Below are positions 1-41,363 of a stretch of DNA of 41,363 nucleotides, piece by piece; positions within the stretch are counted from its first letter, which is position 1, and each line of letters begins with the position of its first letter. Location of the stretch: positions 1 through 41,363 of the forward strand of contig JAFRFO010000086.1 of assembly GCA_017434295.1 (NCBI GenBank), written 5' to 3'. The notes beneath the pieces are model-generated. The model worked only from the letters and a program-made list of their open reading frames with translations. It searched no databases and was not told the origin of the DNA. A program made the translations under genes and the position numbers. Origin of the DNA: Clostridia bacterium. Its GTDB lineage: Bacteria > Bacillota > Clostridia > TANB77 > CAG-508.

Positions 1-58
1 AAAATTCCACAGATATTTCTGATACGCTATTGAATATAACCTTAGGATATATTTTCAT
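1..58 (-). CDS. 5' end (19 codons) of an unidentified gene that runs off the left edge
   Basis: ATG at 58-56 (minus), five nt downstream of a GGGGG Shine-Dalgarno (64-68). Reads MKIYPKVIFNSVSEISVEF. Too short to name. Confidence 0.35.
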   Translation of the reverse strand, partial: MKIYPKVIFNSVSEISVEF

Positions 59-144
59 TTTTTCCCCCTAGATAATTTTTGGCAATTCTATATTATCAGT
101 AAGTGCGAATTTTGTCAAGATGATTATTTCAAATCAGTCAGTTT

Positions 145-179
145 AACGGTCAATTGGTTCCGGGTTTAAATTGACCGTT
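145..179 (-). terminator. 11-bp stem-loop directly after the gpr stop codon
   Basis: Perfect inverted repeat AACGGTCAATT (145-155) / AATTGACCGTT (169-179) with a 13-nt loop. The T-tract (180-184) is on the plus-strand side, so the minus-strand gpr transcript has a hairpin without a U-tail. Terminator function is uncertain. Confidence 0.4.
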
Positions 180-182
180 TTT

Positions 183-1121
183 TTAAGATATTGTTTGATT
201 TATTCCTCTGGCTACTATATCTTTCATGTTTTCTATTAAATCATCTATTTCTTTAGGGGTAACTATCATGTTATATTCTCCTACATTTAAGGCATCTTTT
301 ACTTCTTCATATTTATCTTGTTGTTGAAGTTTGTTTAAGTATTCATTTGACTGTGCTTTGTCTTGTAATCTATCTATAAATATATCTATTCCGTCTGAAA
401 CTAATGTTGCAAGTTCTACAACTGTTGGAATTCCTAATGCTATTACTGGAATTCCTAAAGTATTTATGCTTAATTCTGCTCTTGTATTTCCAACTCCCGC
501 TCCTGGAACTATTCCTGTATCTGATATTTGTAGACTTGAGCTTATTCTTTCTATACTTCTTGATGCTAGACTGTCTATTACTATTACTAGTTTTGGCTTT
601 ACGTTTTCTACTATTCCTTTCACTATCTCTAATGTTTCCATTCCTGTTGTACCTAATACTCCTGGTGCTATTCCACATACATTTCTTGTGTTTTCATCTA
701 ACACTTCTGGCATATATTTTATTATATGTCTTGTTATATCTATTTCGTTTATTACTTTTGGACCTAAACTATCTGGTGTTACATAAATATTTCCTAACCC
801 AACTATTAATACTTCATCTTTTCTTGTTATGTGTTTGTCTAATATTTTTGCTAATTCGCTTGTTAATACATCTGATGCTTTTTGTATTTCTTCTTCTCTT
901 GCTATTTTTAGATTTTTTATATCTATTGTTACATATATTCCTTTTGGCTTTCCTACCGCTTTTTCTCCATTTTCGTTTGTAACAAATACTCTTTCTATTT
1001 TTAGATTGTCATCTACTGCTTGTTCTTCGCTTTCTATTCCATCTACCTTACTTTCTATATTGTTTGCTTTTTTGTAGATGTCTCTTCTTTCGTTTGCTAG
1101 GTCTGTTCTAAAATTATACAT
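183..1121 (-). CDS. gpr: Spore germination protease GPR (peptidase A25 family)
   Basis: 312 aa. N-terminus MYNFRTDLANE, VLIVGLGN..TPDSLGP and VIVIDSLASR blocks are characteristic of GPR endopeptidases. Confidence 0.9.
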   Translation of the reverse strand: MYNFRTDLANERRDIYKKANNIESKVDGIESEEQAVDDNLKIERVFVTNENGEKAVGKPKGIYVTIDIKNLKIAREEEIQKASDVLTSELAKILDKHITRKDEVLIVGLGNIYVTPDSLGPKVINEIDITRHIIKYMPEVLDENTRNVCGIAPGVLGTTGMETLEIVKGIVENVKPKLVIVIDSLASRSIERISSSLQISDTGIVPGAGVGNTRAELSINTLGIPVIALGIPTVVELATLVSDGIDIFIDRLQDKAQSNEYLNKLQQQDKYEEVKDALNVGEYNMIVTPKEIDDLIENMKDIVARGINQTIS

Positions 1122-1122
1122 A

Positions 1123-1204
1123 AAAAATCACCACTTTCTTTTAAACTCTTAATAGAAGTATAATTTATACTTTTTATTTAGTATTTTAAAAAGTGGTGAT
1201 TTTT
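1123..1204 (-). promoter_or_regulatory. Long-range hairpin in the gpr leader whose 3' arm contains the gpr ribosome-binding site
   Basis: AAAATCACCACTTT (mRNA sense, 1203-1190) pairs perfectly with AAAGTGGTGATTTT (1137-1124). The loop is about 52 nt. The 3' arm carries GTGGTGA, is followed by a T-run and directly abuts the ATG at 1121. Confidence 0.4.
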
Positions 1205-1208
1205 ATTC
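1179..1208 (-). promoter_or_regulatory. Candidate forespore (sigmaG/sigmaF-type) promoter for gpr
   Basis: GAATA (1208-1204), 18-nt spacer, AATACTA (1185-1179), compared with the sigmaG consensus GHATR-N17/18-CATXHTA recalled from B. subtilis. This is an eye match in AT-rich DNA, so weak. Confidence 0.3.
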
Positions 1209-1282
1209 ATTATGGCCATTGAATCTAGGTACAAATAAGAATTTTTATATTATTTTCAATTTAACATGGTACCAAAGTCACA

Positions 1283-2362
1283 TCATAGCATTTTTTCAGC
1301 TACTCTTATAAAATTTTTATAACATATTTTTTCAATATCTTCTTGTGTATACCCTCTTTGTTTCAATTCTTCTATAATTAAAGCATAATCATTTACTCCC
1401 TTTATATCTTGCATTATATGTTCTTTTTCTAATCCATCAAAGTCACTTCCAAATGATATATAGTCTATTCCTACTAAATTTGCTATATAGTCTATATGGT
1501 TTACTATGTCTTTTACTGTTGCTGTTTTGTTTTGTGTTAAAAATATATTACAAAAACATATCCCTATTACTCCACCTGTTTTGGCAATTTGTTTTATTTG
1601 CTCATCGTCTAAATTCCTTGGATGATTACATAGCTTTTGTACGCAAGAATGAGATGCAATTATTGGATATTCTATATGTTTTGTATTATTAGATTTTTTT
1701 GTTTTATTATCTACTATTTCCGATTTATTAAAAGATATTTTTTTATTTTTTATAATTTCGCAAGTATCCCAAAACGTTTTTTTAGATGCATGTGATACGT
1801 CTATTATTATTTTTTGTTTTACAAGTTCTTTTATGTAGTTTTTTCCTAATTCTGTTAGTCCTGTATCATTTGCAGTTAATGCTCCACAACCTAAATCGTT
1901 ATCATCATTCCAGACTATTCCCATCATTCGTATGCCTTTTTTATATAGTTTTTGTATATTGTCTAAATTGTTCGAAATTTTAGTATCATGTTCTAATTTC
2001 CTAGAAATTGTTTTTCCAGTTGCATATTTTCCTGAAATAGCTGTACCATTTTCTATTGTTAGTATTACACCTATTTTTTTGTTTAATTCTTTGCTTTGTA
2101 GGTCTTCCTTGGTTTTTATTATAAACATTTCTTCTTGGTTATATATTTTATAAAAGTTGTCTATTATTTCATTTGCTCTTTTAAATCCTTTATTTTCTTT
2201 ATCATATTTTGAGTGTACAAAGGTTGCTAAGCATTGAATATGTGGTAAGTTTTGTTTGGCATGTATTGTATTAAAGGATAATTCAGAACTATCTAATTTT
2301 AGTTTATTATCAAAGGCTTTTTCTATTGTGTCACAATGTAAATCTATTATCATAATAGTCAC
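1283..2362 (-). CDS. Membrane-dipeptidase family (peptidase M19) zinc dipeptidase
   Basis: 359 aa. IDLHCDT metal-binding start, GIRMMGIVWNDDN, IIDVSHAS, ASHSC..HPRNLDD and GSDFDG blocks match the M19 pattern. Carries two Lys/Asn-rich insertions. Confidence 0.85.
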   Translation of the reverse strand: MTIMIIDLHCDTIEKAFDNKLKLDSSELSFNTIHAKQNLPHIQCLATFVHSKYDKENKGFKRANEIIDNFYKIYNQEEMFIIKTKEDLQSKELNKKIGVILTIENGTAISGKYATGKTISRKLEHDTKISNNLDNIQKLYKKGIRMMGIVWNDDNDLGCGALTANDTGLTELGKNYIKELVKQKIIIDVSHASKKTFWDTCEIIKNKKISFNKSEIVDNKTKKSNNTKHIEYPIIASHSCVQKLCNHPRNLDDEQIKQIAKTGGVIGICFCNIFLTQNKTATVKDIVNHIDYIANLVGIDYISFGSDFDGLEKEHIMQDIKGVNDYALIIEELKQRGYTQEDIEKICYKNFIRVAEKML

Positions 2363-2400
2363 CCTTTTATATTTTATGAAATATAAAAAAATATATTAAA

Positions 2401-3000
2401 TTAATCTCTTTTTTGTTTATTTTTCTTTCCCTTAACAACCATTATTACAAAAATTGTTGTCATTATAAATAGTACTACTCCTACTATTATCCATCCTGTT
2501 TCAGTATGTGGTTCACTATATCTTGTCATACTGAAAGCTGCTTTTCTTTCTTCTTTTTGTTTTGCTTTTTGTGCCTCTTCTTCTGCCTTTTTCTTTTCCG
2601 TTTCTTTTCGAGCTGCTGCTTCTTCATCGCTAAGCCCTATATGCATTTCATTTTCTTCTCTTGTTACATTCATTGTATATATTTTTTTAGTTGTTTTATT
2701 TGATGCTGTAACTGTAACAGTTATCACATTTTTTCCTACTTCTAAGTTTGTATTTCCACTTACTTCATAGGTTGCTCCACTATCTTGTGTTTTTGCATAT
2801 ACTTGAATTTTTCTAATACTATATGGTACTGTTGTGTTATATTCTGTTATATCTGGCTTAAAGCCTTTAAAATCTTCTGGTGTATATCCTAAATTTGATA
2901 AGTTTGCATTGTCTGATGCTGCTTGAACTGGGTTTGTAAAACAGTAGATTAGAATTATACTTACTATAATTATTAATAATTTAAATATTAATCTTTTCAT
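2401..3000 (-). CDS. Membrane-anchored cadherin-like beta-sandwich domain protein
   Basis: 199 aa. Signal peptide (..NPVQA/AS), then a block LSNLGYTP..FKPDITEYNTTVP...GKNVITVTVTA..KKIYTMNVTR typical of the cadherin-like beta-sandwich family. Then a Lys/Glu-rich linker, a C-terminal TM helix and a KGKKNKQKRD tail. Confidence 0.65.
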   Translation of the reverse strand: MKRLIFKLLIIIVSIILIYCFTNPVQAASDNANLSNLGYTPEDFKGFKPDITEYNTTVPYSIRKIQVYAKTQDSGATYEVSGNTNLEVGKNVITVTVTASNKTTKKIYTMNVTREENEMHIGLSDEEAAARKETEKKKAEEEAQKAKQKEERKAAFSMTRYSEPHTETGWIIVGVVLFIMTTIFVIMVVKGKKNKQKRD

Positions 3001-3041
3001 TTTATATTCTATACCTTTCTATTTGCATTACCAAAATGGTA

Positions 3042-4010
3042 CTATTTTAGCCATTCTGGGTTTGCTAAATACCAATCTATTGTTTTAACTATTCCATCTT
3101 CAAATTTTGTTTCTGGATACCAACCAAGTTCATTTTTAATCTTTGTTGGGTCAATTGCATATCTGTAGTCATGTCCTTTTCTATCTGTTACATGTTCTAT
3201 TAAATCTTCTGATTTTCCTAATCTTTGTAATATAAGTTTTACTATGTCTATGTTTCTTCTTTCATTATGTCCACCTATGTTATATCTTTCTCCTGCAACT
3301 CCATTATGGAATACCATATCTATTGCTTTGCAATGGTCTTCTACGTATAGCCAATCTCTTATGTTTAATCCTTCTCCATAAACAGGTAATTTTTCATCAT
3401 TTAATGCTAGTTTTATCATGTGTGGAATTAATTTTTCATTATGTTGATATGGTCCATAATTATTTGAACAGTTTGTTACGTTTACATTCATTTTATATGT
3501 TTCTTTGTATGCTAAAGCTATTAAATCTGAACTTGCTTTTGAAGATGAATATGGACTACTTGGTTTAATTGGTGATTTTTCTGTGAAATATCCTTCTTCT
3601 CCAAGTGAACCATATACTTCATCTGTTGAAATATGTACAAATTTATTTGGGCTTCCTTCTCCCCATTTTTGTTTTGCTGTTTCAAGTAATGTATGTGTTC
3701 CTATTACATTTGTTTGTGTAAATACAAATGGATTTTTAATGCTATTATCAACGTGTGATTCTGCTGCAAAATGTATTACTCCATTTATATCATATTTATC
3801 AAATATTTCTTTCATTTTTTCAAAATCACATATATCTGCTTGTTCGAATTTAATTTTGTCTATTACTTTTTTTAAATTATCCATATTTCCTGCATATGTT
3901 AGTTTATCTACTACTACTACATTGTAGTCTGGATGTTTGTTTACAAAGTATTCTGCAAAATTTGCTCCTATAAATCCTGCAGCTCCTGTTACCATTATAT
4001 TTTTACTCAT
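3042..4010 (-). CDS. rfbB: dTDP-glucose 4,6-dehydratase
   Basis: 322 aa. VTGAAGFIG Rossmann motif, YSSSKASSD catalytic YxxxK, and overall RmlB pattern. Confidence 0.95.
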   Translation of the reverse strand: MSKNIMVTGAAGFIGANFAEYFVNKHPDYNVVVVDKLTYAGNMDNLKKVIDKIKFEQADICDFEKMKEIFDKYDINGVIHFAAESHVDNSIKNPFVFTQTNVIGTHTLLETAKQKWGEGSPNKFVHISTDEVYGSLGEEGYFTEKSPIKPSSPYSSSKASSDLIALAYKETYKMNVNVTNCSNNYGPYQHNEKLIPHMIKLALNDEKLPVYGEGLNIRDWLYVEDHCKAIDMVFHNGVAGERYNIGGHNERRNIDIVKLILQRLGKSEDLIEHVTDRKGHDYRYAIDPTKIKNELGWYPETKFEDGIVKTIDWYLANPEWLK

Positions 4011-4080
4011 TTCTAAATTCCTTCTTTCTAATTAATTCTTGTATATTTAATTCAAAATAAATTTCAAATTAAATATACAA

Positions 4081-4659
4081 TTATAAATTCTCAAATAAGT
4101 TTGAATTTCTCAATTCGCTTAGTGAAGGCCATAATGCATCTTTTTCTGATGTTAATAAATCTTCTGGTTTTAAATCTCCCATTGGCCATTCTATTGCAAC
4201 ATCTGGATCATCCCATTTTAGTCCGCCTTCTGCTGAATGATTGTATATATCATCACATTTATATGTAAATTCAGCTTCATCAGATAAAACTAAAAATCCA
4301 TGTGCAAAACCTCTTGGTATCATAAACATTTTCTTATTTTCTTCTGAAAGGACTACTCCTTCCCATTTTCCATAAGTAACGCTTCCTGGTCTTAAATCAA
4401 CTGCTACATCAAATACTTCACCTTTTATTACTCTAACTAATTTTGCTTGTGTATTTTCTTTTTGAAAATGTAACCCTCTTAGTACTCCTTTTTTTGATTT
4501 TGATTGATTATCTTGTACAAAGTTATAATCTAAACCAATTTCTTTGAATTCTTCTTGGCTATATGTTTCCATGAAATATCCTCTGTTATCTCCAAACACT
4601 GTTGGCTCTATTACGCATACTCCTTCAATTTTCGTGTCTATTCTTTTAAACTTTCCCAT
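4081..4659 (-). CDS. rfbC: dTDP-4-dehydrorhamnose 3,5-epimerase
   Basis: 192 aa. FGDNRGYFMETY, RGLHFQ and PRGFAHGF cupin blocks typical of RmlC. Confidence 0.95.
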   Translation of the reverse strand: MGKFKRIDTKIEGVCVIEPTVFGDNRGYFMETYSQEEFKEIGLDYNFVQDNQSKSKKGVLRGLHFQKENTQAKLVRVIKGEVFDVAVDLRPGSVTYGKWEGVVLSEENKKMFMIPRGFAHGFLVLSDEAEFTYKCDDIYNHSAEGGLKWDDPDVAIEWPMGDLKPEDLLTSEKDALWPSLSELRNSNLFENL

Positions 4660-4699
4660 TTATTATTCTTCCTCCTCATTCCCCAAGATTTATTAATAT

Positions 4700-5590
4700 T
4701 TACTCTTCTCCAAATGCATTAGTTGCTAAGTCTTTTAAATAACGCCCATAATCTGTTTTCATATATTTTTTAGATAATTCTAATAACTCATCTGATGTTA
4801 TCCATCCATTTTTATAAGCAATTTCTTCTGGACAACATACTTGCATTCCTTGTCTTTTTTCAATAGTTTGAACAAAGCTTGCTGTTTCTAATAATGCATC
4901 ATGTGTTCCTGTATCAAACCATGTCATTCCTCTACCTAATTTTTCTACTGCTAATTTTCCTTTTTTCATATACTCTTCGTTTACAGAAGTTATTTCTAGT
5001 TCTCCTCTAGCAGATGGTTTTATTGTTTTTGCTATTTCTACTACATCATTTGTATAGAAATATAATCCTGGTACTGCGTAGTTTGATTTTGGATCTTGTG
5101 GTTTTTCTTCTATTGATACTGCTTTTCCATCCTTATTAATTTCAACAACTCCATAAGCTCTTGGATCTTTTACATAGTATCCAAATATTGTAGATTCATC
5201 TTCTCTTTCATTTGCTCTTTTTAATATTTCTGGTAAATGTGCTCCATAAAACATGTTGTCTCCCAATATCATTACAACATTGTCATTACCTATAAATTCT
5301 TCTCCTATTATAAATGCTTCTGCTAATCCATTTGGCTTTTCTTGAACTTTATATTCAAATTTCATTCCCCATTGTGAACCATCTCCAAGTAATTCTTTAA
5401 ATACTACTATGTCTCTTGGTGTTGATATTATTAATACTTCTTTTACGCACGCTTCCATTAATACAGATAATGGATAGTAAATCATTGGTTTATCATATAC
5501 TGGCATTATTTGTTTTGATATTGCTATTGTTAATGGATATAGTCTTGTTCCACTTCCACCTGCTAAAATTATTCCTTTTCTACTTTTCAT
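4700..5590 (-). CDS. rfbA: Glucose-1-phosphate thymidylyltransferase
   Basis: 296 aa. [16 protein letters not shown] signature and a full-length RmlA pattern. Confidence 0.95.
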
Positions 5591-5652
5591 TTTATAATCC
5601 TCCCATATTATGTTTTTATTTTCATTAATTACTTTAGATATTTAAATAATTA

Positions 5653-6534
5653 TTATTTTGCATTTTCTTCATATTCTTTTTGTTCTACTAAATATCTACT
5701 TAACGCATCTTTCCATTCTGGCACGTTTATTCCTGCTTGTTTCAATTTTTCTTTTGACATTTGTGAATTATAAGGTCTTTTAGCTTGTGTAATTTTCATC
5801 ATTTCTATATATTCTTCTGTTGTTACTGGATTTACTTTACATGTTATTCCTTGTTGTTTTAATATTTCTAAGGTGAAATCATACCATGTTGTAAATCCTT
5901 CATTTGTAGAATTATATACACCATATGGTATTTTTTTGGTTACTGCTTGATATATAATTTCTGTTAAGTCTCTTGTAAATGTTGGGCTTCCATGTTGGTC
6001 TGCTACTACATTTATTTCATCTCTTGTAGAGCATAATTTTGTCATTGTTTTTACAAAGTTATTTCCTCCAACTCCATATAACCACGCTGTTCTAAATATA
6101 TAATATTTATCTAAATTTTTTTGAATTCCTTCTTCTCCATGTAGTTTTGTTATTCCATAAGCAGTTACTGGATTCTTTGCATCATCTTCTTTATAATATT
6201 TATCTAATGCTAAATCCCCTCCAAATACATAATCTGTTGATACATGTACAAGTGTTGCTCCAATTTCTTTTGCAGCTATTGCTAAATTTGTTGGTCCATC
6301 TCCATTTATTTTGTCTGCTAATTCAAAGCATTCTTCTGCTTTATCTACTGCTGTAAATGCTGCACAGTTTATTATTAGTTCTGGAGTTTTTTCTTTTATG
6401 AATTCTATTACTCCTTCTTTATTTGTTATGTCTAATTCTGCTACATCTGTTAATATTAGCTCGTTTCCATCACTAAATTTTTCTTTTACTTCTTTTGCAA
6501 GCATTCCATTTGCTCCAGTTATTAGTATCTTCAT
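5653..6534 (-). CDS. rfbD: dTDP-4-dehydrorhamnose reductase
   Basis: 293 aa. MKILITGANGMLA Rossmann start, STDYVF, YGITKLHGE (YxxxK). Completes the rml set. Confidence 0.92.
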   Translation of the reverse strand: MKILITGANGMLAKEVKEKFSDGNELILTDVAELDITNKEGVIEFIKEKTPELIINCAAFTAVDKAEECFELADKINGDGPTNLAIAAKEIGATLVHVSTDYVFGGDLALDKYYKEDDAKNPVTAYGITKLHGEEGIQKNLDKYYIFRTAWLYGVGGNNFVKTMTKLCSTRDEINVVADQHGSPTFTRDLTEIIYQAVTKKIPYGVYNSTNEGFTTWYDFTLEILKQQGITCKVNPVTTEEYIEMMKITQAKRPYNSQMSKEKLKQAGINVPEWKDALSRYLVEQKEYEENAK

Positions 6535-6609
6535 ATTTGTTCCTTCTTTCTTTTAAACATTTTTAACCATTTTTCTTATTTAAAACAATTGTATAATATC
6601 ATTAAATTT

Positions 6610-6639
6610 AAAAAAGTACAAGCTTTTCTTGTACTTTTT
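6610..6639 (-). terminator. Rho-independent terminator (copy 1 of a duplicated cassette)
   Basis: GTACAAG (6616-6622) / CTTGTAC (6628-6634) with a 5-nt loop, flanked by an A-run and a T-run. In minus sense the stem is followed by TTTTTT. Lies between the end of the 6666..7413 gene and the rfbD start. Confidence 0.6.
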
Positions 6640-6665
6640 CAAATATTTTGTAAAATATTTTGTTA

Positions 6666-7413
6666 TTATAGTATATTTATAATATCTTCTAATAATTCCT
6701 CACTTGAAATCTGATTATTTTTATTTTCTGTAATAAAAACTATTTTTTTGTCATCATCATTAAAGTATTCATATGTTTGGTATTTATCCATTTTTTCAAA
6801 ATTATAGTCTAAAATATCTCCTGTTACATCATCTACAATATAACATAAACTTGATACAACTAATATAGTTTGAGCATCACTATTTATTGACTTTTCAACT
6901 GTCTTATCTAACTCAGATTGATTGTTTTTTTTATCAATTATTAGATATCCTTCGCTATTTACCTTATATTCAGAATTTAATTTTTCATTATTATTTAGTA
7001 AATTAATAATTTTATCTCTACTATCATTTTCAATCCAAATGCCTTTTTCTTGTAGATAATTATTATACATTATTTCATCTAATTCTTCAAATTTAGGTAT
7101 TTCTTTTTTTATCATACTACAAAATGCTACTTTAAATTTTAAGTCTGCTTTTACAGATAAAACTTTTCTACCATCATATTCTGTTTGAATTTCATATATA
7201 TTGCTATTCGCATTTAATCCATAATCTTTTTTTTAATTCATCTATGGTCACATCTTCTTTATATGATATTTGGTTTTTGTCAACTGTTATATAATTGTTT
7301 TCTTGTATTTCATTATTTTCCTTATTGTTGTTTTTATCAAAAACTTTCACCATTATTACACATATAATAATTAAAGTTAAAACAACCATAAATATCAATA
7401 TCTTTTTCTTCAT
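6666..7413 (-). pseudogene. Signal-anchored hypothetical protein split by a single-base frameshift in an A8 tract
   Basis: The ORFs 7204..7413 (69 aa, N-terminal TM helix) and 6666..7115 (149 aa) fuse into one 248-codon frame if one A is removed from the A8 run (T8 on the plus strand, 7227-7234). My translation across the junction reads ..DELKKDYGLNANSNIYEIQTEYDGRKVLSVKADLKFKVAFCSMIKKEIPKF.. with no stop. Confidence 0.6.
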
Positions 7414-7431
7414 TTTTTTGCTTTACCCACT

Positions 7432-10239
7432 TTATAAATTTTTTAACATTTCCAATGTTGCATTAATATATCTATTACAGAATTTATTATTGACAACATC
7501 TTGATGTCCTTTTACTTCATTATTAGGTAATTCTATCAAGGCAGATTTTGCAGATTTATTATTATTTCCTAAGGTATTTCTAGCCCAACCAATTAAATAT
7601 CCTGTTCCATATCTTTCAATTGATGAACCATCATTTTCAGGAAATTGTTTTCCATAATAATAACATATATCTCTATCTCCAATTAATTGTTGTGTCCATC
7701 CATGTAAATCCACTAAAACTGTCTGTCCATTCTTTGACTTATTTTGTATCATAAAATCCCTTAAATATCTTGCCTCACAAGCCATAAATGGTTCGCTTCC
7801 TGTATAGTTTCTATTTGAGTAATTAGCTTGAAAGTTTGTAGACCAACATCGATTTAAATCTACTCCTTTTTCACCGTTACTTTTTAAAGTTGTTCTACCT
7901 GGTCCATTATTAGTATTTCCATGTTTTACTCCATCTACATTTATAGCTGGGAAAATATATATTGTCCATTTATCAGATAAATCATAATCTTCATTTTTTA
8001 TTAATGTTTGATAAAATTTTTCAGCAATTTCAACTAATTCATATCCATCGTGTGGCCATAAATCTTCGAATCCATGTATTGCAAATGTGGCAAAAAATAC
8101 ATTTGGTCCATTTCCATATTTAAAATATTCTAAATCGGAACCTTTTTTATCTCCAACTTCCTTCAGTCCTGTTCTACCATAATAACCTGAGTAATAACTA
8201 ATTTCATTTCTTACTTCAAAATTCTTGGTTTGATTATCTAATATTTTATTATTAAATATAGCTTGAACAGTTATAGTATGTTTTCCTATTGAATAATTTG
8301 AGAAATCAATTGTTATATAATATCCTGGATTTGTATTAAATATTGTATTATCTCCATATCCCTTTACATAGTTTATAACATCTTGTCGATAATTTCTTTG
8401 TATATTACTCAATTCTATATTATCTATTAGTACCTTAAGTGTTGTTTCCTTTTTGTTTGTCATAATCCATCCACTAACATTATGAACTTTATTGCTTATT
8501 TTATCTTTAGGTATATCTATACATACTCTTGCTTTTGCATCTTGTATTTTGGGTACTATTTTTATTTCTATTGCTTCTAGTATATATGCTAATCCTTGTG
8601 TTCCTGCAATTTCTCCATCATAGCACCAATTCTGCCAGCCTATATCCTGTATGTAAGTTCTATATAATATTGAGTATTCTTCTGTTCCCTCTAGTTTTAA
8701 TCTTATAGCCTCTAATCTTAAGCTTCTTCCTTCTGTTCCTGCAATTTCTCCATTTTCTTTCCATTCCTGCCATCCTACATCCTGAACATGTGCCATATAT
8801 TTTATACTTATATTTTCTGCATTTGCTAATTTTATTTTTATTCCTTCAATTCTTTTGCCTTTTCCTATAGTTCCTGATAATTCATCCGAATCAACAAAAT
8901 CTTGCCATCCAAAATCTTCTACATGGCTACTATAAGAAATTCCTATATCTTTAGTAACGAAAAAACTAATACTTGTTTTTACTATACTAACCCCTTCAGA
9001 AATATCACAAATTTTAACTGTATGTTTACCAGTTTCTAATTTACTAGTTTCTATTAAAACGGAAAAACCTGGTAATGGATTTTCTATTTCTTTTCCATAT
9101 TCTTTAACTAGATCTATAACATCTTGTCTTTTTTTATATTTTATTAAATCTTTATTGATAGCTTTTTCGCTATCATCGATAAAGATTTGTAGTTCATCAT
9201 TGCTAACATTAGACATTTTCCACCCAGATATTTCTAGTTTTTTGGGACTGTTGATTGTAAGTATCTCTTTTGGGGTATCAATGCATATTCTAGCTTTTTT
9301 TACCTTTTTTATAACCCTTATTTGTATTCCTTCAAGTCTTAGGCTTTGCCCGCTTGTACCAGCAATTTGTCCTTCATCTCTCCAATCTTGCCAACCTATA
9401 TTTTCAACATATACTCTATATTGTATTGAAAAATCGTTTGATTTTTCTAATTCCATTACTATAGCTTCTAGCCTTAAACTTCTTTCTGAGGTTCCAGCCA
9501 TTTCTCCATTTTGTTTCCAGTCTTGCCATCCTATATTTTGTACATGTACTTTATATTTTATTTTTAAATTCGGATAACTATTTAATTGTATTTTTATTGC
9601 TTCTAATCTTTTGCCTTGACCTTCTGTACCTGATAGTTCTCCGTCTTTTTTCCACTCTTGCCATCCTATATCTTGTATATGTGTTTGATATGTTATTCCG
9701 ATTTTTCTTTCAATTATTTTTATTTCTATAGCTTCAAGTCTAAGACTTTGTCCTTCTGTTCCTGCCATTTCTCCATCTTTTTTCCATGCCTGCCAACCAA
9801 TATCTTGCACATGCGCTCTATACTCAATGCTATACTTTTCTGTATTTTCTAATTCTATCTTTATTCCTTCTAATCTTTTATTTTCTCCTTCTGTTCCTGA
9901 TATTTCACCATCATATTTCCAATTTTGCCATCCTATATTTTGTATGTGTGTTTGATATTTTATTCTTATGCTGTCTGAATTATTTATTTTTATGGAAATG
10001 CCTTCTAGTCTTTTACTTTCTCCTTCTGTTCCAGATAATTCTCCGTTTTCTTTCCATTCTTGCCAGCCTATATCTTGTACATGTGTTTTATAAGATACTT
10101 CTACAATGTTTTCTTTATTAGTAATATCATTTTCACTTTCCTCATCTTTTAGGCTCGCATCCTTTGCCAACGCAAAATTTTGTATGATATATATTAAAAT
10201 GATAATAAATGTAAAAATATATAATACTTTTTTATTCAT
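7432..10239 (-). CDS. Secreted ChW-repeat protein with a C-terminal M14-family metallocarboxypeptidase domain (probable peptidoglycan stem-peptide hydrolase)
   Basis: 935 aa. Signal peptide, then six ChW repeats (consensus Y..HVQDIGWQ.W...GE.AGT.G...RLEAI.I.L), an Ig-like module, three more ChW repeats and a second paralogous Ig-like module. The M14 domain has HGFE (HxxE), GVDLNRCW (compare the GxDxNRNF motif) and DLHGW. Confidence 0.85.
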   Translation of the reverse strand: MNKKVLYIFTFIIILIYIIQNFALAKDASLKDEESENDITNKENIVEVSYKTHVQDIGWQEWKENGELSGTEGESKRLEGISIKINNSDSIRIKYQTHIQNIGWQNWKYDGEISGTEGENKRLEGIKIELENTEKYSIEYRAHVQDIGWQAWKKDGEMAGTEGQSLRLEAIEIKIIERKIGITYQTHIQDIGWQEWKKDGELSGTEGQGKRLEAIKIQLNSYPNLKIKYKVHVQNIGWQDWKQNGEMAGTSERSLRLEAIVMELEKSNDFSIQYRVYVENIGWQDWRDEGQIAGTSGQSLRLEGIQIRVIKKVKKARICIDTPKEILTINSPKKLEISGWKMSNVSNDELQIFIDDSEKAINKDLIKYKKRQDVIDLVKEYGKEIENPLPGFSVLIETSKLETGKHTVKICDISEGVSIVKTSISFFVTKDIGISYSSHVEDFGWQDFVDSDELSGTIGKGKRIEGIKIKLANAENISIKYMAHVQDVGWQEWKENGEIAGTEGRSLRLEAIRLKLEGTEEYSILYRTYIQDIGWQNWCYDGEIAGTQGLAYILEAIEIKIVPKIQDAKARVCIDIPKDKISNKVHNVSGWIMTNKKETTLKVLIDNIELSNIQRNYRQDVINYVKGYGDNTIFNTNPGYYITIDFSNYSIGKHTITVQAIFNNKILDNQTKNFEVRNEISYYSGYYGRTGLKEVGDKKGSDLEYFKYGNGPNVFFATFAIHGFEDLWPHDGYELVEIAEKFYQTLIKNEDYDLSDKWTIYIFPAINVDGVKHGNTNNGPGRTTLKSNGEKGVDLNRCWSTNFQANYSNRNYTGSEPFMACEARYLRDFMIQNKSKNGQTVLVDLHGWTQQLIGDRDICYYYGKQFPENDGSSIERYGTGYLIGWARNTLGNNNKSAKSALIELPNNEVKGHQDVVNNKFCNRYINATLEMLKNL
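8557..8943 (-). repeat. Coding tandem array of three ChW repeats
   Basis: Residues 433-561 of the 935-aa protein. The first unit is divergent (HVEDFGWQDF). Confidence 0.8.
9313..10101 (-). repeat. Coding tandem array of six ChW repeats (about 43-aa units)
   Basis: Residues 47-309 of the 935-aa protein. The GWQ.W and RLE(A/G)I anchors recur six times. Confidence 0.85.
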
Positions 10240-10266
10240 TTTATATAATATCCCTTTCTATTTTTC

Positions 10267-11040
10267 TTATAATTGTTCAGCAAAACCTTTTTCTAATTTT
10301 CTAAATATAGCATATCCTATACCAAAAAATGCTATAGCTAATACTAATGCTATACCTAAACTTACAAAATTTGGTGTTGTTTTTTCATAAAAAATTGCTC
10401 TATATCCTTCAATTAAATATGACATTGGATTTAGTTTTAATAGCCATTGAAATGATGCTGGTACATCATTTATTGAATATACTATTGGAGTTGCATAAAA
10501 CAATAATTGCATAAACACCCCCAATAAATGTATTAAATCTCTAAAATAAACTGATAAACTTGATACTATAAATGCTATTCCTAGTGATAAAATATATTGA
10601 ATTGCAAGTATAACAATAAACCATAGTATATTTATAGATAGTCCAATTCCACTAATTAAAACAAATCCTAATATTATTATTGTTGAAATTAAAAAATTAA
10701 CTCCCTCACTTGTAACTAATGATATAGGTAGTATCTCTCTTGGAAAATATACTTTTTTTAATATATTCCCATTATCAATTACAACTGCTGCTCCTCTTAA
10801 TACAACACTTGAAAAATATTGCCATGGAATTAATGCACAACACAAATAAACTGCATAATTCTCTATATTACTTCTTAATATTATTTGGAAAACTAAAGCA
10901 TATACTGCTATTTGTAAAAGTGGATTTATAAATGACCATAATACTCCTAAAAATGAATTTTTATATTTTCCACCAACGTCTTTTTTTATATTTGTTTTTA
11001 ATAATTCTCGATAATTATATAAATCTTTTGCAATTTTCAT
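10267..11040 (-). CDS. ABC-2 type polysaccharide / teichoic-acid export permease (TagG/Wzm-like)
   Basis: 257 aa, six predicted TM helices, ABC-2 pattern (KYKNSFLGVLWSFINPLL...). The start overlaps the ATPase stop by 1 nt (TAATG). Confidence 0.85.
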   Translation of the reverse strand: MKIAKDLYNYRELLKTNIKKDVGGKYKNSFLGVLWSFINPLLQIAVYALVFQIILRSNIENYAVYLCCALIPWQYFSSVVLRGAAVVIDNGNILKKVYFPREILPISLVTSEGVNFLISTIIILGFVLISGIGLSINILWFIVILAIQYILSLGIAFIVSSLSVYFRDLIHLLGVFMQLLFYATPIVYSINDVPASFQWLLKLNPMSYLIEGYRAIFYEKTTPNFVSLGIALVLAIAFFGIGYAIFRKLEKGFAEQL

Positions 11041-11807
11041 TACAATGTCTCCTTTAAATATTCTTCTATAACTTCTTCTGGATTTCCATCCATTTTTATT
11101 ACTCCATTACTTAACCATATGGTTCTTGTACAAAATTCCTTAACTGTATTCATGCTATGTGTAACAAAAACCATAGTTTTCCCCTGTTCTTTAAGTTCTT
11201 TCATTTTTGATATACACTTTTCTTGAAAGTGTTGATCTCCAACTGCTAATATTTCATCTACAAGTAAAATATCTGCATCAACATTGATTGCAACAGCAAA
11301 AGCTAATCTCATATACATTCCAGAAGAATACGTTCTTACAGGATTATCTATATAAGATCCTAATTCTGAAAATTCAATTATGTCATTTAATCTATCATCT
11401 ATTTGCTTTTTTGTTAAGCCAAAAATTGATGCATTAAAATATATATTCTCTCTACCTGAAAAATCCGGGTGAAAACCTGCCCCTAATTCTAAAAGAGATG
11501 TTAATTTCCCATATGTTTCTATTTTACCACTATTAGGATAAATAATTTTTGTCATTAATTTTAATAATGTTGATTTACCGCTTCCATTTACTCCTATTAA
11601 AGCAACTGCTTCTCCATTATTAATTGTTAAATTTATATCTTTTAATACAATTCTTTTTTCTTTTTTATTTCTATTCCAAAATAGAAGTTTTTCCTTTAAG
11701 CTATTAGCTTTGTCCATATATATATTAAAAGTTTTACTAACATCTTGTACAATTATTCTTTTCTCTTTGCTATTTTGCATTTTTGACTTTCCTTTCATTT
11801 TTAACAC
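11040..11807 (-). CDS. ABC exporter ATP-binding protein (TagH/Wzt-like, no C-terminal carbohydrate-binding extension)
   Basis: Walker A GVNGSGKST, signature YSSGMYMRLAFA, Walker B ILLVDE. The real start is probably the ATG at 11780 (MQNSKEK..), which has an AAAGGAAAG Shine-Dalgarno. Confidence 0.9.
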   Translation of the reverse strand: MLKMKGKSKMQNSKEKRIIVQDVSKTFNIYMDKANSLKEKLLFWNRNKKEKRIVLKDINLTINNGEAVALIGVNGSGKSTLLKLMTKIIYPNSGKIETYGKLTSLLELGAGFHPDFSGRENIYFNASIFGLTKKQIDDRLNDIIEFSELGSYIDNPVRTYSSGMYMRLAFAVAINVDADILLVDEILAVGDQHFQEKCISKMKELKEQGKTMVFVTHSMNTVKEFCTRTIWLSNGVIKMDGNPEEVIEEYLKETL

Positions 11808-11844
11808 ATATAATTATTACCTTTTTATCATATCATTAAACAAT

Positions 11845-11875
11845 AAAAAGTACAAGCTTTTCTTGTACTTTTTTT
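11845..11875 (-). terminator. Rho-independent terminator (copy 2 of the duplicated cassette)
   Basis: Same GTACAAG-CTTTT-CTTGTAC hairpin as at 6616-6634, flanked by A5 and T7 runs. Lies between the cadherin-like gene end (11883) and the ABC ATPase start. Confidence 0.6.
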
Positions 11876-11882
11876 ATGAATT

Positions 11883-12557
11883 TTAGTGTTTTCCTTTTGT
11901 TTTTCCTTTTAGTATTACTATTATGAAAAATAGTAATACTAAAATAATAACTATTATACTTCCAATTATAATAAACACATTTGAATTTGACTCTTTATTT
12001 TCTGCAATTTCTTCCTTTTTTGAATTTTCTGTTTCTATTGTGTTAGTATTTACTTCTTTTGTTTCTTCTATTTTATTTGATTCTATTAGAGTCTTATTCT
12101 CGTCTGTATTATTACTGCTGTTATCATTAGCAACTATTAGTTTTATGATATACGTTCTTGTTGAACCATTTTCAGCTGTTACATCTATTCTATATTCGTT
12201 TTTATCTTTATTGATTTTTATATTTCCACTTCCATTTATTTTTGCTTTATTGTTACTTGTACTTGCTTTAATATTTATTTCATTAGATTTTACTTCTTCT
12301 TTTATAGAATATTCTAATGTTTGTTTATCAAACTCTGGTGTTAATGTATAGCCTTCTATTTCAAGTTCTGATAGATAATTATCAGAAGATTTTATATCTG
12401 TTGAATTATGTTCTTTTTCTTGTTCTTTTATTTGTTCTTGGGCTTGTTTATCTGCTTCTTCATCTGTTAAATCAGCATAACTAGCAAATATACTTGTAAC
12501 ATTTGATAAAACAACTATTAAAGTAATAATCCAAATATTTAAAATTTTATTTTTCAT
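11883..12557 (-). CDS. Membrane-anchored cadherin-like beta-sandwich domain protein (paralogue in architecture of 2401..3000)
   Basis: 224 aa. Signal peptide, then LSELEIEGYTLTPEFDKQTLEYSI....INGSG..I...KNEYRIDVTAENGSTRTYIIKL. Then an Asn/Glu-rich linker, a C-terminal TM helix and a KGKTKGKH tail. Confidence 0.65.
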   Translation of the reverse strand: MKNKILNIWIITLIVVLSNVTSIFASYADLTDEEADKQAQEQIKEQEKEHNSTDIKSSDNYLSELEIEGYTLTPEFDKQTLEYSIKEEVKSNEINIKASTSNNKAKINGSGNIKINKDKNEYRIDVTAENGSTRTYIIKLIVANDNSSNNTDENKTLIESNKIEETKEVNTNTIETENSKKEEIAENKESNSNVFIIIGSIIVIILVLLFFIIVILKGKTKGKH

Positions 12558-12583
12558 TTTTCCATCCTTCTTAATTCTAATTT

Positions 12584-14833
12584 TTACCTACGAAGATACT
12601 GAGATGGCATAAATGCTTGCCTTCCATCTGATAGCATTACTCTAACCCAATTATAGCCATCAATATTATTATATAATCCTTCGTTTATAACAGTTAAACT
12701 TGTTCCATCGGCTAATGCTGTTATTCTATCTACCTTTGTTGTTGGTCCAACCCTAACATAGCAACCACTTCCATCAGCTGTTTTTACATATGCTGTATAA
12801 TTACAATTTATAACATCTGATACTTGTTGTAAATATGATCCTGACATAAATCCAACTGTTCCATCATTTAATACAACTTTTTGCCAGTTTGAGTTGATTC
12901 CTCTTTGAATTGATAATATTATTTCGCCATTTGAAACTAATCTTATAACACTGGAACTAGTATTGGCATCACTTCTTAAGTTTAAACCTCCATTTGCAAC
13001 TACTTTCACATTTATTGGTGTAGTTTCTGAATTATATGATGGCTGTGATGCATTATAACCTGCACTTTCGTATACTGGAATAATAAATGTAAAATTAGAG
13101 TCTATTTTGTTAGTATTTGAATACATACTTCTAAGGGTTCTTGCTTCACTATAAGCACCTAATAAGTTTTGCATATATTGATGAGTGTATAGTGAGGTTC
13201 CATTAGTTGAATCTATATCAAATTTGTTTTGATATAATGTATTTTGATAATTTTCTAACCAGTTCTTTTTACAAAAGCTTATTCCACCTTCTATGGCTTT
13301 TTGCATTGAGTCCCATCCATAAGATTTTGCTGTAGCTAATGCATTTGAATATATAGCATCATATCCATTGCCTGAAGCTCCAATATTGAATGGATTATAA
13401 TATGTTCTTCCATCTCCACCATTCATTCCTTTTCCAATTGTAGTTCCTGAATATCCTTGTTCTTGTATCAATCTAGCAATTATATAGTATGGATTTACTC
13501 TTGTATTAATACATGCATTGTTTATATCATTTGCATAGTTTTGTAAGAATGATCCATTTACTTTTGACTGTATTCCATCTAATGATACTGAATCAGATGA
13601 ATATGTATTTAAATCTAAGAACTGAAATACATTGGTATCATCTAAGAAATTTCTTGAATCCATATAGTATGCTATTGCTTTTTCTGATGCACAATACCAA
13701 CCACTGTCATATAATTTTGTTCCACATATACTGCATACCCATTCTCCTGAATAACTTGATGGAACTAAATTTCTTGAGTGTACTGCATATTCTCCTCTTA
13801 CCGCTTGATCTAATGTCAAACCAGTATATAACAGATTAAACTCCCAATTTGGATGTGCATTCATTAATTGTTGTATTTTTTCTTTATATCCTGGATATCG
13901 AGTTGTATCTATTGATAATGCATTTCCACTTTTTACAATTCTAATTTGAACTGCCTCTACTCTTAAGCATTGTCCTTCTGTTCCTGCTGTTTCTCCATTA
14001 GAAACCCAATTTTGCCAACCAATATCTTGTACATGTGCTCTATACTCGATTTTATAACCTGTAACACCTTCTAATTTAATTCTAATGGCTTCCATTCTCT
14101 TATTTTCCCCTGTTGTACCAGCAATTTCGCCATCTTGTTTCCAATCTTGCCATCCTATATTTTGTATATGGACTTGATATTTTATATGTTGTGAGGCTGT
14201 TTCATCTTCTAATTTAAGTTTTATTGCTTCCATTCTTAATGATTGTCCTTCGGTTCCTGCTGTTTCTCCACTTGCCACCCAATTTTGCCAACCTATATCT
14301 TGAACATGTGAACTATATTGCAAATCCGGTGTATTCTTTTGAAGTTTTATTTCAATTGCTTCTAATCTTAAACTTTGACCTTCTGTTCCTGCGATTTCGC
14401 CATCTTTTCTCCATTCTTGCCACCCTATGTCTTGCACATGTGTTCTATACATTATAGAATAATCTGATGTATTTTCTAAAACAATTTTAATAGCTTCTAA
14501 CCTTAAACTTTGGCCTTCTGTTCCTGCCATTTGTCCATTGCTTTTCCAGTCTTGCCACCCAATATTTTGTATATGTACTTGATATTTTATATTAATATTA
14601 TTATTGTTTAATTTTATATTTATTCCTTCTAATCTTAAGGCTAGATTTGTTGTTCCTGAAAGACTTCCATTGCTAACATAACCTTGCCACCCCACATCTT
14701 GTACATGAGATCTATAGCTTACAGTTAATCCTCCTCCACTAGATGTATTCTCCGCTTTTACTTGATAACTATACGAAAAAATAATATTAGTTATTAATAA
14801 CAAGATAAGTGCTACTGATACTATTTTTTTCAC
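12584..14833 (-). CDS. Secreted ChW-repeat peptidoglycan hydrolase: GH73-type N-acetylglucosaminidase plus two SH3-like domains
   Basis: 749 aa. Signal peptide and six ChW repeats. The central domain has IIARLIQEQGYSG (catalytic Glu region) and YYNPFNIGASG (compare the GH73 YNxFGI block). Two C-terminal SH3_3-like modules (..LNLRSDANTSS..WQKVVL.DGTVGFM..YL and ..CYVRVGPTT..WVRVMLSDGRQAFMPSQYL). Confidence 0.85.
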   Translation of the reverse strand: MKKIVSVALILLLITNIIFSYSYQVKAENTSSGGGLTVSYRSHVQDVGWQGYVSNGSLSGTTNLALRLEGINIKLNNNNINIKYQVHIQNIGWQDWKSNGQMAGTEGQSLRLEAIKIVLENTSDYSIMYRTHVQDIGWQEWRKDGEIAGTEGQSLRLEAIEIKLQKNTPDLQYSSHVQDIGWQNWVASGETAGTEGQSLRMEAIKLKLEDETASQHIKYQVHIQNIGWQDWKQDGEIAGTTGENKRMEAIRIKLEGVTGYKIEYRAHVQDIGWQNWVSNGETAGTEGQCLRVEAVQIRIVKSGNALSIDTTRYPGYKEKIQQLMNAHPNWEFNLLYTGLTLDQAVRGEYAVHSRNLVPSSYSGEWVCSICGTKLYDSGWYCASEKAIAYYMDSRNFLDDTNVFQFLDLNTYSSDSVSLDGIQSKVNGSFLQNYANDINNACINTRVNPYYIIARLIQEQGYSGTTIGKGMNGGDGRTYYNPFNIGASGNGYDAIYSNALATAKSYGWDSMQKAIEGGISFCKKNWLENYQNTLYQNKFDIDSTNGTSLYTHQYMQNLLGAYSEARTLRSMYSNTNKIDSNFTFIIPVYESAGYNASQPSYNSETTPINVKVVANGGLNLRSDANTSSSVIRLVSNGEIILSIQRGINSNWQKVVLNDGTVGFMSGSYLQQVSDVINCNYTAYVKTADGSGCYVRVGPTTKVDRITALADGTSLTVINEGLYNNIDGYNWVRVMLSDGRQAFMPSQYLRR
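13937..14725 (-). repeat. Coding tandem array of six ChW repeats
   Basis: Residues 37-299 of the 749-aa protein. Shares 15-30-nt near-identical DNA stretches (for example CCTTCTGTTCCTGC on the plus strand) with the arrays in 7432..10239. Confidence 0.85.
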
Positions 14834-14962
14834 TTGTATTCCCCCTTTTTTTCTTTAAGTATTTCTATTTAAAGTTTTCCATTTATATTTTATCATTTGT
14901 TTTTCCATTTTACAATATTTTTAGACATTTTTTTTATAACAATTTTTTACAGCACTAAAATA

Positions 14963-14997
14963 GAGTTTTTAAAAGCAATTATATCTTTTAAAAACTC
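14963..14997 (-). terminator. 13-bp AT-rich stem-loop after the GT2 gene
   Basis: GAGTTTTTAAAAG (14963-14975) / CTTTTAAAAACTC (14985-14997). In minus sense it is followed by TATTTT. Separates the glycosyltransferase block from the ChW-GH73 gene. Confidence 0.45.
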
Positions 14998-15009
14998 CTA
15001 TTTTTCAGT

Positions 15010-15990
15010 TTATATTTTACTATAAAACCATAATGCAATTTTTCCTAACTTCATTTTATTTAATATCATAAACATTTTGGTAACGATTCTTACACTAAGT
15101 ATATCTCCATCTGGTTTTAAAAAACCAATCATTTTATTTTTCTTATAATCTGGAAATTTTTCTTCTAACCAATTAAATAATTTATCATATTCTTCACTTA
15201 TTATTTTATATGGTAATTTTTTTGTAGAAAAAGTTAATAACCAAACGGCATACCTTGTAAAGTATGTTTTTATTAAATCATAGTTTTTGTCTAATAATTC
15301 ACTTTCTTTTAGCATTTTATAACAACTATTAAGCAATTCATAAACTTGCAAATTTCTAATATCTTTTTGCTTAGAATTAGAGACACTTGTTGTATTATAA
15401 AACCAGTTATATCCTATGTAATCTATTATTTTTATTTTATCACTAGCCAACAATGCTTTTAGATTAAAGTAAACATCTTCTCCTAAATTTACATTTAAAA
15501 ACTCAATATTATTCTTTATCAAAAATTCTTTTTTATATATTTTTGCCCATGGTGCCATAATTAGAAACTTATTCCATTGCTTATCTACTAATTTCATTTG
15601 TTTTAGTATTTTTTGATTATCATTAATTCTTCTATATCCACCTATTACAACATCATAATCATTTTCTTCAATTTCATTTATAAATGTTTCAATATAGTTT
15701 TTGTCAATATAATCATCATTATCAATAAACATTATATATTGTCTATTTGCTTTTTTTATACTTTCATTTCTTGTTATTGCAACTCCCTTATTATCTTGTT
15801 CAATAGCTATTATTTTGTTAGGATATTTTTTCTTATAATCATTTATTATTTCTTGTGATTTATCATTTGAACCGTCATTTACAATCATTATTTCATAATT
15901 TGAATATGTTTGATTTAAAATACTATCTATACATTTGCCAATAAATTTTTCTGAATTATATACTGGAACTATTAATGTTACCTTTTTCAT
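15010..15990 (-). CDS. Family 2 glycosyltransferase
   Basis: 326 aa. VTLIVPVYNSEKFIGKCIDSILNQTY..IMIVNDGSNDKS and a FIDNDD (DxD) motif. ATGA overlap with the upstream flippase gene. Confidence 0.85.
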   Translation of the reverse strand: MKKVTLIVPVYNSEKFIGKCIDSILNQTYSNYEIMIVNDGSNDKSQEIINDYKKKYPNKIIAIEQDNKGVAITRNESIKKANRQYIMFIDNDDYIDKNYIETFINEIEENDYDVVIGGYRRINDNQKILKQMKLVDKQWNKFLIMAPWAKIYKKEFLIKNNIEFLNVNLGEDVYFNLKALLASDKIKIIDYIGYNWFYNTTSVSNSKQKDIRNLQVYELLNSCYKMLKESELLDKNYDLIKTYFTRYAVWLLTFSTKKLPYKIISEEYDKLFNWLEEKFPDYKKNKMIGFLKPDGDILSVRIVTKMFMILNKMKLGKIALWFYSKI

Positions 15991-17231
15991 TTTTCTATCT
16001 CCCTCGTAAAAATTACTTTTAGTTTTAAATTAGTATAAACAGTATATATTAGAAATTGCAATGACATTATTGCTAAATATGCCCATATAGCTCCATCTAT
16101 ATTCCATGTTTTAGTTAATATATCAGAAATAATTAAGGCAAATATTGATATTATTACATAAATAATAAATTGTGAAAATGTTTCTCTAACAGTTGTTAAG
16201 ACTGAAGAATATATTATACCGATTGTATATAATGTTGATGATATTATAATGATTAATAATCCTATTTTATACATGCTTAAGTCAATTCCATATATTAGTC
16301 CTAATAACTGTGTGCCTATAAAATAGGCTAAAATTGATGATATAATTCCTATACAAGCTATTGCTAATATCAATTTCATTATAATCTTTTTCAGTTGTTT
16401 TAGATTTCTTTCTTCATATACTTTTAATATCTGATTTAAAAATGGATGTATCAAAAATTGAGCAACTAATCCTATAACTGTTGCTGGCATTACAATTATT
16501 CAGAATATGGTTTGTATATCATTTCCTAAATATGTATCTATAGAATATTTAGGAGCATTTAATATGTATAATCCTAAAAATGCTATGGCAAATGTAGTAA
16601 AGCCAAATCTAAATATTTTTAAGACATTTTTCCAGTTTACCTTTTTAGAATAATCAATATGTGTTTTAGATTTTTTTAAGTCAAATAGTATAATAATTAT
16701 TATCCAAATAATTATAGCAGATATTATTGATAAAATAACATTTTTAGATATAATATCAACTACTATAAATGCACAAATAGACACTATTGATTTTATAAAC
16801 AATGATTTACCAACTATCTCTAATTTTTCATTCTTTTGTAAAATACCATATATTACTTCACTAAATGCTTCTAAGGATTTATAAAATGTTAATAATAAGA
16901 AGATAATTGTTTTATAAGCATCATATTTTCTTATTAAGCAAAATGCTAGTACTAAAATATTCATTAATGCAACAGTTATTATCCTATTAATTATGTATTC
17001 TTTATTTGTTATAGATTTATCTGGTTCGGTTACTTGATAAATCCTTCCGGCATATATACCTATAACATATATTATACATGCTGTTGCATAACCTATTGTA
17101 AATACTCCAGCATTTTCTATTCCATTTATTCTAGTAACTGCTATCATAAAAAATAAAGAATTAAATGCATTTATCCCTGTTCCTAATATATTCCAAATAA
17201 AATTCTTTTTAAATTGTATATCTTTATTCAT
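15987..17231 (-). pseudogene. Wzx-type (MOP superfamily) polysaccharide / lipid-linked sugar flippase interrupted by one in-frame TGA
   Basis: ORFs 16500..17231 (243 aa) and 15987..16490 (167 aa) are in the same frame. The junction reads ..GNDIQTIF-TGA-IIVMPATVIGLVAQF.. with the TGA at 16500-16502. The combined 414 codons carry about 12 TM helices, the normal size and shape for this family. Confidence 0.75.
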
Positions 17232-17302
17232 TATTTTTCCTCATACCTATTTTATATAATTATATATTACTTATTATTTATCCTCATACTTTATATATTT
17301 AT

Positions 17303-18091
17303 TTATACATTATTTGTCTTTACAGCACTCTTATAAAACTTCATTAAGAATTTAGCAATTGGTGTTGGCCAAAATTTTTTAAACATTGTAAAATCTTCTT
17401 CCAGTCTAACATTATTTTGAATTAAATTTGATGTTTCTGAATCTTCATGTATTCTATGCAACATTATCTCTTTATTAATATATAGAAATGCATAATTCTT
17501 TTGTGCAAAATCATACCAAGTATCCCAATCCAAATCACATTTCAAGTCTATTTTATATGGTTTTTTTCCTGTAATGTGAGTATTAATTGTTACACATGGA
17601 CAGCATATTGCTGAACCAAATTTTAATGCAAACATTTTAGCTTTTTTACTATTTCCATCTTTTTTTAGTTTTGATAATAAAAATTTTTTTATTTTTAAGT
17701 TTTTAGTTAGTGGTACTATTTCTCCATTTTTAATCTCTCTATAATCTCCAAATGCAATAATAAAATCTTTATTTTTGTTTATTTCATTTACTATTTCTTC
17801 TAAATAATTAGTATTGTATATATCATCTTGATGTGCAACAGTAACATATTTAGTTTTAGCTTTGCTAACACCAAAATTCCAATCTTGTCCTATTCCACTT
17901 TCTCCTTCATTAATAAATAGTTCTAAATTATGTTTTTTAGCAATTTCTTTTATAAAAGTATTTGGCGTAGATGTAGCAATTATTATATTGCTTTTTACAC
18001 TTTGGTTCTCTAAAGATTTTATACATTCTTCTAAATATTTAGATTCTTTATAGGCACAAACAACAAATGTATGATTATTAAATTCTGGCAT
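17303..18091 (-). CDS. Family 2 glycosyltransferase
   Basis: 262 aa. HTFVVCAYKESKYLEECIKSLENQ start and AHQDD (DxD-like) motif. Confidence 0.8.
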   Translation of the reverse strand: MPEFNNHTFVVCAYKESKYLEECIKSLENQSVKSNIIIATSTPNTFIKEIAKKHNLELFINEGESGIGQDWNFGVSKAKTKYVTVAHQDDIYNTNYLEEIVNEINKNKDFIIAFGDYREIKNGEIVPLTKNLKIKKFLLSKLKKDGNSKKAKMFALKFGSAICCPCVTINTHITGKKPYKIDLKCDLDWDTWYDFAQKNYAFLYINKEIMLHRIHEDSETSNLIQNNVRLEEDFTMFKKFWPTPIAKFLMKFYKSAVKTNNV

Positions 18092-18093
18092 AT

Positions 18094-18462
18094 TTATTCC
18101 TTCCTTTTTTCTTTTTCACTTTTTTCTTTTTCACTTTTTTCAATTTTTTCTTTTAATATCCCTAATTCTTGTGTTAATTTAACAATCATTTTGTTTTGTT
18201 TTGTTAAAACTGTTGATATATGAATAATATATGCGCCTAATATTATTATTGCAAACAAAAACATTAATGCAGGTGGATAATATACATTAAATTTATTAGC
18301 AAATATTGTAATAATATCAGGGAAAACAGATACTACAAGTATCACAAAACTAGCAAACAACCATAAAATTGAATATTTTTCATCTAATTTATTTTTCTTT
18401 ACTAGGTTTATTATAAATAATATTAAAATTATAGAAAAAATTATTGCAAATTTATATATCAT
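18094..18462 (-). CDS. Small three-TM membrane protein, DUF2304 / GacJ-like
   Basis: 122 aa. Three hydrophobic helices then a charged coiled tail (..KEKIEKSEKEKSEKEKRKE). Size, topology and position directly after a polyprenyl-phosphate GT2 domain match the DUF2304 family as I recall it. Confidence 0.55.
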   Translation of the reverse strand: MIYKFAIIFSIILILFIINLVKKNKLDEKYSILWLFASFVILVVSVFPDIITIFANKFNVYYPPALMFLFAIIILGAYIIHISTVLTKQNKMIVKLTQELGILKEKIEKSEKEKSEKEKRKE

Positions 18463-18472
18463 TTCTTTCCTC

Positions 18473-20599
18473 CTATTTTTTTAACCCCATTAATAATATT
18501 GATAGTGTTACTTTAAACATATAACTAATTGATTTTAATGGAGATATAGATGATACCCCTGTTTCTCTTTGTTTCATTTCAACTGGTATTTCCTTAACAG
18601 TATAACCTTTTTTTACTATACTCATATTTGTACATGGTTCAGGATAATCGTATGGATATTCTTCAACAAATTCTTCAATAATGTTTTTATTTACTGCTCT
18701 ATATCCAGAAGTAGTATCATATATTTTAACTTTTGTCATTTTTTTAATTATATATGAAATAAGATTTATTCCTAACATTCTAAATACAGTTTGATCATAG
18801 CTTGTTTTTTTAACAAATCTTGAACCAATAACCATATCATTTCCTTGGTTTATTTCATCTATTAAATCCTTTAAATATCTAGGATCATGTTGACCATCAC
18901 CATCTATTTGTATAGCTATGTCGTAATTGTTATTTTTTGCATACCTATATCCTGTTTGTACTGCTCCTCCTATTCCCAAATTATTAGGAGCGTCTAAAAC
19001 TATCGCTTTTGTTTTTAATGCATTTTTTAAAGTATTATCTTTAGAACCATCATTAATAACTATAACATCACATTTTTCTATTTTTTGTTCATACACACTA
19101 TTTACAACCTTTTCTATTGCTGCTTCTTCATTATAAGCTGGAATTATTACTAGTGTTTTTGGATTTTCTTTATTTAATTCATTATTTTTTTTGCAATATT
19201 TTATATTTTTTTGTTTAATTAAGGTTTCAGCAAGTACTAATATAGTGAAATATTCTGTCATAAAGCATGGATAAAAATATCTTTGATCTTGTGATGATAT
19301 CAGAAAAATATATGTTCCTATATTTAATAACATAGGTAATAATAAGAATATATATCTATAATTTTTTGTTTTTATCCATACAATTAATACTGCTATCATG
19401 GAAATAATTATTGCAACTGCTGGTCTATATATAAGCTCATACATTCCATGATTTTCTAAAGTTCCTATTGAATAATCCCATAATCTTTCATGCATATCTT
19501 CAAGAATTGGATAATTATCATATACTCCATTTGTAGATTCAGACAAATAGCCATTACTCAATATTATACTATGCATTGGTGCTTTTTCTTCAATACTCCA
19601 CCAAATCGAATTTACATTAATAAAATGTTTTACAATTGTCATTGGATCTTTAGTTGCGTATTTCATAAATATATCGTTAAACTTTTTATTTCCTTCATCT
19701 GTTCCTAGAATTTGTTCATTATATTTTGAACTAAATAGTATTGGTGTACCATTATATGCATCATAATCTTTTTTCCAATCTTCTACACTATAAATAGTAT
19801 TTAAAAATTCCTTTTCTTCTTGTTCCAATTCAATATCTGTATTTAGTAATGCTCCCATACAGTAAACTTTTGTCGAGTCTAATACTCCCCCAACACTTGC
19901 CGTTTTTGTTTTGTCTCCCCATATCCACTTAGGTAAAGTCATTAGTATCAAGATTGTTATAAATGAAATAATTAGTGTCAAAGATTGTTTTAGTTTTTTA
20001 TTGTTTTTTAAATTTAATATAAATAATAATAAAAACATAAATAATCCAATAGGCATTCCATTATGTCTTAATTTCATTATAGCTGCTGCCGAAATGGAAA
20101 TCATTATCATTTCAAATGTAGAATATTTATACTTTTCTTTAATTCCTATATACACAAATACCAAAATAGCAAGTATGCTATATGAATACAAAATATCCTT
20201 CCATAATACAATTGAGTATATAAAATTTAAGGGTAAAATACATATAACAATAGTAAATAGTATTTGAAATACTTTATTTTTAGTTGTATCATTGTACTTT
20301 CTTACTTTTTTACAAGCATAAGTCCATATAAATGTGAAAGTAATTATTTGAAATAACTCTGGTACCCATATTCCGCCCAGTTTAGCTAAGTTTCCGATTA
20401 CAAATGAATGAAAAATAGGATGAGCATCTCTATATAAATTATCTTTAGCTTGTGAAATTTGATCTACAATATCACTTGTTAGTAATCCTGGAAAAAAAGA
20501 TAATAAAGCAACAATAAATACAACAGCTACTATTAGAAAAATAATAATATCTGTTTTTTCAATTTTAATTTTCTTTGTGTTAATGTTTTTCTTCTTCAT
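18473..20599 (-). CDS. Fusion protein: N-terminal polytopic membrane domain (DUF6020 / GT-C-like) plus C-terminal polyprenyl-phosphate glycosyltransferase (GT2, GtrB/GacI/DPM1-like)
   Basis: 708 aa. Residues about 1-465 hold about 10 TM helices, an SDIVDQISQ....YRDAHPIFHS first-loop motif and a soluble loop of about 170 aa (225-393). Residues 481-708 have LVIIPAYNEE, VINDGSKDNT, IQIDGDGQHDP and a YDTTSGYRA block typical of Und-P/Dol-P sugar synthases. Confidence 0.8.
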   Translation of the reverse strand: MKKKNINTKKIKIEKTDIIIFLIVAVVFIVALLSFFPGLLTSDIVDQISQAKDNLYRDAHPIFHSFVIGNLAKLGGIWVPELFQIITFTFIWTYACKKVRKYNDTTKNKVFQILFTIVICILPLNFIYSIVLWKDILYSYSILAILVFVYIGIKEKYKYSTFEMIMISISAAAIMKLRHNGMPIGLFMFLLLFILNLKNNKKLKQSLTLIISFITILILMTLPKWIWGDKTKTASVGGVLDSTKVYCMGALLNTDIELEQEEKEFLNTIYSVEDWKKDYDAYNGTPILFSSKYNEQILGTDEGNKKFNDIFMKYATKDPMTIVKHFINVNSIWWSIEEKAPMHSIILSNGYLSESTNGVYDNYPILEDMHERLWDYSIGTLENHGMYELIYRPAVAIIISMIAVLIVWIKTKNYRYIFLLLPMLLNIGTYIFLISSQDQRYFYPCFMTEYFTILVLAETLIKQKNIKYCKKNNELNKENPKTLVIIPAYNEEAAIEKVVNSVYEQKIEKCDVIVINDGSKDNTLKNALKTKAIVLDAPNNLGIGGAVQTGYRYAKNNNYDIAIQIDGDGQHDPRYLKDLIDEINQGNDMVIGSRFVKKTSYDQTVFRMLGINLISYIIKKMTKVKIYDTTSGYRAVNKNIIEEFVEEYPYDYPEPCTNMSIVKKGYTVKEIPVEMKQRETGVSSISPLKSISYMFKVTLSILLMGLKK

Positions 20600-20628
20600 T
20601 TTTACTTCCTTTCGTAATTATTTACGTT

Positions 20629-22431
20629 TTATTCAATGCTTAAGAATTTTTCAACACTTTCTTTTGCTTTTTTAGAATATTCTTTCTTCCATTCTTTATA
20701 TAATTCTAAAATCTTTTCTCTGTTTTCTAAATCATATTTTATTTTATTATATATTTCCATTATATCATCTTCTTTAGTAACAACTAAATATTTTTCTAAT
20801 TCAGTTCCTGTAAAATAATGATGATTATCTCCTGTTATACATACTGTTCCCAGTTCTAAACTTTCTAATGGAATTAGCGGTGCACATTCAGTAAATGTAA
20901 CATATACATTTATATCATTATTTGCAATTCTTTTATATATTTCTTCTTTTGGTACATTTGTTTCTTCGCCTGTTAAATTAACTTTATATCTTCTACATAA
21001 TGTTGAAATCTTACTATTAATTGGTATGCAATCTAATTTAACATCTTCAAATAAACTTATAGCACTTATTTGATTATAAGTATTTTTTACCCATCTATCT
21101 CCTGATGAGTATAATCCAATTTTAAGAACTTTATTATCTTTGTTTTTTGGAATGTATTGTTCTTTATTTTCTATAATTACATCATTCATTAAGAAACTTG
21201 AATTATAACCTTTTGCTTTATAAAACTCATATAAACTCTTCTTAACAAAACAAAGTTCATCAACTTGTCCCCTTTCATATAAGTTAAGCATTATATTATG
21301 AACTTCCCAATCATAGCATTCAGATAATAAAGCATTACCACCATGTATTATTAATTTTACAATAATATCTGGTTTTATTTCTTTTAAAGATGTTATAATA
21401 TTTTCCCATCCATTAGCAAAAGCATTAAAAACAACCATTTTTTTACCTGCGTTGACTATTTCTTTAGAAATCATATATGCTTCTTTTTTTGTATACTGTT
21501 CTCTAATTTCTAATATATTATCTCCAAAAGTATATTTAGTTGAATTTTTTACTCCTATCCATTCTGGATGGCATATTGCAACATATTTTTCACTTTGTTT
21601 AGAAAGAGCTTGCTTGATTTTATTTACTCTCTTATTTCTATTAACATAAATAGAATATTTTATTGCCCATTTATGCACAAAATTCTGTATATTCCATTTA
21701 ATAGAGTTTTTAATATTTCCTATTTTATCAATTGATTTATTAATAAACTTTCCAAGCTTTGGTCCACATTTTCTATATATTCCAATTGTTCTTTTTTCTC
21801 CCTTACTTGTCCATGTTCCTTTAAACAAATGTACCATTCTTGTATTTTTAGTATATAATTTTTCAGAATAATCATAGCTAATTGGATAAAAATATTCTCT
21901 AGGATATATATATATATTTCCATCAAATAGTTTTACTCCATTTTCTAATGTTTTACATTCATATTTTTTTATGATATTTGTTATAATTATTGGATTGGTA
22001 TAATTGTAGATACTTTGTATATAAAAATGTTCTAGTTTATCATAATAATCTAATATCTCTTTTATATATTTATTATGTTTTTCCTTAACGCCTATTACTG
22101 CTGTTCCAAAATAGCCACTATCTTCATACCCCATAAACATATTTTTTTCTCTAATATCATCTATATCTTTAAGAATTTTTACATCTGTATCTAAATATAT
22201 ACCTCCTTCATTATATAAAGCATAAATTCTTGCATAATCACTTACAAAAGCCCATTTTTTATTTTCATAAGCTTCCTTTACGAAATTACATGAATTTATA
22301 TCGAAATTTTTTTCATTCCATTGAATTATTTCATAATCCGGTAATATTTTTTTCCATGTTTTTATACATTTTTTTACACTTGTTGGTAAAGGTTTTCCAC
22401 CAAACCAACAATAATGAATTTTCTTTTCCAT
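20629..22431 (-). CDS. Two-domain glycosyltransferase: N-terminal DXD sugar-binding (Gly_transf_sug / GT32-like) plus C-terminal GT-B (GT4-like) domain
   Basis: 600 aa. KIHYCWFGGKPLP...CIKTWKKILPDYEIIQWNEKNFD....GGIYLDTDV at the N-terminus. The C-terminal half ends in FTECAPLIPLESLELGTVCITG, which resembles the GT4 E-x7-E region. Confidence 0.7.
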   Translation of the reverse strand: MEKKIHYCWFGGKPLPTSVKKCIKTWKKILPDYEIIQWNEKNFDINSCNFVKEAYENKKWAFVSDYARIYALYNEGGIYLDTDVKILKDIDDIREKNMFMGYEDSGYFGTAVIGVKEKHNKYIKEILDYYDKLEHFYIQSIYNYTNPIIITNIIKKYECKTLENGVKLFDGNIYIYPREYFYPISYDYSEKLYTKNTRMVHLFKGTWTSKGEKRTIGIYRKCGPKLGKFINKSIDKIGNIKNSIKWNIQNFVHKWAIKYSIYVNRNKRVNKIKQALSKQSEKYVAICHPEWIGVKNSTKYTFGDNILEIREQYTKKEAYMISKEIVNAGKKMVVFNAFANGWENIITSLKEIKPDIIVKLIIHGGNALLSECYDWEVHNIMLNLYERGQVDELCFVKKSLYEFYKAKGYNSSFLMNDVIIENKEQYIPKNKDNKVLKIGLYSSGDRWVKNTYNQISAISLFEDVKLDCIPINSKISTLCRRYKVNLTGEETNVPKEEIYKRIANNDINVYVTFTECAPLIPLESLELGTVCITGDNHHYFTGTELEKYLVVTKEDDIMEIYNKIKYDLENREKILELYKEWKKEYSKKAKESVEKFLSIE

Positions 22432-22432
22432 A

Positions 22433-23818
22433 CTATCTCTCCATATTTTTATTTTTAGACTTTATTTTTTTTAGCTTTTGAATTATTCTATAACTTCTAG
22501 AATATTTAATACTTTCTAATTCTTTATAAATTATTTCATACTCTTTTTTTACATATTCAAGTTCTTTACTATAATTATTAATTTCTTCTTGTTTTATAAC
22601 TGTTTCATTTTTGTATTTATCTAACAATTTTTGCATATCATTAATTTTAGCACTTAATAAATCATTCTTTTTTTCTAATAGTGAAATTCCATAATTATTT
22701 TCAATCTTCTTATCTTTAGATTTTATATTATTTATAAAATCAATTAATTTTTCATTTGTTTTATCAATTGTTCCATTTACTAGTTTATTAAATGTTTTTC
22801 TTTCTTCTCTGTAATAGCTTGTCTCATTAAATAGTTTATCTACTTCATATACAAAACTATTAATATCATGTACTTTTGGTCCCGCCATCCACCAAAAATC
22901 TAGAGAATCAAAAATAATACCTCTGTTTTTTTCATATTCTGTTTTATCAGTATCTAAGAAAAGTACTGGTCTTTCCAAATTAATATAATCTATATATATT
23001 GAAGAATAATCAGAAATTAATAAGTCAACTCCATCCAATAATTCATTTATTGTAATGAAACTATCTAGCATTATTTCATCACTTAGTTTTATTATATTAT
23101 TTGAATCTATTACTTTTAAATTACTTTCTTCAACAGGATGTAATTTTAATAATAATAATATATTATTTTTTTCTAAATAATCATTTAAAACACTTTCATC
23201 ATATTCGTTTAAATTTAATATATTATTTTCATTAAATTTTGAATCTTCTCTTCCAATACCTTTTTTAAATGTGGGAGCATACATTAATATTTTATTATAT
23301 TTTTTTACATCAATATTAAGTAATTTTTGTAAATTTTCTTTTCCTTTATTTTCAAATAACCATTTATATCTTGGCTGAGAAAATTGTTTTACATATTCGA
23401 TTGGTTTATTAAAAATAGCAGGAAATATAACTCTACCTAATTCCCCATTAGCTATTAAGTAATCATTCTTCATTGAAAACTTATATATCCAGTCAAGCTC
23501 TATATCAGCCAAAGTTCCTATTTTTTTAGGTCCTAATCCATGCCATAAATTTATGAATACTTGATAATCCTTTTTTATATCCATATAATAATCATGAGTA
23601 TTAATTATTATTTTTGTTTTATTAAATTCTTCAATAAATCCCTCATCTTTATCACAAATAGCATTAATACCAATATTATTTAATTTTTCGGCATTTTTTT
23701 TATCTTTGCAAAACCATATTAATTCATAGTTACTGTTGTTTTTAACCATATCTTCAAATAAAGCCTTGCTATTTCCTGAAAAATCAGGGTAACTTGCAAA
23801 TCCAATTCTTTCCTTCAT
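22433..23818 (-). CDS. CDP-glycerol glycerophosphotransferase family protein (TagB/TagF-like) with a C-terminal coiled-coil extension
   Basis: 461 aa. INLWHG, ILMYAPTFKK, LLLKLHP and LISDYSSIYIDYINLERPVLFLDTD blocks. The last 90 aa or so are heptad-like and Lys/Glu-rich. Confidence 0.85.
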   Translation of the reverse strand: MKERIGFASYPDFSGNSKALFEDMVKNNSNYELIWFCKDKKNAEKLNNIGINAICDKDEGFIEEFNKTKIIINTHDYYMDIKKDYQVFINLWHGLGPKKIGTLADIELDWIYKFSMKNDYLIANGELGRVIFPAIFNKPIEYVKQFSQPRYKWLFENKGKENLQKLLNIDVKKYNKILMYAPTFKKGIGREDSKFNENNILNLNEYDESVLNDYLEKNNILLLLKLHPVEESNLKVIDSNNIIKLSDEIMLDSFITINELLDGVDLLISDYSSIYIDYINLERPVLFLDTDKTEYEKNRGIIFDSLDFWWMAGPKVHDINSFVYEVDKLFNETSYYREERKTFNKLVNGTIDKTNEKLIDFINNIKSKDKKIENNYGISLLEKKNDLLSAKINDMQKLLDKYKNETVIKQEEINNYSKELEYVKKEYEIIYKELESIKYSRSYRIIQKLKKIKSKNKNMER

Positions 23819-23868
23819 AATATTCCTCTTAGTAATAATTACCTTTAATATATATCATAATTCTACAT

Positions 23869-23898
23869 ATTTTACAAGTAAACATAGCATATTTTCAA
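23869..23898 (-). promoter_or_regulatory. Candidate sigmaA promoter upstream of the TagF-like gene
   Basis: TTGAAA (23898-23893), 18 nt, TAAAAT (23874-23869), about 50 nt upstream of the ATG at 23818, inside the only sizeable intergenic gap of the glycosyltransferase block. Chance matches are common in AT-rich DNA. Confidence 0.3.
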
Positions 23899-23986
23899 TT
23901 ATTTTTTACGAAAAATCTTTTATTAAAAAAACAAACTTTATATAAAATAGCATCATTATTATTAAAAAAATATATAAAATTATATG

Positions 23987-24805
23987 CTAAGTAAAAAATT
24001 TTCTAATTTTAGTTAAATACCAAAAATAAAGTAAATGTTTTAATGCGTACTTTTTTTTATTAAACAAAACACCTTTCATTCCATGTTTAAATATCTCTTT
24101 AAAATATTCATAATAGCCATATGGATACTTTTTAAACTGTTCTATAATATTATTTGTATATCCATCTTTTTGATATTCGCAAATCATTATAGGTTTATTT
24201 TCGCAAATTATTTTATATTTTAGATCCATTTCATGATGTAATCTTGCTTCTGTCACAAATTTTTCATCTTTTTCTAATTTGTATTTATATTTTTTTCTAA
24301 CATCTGTTAAATATACAAGTGCCTTTTCTCCTGTTTCGCCTTCTTTAAAATACAAATCAAACATTGTAGTTTTTTCATTCTTAAATTCATTTCCCATATT
24401 ATTTCCATTTGTATCATATTTTAAAAAGCAAAAAGCATAAATTCCATCTAGATTATGTTTATTTTTCTCATAAACATTTTCTATTATTTTAAATGCATCT
24501 TTTGTAAAGAAATCATCTGAATCACATTCAATTATTAAATCTCCAGTTGCTAATTTTACTAAATTATTAATTGCTGTCATTTTTCCACTATTTTCTTCAT
24601 AATAATAATTAATATCTAAATTATTTACTTTATCAAATTTTTTCACTATTTCTTCCGTATCATCAGTTGAGCCATCATCCATAATTAACCATTCAATTTT
24701 AATACCATAATTTGAGTTTTCTATTAAACTATTGTATAAATTTTTTAAAAGATTAGCTCTATTATATGTTGGTGTCAATACAGATATTTTCATATTTATA
24801 ACCAT
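23987..24805 (-). CDS. Family 2 glycosyltransferase
   Basis: 272 aa. ISVLTPTYNRANLL...LIMDDGSTDDT and ECDSDD (DxD) motifs. Confidence 0.8.
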   Translation of the reverse strand: MVINMKISVLTPTYNRANLLKNLYNSLIENSNYGIKIEWLIMDDGSTDDTEEIVKKFDKVNNLDINYYYEENSGKMTAINNLVKLATGDLIIECDSDDFFTKDAFKIIENVYEKNKHNLDGIYAFCFLKYDTNGNNMGNEFKNEKTTMFDLYFKEGETGEKALVYLTDVRKKYKYKLEKDEKFVTEARLHHEMDLKYKIICENKPIMICEYQKDGYTNNIIEQFKKYPYGYYEYFKEIFKHGMKGVLFNKKKYALKHLLYFWYLTKIRKFFT

Positions 24806-24811
24806 TCTTTC

Positions 24812-25937
24812 TTAATTATTTAATAATTTTTTAATTTTTTCTATAATAATATCATTATTATATTTTTCTTCTATTTCTTGATTTTCAACCTTTTTATTGT
24901 CTTGAATTATTTGTTTTAATCCTTCAAAAATACTTTCTTCGTTATTTTCTAATATGGTACTTTTTGGATAATTTTCTACTGTTTCTCTAGCTGCTGTATC
25001 CGTTATAATAATTGATTTATTTAATATTTTTGCTTCTACTAATACCATTGGATATCCTTCAAAATTAGATAGTAAGCAGAAATAATCAGCTTCTTTAATA
25101 TAAGGATATGGATTTTCTTTTTTGCCTAAAAGATGAAATGTATCGTTTATTTTATTGTCATCTATCATTTTTTGTAATTTTTCTTTTTCTGGTCCATCTC
25201 CAATTACATACATTTGATGTGATATATTTTCTTCTATTAATCTCTTGTGAACTCTTATTAATCTATCAATTGCTTTTTGTGGTACTAGCCTAGCTACTGT
25301 AACAATATTAATATTGTTAGAATCAAATCTTATTTCTGGCTGTTCCTCTGCTTTATTTAATACTTTTTCTTTATCTATATAATTAAAAATTACTTCTTTT
25401 TTTACTAGTTCCAAATATTTATTTCTAATTTCTTTATAAACTTGTTTGAATTTTCTCATGTTGTCTTTACTAACAAACACAATAGTTTCGTATTTTGAAT
25501 ATATTTTTTTGTCTATATATTTTTTTATTTTTGATTTTAAACCATTTCCAAACACTAGTGAAATATCATTATGTACCCATACTATTTTTCTTGTTTTTTT
25601 ATTTTTACAACTTATTAATCTTGTAACCGGTCCTTCAAGAAAGGCAATTTCAACATCATAATCTGCTTTAATATATTTTTTATAAATTCCATTTTTATTT
25701 AATAATACTTTTAATGGAATTATTTTTTTCTCAAATTTTCCGCAATTCAGTATACTGTTTATTATATAATGATTTTAGTTTTACTTTTTCTGATAACTGC
25801 TTTTCTAACTCTCCACCAGAATATATTGTGAAAATTGTAATATCATATTCATTACATAATTTATTTGCAATGTCTACTAATACTCTCTCTGCTCCACCAA
25901 GTGTTAAACTAGTTATTCCAAATAATATTTTTTTCAT
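24812..25937 (-). pseudogene. GT4 (GT-B) glycosyltransferase with a single-base frameshift
   Basis: The N-terminal ORF 25731..25937 (MKKILFGITSLTLGGAERV..) and the C-terminal frame (..IAFLEGPVTRLIS..VWVHNDISLVFGNG.. to 24812, with EGYPMVLVEAKILNKSIIITD) overlap between 25731 and 25774. Removing one base, most simply from the A4T3 run at 25733-25739, gives a continuous 374-aa GT4. Confidence 0.8.
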
Positions 25938-27368
25938 TTAATTCTCCTTGTTTAAGTTCTTTGTTTTATCAAACAATAATGCGCATATTACAACAATTAT
26001 TAATGCAGATGATTGATTAAAGAATGTGTAACCTGATAAAAATGATAATGCAAATGCAAATCCACAGCCTAAGAATAGTCTAACGAATTCGGCATCTATA
26101 TTTTTAATATTTTTAATTTCTTTAATTAATGCATATAAGAAAATAGCAATAAACGGTCCTAAATATAGTGCAAATCCAAATACACCAAAATTTAATAATA
26201 TTGCTGGTACTTCCATTTCAAATACTAATTCATAAAAGTTTAATACATAACCATTTCCAAATATTATTAACAATGGATTTTTTTGATTTTTTACTAAAGC
26301 CATATTATATATTAATTGTTGCATTCTTCGGTCAGTATTTTTTAAATTTATTTCATTTGCTTTGTTATACAAATCTATAACGGATTGTTTTTGAGCCTCA
26401 TCCATGTAACCTTCTTCTAATGTTCCATTTTCTATTTTTTTGGCAATATTTAATAAATCTCCTGTAATATGTGATTGTTGATTTTTTTCTTTATCAATTA
26501 TCGTTTGCTCTTTTTCTTTTAAATCGTTTCGTCTTTTTAATGTTGTTGAGCCAAATATTGTTACTGCTCCAACAATTGCAATTATTGCAATAATCCCTAT
26601 TATTGTTACTTTCTTATTTATTTTTTTACTTTTAAATAATTCTTGTATTATCTCTGAAACAATATATAATGTAAATACTAATATGAAACCAAATAATCCT
26701 ACTCTTGTCCCAACATACATTGTTAAGAAAATTCCTATCAATATAGTAATTATTCCTACTCCAATTTTATATTTTTTATCTTTTAACAATGGTAAAAAAC
26801 AAAACATAGATAATAATAAAATTGAGCATATACTATTTCCAGATTCAAACCAACCTTTATAGCCTATCTGCTCTTCTAAGTATGTTGCAGAAGAGGTTTT
26901 AGTTATTATTGCAATAAAAATGGAAACAATATATATAGATGCAGCTATAAAAACTGATTTTCTTAGTTTTTCAGTATTTTCACCTTTAAAGAAATATATA
27001 AATAAGAACAAATTAAGAATCATAAAAGAATAATTAACTAAATACTGCATCTCATGTGTTGCATTACTATAACTACTTAAAGTTCGAATTTTATTAAAAC
27101 AATATATATGTATTATGCCATAAGCAATAAAAATTGTTCCTATTATTATTGATTTAATTTTAAACTTTTTATCATTTTTAAAAAACAAATACCCCATTAT
27201 AATAATAGGTATTATTGGTCTAATAAAAGTTGATGGCGAAAGGCTTGTATTAAGCGAGTTTCTAAATATAAAGCTTGCCATGTCTAATATTGGGCATAAT
27301 ACTATAAAAATACATAGTAATGTTTCTGGATTAAATTTTATCTTTTTTGTTTTATTATCTTGTTCCAT
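25938..27368 (-). CDS. O-antigen ligase / polymerase family membrane protein (Wzy-like)
   Basis: 476 aa, at least 10 TM helices, a GTRVGLFGFIL block and a charged loop of about 100 aa (residues about 280-380), as in Wzy/WaaL-type proteins. Confidence 0.65.
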   Translation of the reverse strand: MEQDNKTKKIKFNPETLLCIFIVLCPILDMASFIFRNSLNTSLSPSTFIRPIIPIIIMGYLFFKNDKKFKIKSIIIGTIFIAYGIIHIYCFNKIRTLSSYSNATHEMQYLVNYSFMILNLFLFIYFFKGENTEKLRKSVFIAASIYIVSIFIAIITKTSSATYLEEQIGYKGWFESGNSICSILLLSMFCFLPLLKDKKYKIGVGIITILIGIFLTMYVGTRVGLFGFILVFTLYIVSEIIQELFKSKKINKKVTIIGIIAIIAIVGAVTIFGSTTLKRRNDLKEKEQTIIDKEKNQQSHITGDLLNIAKKIENGTLEEGYMDEAQKQSVIDLYNKANEINLKNTDRRMQQLIYNMALVKNQKNPLLIIFGNGYVLNFYELVFEMEVPAILLNFGVFGFALYLGPFIAIFLYALIKEIKNIKNIDAEFVRLFLGCGFAFALSFLSGYTFFNQSSALIIVVICALLFDKTKNLNKEN

Positions 27369-27454
27369 TTTGATTCCTCGTTTATATTAAAACTAATTGT
27401 TTATATAGTTTGCATATTTTTTACAACTAAAAATTTATTTTTTCAATAATTTCT

Positions 27455-28408
27455 TTAAATACTAAATAATTTTGTATAAATTTTATATGTTGTTTTATTA
27501 ACTGTTTTCATATACATATTCTTTTTGTTTTTTTCTTGATTTAAGATTTTATTTTTCTTCCAATTTGGAAATTTATTATTTAGATTATTCCATGTTAAAT
27601 ATAATAATTTTTTTCTTACTTGTTTATCTTTTATCTTGCATATTCTTAGTAATGAACTACATAGTATTATTCTTGCATAAGTATATTCAAGTTCTGTTTC
27701 ATATTCTTTATAAATACCTTTTTCTTTATAAAAAGATACAATATGATCTAATATATCAAAGATTTCTTTTGTTCTTTCATTTTGTGTATTTGAAATAGAA
27801 TTACTTCTTTGAATATAATGTACACATGGTTTCTTTAAAAACGATACTTTTTCTAAATACGGTATTAATTTGTATGTAAATTCCAAATCTTCATATCTAT
27901 AACCTTTAGGAAATTCAATTTTTGCTTTTTCTAAAATTTCTTTTTTTATTAGTTTATTCCATGCAACAACCCTAACTTTTTGAGCCATTTCATGCTTTCC
28001 ATTATATATTTCTCCAACATCTATTTTTTGTTTATTTGGGTATTCCCAAATAAAATCACATTCAACCATGTCACTATTATCTTTTATTGCTAATTCATAC
28101 ATATCTTTATACATGTTTTCTTCTACATAATCATCTGAATCCAAAAATGCAATATATTCCCCTTTTGCATAAGGAATACCGAAGTTTCTTGCATCTGATA
28201 ATCCGCCATTTTCCTTTGTTAAATAAACAAACTTATTAGGATTTGCTTCCATATATTTTTTTATTATTTTTTCAGAATTATCTGTTGAACCATCATTTAC
28301 AATTATTACTTCTATATCCTCTAATGTTTGATTTATTAAAGAATCTAGGCATTTTTCTAAATATTTTTCAACATTATAAACTGGTACTATAATACTTACT
28401 TTTGGCAT
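27455..28408 (-). CDS. Family 2 glycosyltransferase (tandem paralogue A)
   Basis: 317 aa. MPKVSIIVPVYNVEKYLEKCLDSLINQT..IIVNDGSTDNS, LDSDDY. Confidence 0.9.
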   Translation of the reverse strand: MPKVSIIVPVYNVEKYLEKCLDSLINQTLEDIEVIIVNDGSTDNSEKIIKKYMEANPNKFVYLTKENGGLSDARNFGIPYAKGEYIAFLDSDDYVEENMYKDMYELAIKDNSDMVECDFIWEYPNKQKIDVGEIYNGKHEMAQKVRVVAWNKLIKKEILEKAKIEFPKGYRYEDLEFTYKLIPYLEKVSFLKKPCVHYIQRSNSISNTQNERTKEIFDILDHIVSFYKEKGIYKEYETELEYTYARIILCSSLLRICKIKDKQVRKKLLYLTWNNLNNKFPNWKKNKILNQEKNKKNMYMKTVNKTTYKIYTKLFSI

Positions 28409-28412
28409 ATTA

Positions 28413-29366
28413 TTACCTCATTTTTAAATATAAATTTATATTATGTTTTAAAATAATTCTCTTTATTCTTTGCTTAAGATTAATAGGTTTTATATTTTTA
28501 TAAACTTTTCTTTCTTTTACTTGTTTTAAATATTCTTGTTTTTCTGGTGCTTTTAGTTCTTCTGCTTTTATTATTAATGTGTTTGTATAATATCTTTTTA
28601 CTAAATCTTTTGTTTTTTCTAAGATTTTATAATCATTTATTTTCTCTATCATATTATCATAATGTGCTAAAACATCTTTTGCTTTTTGTATATTTTTATT
28701 ATAATCCTCATTTCTCATTATGCTATTTTCAGTTTGCATATAATAATAGCCATAAACATTAGTTGATACTACAGTTTTAGCATTAATAATAATAAGAGGA
28801 GTTAGTCCAAAGTCCTCATGATATTTATTTTTTGTATTATATGTAAATTTATTTTCCACAAAAAAATCTCTTCTATACAAATAAATACATGCAACTTCTA
28901 AAAAATTGTCATTTCCTACAAGCTTTTCAAATGCTTCTTCACCTGTACATTTTTCAAAAACTGGTCCTGATAATTTTTCTATTTCTTCTCCATTATTATT
29001 AACTTTTATCATTTTAAATTTAATTAAATCTATTTCATCATCAATATATTGTTCTAGATTTTTGAATAATTGTGAGTCTATATAATCATCAGAATCTAAA
29101 AGCATTATATATTTTCCATTAGCTTTATCAATTCCATAATTTCTAGCACTTGATAATCCACCATTTTCTTTTTTATAGTATTGTATAACAATATCAGTAT
29201 TTTCTTTTATCCAATTATTAATAATATCTTCAGAATTATCTGTTGAACCATCATTTACTATAATTATTTCTAAATCTTTCATTGTTTGATTTTTTACTGA
29301 ATCAAGGCTTTTTTTTATATATTTTCCTGTATTGTAAACAGGTATTATAACACTTACTTTTGGCAT
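28413..29366 (-). CDS. Family 2 glycosyltransferase (tandem paralogue B)
   Basis: 317 aa. MPKVSVIIPVYNTGKYIKKSLDSVKNQT..IIVNDGSTDNS, LDSDDY. Same length as its neighbour. Confidence 0.9.
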   Translation of the reverse strand: MPKVSVIIPVYNTGKYIKKSLDSVKNQTMKDLEIIIVNDGSTDNSEDIINNWIKENTDIVIQYYKKENGGLSSARNYGIDKANGKYIMLLDSDDYIDSQLFKNLEQYIDDEIDLIKFKMIKVNNNGEEIEKLSGPVFEKCTGEEAFEKLVGNDNFLEVACIYLYRRDFFVENKFTYNTKNKYHEDFGLTPLIIINAKTVVSTNVYGYYYMQTENSIMRNEDYNKNIQKAKDVLAHYDNMIEKINDYKILEKTKDLVKRYYTNTLIIKAEELKAPEKQEYLKQVKERKVYKNIKPINLKQRIKRIILKHNINLYLKMR

Positions 29367-29378
29367 ATTATACCCTCT

Positions 29379-30458
29379 TTAAACTAAGCTTTCTATTTTT
29401 TTTATTATTTCATTATTATAACTCTCTGCATCAAATTTTTCTTTTATTTCAAATCCTTTTGTAATGAATAATTTCATCTTTTCATAAATATCTTCAGTTG
29501 TTTTATCTGTTGTATATCCATATTTTCCTTCTATTTCTTCATAATCAGATACTTTAGTAGTAATTATCGGTTTGTTTAATATCATACTTTCTAAAAATAC
29601 AACTGGATATCCTTCATAATCTGATGTTAAAATCACGCAATCTGCTATATTAAAATATGGATATGGATTTTGTTTTCTTCCTAAAAAAATAATTTCTTTT
29701 TGTAAGTTTTCTTTTTCAACCAATTCTTTATATAATTTAGTATCTTCACCATCTCCAACAAGCAATACCTTAAAACTAAAGTTTTCTTTTTTTAATCTAC
29801 TAGATACCTGAATAAGTCTTGTTAATCTTTTAGATAATTCTTCATGTCTTCCAACATTTAAAAAAGTAGGAAGATTTTTTTCTTTTTCTAATTCAATCTT
29901 ATCATGTGATAAATAGTTGATTTTTTTATAATCTATTAGATTATTACAATGTTCAACTTTATCTTTTTCAATTGGAAATACTTTTAAAAAATCTTCTTTT
30001 GCTCTTTTCGAAACAAAAACTAGGTGTTTAAATTTAGTATAGTTTAACATATTAAAAAACTCTTTTACTTTATTTTTATCATTATTAAAATATGTTAAAT
30101 AATTTGTATGAATCCATAATGCTGAATTTTTTGAAGCTGTTCTAGCAACAAATGAACCAACTAAAGAATATGTAGCAAAAGATGCTGCAAAGTCAAATTT
30201 ATTCTTATACTTTAATGTAAAACCTATCCTTTTAAGTAAATTCTTGATTTTTCTAACAAAAATTAATTTATCATCATTTGGTGTATATTCTATAACTTTT
30301 ATTCTAGAATCTAATTCATTCAAAAAAATTCCTTGTTTTTTTTCTAAAACCAAAGTAATATCATATCCTAACTCTTGTAACTTATTTAATAATGTAATTA
30401 ATGCAGTTTCTATTCCACCTATATCTAAAGAATAAGCTTAAAATAAAAGTTTTTTCAT
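29379..30458 (-). pseudogene. GT4 (GT-B) glycosyltransferase with an in-frame TAA at codon 7
   Basis: From the ATG at 30458 the frame reads MKKLLF-TAA-AYSLDIGGIETALITLLNKLQELGYDITLVLEKKQGIF.. and continues into ORF 29379..30353. The TAA is at 30438-30440. The ORF track start is a TTG inside the gene. C-terminal EGYPVVFLESMILNKPIITT motif. Confidence 0.75.
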
Positions 30459-30549
30459 TACTTCACATCCTAATCATTTTATACTCTGTTTATTAATGTC
30501 ACATTAGTACTATTAAATAATAATTTTTAATCACGATAGTACCAATTAT

Positions 30550-31029
30550 CTAATTATTATCAATAAAATCACTTACAATATTAAGTATTTTATTTGTATT
30601 ACTAACAAAATGCTGTGGTTCAAATGTATTTATAGTTTTTATTGCATCTTCCAAATCCGATACATCTTTTATCCCTTTTATAAATCCCTGTCCATCAAAT
30701 GTTTCTATTATTTGAACTTGATGATCATTTACATGTTCGTTATATTTTTTTTGTCTTGGAACTGCAATTATTTTTTTGTTTAGCTTAAGTGATGTAACAA
30801 TTGACCCTACTCCTCCATGACATATAATATAATCTGCATCTTGTATATAATTATTTAATTCTTTTGTAGGAATCAGTCCAAATATTTTCATATTATCTGA
30901 TTCAAACTTTGTGCAACCTGCTTGTACAATTACTTCAGTATTTATTATTTTATTATCTATACATTTTTGAACTTCTTCTAATAATCTATGGAAACTATTA
31001 TTTTGAGTTCCTAACAATACTAAAACCAT
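30550..31029 (-). CDS. PssE/Cps14G-type glycosyltransferase subunit (Alg13-like, GT28 C-terminal domain)
   Basis: 159 aa. VLLGTQNNSFHRLL, ICHGGVGS, AVPRQKKYNEHVNDHQ blocks. Confidence 0.8.
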   Translation of the reverse strand: MVLVLLGTQNNSFHRLLEEVQKCIDNKIINTEVIVQAGCTKFESDNMKIFGLIPTKELNNYIQDADYIICHGGVGSIVTSLKLNKKIIAVPRQKKYNEHVNDHQVQIIETFDGQGFIKGIKDVSDLEDAIKTINTFEPQHFVSNTNKILNIVSDFIDNN

Positions 31030-31499
31030 TAATAAATTGATCCCCCTAACACTGCTTTTGGATATACTTTAAGCAATTCTTCCCACTGAACTATAAATAA
31101 ATCAGCAAATTTATATATAAGCTTTCCTGTGGCCGTTTTTGTATATCTATTTGCAAAGGTTTCTATATAAATTATTTTTCTTCTAAAAATTTTTCCTAAA
31201 ACACACATTGGTCCTGCTGTATGAGTTCCTGTTGTAATAATATATTTAGGTCTTATTTTTATGAATAAAAACACTGTAATAAAGCAATTTATTAAAAACT
31301 GAAAGATATATTTAAACATATGTGCTCTTGTTCCATAAAGCATATAAGATATTTTATCTTTATATTCGTCTTTGAAACTAGCTGTCATTTCATCTTTTTC
31401 AGTTACTATATGATAATCATATTTTTCAAATAATGGTTTTAATTGTAATAATTCACTAAAATGTCCACCAGTACTTGAGATAAACATTACTTTTTTCAT
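31029..31499 (-). CDS. PssD/Cps14F-type glycosyltransferase subunit (Alg14-like membrane partner)
   Basis: 156 aa. ISSTGGHFSELLQL, ITTGTHTAGP, IYIETFAN and FIVQWEEL..YPKA blocks. TAATG overlap with the Alg13-like gene. Confidence 0.8.
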   Translation of the reverse strand: MKKVMFISSTGGHFSELLQLKPLFEKYDYHIVTEKDEMTASFKDEYKDKISYMLYGTRAHMFKYIFQFLINCFITVFLFIKIRPKYIITTGTHTAGPMCVLGKIFRRKIIYIETFANRYTKTATGKLIYKFADLFIVQWEELLKVYPKAVLGGSIY

Positions 31500-31541
31500 A
31501 AAATTTCCCTTCTTTTATAATCTTTAGAAAAATATATTCTT

Positions 31542-32798
31542 CTAATTAGAGTTATATCCTGTTTTATTTACAATCTTTTTACTAATATCTTTAACACTTT
31601 GTGGGACTTCATAATCCTCATCATCAAATAATTCAACATGTAATTGTTTTACGTTTGTTTCAAGAGTTACAGGTATTCCATACCAAGCATCTAAAGTAAT
31701 TCCTTTTGTATCATAAGGCCAACCAACATTTTCTGTAATTTTATATGAACCTAGTTGAAGTGCTAATCCCACAATGCTTCCAGAATCTATATTTGTTTGA
31801 ACTTTTGGAAGAATTTCATCAATCAAATTATTTAAAGCAATTGGATTTAATGATTTTGCTTTTTCAAATGCCTTCATTATAACTGTTCTCATTCTTTCTG
31901 TTCTTTCATAATCACCATTTCCAACTTTTCTTATTCTTCCATAAGTTGTTGCTTGCACACCATCTAAATTATATACTCCAGGTCCTGGAAGTAAGTTTTG
32001 TTTTCTTCCAGTTATTTCAGCAGTTTCTTCTATATATGTATTCATTTCGTCAACTTCATATTTTTTAATTTCTACTTCAATTCCCCCCATTGCATCAATT
32101 GCTGCTGCAACAGATTCAAAGTTTACAGATACAAATTCTGAAATGTTTAAATCTAAATTTTGATTTAAGGTTTTTATTGCAAGCTCTGGTCCTCCATAAG
32201 CATAAGCATGTGTAACTTTAGTTAAGCCATGGCCTTCAACTTGTAAATATGTATCACGATATACTGATATTAAAGAAATTTCCTTAGTTTTTTCATTTAT
32301 ACTTAAAACTATTATTCCATCACTTCTTGAACCAGAATTGTCATTTATATCTCTAGAATCTATTGCAAGTAACGCAATATTTCTGTAACCTTTTTCAACA
32401 TTACTAGATACATCAAGTGTATCTTTATTTATATCTACATAATTGATTTTGCTTAACTTATCTTGAATTAACCAGTATAATGCACCGGCTAATATTGCAA
32501 TAATTAATAACAATATTATTACAATTCGTTTAAATAAACTTCTTTTTTTCTTCTTTTTCTTTTTTGATTTACCATTATTTCTACTATTTGTTGCATTTCT
32601 TCTATTTACGTTTCTATAATCATCATCTAAATCTCTATTTCTTGTGTTTTTATTTTTTAAAGCTCTTGGTATGTCATCACTTGAATGTGTCCTTTTATTC
32701 TTTAAGGCTTTTGGAATATCATTATTTGATTGATAATTGCTTGTTCTATTTTTTTTTCTTAAAGCCTTTGGCAAATCTTCCTCTTGGCTATATTTCAT
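31542..32798 (-). CDS. LytR-CpsA-Psr (LCP) family glycopolymer-to-peptidoglycan ligase
   Basis: 418 aa. Basic cytoplasmic tail, one TM helix, then NIALLAIDSRD...RSDGIIVLSIN..ISLISVYRDTY and HAYAYGG blocks typical of LCP domains. Confidence 0.9.
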   Translation of the reverse strand: MKYSQEEDLPKALRKKNRTSNYQSNNDIPKALKNKRTHSSDDIPRALKNKNTRNRDLDDDYRNVNRRNATNSRNNGKSKKKKKKKRSLFKRIVIILLLIIAILAGALYWLIQDKLSKINYVDINKDTLDVSSNVEKGYRNIALLAIDSRDINDNSGSRSDGIIVLSINEKTKEISLISVYRDTYLQVEGHGLTKVTHAYAYGGPELAIKTLNQNLDLNISEFVSVNFESVAAAIDAMGGIEVEIKKYEVDEMNTYIEETAEITGRKQNLLPGPGVYNLDGVQATTYGRIRKVGNGDYERTERMRTVIMKAFEKAKSLNPIALNNLIDEILPKVQTNIDSGSIVGLALQLGSYKITENVGWPYDTKGITLDAWYGIPVTLETNVKQLHVELFDDEDYEVPQSVKDISKKIVNKTGYNSN

Positions 32799-32996
32799 AA
32801 TTTTTTCCTAATTTTGAATACCATTTTAATTAATTAAATATGATTTTCAAAACTATTATCTCCTTTTATCCTTTATTAACATAAACTAATATATCATATA
32901 CTTTAAAAATTATTTTATAAGAAATGTCAAATATAACATTTTTTTCTACATAAATTTAACTATATTATACCACTTTTGTCAAGTTTTGTAAGATAT

Positions 32997-33025
32997 TTGA
33001 CTAATAATATTTTTAATGATAATAT
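32997..33025 (+). promoter_or_regulatory. Candidate sigmaA promoter for the DUF1064 gene
   Basis: TTGACT (32997-33002), 17 nt, TAATAT (33020-33025), 66 nt upstream of the ATG at 33092. Confidence 0.35.
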
Positions 33026-33091
33026 TTAACAAGAAAATTAAAAAATAATTATAATTTATACATATTAAAAAATGAAAGGATAACTTAAAAA

Positions 33092-33448
33092 ATGGAACAC
33101 TGGAGTATTCAAGATTATAACAATTATCAAAACATTAAAAATATTAAAAAAAGTAAATACAGAGCAAATAAAACTTCGATTGATGGCCATACATTTGATA
33201 GCCAAAAAGAAGCTGAATATTATTGTGAATTAAAACTAAAGCTTCAATCTCATTTAATAAAAGGCTATTGTTTACAACCTATATTTGTTCTTGCACCAGG
33301 TTTAAAATATAAACCGGATTTTATTGTTTTTAACAATGATGGAACATATGAAGTAATTGATGTAAAAGGGTTCAAAACAAAAGAATATATTACTAAGAAA
33401 AAAGTTTTTGAAGATAAGTATAATATGAAAATTATTGAAATTGAGTAA
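33092..33448 (+). CDS. DUF1064 family protein (phage-associated, nuclease-like fold)
   Basis: 118 aa. KYRANKTSIDGHTFDSQKEAEYY..L......I.......F.L.....YKPDFIVFN.DGTYEVIDVKG matches the DUF1064 pattern as I recall it. The only plus-strand gene in the window. Confidence 0.7.
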   Translation: MEHWSIQDYNNYQNIKNIKKSKYRANKTSIDGHTFDSQKEAEYYCELKLKLQSHLIKGYCLQPIFVLAPGLKYKPDFIVFNNDGTYEVIDVKGFKTKEYITKKKVFEDKYNMKIIEIE

Positions 33449-33468
33449 TATCTAGACACTAATAATAT

Positions 33469-33610
33469 AAAGCAAAATATATTGTTTTTTAAAAATCTTG
33501 CTGTCGAAGCCTCCATATTTTAAAATGCTAGTATGTCGGCTTCTTCAACCGCACTTCGCTTTGCTCCGTTTGAGCACTGCGCGATTTTTTAAAACAATAT
33601 ATTTTGCTTT
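33469..33610. repeat. 142-bp element: about 28-bp terminal inverted repeats enclosing an 85-bp GC-richer core with two internal hairpins
   Basis: The left arm is AAAGCAAAATATATTGTTTTTTAAAAATC (33469-33497). The right arm is GATTTTTTAAAACAATATATTTTGCTTT (33583-33610). They are complementary except for a 1-nt length difference in the T/A runs. The core contains GAAGCC/GGCTTC (33506-11 / 33538-43) and the hairpin CGC-TT-TGCTC-CGTTT-GAGCA-CT-GCG (33557-33581). Confidence 0.6.
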
Positions 33611-33631
33611 TTTATACATTTTTTATAGTTC

Positions 33632-34207
33632 TTAATCCACCAAAGCAGTGTCTTTTAACAAAATTACATCCTCATTTTCCTGTGAAATCTGTTTTATTAC
33701 AGCTGGATCATCATCTATAACGATAATTCTATTATCCCCTCTGTCCACACTTTTTAAGAAATTAGACTTTAATAATCTCGAAGGCATAAATTCATTACCT
33801 TCTCTAGATAGTATTATTCTATTTTGTTTTTTGAAAAATGGAGCATATTTATCTAGCCAAATGTTTTTTTCTTCTATTCCTTCATCCATACGAGTTACAG
33901 ACAATACAAACATTTCTATATTTTCCATTTTAGAAATTTCTTCTAGTTTAGAAATATTTGAATAAAGTGGTCTTTTTAAATGATAATTATATGGTTGCCC
34001 TACATTATAATCAGCTATAACTCCATCCATATCTACATACATTTTTACATTATATTTTTCATAATTTTTTATAAAATCTATTATATACATTTTTATCACC
34101 ATTAATATAATAACATAAAGAAAAATTTGTAGCAAGATTTTTATTTCCATAAATTTAAAGAATATGCTACCTTTCTCTTTTTTCTGTTTTTTTATAATCC
34201 TATTCAT
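33632..34207 (-). CDS. 5'(3')-deoxyribonucleotidase-like HAD phosphatase (NT5C family), possibly with an N-terminal membrane anchor
   Basis: 191 aa. The YVDMDGVIADYN (DxDG) motif starts at residue 58. The first 55 residues or so include a hydrophobic helix. The start codon is uncertain, and no alternative start has a clear Shine-Dalgarno. Confidence 0.65.
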   Translation of the reverse strand: MNRIIKKQKKEKGSIFFKFMEIKILLQIFLYVIILMVIKMYIIDFIKNYEKYNVKMYVDMDGVIADYNVGQPYNYHLKRPLYSNISKLEEISKMENIEMFVLSVTRMDEGIEEKNIWLDKYAPFFKKQNRIILSREGNEFMPSRLLKSNFLKSVDRGDNRIIVIDDDPAVIKQISQENEDVILLKDTALVD

Positions 34208-34826
34208 TAATTCTTGACTTATAGAAATCTTCTAAGCTTTTCCCTTGATCTTCTGGATTTAAATCAACATCCTTTGCATTACTTTTCCACTTACTATCTT
34301 CAGATAAAAAAGCATATGCTAGATTGTGTAATTCCCATTCCTTAACTAAATCCTGTATGGTTCTATATGATATTCTATCTCTTCCATGTATTGGATGTAT
34401 AGTTATTAAAGCTTCACATATTATTTTCATATCTTGTGTATTAGTAATTAAGTATGAATCAATTATTCTCCAATTATCCTTTATGTAAATTGCAGAAAAA
34501 TCACGATTATTATATGTAAATATATAATTGGTTTCTTTTCCATCTATATCATGTAAATTAATATCTTCTATTGAGCTTAAACTTCCTTCTTTTTTTTGGT
34601 TTTCTTCTATTTTATTTTCTTGATTACTAATTGATTCTGTTATAGTATAGTTTTCCGTTTCATTTTCTATTTGATTATTCTCATTCACTTCGTTTAATGA
34701 TTTTCCATTTAAAAGATTATTATTTGCGATACTTTTTTTATCTTCATTATTTTTTACAACTAAAAAAACTATTACAAATAACAAAGTTAATAAAATTATT
34801 CCAAAAATTACACTTATTTTTTTCAT
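34200..34826 (-). CDS. Hypothetical signal-anchored protein
   Basis: 208 aa. N-terminal TM helix, Asn/Glu-rich linker and a C-terminal domain of about 120 aa with no motif I recognise. ATGA overlap with the hisS stop. Confidence 0.5.
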   Translation of the reverse strand: MKKISVIFGIILLTLLFVIVFLVVKNNEDKKSIANNNLLNGKSLNEVNENNQIENETENYTITESISNQENKIEENQKKEGSLSSIEDINLHDIDGKETNYIFTYNNRDFSAIYIKDNWRIIDSYLITNTQDMKIICEALITIHPIHGRDRISYRTIQDLVKEWELHNLAYAFLSEDSKWKSNAKDVDLNPEDQGKSLEDFYKSRINE

Positions 34827-36133
34827 TTTATTTCCTTAATTGCATCTTCAATATCAAGTATCTTTTGTTCTCCTGATTCCATATTTTTTAAAGATACTTT
34901 GTTTTCTTTTATTTCATCTTCTCCAATTACTATTACATAAGGAATATTTAGTCTATTTGCATATTTAAATTGTTTCTTTATTTTGTCTTTATTTGTGTAA
35001 ACTTGAGTGTTAATTCCACAATTTCTCAACTTTGTTGCAACTTCTATACTTTTTTCAAAACTGTCTACCATAGAAATTATTAAAACTTTTGCAATTGAAT
35101 TATTTCCTATTTCAATTATTTTTTTATCTGTTAATTGGAAGAATAATCTTGTTAAACCTATCGAAATTCCAACTCCTGGTAGCTTTTGATCAGTATAATA
35201 TTCTGCTAGATTTTCATATCTACCACCTGAACATACACTTCCTAAATTTCTATACTCATTTAAAAATGTTTCATAAACTGTACCTGTATAATAATCTAAC
35301 CCTCTTGCTATAGTTAAATCTATTTTATAATTTTCTTTAGGTACTCCAAATGTTGCAATATTTCTTCCAACTTCTTCTAATTCATTTACTCCAGTTTTAA
35401 ATAAATCATTTTCTATATTTAAGTCTCTTAGTTTTTGAATTGTTTCTTCTATGCTTCCTGTAATTGATATAAAGTTCATTATTACATCTATTTTTGATTG
35501 TTCTACACCTAATTCAGCTATTTCTTTTATTACATTTTCTTTTCCAATTTTATCAATTTTATCAATTATTCTTAGTATTTCTACTGAATTATCCTTTTGG
35601 TCTAAAGCTTCAAATAAACCATTTAAAACTTTTCTATTGTTTATGCTTATTGTAAAATCTCCAAATCCTAATTCCTTAAATATTGAATAAATTATGCTTG
35701 GCATTTCAGCATCATTTAATAAACTTAATTCATCTTTGTCAATTACATCTATATCACATTGATAAAACTCACGATATCTTCCTTTTTGTGGTTTTTCCCC
35801 TCTATAAACTTTTCCAATTTGATATCTTCTAAAAGGAAAATTTATCTCATTATAGTTTTCTACAACATATTTAGAAAGTGGAACTGTTAAATCAAATCTT
35901 AAAGATAAATCATTTTCTCCCTTATTAAATCTATATATTTGTTTTTCTGTTTCTCCACCTGCTTTTGCTAATAACACTTCTGAATTCTCTATTATTGGTG
36001 TATCTAAAGGTAAAAAGCCAAATCTTTCATATGCTTTTCTTATTTTATCCATCATTTCATTAAATAATATTTGTTCATTTGGTAATAATTCCATAAATCC
36101 TGGTAATGTTTTTGGTATTACTTTTTCACTCAT
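34823..36133 (-). CDS. hisS: Histidine--tRNA ligase
   Basis: 436 aa. Class II motif 2 region FRRYQIGKVYRGEKPQKGRYREFYQCDIDV, LSLRFDLTVPL, GGRYENL and a C-terminal anticodon-binding domain. Confidence 0.93.
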   Translation of the reverse strand: MSEKVIPKTLPGFMELLPNEQILFNEMMDKIRKAYERFGFLPLDTPIIENSEVLLAKAGGETEKQIYRFNKGENDLSLRFDLTVPLSKYVVENYNEINFPFRRYQIGKVYRGEKPQKGRYREFYQCDIDVIDKDELSLLNDAEMPSIIYSIFKELGFGDFTISINNRKVLNGLFEALDQKDNSVEILRIIDKIDKIGKENVIKEIAELGVEQSKIDVIMNFISITGSIEETIQKLRDLNIENDLFKTGVNELEEVGRNIATFGVPKENYKIDLTIARGLDYYTGTVYETFLNEYRNLGSVCSGGRYENLAEYYTDQKLPGVGISIGLTRLFFQLTDKKIIEIGNNSIAKVLIISMVDSFEKSIEVATKLRNCGINTQVYTNKDKIKKQFKYANRLNIPYVIVIGEDEIKENKVSLKNMESGEQKILDIEDAIKEIK

Positions 36134-36161
36134 TTTAATTCCTCCTTGTTTAAATAAAATT

Positions 36162-37451
36162 TTATTTGTATCTTTTTCTTGGTTTTCTAGAACGTTTTAT
36201 AATTTTTATTATTATTACTAAAATAATAAGCATTACAGCAACTGCAATAGTATTATATAACCAATATGGTAATTTTTCAACAGCATGACTTGCTACAAGG
36301 TCTGTTGTATAACTTAAACCATCAACCGTAAAAGTAACTTTTCCTAATACTTCGTTTTGCTCAATAGGTGCAACAATATTATCATTTAAGTTAATTGTTC
36401 TTTCAATTTTTTCTACTTGTGTATCATTTGGTACAATTGAAGAAATACTTGTATTTACAACAACATCAAGTGAAGCTGTATCTTTAGTTGCATGTTTTAC
36501 ATCTATATTTGTTATAACGCTACTTTTATTAATTATTTCTTTTTGTTGATAATTATCATAAACAAATTCAAATAATTGCTTTGTATCATAAAATCTTTCG
36601 CTTAAGCCTTTACTGTTTGTTTCTCCACCTAATACTACGCTAATTAAATCAATATTATCATGTGAACAACTTGCAACTAAGCATTCTCCAGCTGGTGTAG
36701 TTGTTCCAGTTTTTATTCCTGTACAATAAGAATAATAATATCTAGAATAGCTAGGCATTATTAAATAATTTGTATTTTTAATAACTCTATCATTTTTTGT
36801 ATATATATTTGTTGCTGGTAAAGTGTAACTTGTTGTTTTCACTATTTCATTAAATAAGTCATGTTTTTGGCATTCTTTTGCAATTAAATATAAATCATAT
36901 GCTGTGCAATAATGATTATCATTATGAATTCCATTTGGATTTACAAAATGCAAATTTTCACATCCAAGCTCCTTTGCTCTATTATTGCAAGCTTCTGCAA
37001 AAGCTTCTATACTTCCACTTACATGTTCTGCTAAAACATTAGCCGCTTCATTTGCACTTGGTATAAGTAATGCATATAATAAATCGGAAATAGTTAATTC
37101 TTCACCTGCTTTTAAGTTTGCAATTGAATAACCATCAGGAACTAAATCAATTGCATTTTTTGAAACAACTGCTTTATCTGTTGGTTTGCATTTTTCTAAA
37201 ACAACTAATGCTGTAAGAATCTTTGTAGTACTTGCTGGGTACATCTTTTCATGCGCATTTTTTTCATATATTATTTTCCCAGTTTTTGGTTCTGCTATAT
37301 AAGCTGCTTTACATCCAATTTCCGGAATATTATCAAATACTTTTTGTTCATCTTTATTATAATTTAGAGTAACGTTATTATCAGCAAACACACAAACTGG
37401 TGATAATAACAGAATAACTGTTAAAATACTTATTATAATTTTCTTTTTCAT
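36162..37451 (-). CDS. Serine-type D-alanyl-D-alanine carboxypeptidase (PBP5/DacB/DacF-like)
   Basis: 429 aa. Signal peptide, SxxK (PASTTKILTA), SxN (IPSANEAA), KTG (IKTGTT) and a C-terminal membrane anchor. Confidence 0.9.
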   Translation of the reverse strand: MKKKIIISILTVILLLSPVCVFADNNVTLNYNKDEQKVFDNIPEIGCKAAYIAEPKTGKIIYEKNAHEKMYPASTTKILTALVVLEKCKPTDKAVVSKNAIDLVPDGYSIANLKAGEELTISDLLYALLIPSANEAANVLAEHVSGSIEAFAEACNNRAKELGCENLHFVNPNGIHNDNHYCTAYDLYLIAKECQKHDLFNEIVKTTSYTLPATNIYTKNDRVIKNTNYLIMPSYSRYYYSYCTGIKTGTTTPAGECLVASCSHDNIDLISVVLGGETNSKGLSERFYDTKQLFEFVYDNYQQKEIINKSSVITNIDVKHATKDTASLDVVVNTSISSIVPNDTQVEKIERTINLNDNIVAPIEQNEVLGKVTFTVDGLSYTTDLVASHAVEKLPYWLYNTIAVAVMLIILVIIIKIIKRSRKPRKRYK

Positions 37452-37524
37452 ATATTACCTCTTTAAATTGACTCAATTTTTCTTTTAGTATTATACAATA
37501 TTTGTATTAAAATTGAAAGTAAAA

Positions 37525-37552
37525 AATAGTAGAATTTTTAAATTCTACTATT
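37525..37552 (-). terminator. Rho-independent terminator
   Basis: AATAGTAGAATT (37525-37536) / AATTCTACTATT (37541-37552) with a 4-nt loop. In minus sense it is followed by a T-run (the plus-strand A-run ending at 37524). Lies after the 37576..38397 gene. Confidence 0.65.
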
Positions 37553-37575
37553 AATTGCTAAAAAACTATAATATA

Positions 37576-38397
37576 TTAATTAAAATTTATAACATTTTTT
37601 GCTTTTTCATCAATATTGCTTAATGAATACACTCCTTGATATTCATTATTCAAAAACAATTCTACTCTATGTTTTTTATTTTCTATATTTACTTTTTCTT
37701 CTTGTTTTTGTGAAGAATCAGATATTTCATTTACTTCTGATAAAACAAATTCGCTATTAGGTTTCATGTTTAAAATTGAGATTTTGTTATCTCTTTTATT
37801 CTTTCCTGGTGTAAGCATGTGTAGTGAAAATACATAATTATTATCTTTAATCTTTACTTTACCACTAGAAATTGTTATTTTATTTGGAATATTTGATAAA
37901 TTATCAAATAAATATATTTCCATTGGAATATTGTTTTCGTTTATTTCATCATCTTTATTGTAACTTATATTTAGTATTGGTAAATCTGTAAATTTCAAAT
38001 TATAAATATGATATTCTCTTTCATCGTAAATCATTATTTTAAATTGATGATTACTTCTTACTTTTTCAGAAGTTATCTCATCTTCCAATACAGCTAGTTT
38101 TGCATTTTTATTATTTGTACTATAATTTACATTTGGATTGTAATTATTTTGGCTATCATGAACTAACGAATAGTATAATGTATTATTGTTTTCATCTATA
38201 ATTAACTTATAGTCATTAAACCTTATTTCTTCTAACACTAATTCTTTATTTTCTATTCGTGCTTGTTTAATATTATTCCAATTACTCTCGCTTATTGATA
38301 ATTTGTTATATTTGCTACTAGGATTTAGTACAATTATTAAAATTACAATTATTACAGTAAAGATAATTACTGGTATTAATACTTTTTTTCTATTCAT
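37576..38397 (-). CDS. Signal-anchored protein resembling only the N-terminal part of CotH-family proteins (possibly truncated)
   Basis: 273 aa. LPILNISY...IPMEIYLFDN...GKVKIKDNN....ISILNMKP..EFVL...HRVELFLNNEYQGVYSLSNIDE parallels the N-terminal segment of CotH proteins up to the NG.Y.GvY.l.E block. The ORF then stops and a terminator follows. Assignment rests on weak eye similarity plus the usual VTC/DUF4956/CotH neighbourhood. Confidence 0.4.
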   Translation of the reverse strand: MNRKKVLIPVIIFTVIIVILIIVLNPSSKYNKLSISESNWNNIKQARIENKELVLEEIRFNDYKLIIDENNNTLYYSLVHDSQNNYNPNVNYSTNNKNAKLAVLEDEITSEKVRSNHQFKIMIYDEREYHIYNLKFTDLPILNISYNKDDEINENNIPMEIYLFDNLSNIPNKITISSGKVKIKDNNYVFSLHMLTPGKNKRDNKISILNMKPNSEFVLSEVNEISDSSQKQEEKVNIENKKHRVELFLNNEYQGVYSLSNIDEKAKNVINFN

Positions 38398-38454
38398 AAT
38401 AATACTTTCCTTTTTATCTTTTATTTAATTAGGAAAGATTTGTGTCTTTCCAAT

Positions 38455-39171
38455 TTATACAATATCGTCTGCATCATACTCAATAATAGAATACTTACTA
38501 ATCATATCATTTTTAGATAACTCATTATTCAATTCTTGAATATTTTTATATGTAAGCTCTATTGCATAATCAAACCCTTTTGAAGTATAATTTCTTGATT
38601 TAAATTTATAGCTGATTTTTCTATCTTTAAAAATTCTTGTCAAATATGATTCTGCGTCATCTGTGCTTCTTACAATTAAAACAAATGATTTACGTCCAAA
38701 GTTTACATGTTCTAAAACTATTAGTACAATTGTAACAAATACTGATGTTAGAACTCCTACTTCAAATAATTGACATCCACAAATAATTCCAATAAATACA
38801 CTCCATAGTAAGTATAACATATCAACAGGATCTTTTACAGATGTCCTAAATCTTATAATCGCTAAAGCTCCTATTGTACCTAATGTAATTACTAAGTTTG
38901 ATTGTAAACATAGTATTATTGTTGCTATAAAGAATGGCAAAATTGCTGTTGTAATATTAAAAGATTTGTTGTAAAAAGATCTATGTGATACCATTCTATA
39001 TACAAAAAATTCGTATATTGCAAGTATTGCAACCATTATAAGTACAGCTAATATTGTACTTGTTGTTATGCTTTCATTAGCATATGATTTAATAATATTT
39101 TCAAATATTTCCATAATTTTTTTCCTTTCTTTTATGTAGTCCAACAACGAAATTGGCCAAATATTATTCAA
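38455..39171 (-). CDS. DUF4956 family membrane protein
   Basis: 238 aa. TLGTIGALAIIRFRTSVKDPVDMLYLLWSVFIGIICG is the signature block of this family. Four TM helices and a C-terminal soluble domain. The start may instead be the MEIFENI methionine (residue 20). Confidence 0.75.
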   Translation of the reverse strand: MNNIWPISLLDYIKERKKIMEIFENIIKSYANESITTSTILAVLIMVAILAIYEFFVYRMVSHRSFYNKSFNITTAILPFFIATIILCLQSNLVITLGTIGALAIIRFRTSVKDPVDMLYLLWSVFIGIICGCQLFEVGVLTSVFVTIVLIVLEHVNFGRKSFVLIVRSTDDAESYLTRIFKDRKISYKFKSRNYTSKGFDYAIELTYKNIQELNNELSKNDMISKYSIIEYDADDIV

Positions 39172-39172
39172 C

Positions 39173-39872
39173 CTACCTCATATAAGAATCCAATATCTTC
39201 CTACCATAATAATATTTAGAAAAAGACCCTTGGTTAAAACTATATGATTCTACAATGTTTCTAATATGTGATGGTAAAATACTATCAAATTTAACTTCTA
39301 AAACATTTAATCCACTTGGTAAAATGTAAAAACTTTGATAATCGCCATTTAAAAAGTTTTCTAATTCATATGAAGCTGAAATTTTCATATCAAATGTTAT
39401 TCTAACATTAGTAATTTCTTCTACATAAGCCACTCTTTCATAATCTATTATAACTTTTGGCTTATAATTATGAATTAACATATCTACAGCTAATTCTTTT
39501 ATTAATTTCTTTTCTGTACAAAATAGTAAATCTGCTACATCTCCTGTTACAATTTGGTTATATTCATCTAAGGTTATATTACATGATTTTTTATGGCATC
39601 TACCCTCTAGCTTTTCTTTCTTTTCTAGTTTAATGTAGTTTAAGTCTTCTCCGTAATATCTTATTCTCCATTTAAATCTTTCTGATAGTCCAGAATTTGT
39701 TGTATAAATAGATGTGTCTTTATAATCATCAAAATATAATGAATGTATTAAATATCTTCCGTCCAGGAGGGGTATGAGGATCTATCTCCATTACTTCGGA
39801 TAATCTAGATTTTAATAGAGATAGCTCCTGATTTGTTAATGTATATTTCCATTCACTACGATATACTTTCAT
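39173..39872 (-). pseudogene. VTC-domain (polyphosphate-polymerase-like) protein with a single-base frameshift
   Basis: The ATG at 39872 has a strong AAGGAGG Shine-Dalgarno and reads MKVYRSEWKYTLTNQELSLLKSRLSEVMEIDPHTPP.., stopping at 39729-39731. The shifted frame is open from 39781 and reads DGRYLIHSLYFDDYKDTSIY..RFKWRIRYYGED..IKLEKKEK.. through ORF 39173..39481. The shift must lie in 39763-39781, which includes the G4 run at 39769-39772. Confidence 0.75.
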
Positions 39873-39958
39873 AATATAGATACCTCCTTTTTGATTTTTT
39901 CTTTTAAGTACACGGTTGTTATTTTCACTTTTTAATTATACTTTGAAATATCTTAAAC

Positions 39959-41182
39959 TTATCTATTTCTTTTCATACCATTCATTTGCATGTCTCCGCC
40001 ATTTGGCATTTCTCCATTTGGAGCCATTTGCATATCGTTCATTTGCATACCACCTTGACGTCCACCGTTCATACCTCCACCCATCATTTGATTTGTGATT
40101 GTATTTATTTCAGTACCATTTACAATTATTGTTCCGCCATTTTTCTGGGCTGTTCCATCATAGTCAAATGCTGAGTTGCCTGTAATATTTATTGTTCCTC
40201 CATTAATATATATATTACCATTTGCATCTATTGCATCTGTATCTCCTTGTCCCATTTTTATTGTAATATTTCCACCATTTATTTCTACAGTTGGAGTACC
40301 TATATTAGACTTTTGACTAGCATTTATACCATCATCTGATGCAGAAATATTTATTGTTCCATCTTCAATTTTTATATAAGTTCCCTCAATTCCTTCACTT
40401 GAAGTTATATTAAATGTTCCTCCACTTATTGTAACTTTTGTTATACCTTGAACTCCATCACTTTGAGCTGTAATATTATATGTTCCACCTTTAATAGTTA
40501 CATATCCTAAACTAGTATCTTCATCATTAGATGCTTTAATTCCATCTCCTCCTGCATTTATTGTAAATGAACCATCTTCTATTTCTACACTATCTTTTCC
40601 TTTAATTGCATCATCATCTGAATTAATTGTATATGTTCCATTTTTAATTACCAAAGTATCTTTTGAAACTATACCATCATAATTTGATTTTACTTCTATG
40701 CTTCCATTTCCTGAAAATACTAGGTCTGCTTTTGAATAAATTGCACCATCTAAATCTTCAGTTGTTGTGGCTGTAACTTTATTTGTTCCTGAAAGTACTA
40801 TTGTTACTTTTTTAGATTTTTCAATATTTATTGCAGGACCATTTGAATTTGTAATTTCTACTCCATTTAAATTAAGAGTTACTTCTTCACTTGTGTTCAC
40901 TGTTACACTTTCATATTCTCCTGATAAATCATAATTCCCACCAGCTGTAATATTTAGAATTTTAGAATTTGATGTGCTTACTACACTACTTGAGCTTGTA
41001 TTCTGGCTTGTTGTTGAACTTGCTGTATTACTATTGTTTGTTGTTGATGTATTAGTTTGATTATTTGATTGTTGTGTATTATTAAAAGCAATCACAAAAT
41101 ATATAACAACTCCAACTATAACTGCTAAAACAACTATTCCTAAAACTATTTTTTTAAAATTTTTATTTTTTGTTTCTTCCAT
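39959..41182 (-). CDS. Membrane-anchored Cthe_2159-like carbohydrate-binding beta-helix protein
   Basis: 407 aa. N-terminal TM helix, Ser/Thr/Asn-rich linker, about 12 short repeats of the type G.(V/I).I.(G/S)G.(Y/F).I.(S/A).DDGI.. typical of this family, then a Met/Gly/Asn/Gln-rich C-terminal tail. Confidence 0.65.
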   Translation of the reverse strand: MEETKNKNFKKIVLGIVVLAVIVGVVIYFVIAFNNTQQSNNQTNTSTTNNSNTASSTTSQNTSSSSVVSTSNSKILNITAGGNYDLSGEYESVTVNTSEEVTLNLNGVEITNSNGPAINIEKSKKVTIVLSGTNKVTATTTEDLDGAIYSKADLVFSGNGSIEVKSNYDGIVSKDTLVIKNGTYTINSDDDAIKGKDSVEIEDGSFTINAGGDGIKASNDEDTSLGYVTIKGGTYNITAQSDGVQGITKVTISGGTFNITSSEGIEGTYIKIEDGTINISASDDGINASQKSNIGTPTVEINGGNITIKMGQGDTDAIDANGNIYINGGTINITGNSAFDYDGTAQKNGGTIIVNGTEINTITNQMMGGGMNGGRQGGMQMNDMQMAPNGEMPNGGDMQMNGMKRNR

Positions 41183-41205
41183 TATTTCTTACCTTTCCTT
41201 TCTTT

Positions 41206-41273
41206 TTAGGGATTAAATATGTTTTTTAATAATTATATAAATTAGTTTAAATGTTTTCATACTTAATCCCTAA
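41206..41273. promoter_or_regulatory. 16-nt inverted repeat upstream of the beta-helix gene
   Basis: TTAGGGATTAAATATG (41206-41221) versus CATACTTAATCCCTAA (41258-41273): 15 of 16 positions complementary, 36-nt AT loop. It starts 24 nt upstream of the start codon at 41182. Could be an operator, or a plus-oriented terminator (T-run at 41274-41278). Confidence 0.35.
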
Positions 41274-41363
41274 TTTTTAATATATATTTATTATAATATC
41301 AAAACATTGAAATAAAATTGAATTTTCTATTATATAGCTGAATTTGGAATATTATCTACTTTA

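Follow-up and report, generated by a model that had tools for sequence, protein, structure and literature searches.

ChW-repeat hydrolase genes are linked to rhamnose-type wall-polymer loci: a candidate ligand class for the ChW anchor

The ChW repeat is among the few common Gram-positive wall-anchoring repeats without a defined ligand or solved structure, and a locus in which two ChW-bearing hydrolase genes are embedded among the genes for a wall glycopolymer raises the question of whether this polymer is what the repeat binds. The locus was studied in a window of 41,363 nucleotides (the whole stretch of contig JAFRFO010000086.1 that was analysed) from a low-GC, uncultured gut member of the Clostridia; a near-identical locus (99.7% identity) is present in independent gut metagenome assemblies. 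The initial annotation had held that the ChW ligand was experimentally undefined, in agreement with a 2018 review that gives it as not determined (PMC5817068), and a literature search found no binding experiment recorded for canonical ChW.

All features described here lie on the reverse strand. Their order is rmlDACB – ChW-M14 – Wzm/Wzt (TagG/TagH-like) exporter – ChW-GH73 – glycosyltransferase/TagF/LCP block, and the Pfam-annotated gene order bears out the initial placement of the hydrolase genes between the rml genes and the glycosyltransferase block. The genes for dTDP-L-rhamnose synthesis, rmlD, rmlA, rmlC and rmlB (3042..6534), were identified by Pfam; the glycosyltransferase and assembly block (15010..32798) was annotated by Pfam and by gene calls on the near-identical contig L081. 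It contains a GT2 gene (15010-15990), a Wzx-like gene (15987-17231, which in this window has a stop at 16502), a TagF-like glycerophosphotransferase (22433-23818), an O-antigen-ligase-like gene (25938-27368) and an LCP ligase (31542-32798), together with GT4, DUF2304, membrane GT2 and Alg13/14-like genes. Since rmlDACB, the TagF-like gene and the LCP ligase are all present, the rhamnose/glycerophosphate polymer context is confirmed; the region is best explained as a conserved portion of a wall-glycopolymer locus, rhamnose-containing and of the Rha-CWPS / teichoic-like type. A pyruvyl transferase was not among the genes identified in the window, and an Rfam search of the window found no RNA family.

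The ChW-M14 gene (7432..10239; Pfam, translation and repeat register) encodes a protein of 935 amino acids that consists, from the N- to the C-terminus, of a signal peptide, six ChW repeats (~9301-10104), an Ig-like spacer, three ChW repeats (~8545-8946), a second Ig-like spacer and an M14 zinc peptidase domain (~7435-8172). Pfam confirmed the nine ChW repeats (E 1e-152, 496 bits against a cut-off of 22) and the M14 peptidase (PF00246, 53.7 bits against a cut-off of 21.6) that had been proposed for this protein. The M14 motifs, read by eye, are kept: HxxE (HGFE), the second His (DLHGW), NR (DLNRCW) and Glu (LIELP). With its above-gathering Pfam score, HxxE...H ligands and catalytic Glu, the domain is assigned to the M14 zinc carboxypeptidases; its PDB matches were weak carboxypeptidase matches, and we infer that its substrate is the peptidoglycan stem peptide. 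Directly downstream lies the gene of a membrane-anchored partner protein of 240/248 amino acids (6666..7413; translation and relatives' loci), frameshifted by an extra A at 7227 in this window only. In 27 of 80 loci surveyed in other genomes, a homologue of this 240-aa protein, which belongs to a family of 157 members, is encoded downstream of a ChW gene, at 0-218 nt; the protein had no match in Pfam, and its AF2 model had none among PDB folds.

The ChW-GH73-SH3 gene (12584..14833; Pfam, PDB phmmer and NCBIfam) encodes 749 amino acids, with a signal peptide followed by six ChW repeats (~13922-14728), a SagB/Atl-like GH73 glucosaminidase domain (~13079-13705) and two SH3_3 domains (~12587-13006). 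The ChW stretches (E 5e-113, 369 bits against a cut-off of 22) and both SH3_3 domains were recovered by Pfam; the Pfam GH73 model (PF01832) gave no match at E<=1e-3. Residues ~376-585 match SagB (6fxp/6u0o) at E 5e-19 in a phmmer search of the PDB, which also returned Atl (7e-13) and AtlE (5e-10), and the catalytic Glu is aligned (IQEQG in the query, LLETG in SagB). The NCBIfam SagB score of 88 falls far below the cut-off of 425, and the protein is no equivalog; on homology and the catalytic Glu it is classed as a divergent GH73 N-acetylglucosaminidase, so that the earlier reading of six ChW repeats, a GH73 domain and two SH3 domains holds, through Pfam for the repeats and SH3_3 and through PDB and NCBIfam matches for GH73. 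The next gene (11883..12557; Pfam Cadherin-like E 1e-4, translation) encodes 224 amino acids: after a signal peptide come a cadherin-like beta-sandwich and a charged linker, and the protein is anchored by a transmembrane segment at its C-terminus; its homologues come after ChW genes in two other loci (L012 and L017). Each of the two hydrolase genes is thus followed by a gene for a small membrane-anchored protein.

The exporter consists of a TagG/Wzm-like ABC-2 permease of 257 aa (10267..11040; Pfam ABC2_membrane E 5e-25) and a TagH/Wzt-like ABC ATPase of 255 aa that comprises the nucleotide-binding domain only (11040..11807; Pfam ABC_tran); the ATPase gene overlaps the permease start. The best NCBIfam models of the ATPase are TagH, at 234 and 212 bits against equivalog cut-offs of 538 and 320; the best model of the permease is galactan Wzm, at 70 bits against 380, and all its Wzm/KpsM-like matches are below cut-off. 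Of the TagGH-like exporter proposed between the hydrolase genes, the location of permease and ATPase stands and the TagG/TagH equivalog scores are not reached; judged by sequence, the pair is a glycopolymer exporter of the Wzm/Wzt class that resembles TagGH in function alone.

The short intergenic gaps reported earlier are real: 27 nt separate the end of the TagG-like permease gene from the start of ChW-M14, with no terminator in between, and 26 nt separate ChW-GH73 from the next gene downstream (11883-12557). The candidate identification of that downstream gene as the exporter was rejected, the cadherin-like, C-terminally anchored protein being encoded there. Terminator-like hairpins were predicted at the boundary of the cadherin-like gene and tagH (11845..11873; RNA fold -12.6 kcal/mol, z -4.4) and at the boundary of the 240-aa gene and rmlD (6611..6639; -17.3 kcal/mol, z -8.8); the two are identical, and the former lies in a 63-nt repeat (11811-11873) shared with 6577-6639. 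A third, AT-rich hairpin (14950..15010; -17.6 kcal/mol, z -5.1) directly follows the GT2 gene, upstream of a promoter-like site for ChW-GH73 (14887..14915; TTGTAA, a 17 nt spacer and TG-n-TAAAAT, as a consensus match only). Because of these three hairpins the region is split into units and does not form one long operon; the co-transcription suggested by the initial annotation is plausible for just the two gene pairs across the 26-27 nt gaps. A search for RNA runs covering the region returned none.

The ChW repeats of the window belong to PF07538 by their length of ~45 aa, their conserved GW dipeptide and their above-gathering scores; Y, GWQ, GT and E are invariant among them. Sullivan et al. 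(2007), cited through PMC5817068, proposed an organisation in triplets, which is found in the window proteins (3+3+3 and 3+3 repeats) and in 96 of 109 ChW ORFs from other loci, which carry 3n repeats. The AF2 model of a triplet is a single confident, all-beta domain (pLDDT 95); the ChW sequence had no match in the PDB, and the triplet model none in Foldseek (best E 0.32). The same fold occurs as a C-terminal module in lysins of uncultured phages, including divergent lysins at 14-19% identity; a tblastn search of 50,697 phage records with the triplet (E<=10) returned two unannotated faecal fragments only, and canonical ChW is virtually absent from these genomes. Among bacteria, the repeat is highly conserved across phyla (60-79% identity to the query repeat). 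ChW was found in Paenibacillus and in diderms (Riemerella and, going by the names given in the sources, Planctomycetes and Nostocaceae), and it has been reported from Enterococcus, Lactococcus and Streptococcus (PMC5817068). Domains found among 58 ChW orthogroups include GH25, GH73, Amidase_2, Amidase_3, YkuD, M14, CotH, GH68, GH5, GHL10, trypsin and LRR. ChW, one anchor module common to many unrelated extracellular enzymes, acts as a general surface anchor, since amylase, mannanase, levansucrase and cellulase enzymes carry it too.

The initial annotation had proposed that ChW genes in other genomes should lie near rml/TagGH loci; this neighbourhood survey was run, and its outcome was positive and strong. 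The sample consisted of 80 ChW loci in other genomes that were the best matches to the window's repeat, a choice that favours relatives, mostly uncultured gut Clostridia; linkage was defined as an rml or TagGH gene no more than 10 kb from the ChW gene. Linkage was found in 39 of 80 loci and, after merging of orthologues, in 13 of 35 groups (binomial p = 2e-10 at a background of 3.7%; p = 7e-5 for 12 of 34 groups even at a background of 10%), and 11 control proteins from the flanks of the window gave 0/80 with the same pipeline. In at least eight different gene orders, from Clostridia, Erysipelotrichaceae and Lachnospiraceae, rml, TagG or LCP genes are the immediate neighbours of a ChW gene. 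These orders include ChW genes inside the rml operon itself (L001/L028 and L025), the order rmlBDC, ChW-GH25, ChW-C39 in an Erysipelotrichaceae locus (L067) and the order ChW-YkuD, tagG, tagH, tagF, tagF in a Lachnospiraceae locus (L075); further cases are L050, L003, L027 (Sarcina) and L020/L034. The linked proteins carry GH25, GH73, Amidase_2, Amidase_3, YkuD, M14, C39-like, GHL10 or CotH domains or no catalytic domain, and because these domains vary or are absent, the shared factor is ChW and not one enzyme class; the four ChW-CotH orthogroups are without exception located within or next to rml operons. Genes of ChW-anchored proteins thus cluster with polymer synthesis and export genes across genomes, and rml, TagGH or LCP genes are neighbours of ChW genes far more frequently than expected by chance. 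A second, independent context sample came from the first homology search, whose best 120 matches listed were all short ChW-only proteins and served for gene context, not for domain statistics; of eight such proteins, two were linked, one was ambiguous and five had no rml or TagGH gene nearby, the unlinked ones including proteins from Paenibacillus, from Riemerella and from one contig whose neighbouring genes looked actinobacterial to the author.

The positive neighbourhood enrichment therefore supports a functional link of ChW proteins to rhamnose-type wall-polymer loci. From this link we infer, tentatively, a ligand: it is quite possible that the ChW triplet is a wall anchor that binds the rhamnose-containing polymer of its own locus and confines the hydrolases to polymer-bearing wall. 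The triplets would form an all-beta, non-covalent anchoring unit that holds extracellular enzymes on the wall through this polymer, most plausibly through a conserved feature such as a rhamnan backbone; glycan-strand cutting and stem-peptide trimming would thereby be restricted to wall where the polymer is present or is being added, and the ChW–polymer pair would be a counterpart of SLH–pyruvylated SCWP and CWB2–PSII. Genes of anchored proteins beside ligand-synthesis genes have precedents in the cwp/PSII locus of C. difficile and in csaB-sap-eag of B. anthracis. In a broader form, offered as a possibility rather than a probability, ChW triplets may be an unrecognised secondary-wall-polymer anchor for the rhamnan or rhamnose-glycerophosphate polymer encoded around them, a third system of the SLH/CWB2 kind that is widespread in gut Clostridia, Erysipelotrichia and Lactobacillales and gives peptidoglycan hydrolases, L,D-transpeptidases and secreted CotH kinase-like enzymes their place on wall that bears the polymer. 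Of the initial proposal that this polymer is the ChW receptor, the link to polymer loci is thus upheld; the genomic link is real, and the rhamnose polymer as the ChW ligand is unproven.

Clustering of this kind could have other origins. ChW genes might merely reside in a variable cell-envelope island, by descent or horizontal co-transfer, with the enrichment arising from the sampling of related genomes; the composition of the sample is in keeping with this, as are the two largest groups (23 and 10 ChW ORFs; 24 and 10 loci), which share large loci in the same MAGs (L023 and L005, for example, are adjacent on one contig). This account is nevertheless very improbable, given that the enrichment persists after orthologue merging, spans at least eight gene orders in several families or phyla, includes insertions within the rml operon, and is accompanied by no co-conserved flanking control gene of the window. 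The linkage might also be due to the enzymes and not to their anchor: hydrolases, L,D-transpeptidases and other enzymes would open or remodel the wall for polymer export and LCP-mediated attachment, and ChW would be the lineage's generic anchor, with a ligand unrelated to the polymer. Linkage may indeed track hydrolase function, since, where a peptidoglycan-hydrolase domain is recognised, 22 of 24 ChW orthogroups show linkage, compared with 14 of the other 34; this table is biased by domain seeds that came from linked loci. The resemblance of the GH73 domain to SagB, which processes nascent glycan strands, points the same way, as do the small membrane-protein genes behind both hydrolase genes, which recall SpdC (the partner of SagB) and ActH (of LytH), and the lytD and lytC genes of B. 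subtilis, which adjoin tag/tua genes. The tight linkage of CotH-ChW and catalytic-domain-free ChW proteins speaks against this explanation, which we regard as unlikely.

A further possibility is that the ChW ligand is peptidoglycan, whether its stem peptide, cross-bridge or glycan, that the polymer masks the wall and so limits the sites open to hydrolases, and that clustering reflects a need for hydrolases to be inherited and regulated together with the polymer that keeps them in check. It is established that wall teichoic acid excludes autolysins, namely Atl in S. aureus and LytF in B. subtilis. The 22 unlinked groups and five of the eight short ChW proteins count against a polymer ligand, as does ChW in diderms and Paenibacillus; with ChW conserved across phyla and polymer loci hypervariable, a universal ligand such as peptidoglycan fits at least as well. 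Experimental work on a domain named "ChW" is confined to CBDs of Lacticaseibacillus phage lysins of the CL1/Lc-Lys type, and it points to peptidoglycan, reportedly peptidoglycan with amidated D-Asp cross-bridges; binding of the CL1 CBD, labelled ChW by its authors via HHpred, increased after TCA removal of secondary polymers, and the similar Lc-Lys CBD is reported there as a D-Asn cross-bridge binder (PMC10610939). Undiminished binding once the polymer is removed is what the initial annotation had named as the refutation of a polymer ligand, here in a remote relative of ChW. The CL1 CBD has three in-register Y-x-x-H...GW...W repeats and weakly matches ChW triplets in hhalign at E 7e-4 with a probability of 26%, as a remote relative; such remote homology is plausible because lysins at 14-19% identity share the triplet fold. 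A peptidoglycan-binding role has also been suggested for ChW in Enterococcus autolysins (PMC8051824). Yet the CL1 CBD gave no match to Pfam ChW even at E<=10, canonical ChW is nearly missing from phage genomes, and ligand specificity often shifts within CBD folds. Moreover, ChW-GH73 already possesses two SH3_3 domains, the usual peptidoglycan binders, rml or LCP loci also harbour the genes of non-hydrolase ChW proteins (CotH, GHL10, ChW-only), and ChW anchors enzymes without any business on peptidoglycan. On this evidence peptidoglycan as the ligand is a somewhat doubtful alternative.

ChW decorates dozens of enzyme classes in abundant gut Firmicutes, and the cross-genome linkage names a concrete candidate ligand class, rhamnose-type wall polymers, and points to culturable systems in which the ligand can be tested. 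If the polymer is the ligand, this would explain the placement of autolysins and surface enzymes, offer a new display anchor, and flag the CotH-ChW proteins in rml operons as possible polymer-modifying enzymes; if ChW binds peptidoglycan instead, the linkage still shows hydrolases to be integral to wall-polymer assembly loci.

Among known systems, CWB2 (PF04122) and its ligand PSII in Clostridioides difficile resemble the ChW case in that the repeat is used in threes and anchors many surface enzymes non-covalently; CWB2 protein genes are grouped with those for synthesis and export of the polymer bound and with its LCP genes. ChW belongs to another repeat family and has another fold (its triplet model being without a PDB match), the window contains no S-layer protein, and CWB2–PSII binding has been shown experimentally, whereas the ChW–polymer pairing is a candidate. 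In the SLH/pyruvylated SCWP system (B. anthracis csaB-sap-eag), three repeats likewise form one unit, a pseudo-threefold binding unit, and ligand-modifying genes adjoin those of the anchored proteins; SLH is helical whereas ChW is modelled as all-beta, and the window has no pyruvyl transferase. The Lc-Lys/phage CL1 CBD shares with ChW three degenerate Y..H..GW..W repeats and a C-terminal position on a peptidoglycan hydrolase, and differs in lacking a Pfam ChW match and in its reported ligand, which is peptidoglycan and not a secondary polymer. The GH73 domain is homologous to the catalytic domains of S. aureus SagB, Atl and AtlE, with the catalytic Glu aligned, and sagB, like ChW-GH73, has a membrane-protein gene next door; in contrast to SagB, which is membrane-anchored, lacks ChW and SH3 and has SpdC as its partner, ChW-GH73 is secreted and has six ChW and two SH3_3 domains. 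Finally, the rhamnose-rich CWPS loci (streptococcal rgp/GAC/SCC, enterococcal epa, lactococcal cwps) have rmlABCD, an ABC-2 exporter, many GT2/GT4 genes, a Wzx/Wzy-like second branch, glycerophosphate addition and an LCP ligase in common with the window, and in S. mutans it is the rhamnopolysaccharide, with its glycerophosphate decoration, that guides the autolysin AtlA. To our knowledge, these streptococcal, enterococcal and lactococcal loci contain no hydrolase genes, their autolysins using Bsp-like, LysM or other repeats; in the window, by contrast, hydrolase genes lie within the locus and their products bear ChW.

Extracellular enzymes that carry ChW repeats are strongly and recurrently coupled, at the genomic level, to loci for rhamnose-type wall polymers, an association that we regard as established. 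A profile built from the 15 ChW repeats of the window, applied to one genome per species, retrieved at least 597 confirmed ChW stretches; the best 80 loci among these, whose nearest relatives to the window were uncultured Clostridia MAGs, were kept with up to 10 kb of flank, and their ORFs were called and searched with the window's own glycopolymer proteins. Some glycopolymer gene was found in 53 of these best 80 loci; true rml genes were present in 24, TagG/TagH in 15, and either of them in 39, mostly at distances of less than 2 kb. Since the best 80 loci favor relatives, those with a common ChW ortholog (≥50% identity, ≥70% of the length) were merged into 35 groups; 13 groups had rml or TagGH genes within 10 kb, 14 when LCP and TagF were counted, and 18 when glycosyltransferases were added. 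The two largest groups come from shared large loci of common MAGs, so that 12 of 34 is the more cautious figure. Eleven non-glycopolymer proteins from the window flanks, run through the same pipeline as controls, had homologs in 0/80 loci, which places the 95% upper bound on the background at 3.7%; the binomial p for 12/34 is 2e-9 at this background, and 7e-5 even at 10%. The enrichment of ChW genes near rml and TagGH genes, which the initial annotation had named as a check of its ligand hypothesis, was thus found. A second sample consisted of eight short ChW-only proteins, picked solely by the extent of surrounding sequence; two were clearly linked (five ChW genes adjoining GT2, ManC, and LtaS-like genes in Agathobacter; the order GT2, DUF2304, GT2, GLF, ChW in the other), one was ambiguous, and five were unlinked (Paenibacillus, Riemerella, Sellimonas, an amylase-bound ChW, and one with actinobacterial-looking neighbor genes).

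Among the 80 loci, direct adjacency of ChW genes to rml, TagG, or LCP genes recurred in differing gene orders. The ChW gene lies within the rml operon in L001 and L028 (rmlD, rmlA, ChW, 240-aa gene, rmlC, rmlB) and in L025 (rmlC, ChW-CotH, rmlB); L050 has the order Wzx-like, GT2, ChW, ChW-CotH, rmlDACB, and an Erysipelotrichaceae locus (L067) the order rmlB, rmlD, rmlC, ChW-GH25, ChW-C39-like. In Lachnospiraceae (L075), ChW-YkuD is followed 4 nt downstream by tagG, then tagH and two tagF genes; in Sarcina (L027), ChW-GH73 and ChW-Amidase_2 precede LCP, and in C. disporicum (L020, L034) LCP adjoins ChW-GH73, ChW-GHL10, and ChW-Amidase_3. Linkage was weaker, at 7-9 kb, in a Saccharibacteria MAG and in Enterococcus moraviensis. 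All four ChW-CotH orthogroups (L025:15583-18255, L050:8564-10546, L060:7805-10561, L028:466-3657) lie in or adjoin rml operons, one of them between rmlC and rmlB; they comprise secreted members of the CotH kinase family that carry 5-9 ChW repeats, and their target may be the wall polymer or proteins of the wall.

The window itself has a low GC content (about 22-31% in 2-kb windows), and almost every gene is on the minus strand; the plus strand carries a single sizeable gene, for a DUF1064 protein (33092-33448). In the direction of transcription, Pfam matches on the minus strand begin with an LCP ligase (32798-31542), followed by an Alg14/Alg13-like pair, a GT4 and two GT2 genes, an O-antigen-ligase-like membrane protein, a split GT4 and a GT2, a TagF-like CDP-glycerol glycerophosphotransferase (23818-22433), a DXD glycosyltransferase, a membrane GT2, DUF2304 with a GT2, a Wzx-like gene (15987-17231), and a GT2 (15990-15010) directly ahead of ChW-GH73-SH3 (14833-12584); they continue with a cadherin-like anchored protein (12557-11883), tagH-like (11807-11040) and tagG-like (11040-10267) genes, ChW-M14 (10239-7432), and, beyond a 240-aa membrane-anchored gene (7413-6666), rmlD, rmlA, rmlC, and rmlB (6534-3042). 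After rmlB comes another gene for a cadherin-like anchored protein (3000-2401). The combination of rml, ABC-2 exporter, Wzx-like, ligase/polymerase-like, TagF-like, and LCP genes is one that we take to be shared with lactococcal, enterococcal, and streptococcal loci for rhamnose-rich wall polysaccharides. Upstream of the locus lie genes for a Cthe_2159-type carbohydrate-binding protein (39959-41182, minus strand) and VTC/DUF4956 proteins (38455-39481, minus strand).

The initial description of the two ChW hydrolases holds, both in their domain make-up and in their position on either side of the tagH/tagG-like pair. The 935-aa ChW-M14 protein has a signal peptide and nine ChW repeats, arranged as 3+3, an Ig-like spacer, 3, and another Ig-like spacer, ahead of an M14 domain whose zinc and catalytic motifs are intact; the 749-aa protein combines a signal peptide, six ChW repeats, a GH73 glucosaminidase domain that is homologous to those of SagB, Atl, and AtlE and aligns at the catalytic Glu, and a pair of SH3_3 domains. 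Both architectures were already catalogued in a 2019 wall-hydrolase review (PMC6403190). The exporter is of the Wzm/Wzt class; TagH models give the top scores, yet these fall under their equivalog cut-offs. The short gaps that had been reported are real (27 nt from tagG to ChW-M14, 26 nt from ChW-GH73 to the cadherin-like gene). Despite them, an AT-rich hairpin (14950-15010) and a promoter-like site (14887-14915) ahead of ChW-GH73, and an identical 29-nt hairpin ending both the ChW-GH73/cadherin stretch (11845-11873) and the stretch from tagH to the 240-aa gene (6611-6639), punctuate the region, with fold z-scores of -5.1 (14950-15010), -4.4 (11845-11873), and -8.8 (6611-6639); from these sequence signals, three transcription units are likely, namely ChW-GH73 with the cadherin-like gene, tagH-tagG-ChW-M14-240-aa gene, and rmlDACB onward. 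The 29-nt terminator-like hairpin sits in a 63-nt intergenic repeat (6577-6639 and 11811-11873, 83% identity), whose copies precede rmlD and tagH, respectively, suggesting a duplicated terminator/promoter module that bounds cassettes within the locus.

Small membrane-anchored proteins accompany the ChW enzymes. The 240-aa family is lineage-restricted (157 homologs only; present in 27 of the 80 loci), with about 250 aa, an N-terminal TM helix, and an alpha/beta ectodomain; it has no Pfam match, and its AF2 model (pLDDT 84) no fold match in the PDB. As its gene almost always directly follows ChW-M14-type genes, the protein could serve the peptidase as partner or regulator. The two cadherin-like proteins (11883-12557 and 2401-3000, minus strand) are paralogs in which a signal peptide, a beta-sandwich of the cadherin-like type, and a charged linker lead to a C-terminal TM anchor; their genes come after ChW-GH73 and rmlB, respectively, and homologs also follow ChW genes in two further loci (L012, L017).

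A 51.6-kb metagenome scaffold carries the locus at 99.7% identity, as do other assemblies of gut metagenomes, bovine and goat samples among them. An extra A at position 7227 (A8 vs. A7) frameshifts the 240/248-aa gene in the window; since the matching contigs L081-L083 and four public gut-metagenome runs (X1-X4) have A7 and an intact gene, the frameshift is either a mutation confined to the window or an error of assembly. The 414-aa Wzx-like protein is cut into ORFs of 243 and 167 aa by a stop codon at 16502, the result of G>T on the transcribed strand; L081 and runs X1-X3 have a sense codon. The GT4 split (24812-25937, minus strand; a 68-aa N-terminal ORF at 25731-25937 and a 247-aa C-terminal ORF at 24812-25555) is present in the population, as public contigs are identical there. 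Within the SH3_3 region of ChW-GH73, 11 substitutions in about 160 nt (12926-13088) separate the window from L081 and from runs X1-X4; this holds throughout in X1, X2, and X4, and X3 has, in addition, a second contig with the window's letters at 8 of the 11 positions. Sequence on either side is almost the same, and the cluster looks like a recombination patch.

ChW repeats occur in multiples of three in 96 of 109 ChW ORFs. A model of one triplet (aa 46-178 of the 935-aa protein) is an all-beta domain (pLDDT 95, pTM 0.89) that has neither a sequence nor a fold match in the PDB and matches the C-terminal part of uncultured Siphoviridae phage lysins in BFVD (TM 0.77-0.89, 14-36% identity). Partner domains among 58 orthogroup representatives were GH25 (8), GH73 (7), CotH (4), Amidase_2, YkuD, and M14 (3 each), and Amidase_3, C39-like, and transglutaminase-like (2 each), with levansucrase, cellulase, GHL10, trypsin, and LRR proteins once each; ChW is also found on C. 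acetobutylicum mannanases. This wide range, mannanases included, marks ChW as a general surface-retention module. Nearly all orthogroups with a recognized peptidoglycan-active domain (22 of 24) are linked, and so are the four CotH groups, the GHL10 protein, and several members without a catalytic domain. The coupling might concern the enzymes only, which we consider improbable.

The ChW ligand was listed as not determined in a 2018 surfaceome review (PMC5817068), and a 2021 survey (PMC8051824) gave the function as unknown, with peptidoglycan binding as a guess; a link between ChW and rhamnose polymers was not found in the literature searched. In a 2019 display study, a lactococcal phage anchor resembling ChW failed to co-fractionate with wall material released by lysozyme or mutanolysin. 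The cell-wall-binding domain (CBD) of the phage CL1 lysin was labeled ChW via HHpred, and its binding was raised by TCA extraction, in a 2023 paper (PMC10610939); a similar CBD is credited with binding the D-Asn cross-bridge (Regulski 2013, as cited in PMC10610939). The CL1 CBD shows three degenerate ChW-like repeats by eye, has no Pfam ChW match, and aligns to ChW with an hhalign E of 7e-4 and a probability of 26%; judged by sequence, it would be a remote ChW relative at best, so that these data weigh against the polymer as ligand without deciding the matter. That ChW binds peptidoglycan and the polymer modulates ChW is rather unlikely in our estimate. Tentatively, we hold it possible, at somewhat under even chances, that the polymer of this locus is the ChW ligand, as originally proposed, and the idea is now specific enough for bench testing. 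ChW and the polymer would form the same kind of system as SLH domains with SCWP and CWB2 with PSII.

Follow-up and report, generated by a model that had tools for sequence, protein, structure and literature searches.

A clostridial GT-C-like membrane domain fused to a polyprenyl-phosphate sugar synthase as part of a putative transmembrane glycosylation module

Locus and Main Finding

A single 708-residue protein, encoded on the minus strand at 18473..20599 of the window (the whole 41,363-nt stretch of DNA analyzed), joins a predicted lipid-linked sugar synthase with a probable outer-face glycosyltransferase, functions for which streptococci and lactococci use separate proteins. The gene block around it probably represents a transmembrane glycosylation module of the GacIJKL or WpsA-B-G-J kind, with the first and the last enzymes placed in one polypeptide. 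The source organism is an uncultured gut-type Clostridia bacterium represented by a metagenome-assembled genome.

In the direction of transcription the fusion gene is followed by genes for a DUF2304/GacJ-like protein (18094..18462, 122 aa), a 262-aa GT2 (17303..18091), a Wzx-like protein and a 326-aa GT2. The first three ORFs were exactly as delimited in an earlier sequence-only reading of this DNA, and the motifs IPAYNEE, IQIDGDGQHDP and TSDIVDQ...DAHP, which it had reported, were found in the 708-aa translation. The locus is headed by an LCP ligase gene, and rmlABCD, already claimed to share the locus, were found within the same co-directional gene array as the fusion. Also encoded are an ABC-2 exporter, a TagF-like glycerophosphotransferase and an O-antigen-ligase-like protein.

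C-Terminal Synthase Domain and Its DUF2304 Partner

Judged by its homologs, the C-terminal GT2 domain (residues 478-708 plus the stop codon; 18473..19168, minus strand) belongs among the GacI/PpgS/DPMS/ArnC/GtrB-like polyprenyl-phosphate sugar synthases. Pfam GT2 (PF00535) covered residues 484-643 (E 3.5e-28), the best NCBIfam matches were PpgS (1.2e-25), AglJ (4e-24) and a Dol-P-hexose transferase, and the search against PDB sequences gave DPMS first (1e-23), followed by ArnC and GtrB. The top 25 Foldseek matches consisted of ArnC, GtrB and DPMS at E 1e-10 to 1e-7 (ArnC 1.5e-10), and this agreement upheld the previous assignment to GtrB/GacI-like and not to processive synthases. Identity to E. 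coli ArnC was 24%, with DGDGQ aligned to DADLQ. The domain itself is devoid of TM helices, and its C-terminal end is an amphipathic helix (687-706). It is connected to TM10 by a Lys-rich cytoplasmic linker (residues 461-477; 19169..19219, minus strand), to which both AlphaFold models gave low pLDDT at residues 465-467; the segment 458-484 contains seven K/R. In the model of the whole protein (pLDDT 89.9, pTM 0.69) it is uncertain how the two domains are oriented to each other.

The product of the next gene, a short membrane protein containing three hydrophobic segments, matched positions 5-105 of the 106 positions of the Pfam DUF2304 profile with 89 bits against a cutoff of 25.5, which places it, as had been proposed, with GacJ, and also with WpsB and Rv3632. 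The gene is preceded by a strong ribosome-binding site (TAGGAGGA) and was located directly downstream of the fusion in all six lineages compared, which bears out the anticipated co-occurrence of the two. The family members GacJ, WpsB and Rv3632 activate GacI, WpsA and PpgS, respectively (10.1101/180810; PMC10821137), and the protein is presumed to activate the GT2 domain and to tether it to the membrane.

N-Terminal Membrane Domain

The N-terminal polytopic domain (residues 1-460; 19220..20599, minus strand) is a short DUF6020-like, GT-C(A)-like unit with 10 predicted TM helices. Modeled alone by AlphaFold (pLDDT 91.2, pTM 0.91), it consisted of TM1, an outer loop with helices 42-53 and 62-75, TM2-7, an outer loop domain of about 165 aa (residues 228-392) and TM8-10, a layout in agreement with the published definition of GT-C(A) (PMC13503287). 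In keeping with the positive-inside rule, the six segments predicted to be cytoplasmic contain 27 K/R, whereas the four short outer loops have 7; the 10-TM layout proposed before, with an outer loop put at about 170 aa, was thereby borne out. The first outer-loop helix of the model begins at the invariant D43, the putative catalytic residue (codon 20471-20473, minus strand). Among the top 143 representatives at 50% identity or less D43 was kept in 98%, confirming the conserved acidic first loop, and the same sample revealed a family-wide signature composed of D43, Q47, H60-P61, Q84, W133-K134-D135, R178-x-N180-G181 and R440-Y441. All family-invariant polar residues mapped to outer-face loop/helix boundaries.

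The Pfam DUF6020 profile matched residues 60-458 with 26.3-26.7 bits, just below its cutoff of 28.3 and over profile positions 186-592 of 604 only, and it was matched by 29 of 41 relatives; a literature search on the name DUF6020 gave no match, and the family is without a characterized member. The best Foldseek matches were ArnT, ALG3, AglB, Pmt4 (highest TM-score), Pmt1/2, EmbB and ALG9 at probabilities of 0.8-1.0, but the fold match is statistically weak, with E 0.018-0.3, TM-scores of 0.45 or less and no match at E <= 1e-3. Only GT-C enzymes, apart from one GPI-transamidase chain, reached a probability of at least 0.5, while channels and transporters received only 0.04-0.12. Nothing was found by a profile search against PDB sequences or by hhalign against E. 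coli ArnT. The former DUF6020/GT-C-like assignment thus held for the GT-C(A)-like layout of the model, while the fold match (best E 0.018) and the sub-threshold DUF6020 score fell short of it. Taken together, the model, the conservation and the co-occurrence suggest, with moderate confidence, that the domain is a GT-C(A) glycosyltransferase of the outer face.

Distribution and Decay of the Fusion

The fusion is real and recurrent and not an assembly artifact. Among the 120 homolog clusters (90% identity) listed, 91 were complete fusions of 700-725 aa with 41-99% identity, and 89 of these 91 retained the DxDxQ motif; the start codon in the window, at 20599, is accompanied by a strong ribosome-binding site (GAAAGGAAG). 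Stand-alone membrane domains of 470-494 aa (53-58% identity) also occur. Where the membrane domain is alone or carries a decayed GT2, a stand-alone polyprenyl-phosphate GT2 is present nearby: in the split loci L012 and L014 an AglJ/DPM-like GT2 (231 bits to AglJ) is located three genes downstream, and in L019, whose fused GT2 is degenerate, a 75%-identical copy of the L012/L014 stand-alone synthase adjoins the DUF2304 gene. Since stand-alone forms exist and the forms with a decayed GT2 retain the N-domain signature, the N-domain works independently of the fused GT2.

The membrane-domain family comprises 8,831 representative clusters, and most of the top 143 sampled had no fused GT2. In other lineages the domain is fused to GT32-like, GT4, double-GT2, acyltransferase-3 or DUF2142 domains, including a direct fusion with a Gly_transf_sug domain in P0122. 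Such varied partners indicate that fusion reflects a shared pathway, not necessarily a pair of donor maker and donor user, and the identity of a partner alone is no proof of a donor/consumer relation.

This distribution bears on the idea that the N-domain chiefly anchors the GT2 to the membrane, activates it or serves as its scaffold, and makes no use of Und-P-sugar, in the manner of domain D1 of M. tuberculosis Ppm1. D1 stimulates the PPM synthase domain, and in other species the two domains are separate, interacting proteins (PMC3460810); moreover, the GT2 domain here lacks a TM helix, and an engineered WpsB-WpsA fusion, in which the membrane partner is N-terminal, was active (PMC10821137). 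We nevertheless regard such a role as improbable: a dedicated tether/activator, DUF2304, is kept in six of six lineages, the most conserved residues of the N-domain are polar ones of the outer face, a long way from the GT2 on the cytoplasmic side, and the domain persists with its signature intact both stand-alone and beside a decayed GT2, most of the sampled family being without any fused GT2 at all.

Flippase Candidate and Flanking Glycosyltransferases

The Wzx-like polytopic membrane protein (15987..17231, minus strand; 414 aa if intact) is interrupted in the window by an in-frame TGA at 16500-16502, which splits it into in-frame ORFs of 243 aa and 167 aa, while near-identical sibling assemblies have GGA at this position. 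The protein has at least 9 hydrophobic segments and aligned with annotated Wzx collinearly from the N-terminus (hhalign, E 0.002-0.026), and two homologs bear the JGI name 'O-antigen/teichoic acid export membrane protein'. The proposed Wzx-type flippase is retained as a Wzx-like candidate, but it scored only 19-21 bits against Pfam Polysacc_synt (cutoff 28.2) and carries a nonsense mutation. As a consequence of the truncation, the module may be crippled in this genome, or another flippase may serve; in the lineage L006-8 no flippase gene is adjacent.

The 326-aa GT2 (15010..15990, minus strand; Pfam GT2 E 1.2e-36), whose gene overlaps the Wzx-like gene at the latter's end, is conserved within the module, with equivalents in L004, L012 and L014 (326 aa) and in L017, L018 and L019 (31-32% identity). 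The 262-aa soluble GT2 of the GT-A type (17303..18091, minus strand; Pfam GT2 E 4.5e-19) has a 60%-identical ortholog at the same position in L004 and, by its position only, is a candidate for the cytoplasmic extension of the Und-P-linked sugar. Immediately upstream of the fusion, a 600-aa two-domain glycosyltransferase (20629..22431, minus strand), in which Pfam showed a Gly_transf_sug/GT32-like DXD domain at the N-terminus and a weak GT-B-like match in the C-terminal part, is a conserved neighbor in five of the six lineages.

Proposed Mechanism and Acceptor

Strong homology suggests that the C-terminal GT2, assisted by the DUF2304 partner, would form Und-P-sugar at the cytoplasmic face, with a single sugar taken from a nucleotide sugar and placed on undecaprenyl phosphate; HexNAc as this sugar is a guess modeled on GacI, WpsA and PpgS. 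From their context, the 262-aa and 326-aa GT2s, possibly joined by the 600-aa GT32-like enzyme, may extend it to a short oligosaccharide, as do WpsC-F of Lactococcus, and the lipid-linked glycan might then be flipped by the Wzx-like protein. At the outer face the N-domain, following its model, would hand the Und-P-linked glycan over to a wall glycopolymer; Asp43, with which the first outer-loop helix starts, would be the catalytic base, and the invariant basic residues K134, R178 and R440 would hold the lipid phosphate. The acceptor would be the polymer exported by the ABC transporter of the locus and anchored by the LCP enzyme. A fusion would ensure 1:1 stoichiometry and co-localize donor synthesis with donor use.

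The same parts could also belong to a pathway in which the N-domain is a GT-C-type polymerase or ligase of Und-P- or Und-PP-linked repeats (WpsH/Wzy/WaaL-like) and the fused GT2 merely primes the chain. With PssD/PssE (Cps14F/G-like), several GT2 and GT4 genes and the Wzx-like gene, the locus resembles a Wzx-dependent heteropolysaccharide pathway, and no initiating phosphoglycosyltransferase was found within the window; in L. lactis a polymer is primed by the Und-P-GlcNAc that WpsA/B form, and both its polymerization and its transfer are carried out by proteins of the GT-C fold (PMC10821137), and elsewhere the membrane domain is fused to chain-building glycosyltransferases (GT32-like, GT4, two GT2s). 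However, the locus already has an O-antigen-ligase/Wzy-like protein for this job (476 aa; Pfam PF13425, E 2e-45), and the Foldseek neighbors of the N-domain, which is the sole GT-C(A)-like candidate in the window, are single-transfer GT-C(A) enzymes (ArnT, ALG3/9, PMT) and not of SEDS/WaaL type. Although the roles of polymerase/ligase and side-chain transferase are inseparable by sequence data, we consider the former unlikely.

There is a slim chance that the target of the module is not an ABC-exported rhamnose-containing wall polysaccharide but a polymer of the teichoic-acid kind, lipoteichoic acid or, by PMT-like O-glycosylation, surface proteins. The exporter, formerly described as of polyrhamnose type, had TagH and galactan Wzt as its best matches and is hence generic, not polyrhamnose-specific; the gene of the TagF-like glycerophosphotransferase adjoins it, and a rhamnosyltransferase model was matched by none of the glycosyltransferases encoded in the window. 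Pmt4 as the structure with the best TM-score and the resemblance of the split-locus stand-alone synthases to AglJ, an S-layer glycosylation enzyme, point in the same direction, while rmlABCD in the co-directional array and the LCP ligase at the head of the locus speak for the rhamnose wall polysaccharide. Such a change would alter the acceptor and leave the mechanism as proposed.

Comparison with Known Systems

The N-domain shares with the GT-C(A) enzymes (ArnT, PMT, ALG3/9/12, AglB/PglB, EmbA-C) a seven-TM module, a two-helix first outer loop with a conserved Asp on its first helix, a variable C-terminal module plus outer domain, and outer-face basic residues (PMC13503287). It differs from them in having no detectable sequence similarity and weak Foldseek scores.

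In Mycobacterium tuberculosis, PpgS (Rv3631), Rv3632 and Rv3779 provide the GalN decoration of arabinogalactan, the lipid-linked sugar being used outside the membrane by a GT-C enzyme. Among the NCBIfam models PpgS matched the GT2 domain best, but the 90 bits obtained are far below the equivalog cutoff of 370, so the domain is not a PpgS ortholog; Rv3632 is the DUF2304 partner that stimulates PpgS (10.1101/180810), and the mycobacterial proteins are separate.

The overall domain arrangement is shared by Mt-Ppm1 (Rv2051c), with an N-terminal polytopic outer-face enzyme and a C-terminal polyprenyl-phosphate sugar synthase; related species encode these two halves in separate, adjacent genes (PMC3460810). 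The claim that one polypeptide of this kind was uncharacterized thus has to be narrowed, since Ppm1 is a characterized fusion of membrane enzyme and synthase; it stands insofar as the Ppm1 membrane domain is an N-acyltransferase (Lnt) that does not consume the lipid-linked sugar (PMC3460810). Natural GacJ-GacI (DUF2304-GT2) fusions in Geobacter, Desulfuromonas and others (10.1101/180810; PMC10821137) likewise have the membrane partner N-terminal to a GacI-like synthase, but there it is a small activator, in contrast to the 460-residue GT-C-like domain found here beside a separate DUF2304 gene.

With GacI/GacJ/GacK/GacL of Streptococcus pyogenes, the four-component system by which the group A carbohydrate receives its GlcNAc side chain, the block shares a TM-less GT2 Und-P-sugar synthase, an adjacent DUF2304 protein, a Wzx-type candidate and a polytopic GT-C-like protein, as well as the setting in a wall-polysaccharide locus where rml, ABC exporter and LCP genes are also present (10.1101/180810; PMC9574508). 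Here, in contrast, the synthase and the GT-C-like protein form one polypeptide, extra GT2 genes flank the flippase, and the flippase assignment is sub-threshold with the gene truncated. The analogy drawn previously holds for the core parts; its polyrhamnose acceptor is hypothetical.

In Lactococcus, WpsA/WpsB, WpsC-F, WpsG and WpsJ produce a pellicle or oligosaccharide grafted onto rhamnan: the Und-P-GlcNAc formed by a GacI/GacJ-like pair is elongated by cytoplasmic GT2s and, after flipping by a Wzx-type protein, transferred to an ABC-exported polymer by a GT-C enzyme (PMC10821137, PMC9574508). Because the extra GT2s adjoin the flippase, this oligosaccharide-on-Und-P scheme fits at least as well as the monosaccharide scheme of GacIJKL (PMC9574508, PMC10821137), and the order of synthase, DUF2304, GT2, Wzx-like and GT2 genes in the window agrees with it. 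All lactococcal components are separate, the only fusion described being the engineered WpsB-WpsA, in contrast to the single polypeptide of the clostridial module.

The fusion gene and its operon

Almost all genes of the window, which has a G+C content of about 25%, are carried by the minus strand. The three open reading frames proposed by the sequence-only reading were recovered on this strand at exactly the same positions, namely the fusion protein of 708 aa (18473..20599), the DUF2304 protein of 122 aa (18094..18462) and a GT2 of 262 aa (17303..18091), and all of the motifs that it had quoted were found in the translation. They are followed by a Wzx-like reading frame (15987..17231, minus strand), which is broken by an in-frame TGA, and by a GT2 of 326 aa on the same strand (15010..15990). 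Because the successive gaps between the genes are only 10, 2 and 71 nt and the last gene overlaps the preceding one by 4 nt, the whole block reads as a single operon.

Strong ribosome-binding sites precede both the 708-aa frame (start at 20599) and the 122-aa frame. The deposited annotation of the same contig contains only a 262-aa product from the internal Met447 (18473..19261), corresponding to the GT2 part; since the ribosome-binding site is strong at 20599 and absent before M447, the fusion is hidden in this annotation. A true start at M447 was rejected, as no ribosome-binding site is present before that ATG, and a merger of two genes by assembly error was also ruled out by the strong ribosome-binding site of the long frame and by 91 independent clusters with the same architecture.

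The C-terminal synthase domain and its probable DUF2304 partner

The C-terminal part of the fusion carries a GT2 domain (Pfam PF00535, residues 484–643, E 3.5e-28), whose DGDGQ motif stands opposite DADLQ of the Escherichia coli ArnC in a pairwise alignment with 24% identity across the whole catalytic domain. The DxDxQ pattern was retained in 89 of the 91 complete fusions present among the best 120 of 177 homologue clusters. In the NCBIfam ranking the first place was taken by PpgS, the polyprenyl-P-GalNAc synthase (1.2e-25), followed by AglJ, Dol-P-hexose transferase and then PgaC, while a profile of 86 homologues matched the PDB sequences of DPMS (1e-23), ArnC (7e-20) and GtrB (4e-19). The top 25 Foldseek matches of the full AlphaFold model (pLDDT 89.9) all belonged to ArnC, GtrB or DPMS (E 1.5e-10 to 4.5e-7). 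The nearest curated or solved relatives are, as had been anticipated for this domain, lipid-phosphate sugar synthases rather than GT2 enzymes of the processive or soluble kind. No named enzyme qualified as an orthologue: the best NCBIfam score was 90 bits, whereas the PpgS model requires 370, and the other models scored far below their cutoffs; with scores so far under the equivalog level the sugar cannot be named.

No TM helix is present in the GT2 domain, whose end is formed by a helix (687–706). GacI, WpsA and PpgS likewise have no TM helix, possess a terminal helix and depend on a DUF2304 partner (10.1101/180810; PMC10821137). Taken by homology, there is little doubt that the domain would act as an Und-P-sugar synthase.

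The 122-aa protein scored 89.1 bits against DUF2304 (Pfam PF10066, cutoff 25.5), covering profile positions 5–105 of 106, and has three hydrophobic segments (5–21, 31–47 and 66–82), in agreement with the identity initially given to it. Its gene begins 10 nt past the fusion stop codon, with the same arrangement in all six lineages examined, and its product is very probably the partner of the GT2 domain.

Fold and topology of the N-terminal domain

The N-terminal domain (residues 1–460) scored 26.3–26.7 bits against DUF6020 (PF19484), below the cutoff of 28.3 and at profile positions 186–592 of 604 only; 29 of its 41 relatives matched this family at E < 0.01 (best 9.7e-15). On the strength of these profile matches it would best be called a short DUF6020-like form, without the N-terminal 185 or so positions of the family.

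Since the whole-protein Foldseek search was swamped by the GT2 domain, the N-terminal domain was modelled and searched on its own. The resulting AlphaFold model (pLDDT 91.2, pTM 0.91) has TM helices 1–7 at residues 15–34, 78–101, 106–128, 134–154, 161–177, 181–200 and 203–227, a first outer loop with two helices (42–53 and 62–75) and, after TM7, a mostly helical loop domain of ~165 residues (228–392) followed by TM8–10 (393–460). Such a predicted layout agrees with the published definition of GT-C(A), in which a conserved seven-TM module with a two-helix first luminal loop, whose first helix carries the catalytic base, is followed by a variable module (PMC13503287). The positive-inside count gave 27 K/R for the six segments predicted as cytoplasmic vs 7 for the four short outer loops, which places both termini inside, and the same rule predicts the first loop, with both of its helices and D43, to be outside. 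The GT2 domain must be cytoplasmic because its substrates are nucleotide sugars.

Among 143 family representatives at <=50% identity, the near-invariant residues of the domain were P37, D43, Q47, Q50, H60-P61, Q84, P123, W133-K134-D135, R178-x-N180-G181 and R440-Y441, all of them located at outer-face loop/helix boundaries; D43 was present in 140 of the 143, and both D135 and R178 in all 143. The conserved acidic first loop described by the sequence-only reading was thus confirmed for D43, but not for D46 and D58, which were kept in 34 and 60%, respectively.

The Foldseek search of the domain against PDB gave nothing at E <= 1e-3. The top 13 matches were nevertheless all GT-C enzymes (ArnT, ALG3, AglB, Pmt4, Pmt1/2, EmbB and ALG9; probability 0.80–1.00, in comparison with 0.04–0.12 for unrelated channels and transporters), albeit weak ones (E from 0.018 for ArnT to 0.28; TMq 0.31–0.45, highest for Pmt4). 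At the sequence level, the domain profile found no PDB sequence even at E <= 10 and hhalign produced no alignment with the E. coli ArnT; absence of such a signal is normal between GT-C families (PMC9574508). The model therefore makes a GT-C(A)-type fold probable. From this we infer a catalytic role with D43 as the putative base. It is somewhat likely that the domain consumes the lipid-linked product of the module; the argument for use of a polyprenyl-phosphate-linked donor at the outer face comes entirely from its fusion to, or co-occurrence with, the polyprenyl-P sugar synthases.

Fused, split and decayed forms

The homologue search returned 177 clusters. Among the best 120 there were 91 complete fusions with 41–99% identity. 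A further 12 clusters consisted of the membrane domain alone (468–494 aa, the nine closest being 45–65% identical), and four, P0109–P0112, had a truncated GT2 part without the DxD. A scan of the genome contigs with the fusion protein alone gave only three weak, irrelevant loci.

Gene context was compared in six fused lineages: the window together with L009-11, L004, L006-8, L017, L018 and L019. The DUF2304 gene directly downstream was common to 6/6 of them, a Wzx-like or bona fide Wzx protein was encoded not more than six genes away in 5/6, and a 600-aa Gly_transf_sug protein was directly upstream of the fusion, also in 5/6. In the latter protein (20629..22431 in the window) a GT32-like DXD domain forms the N-terminus, and the C-terminal part is weakly GT-B-like. 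This protein is the most constant neighbor of the membrane domain, even where DUF2304 is missing, with orthologues in L004, L006, L012, L014, L017 and L019.

In the split loci L012 and L014 the membrane domain is followed by the Wzx-like protein, the 326-aa GT2 and then a stand-alone AglJ/DPM-like GT2 (231 bits to AglJ; DPMS in PDB), and DUF2304 is absent. The fused GT2 of L019 has degenerated, and directly after DUF2304 this locus encodes a stand-alone synthase that is a copy, 75% identical, of the one in L012/L014. In the sublineage of P0109–P0112 (L019, 7001-10248) the GT2 part has lost the DxD and its C-terminus is cut off, while DUF2304 is kept and the stand-alone AglJ/DPM-like GT2 adjoins; it looks like the fused synthase has been functionally replaced there by the stand-alone one.

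Taken together, the fused, split and decayed loci mean that the membrane domain is always accompanied by a polyprenyl-P sugar synthase. The signature of the N-terminal domain is intact even where the fused synthase has decayed, and this retention together with the co-travel argues for a function of the domain which is independent of the fused synthase yet linked to it. By the Rosetta-stone argument, the existence of natural fusions next to split and decayed forms indicates that polyprenyl-phosphate sugar synthases are working partners of this domain family, which would most likely serve as an outer-face GT-C transferase in the decoration of wall glycopolymers in Clostridia.

Extent of the membrane-domain family

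At E <= 1e-3 the profile of the N-terminal domain retrieved 8,831 representative clusters (50% identity), of which 1,172 remained at E <= 1e-30. The top 143 included 53 stand-alone proteins, 76 with an N-terminal extension of 130–280 aa, which is the DUF6020 part missing from the window protein, and about 13 with a C-terminal extension. Elsewhere in the family the domain is fused to a GT32-like domain (N-terminal), DUF2142, Acyl_transf_3, two GT2 or GT4 (P0122, P0139, P0143, P0151, P0189), so that the family forms a hub to which cytoplasmic or membrane enzymes modifying polysaccharides are fused. Fusion to cytoplasmic enzymes is thus a family habit, with the polyprenyl-P synthase as one partner of several, and the strict logic of a protein which makes its donor and then uses it is weakened. 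The same variety of partners keeps alive an alternative, in which the domain polymerises or ligates Und-P- or Und-PP-linked units and no side chain is grafted.

Two further proteins, P0116 (773 aa) and P0120 (766 aa), combine a polyprenyl-P-type GT2 with another polytopic domain of ~530 aa, in either order. These polytopic domains had no Pfam match and were undetected by the N-terminal domain profile. The one in P0116 shares the TM/loop layout, carries a 'RYAY' motif near the last TM helices, and may be a very divergent relative. The general architecture, consequently, is not unique to this family.

The Wzx-like gene

The Wzx frame at 15987..17231, previously taken as intact, is split by a single in-frame TGA at 16500–16502 into parts of 243 and 167 aa. 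Three sibling assemblies, which over the length of the module differ from the window at 5 of 7,432 nt, have GGA (Gly244) at this place and encode an intact 414-aa protein. Either the TGA is a true nonsense mutation that inactivates this genome's flippase, or the MAG consensus is in error at this codon. A reading of TGA as a sense codon was ruled out, because all other frames are intact and the sibling assemblies have GGA there.

The Wzx assignment itself fell short of the Pfam threshold. The Polysacc_synt model gave 19–21 bits (cutoff 28.2) with the N-terminal half from the window and two of the five orthologues, and neither Polysacc_synt_3 nor MurJ reached its gathering score; none of the 120 closest homologues had a Pfam domain, and neither the single sequence nor a 23-sequence profile matched any PDB sequence. 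On the positive side, hhalign aligned the protein with annotated Wzx proteins at E 0.002–0.026, and JGI lists two of the homologues as 'O-antigen/teichoic acid export membrane protein'. By such remote similarity it could at best be called a Wzx in function, and there is a reasonable likelihood that it serves as the flippase of the module.

Gene content of the surrounding locus

In transcription order, the locus within the window encodes an LCP ligase, the PssD/PssE pair (30550..31499, above the NCBIfam cutoffs), a GT4 and two GT2, an O-antigen-ligase-like protein (PF13425, E 2e-45), a frameshifted GT4 (24812..25937, minus strand), another GT2, a TagF-like glycerophosphotransferase, the fusion module, ChW wall proteins, an ABC-2 exporter and, finally, rmlD, rmlA, rmlC and rmlB. 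The PssD/PssE pair is Cps14F/Cps14G-like, that is, a split glycosyltransferase of the Alg14/Alg13-like type. The GT4 gene has its frameshift near an A7 tract at about 25720-25730, which separates a 68-aa N-terminal piece (MKKILFGITSLTLGGAERV...) from the 247-aa C-terminal half; the same split is present in the sibling assembly L009, and it is possibly a phase-variable site or a pseudogene.

The exporter, previously regarded as polyrhamnose-type, had TagH and the galactan Wzt as its nearest matches, and the rhamnosyltransferase model was matched by none of the GTs in the window. A polyrhamnose backbone is plausible, and the chances are about even that the acceptor is a rhamnose-containing wall polymer. 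An initiating phosphoglycosyltransferase of either the WecA/TagO or the CpsE type was not found anywhere in the window.

Large wall proteins with ChW repeats are present in or flanking the loci of several lineages (window 7432..10239 and 12584..14833; L004 17237-20137; L012 256-1968 and 15900 onward), which suggests that the repeats bind the polymer made by the locus. These proteins carry Peptidase_M14, SH3_3, GH25 or Amidase_3 domains.

Comparison with known systems

The literature search for DUF6020 produced zero papers. Reviews of multi-component glycosylation systems present the components as separate proteins only, and the natural fusions reported are of the GacJ-GacI type. The nearest characterised architecture is that of Mt-Ppm1, in which an Lnt domain is joined to a PPM synthase. 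In the searched literature, these two cases were all that came up when a described fusion of a GT-C with a polyprenyl-P GT2 was looked for. Accordingly, a GT-C-like domain fused to an Und-P-sugar synthase, as predicted here from sequence, appears to be undescribed in that literature, although every part of it is of an already known kind.

Among metagenomic Clostridia the fusion is common, and it overturns no current concept. If the GT-C transferase reading is true, the multi-component glycosylation scheme of streptococci and lactococci would reach into another class of Firmicutes. A synthase and a transferase in a single chain could ease the study of the coupling between donor synthesis, flipping and transfer. 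For uncultured gut Clostridia, the module would point to genes that determine how diverse the surface glycans are and, through these, to phage receptors and recognition by the host.

A far-reaching and rather improbable version is a self-contained carrier-lipid cycle, where the GT-C-like domain would free Und-P outside, the tethered synthase would reload it inside, and the polytopic domain or its complex with DUF2304 would help Und-P or the sugar linked to it to cross the membrane, making a dedicated flippase dispensable. Such a cycle would also turn DUF6020, with its approximately 8,800 representative clusters, into a new family of GT-C enzymes. It would fit the lineage L006-8, with the fusion and DUF2304 and no adjacent flippase, and also this genome, with its broken Wzx-like gene and the rest of the module intact.

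In the dual-chain scheme of lactococci, a chain primed on Und-P by WpsA/B is elongated by WpsC-F and flipped by WpsG, after which WpsJ grafts it onto the rhamnan (PMC10821137, PMC9574508). The window locus, when read from its genes alone, would combine an ABC-exported polymer with a chain dependent on the Wzx-like protein and the Und-P-sugar synthase, and in this it is closer to the lactococcal Wps scheme than to the monosaccharide GacIJKL case, while the lineage L006-8, without the extra GT2 and Wzx genes, resembles the simple version.
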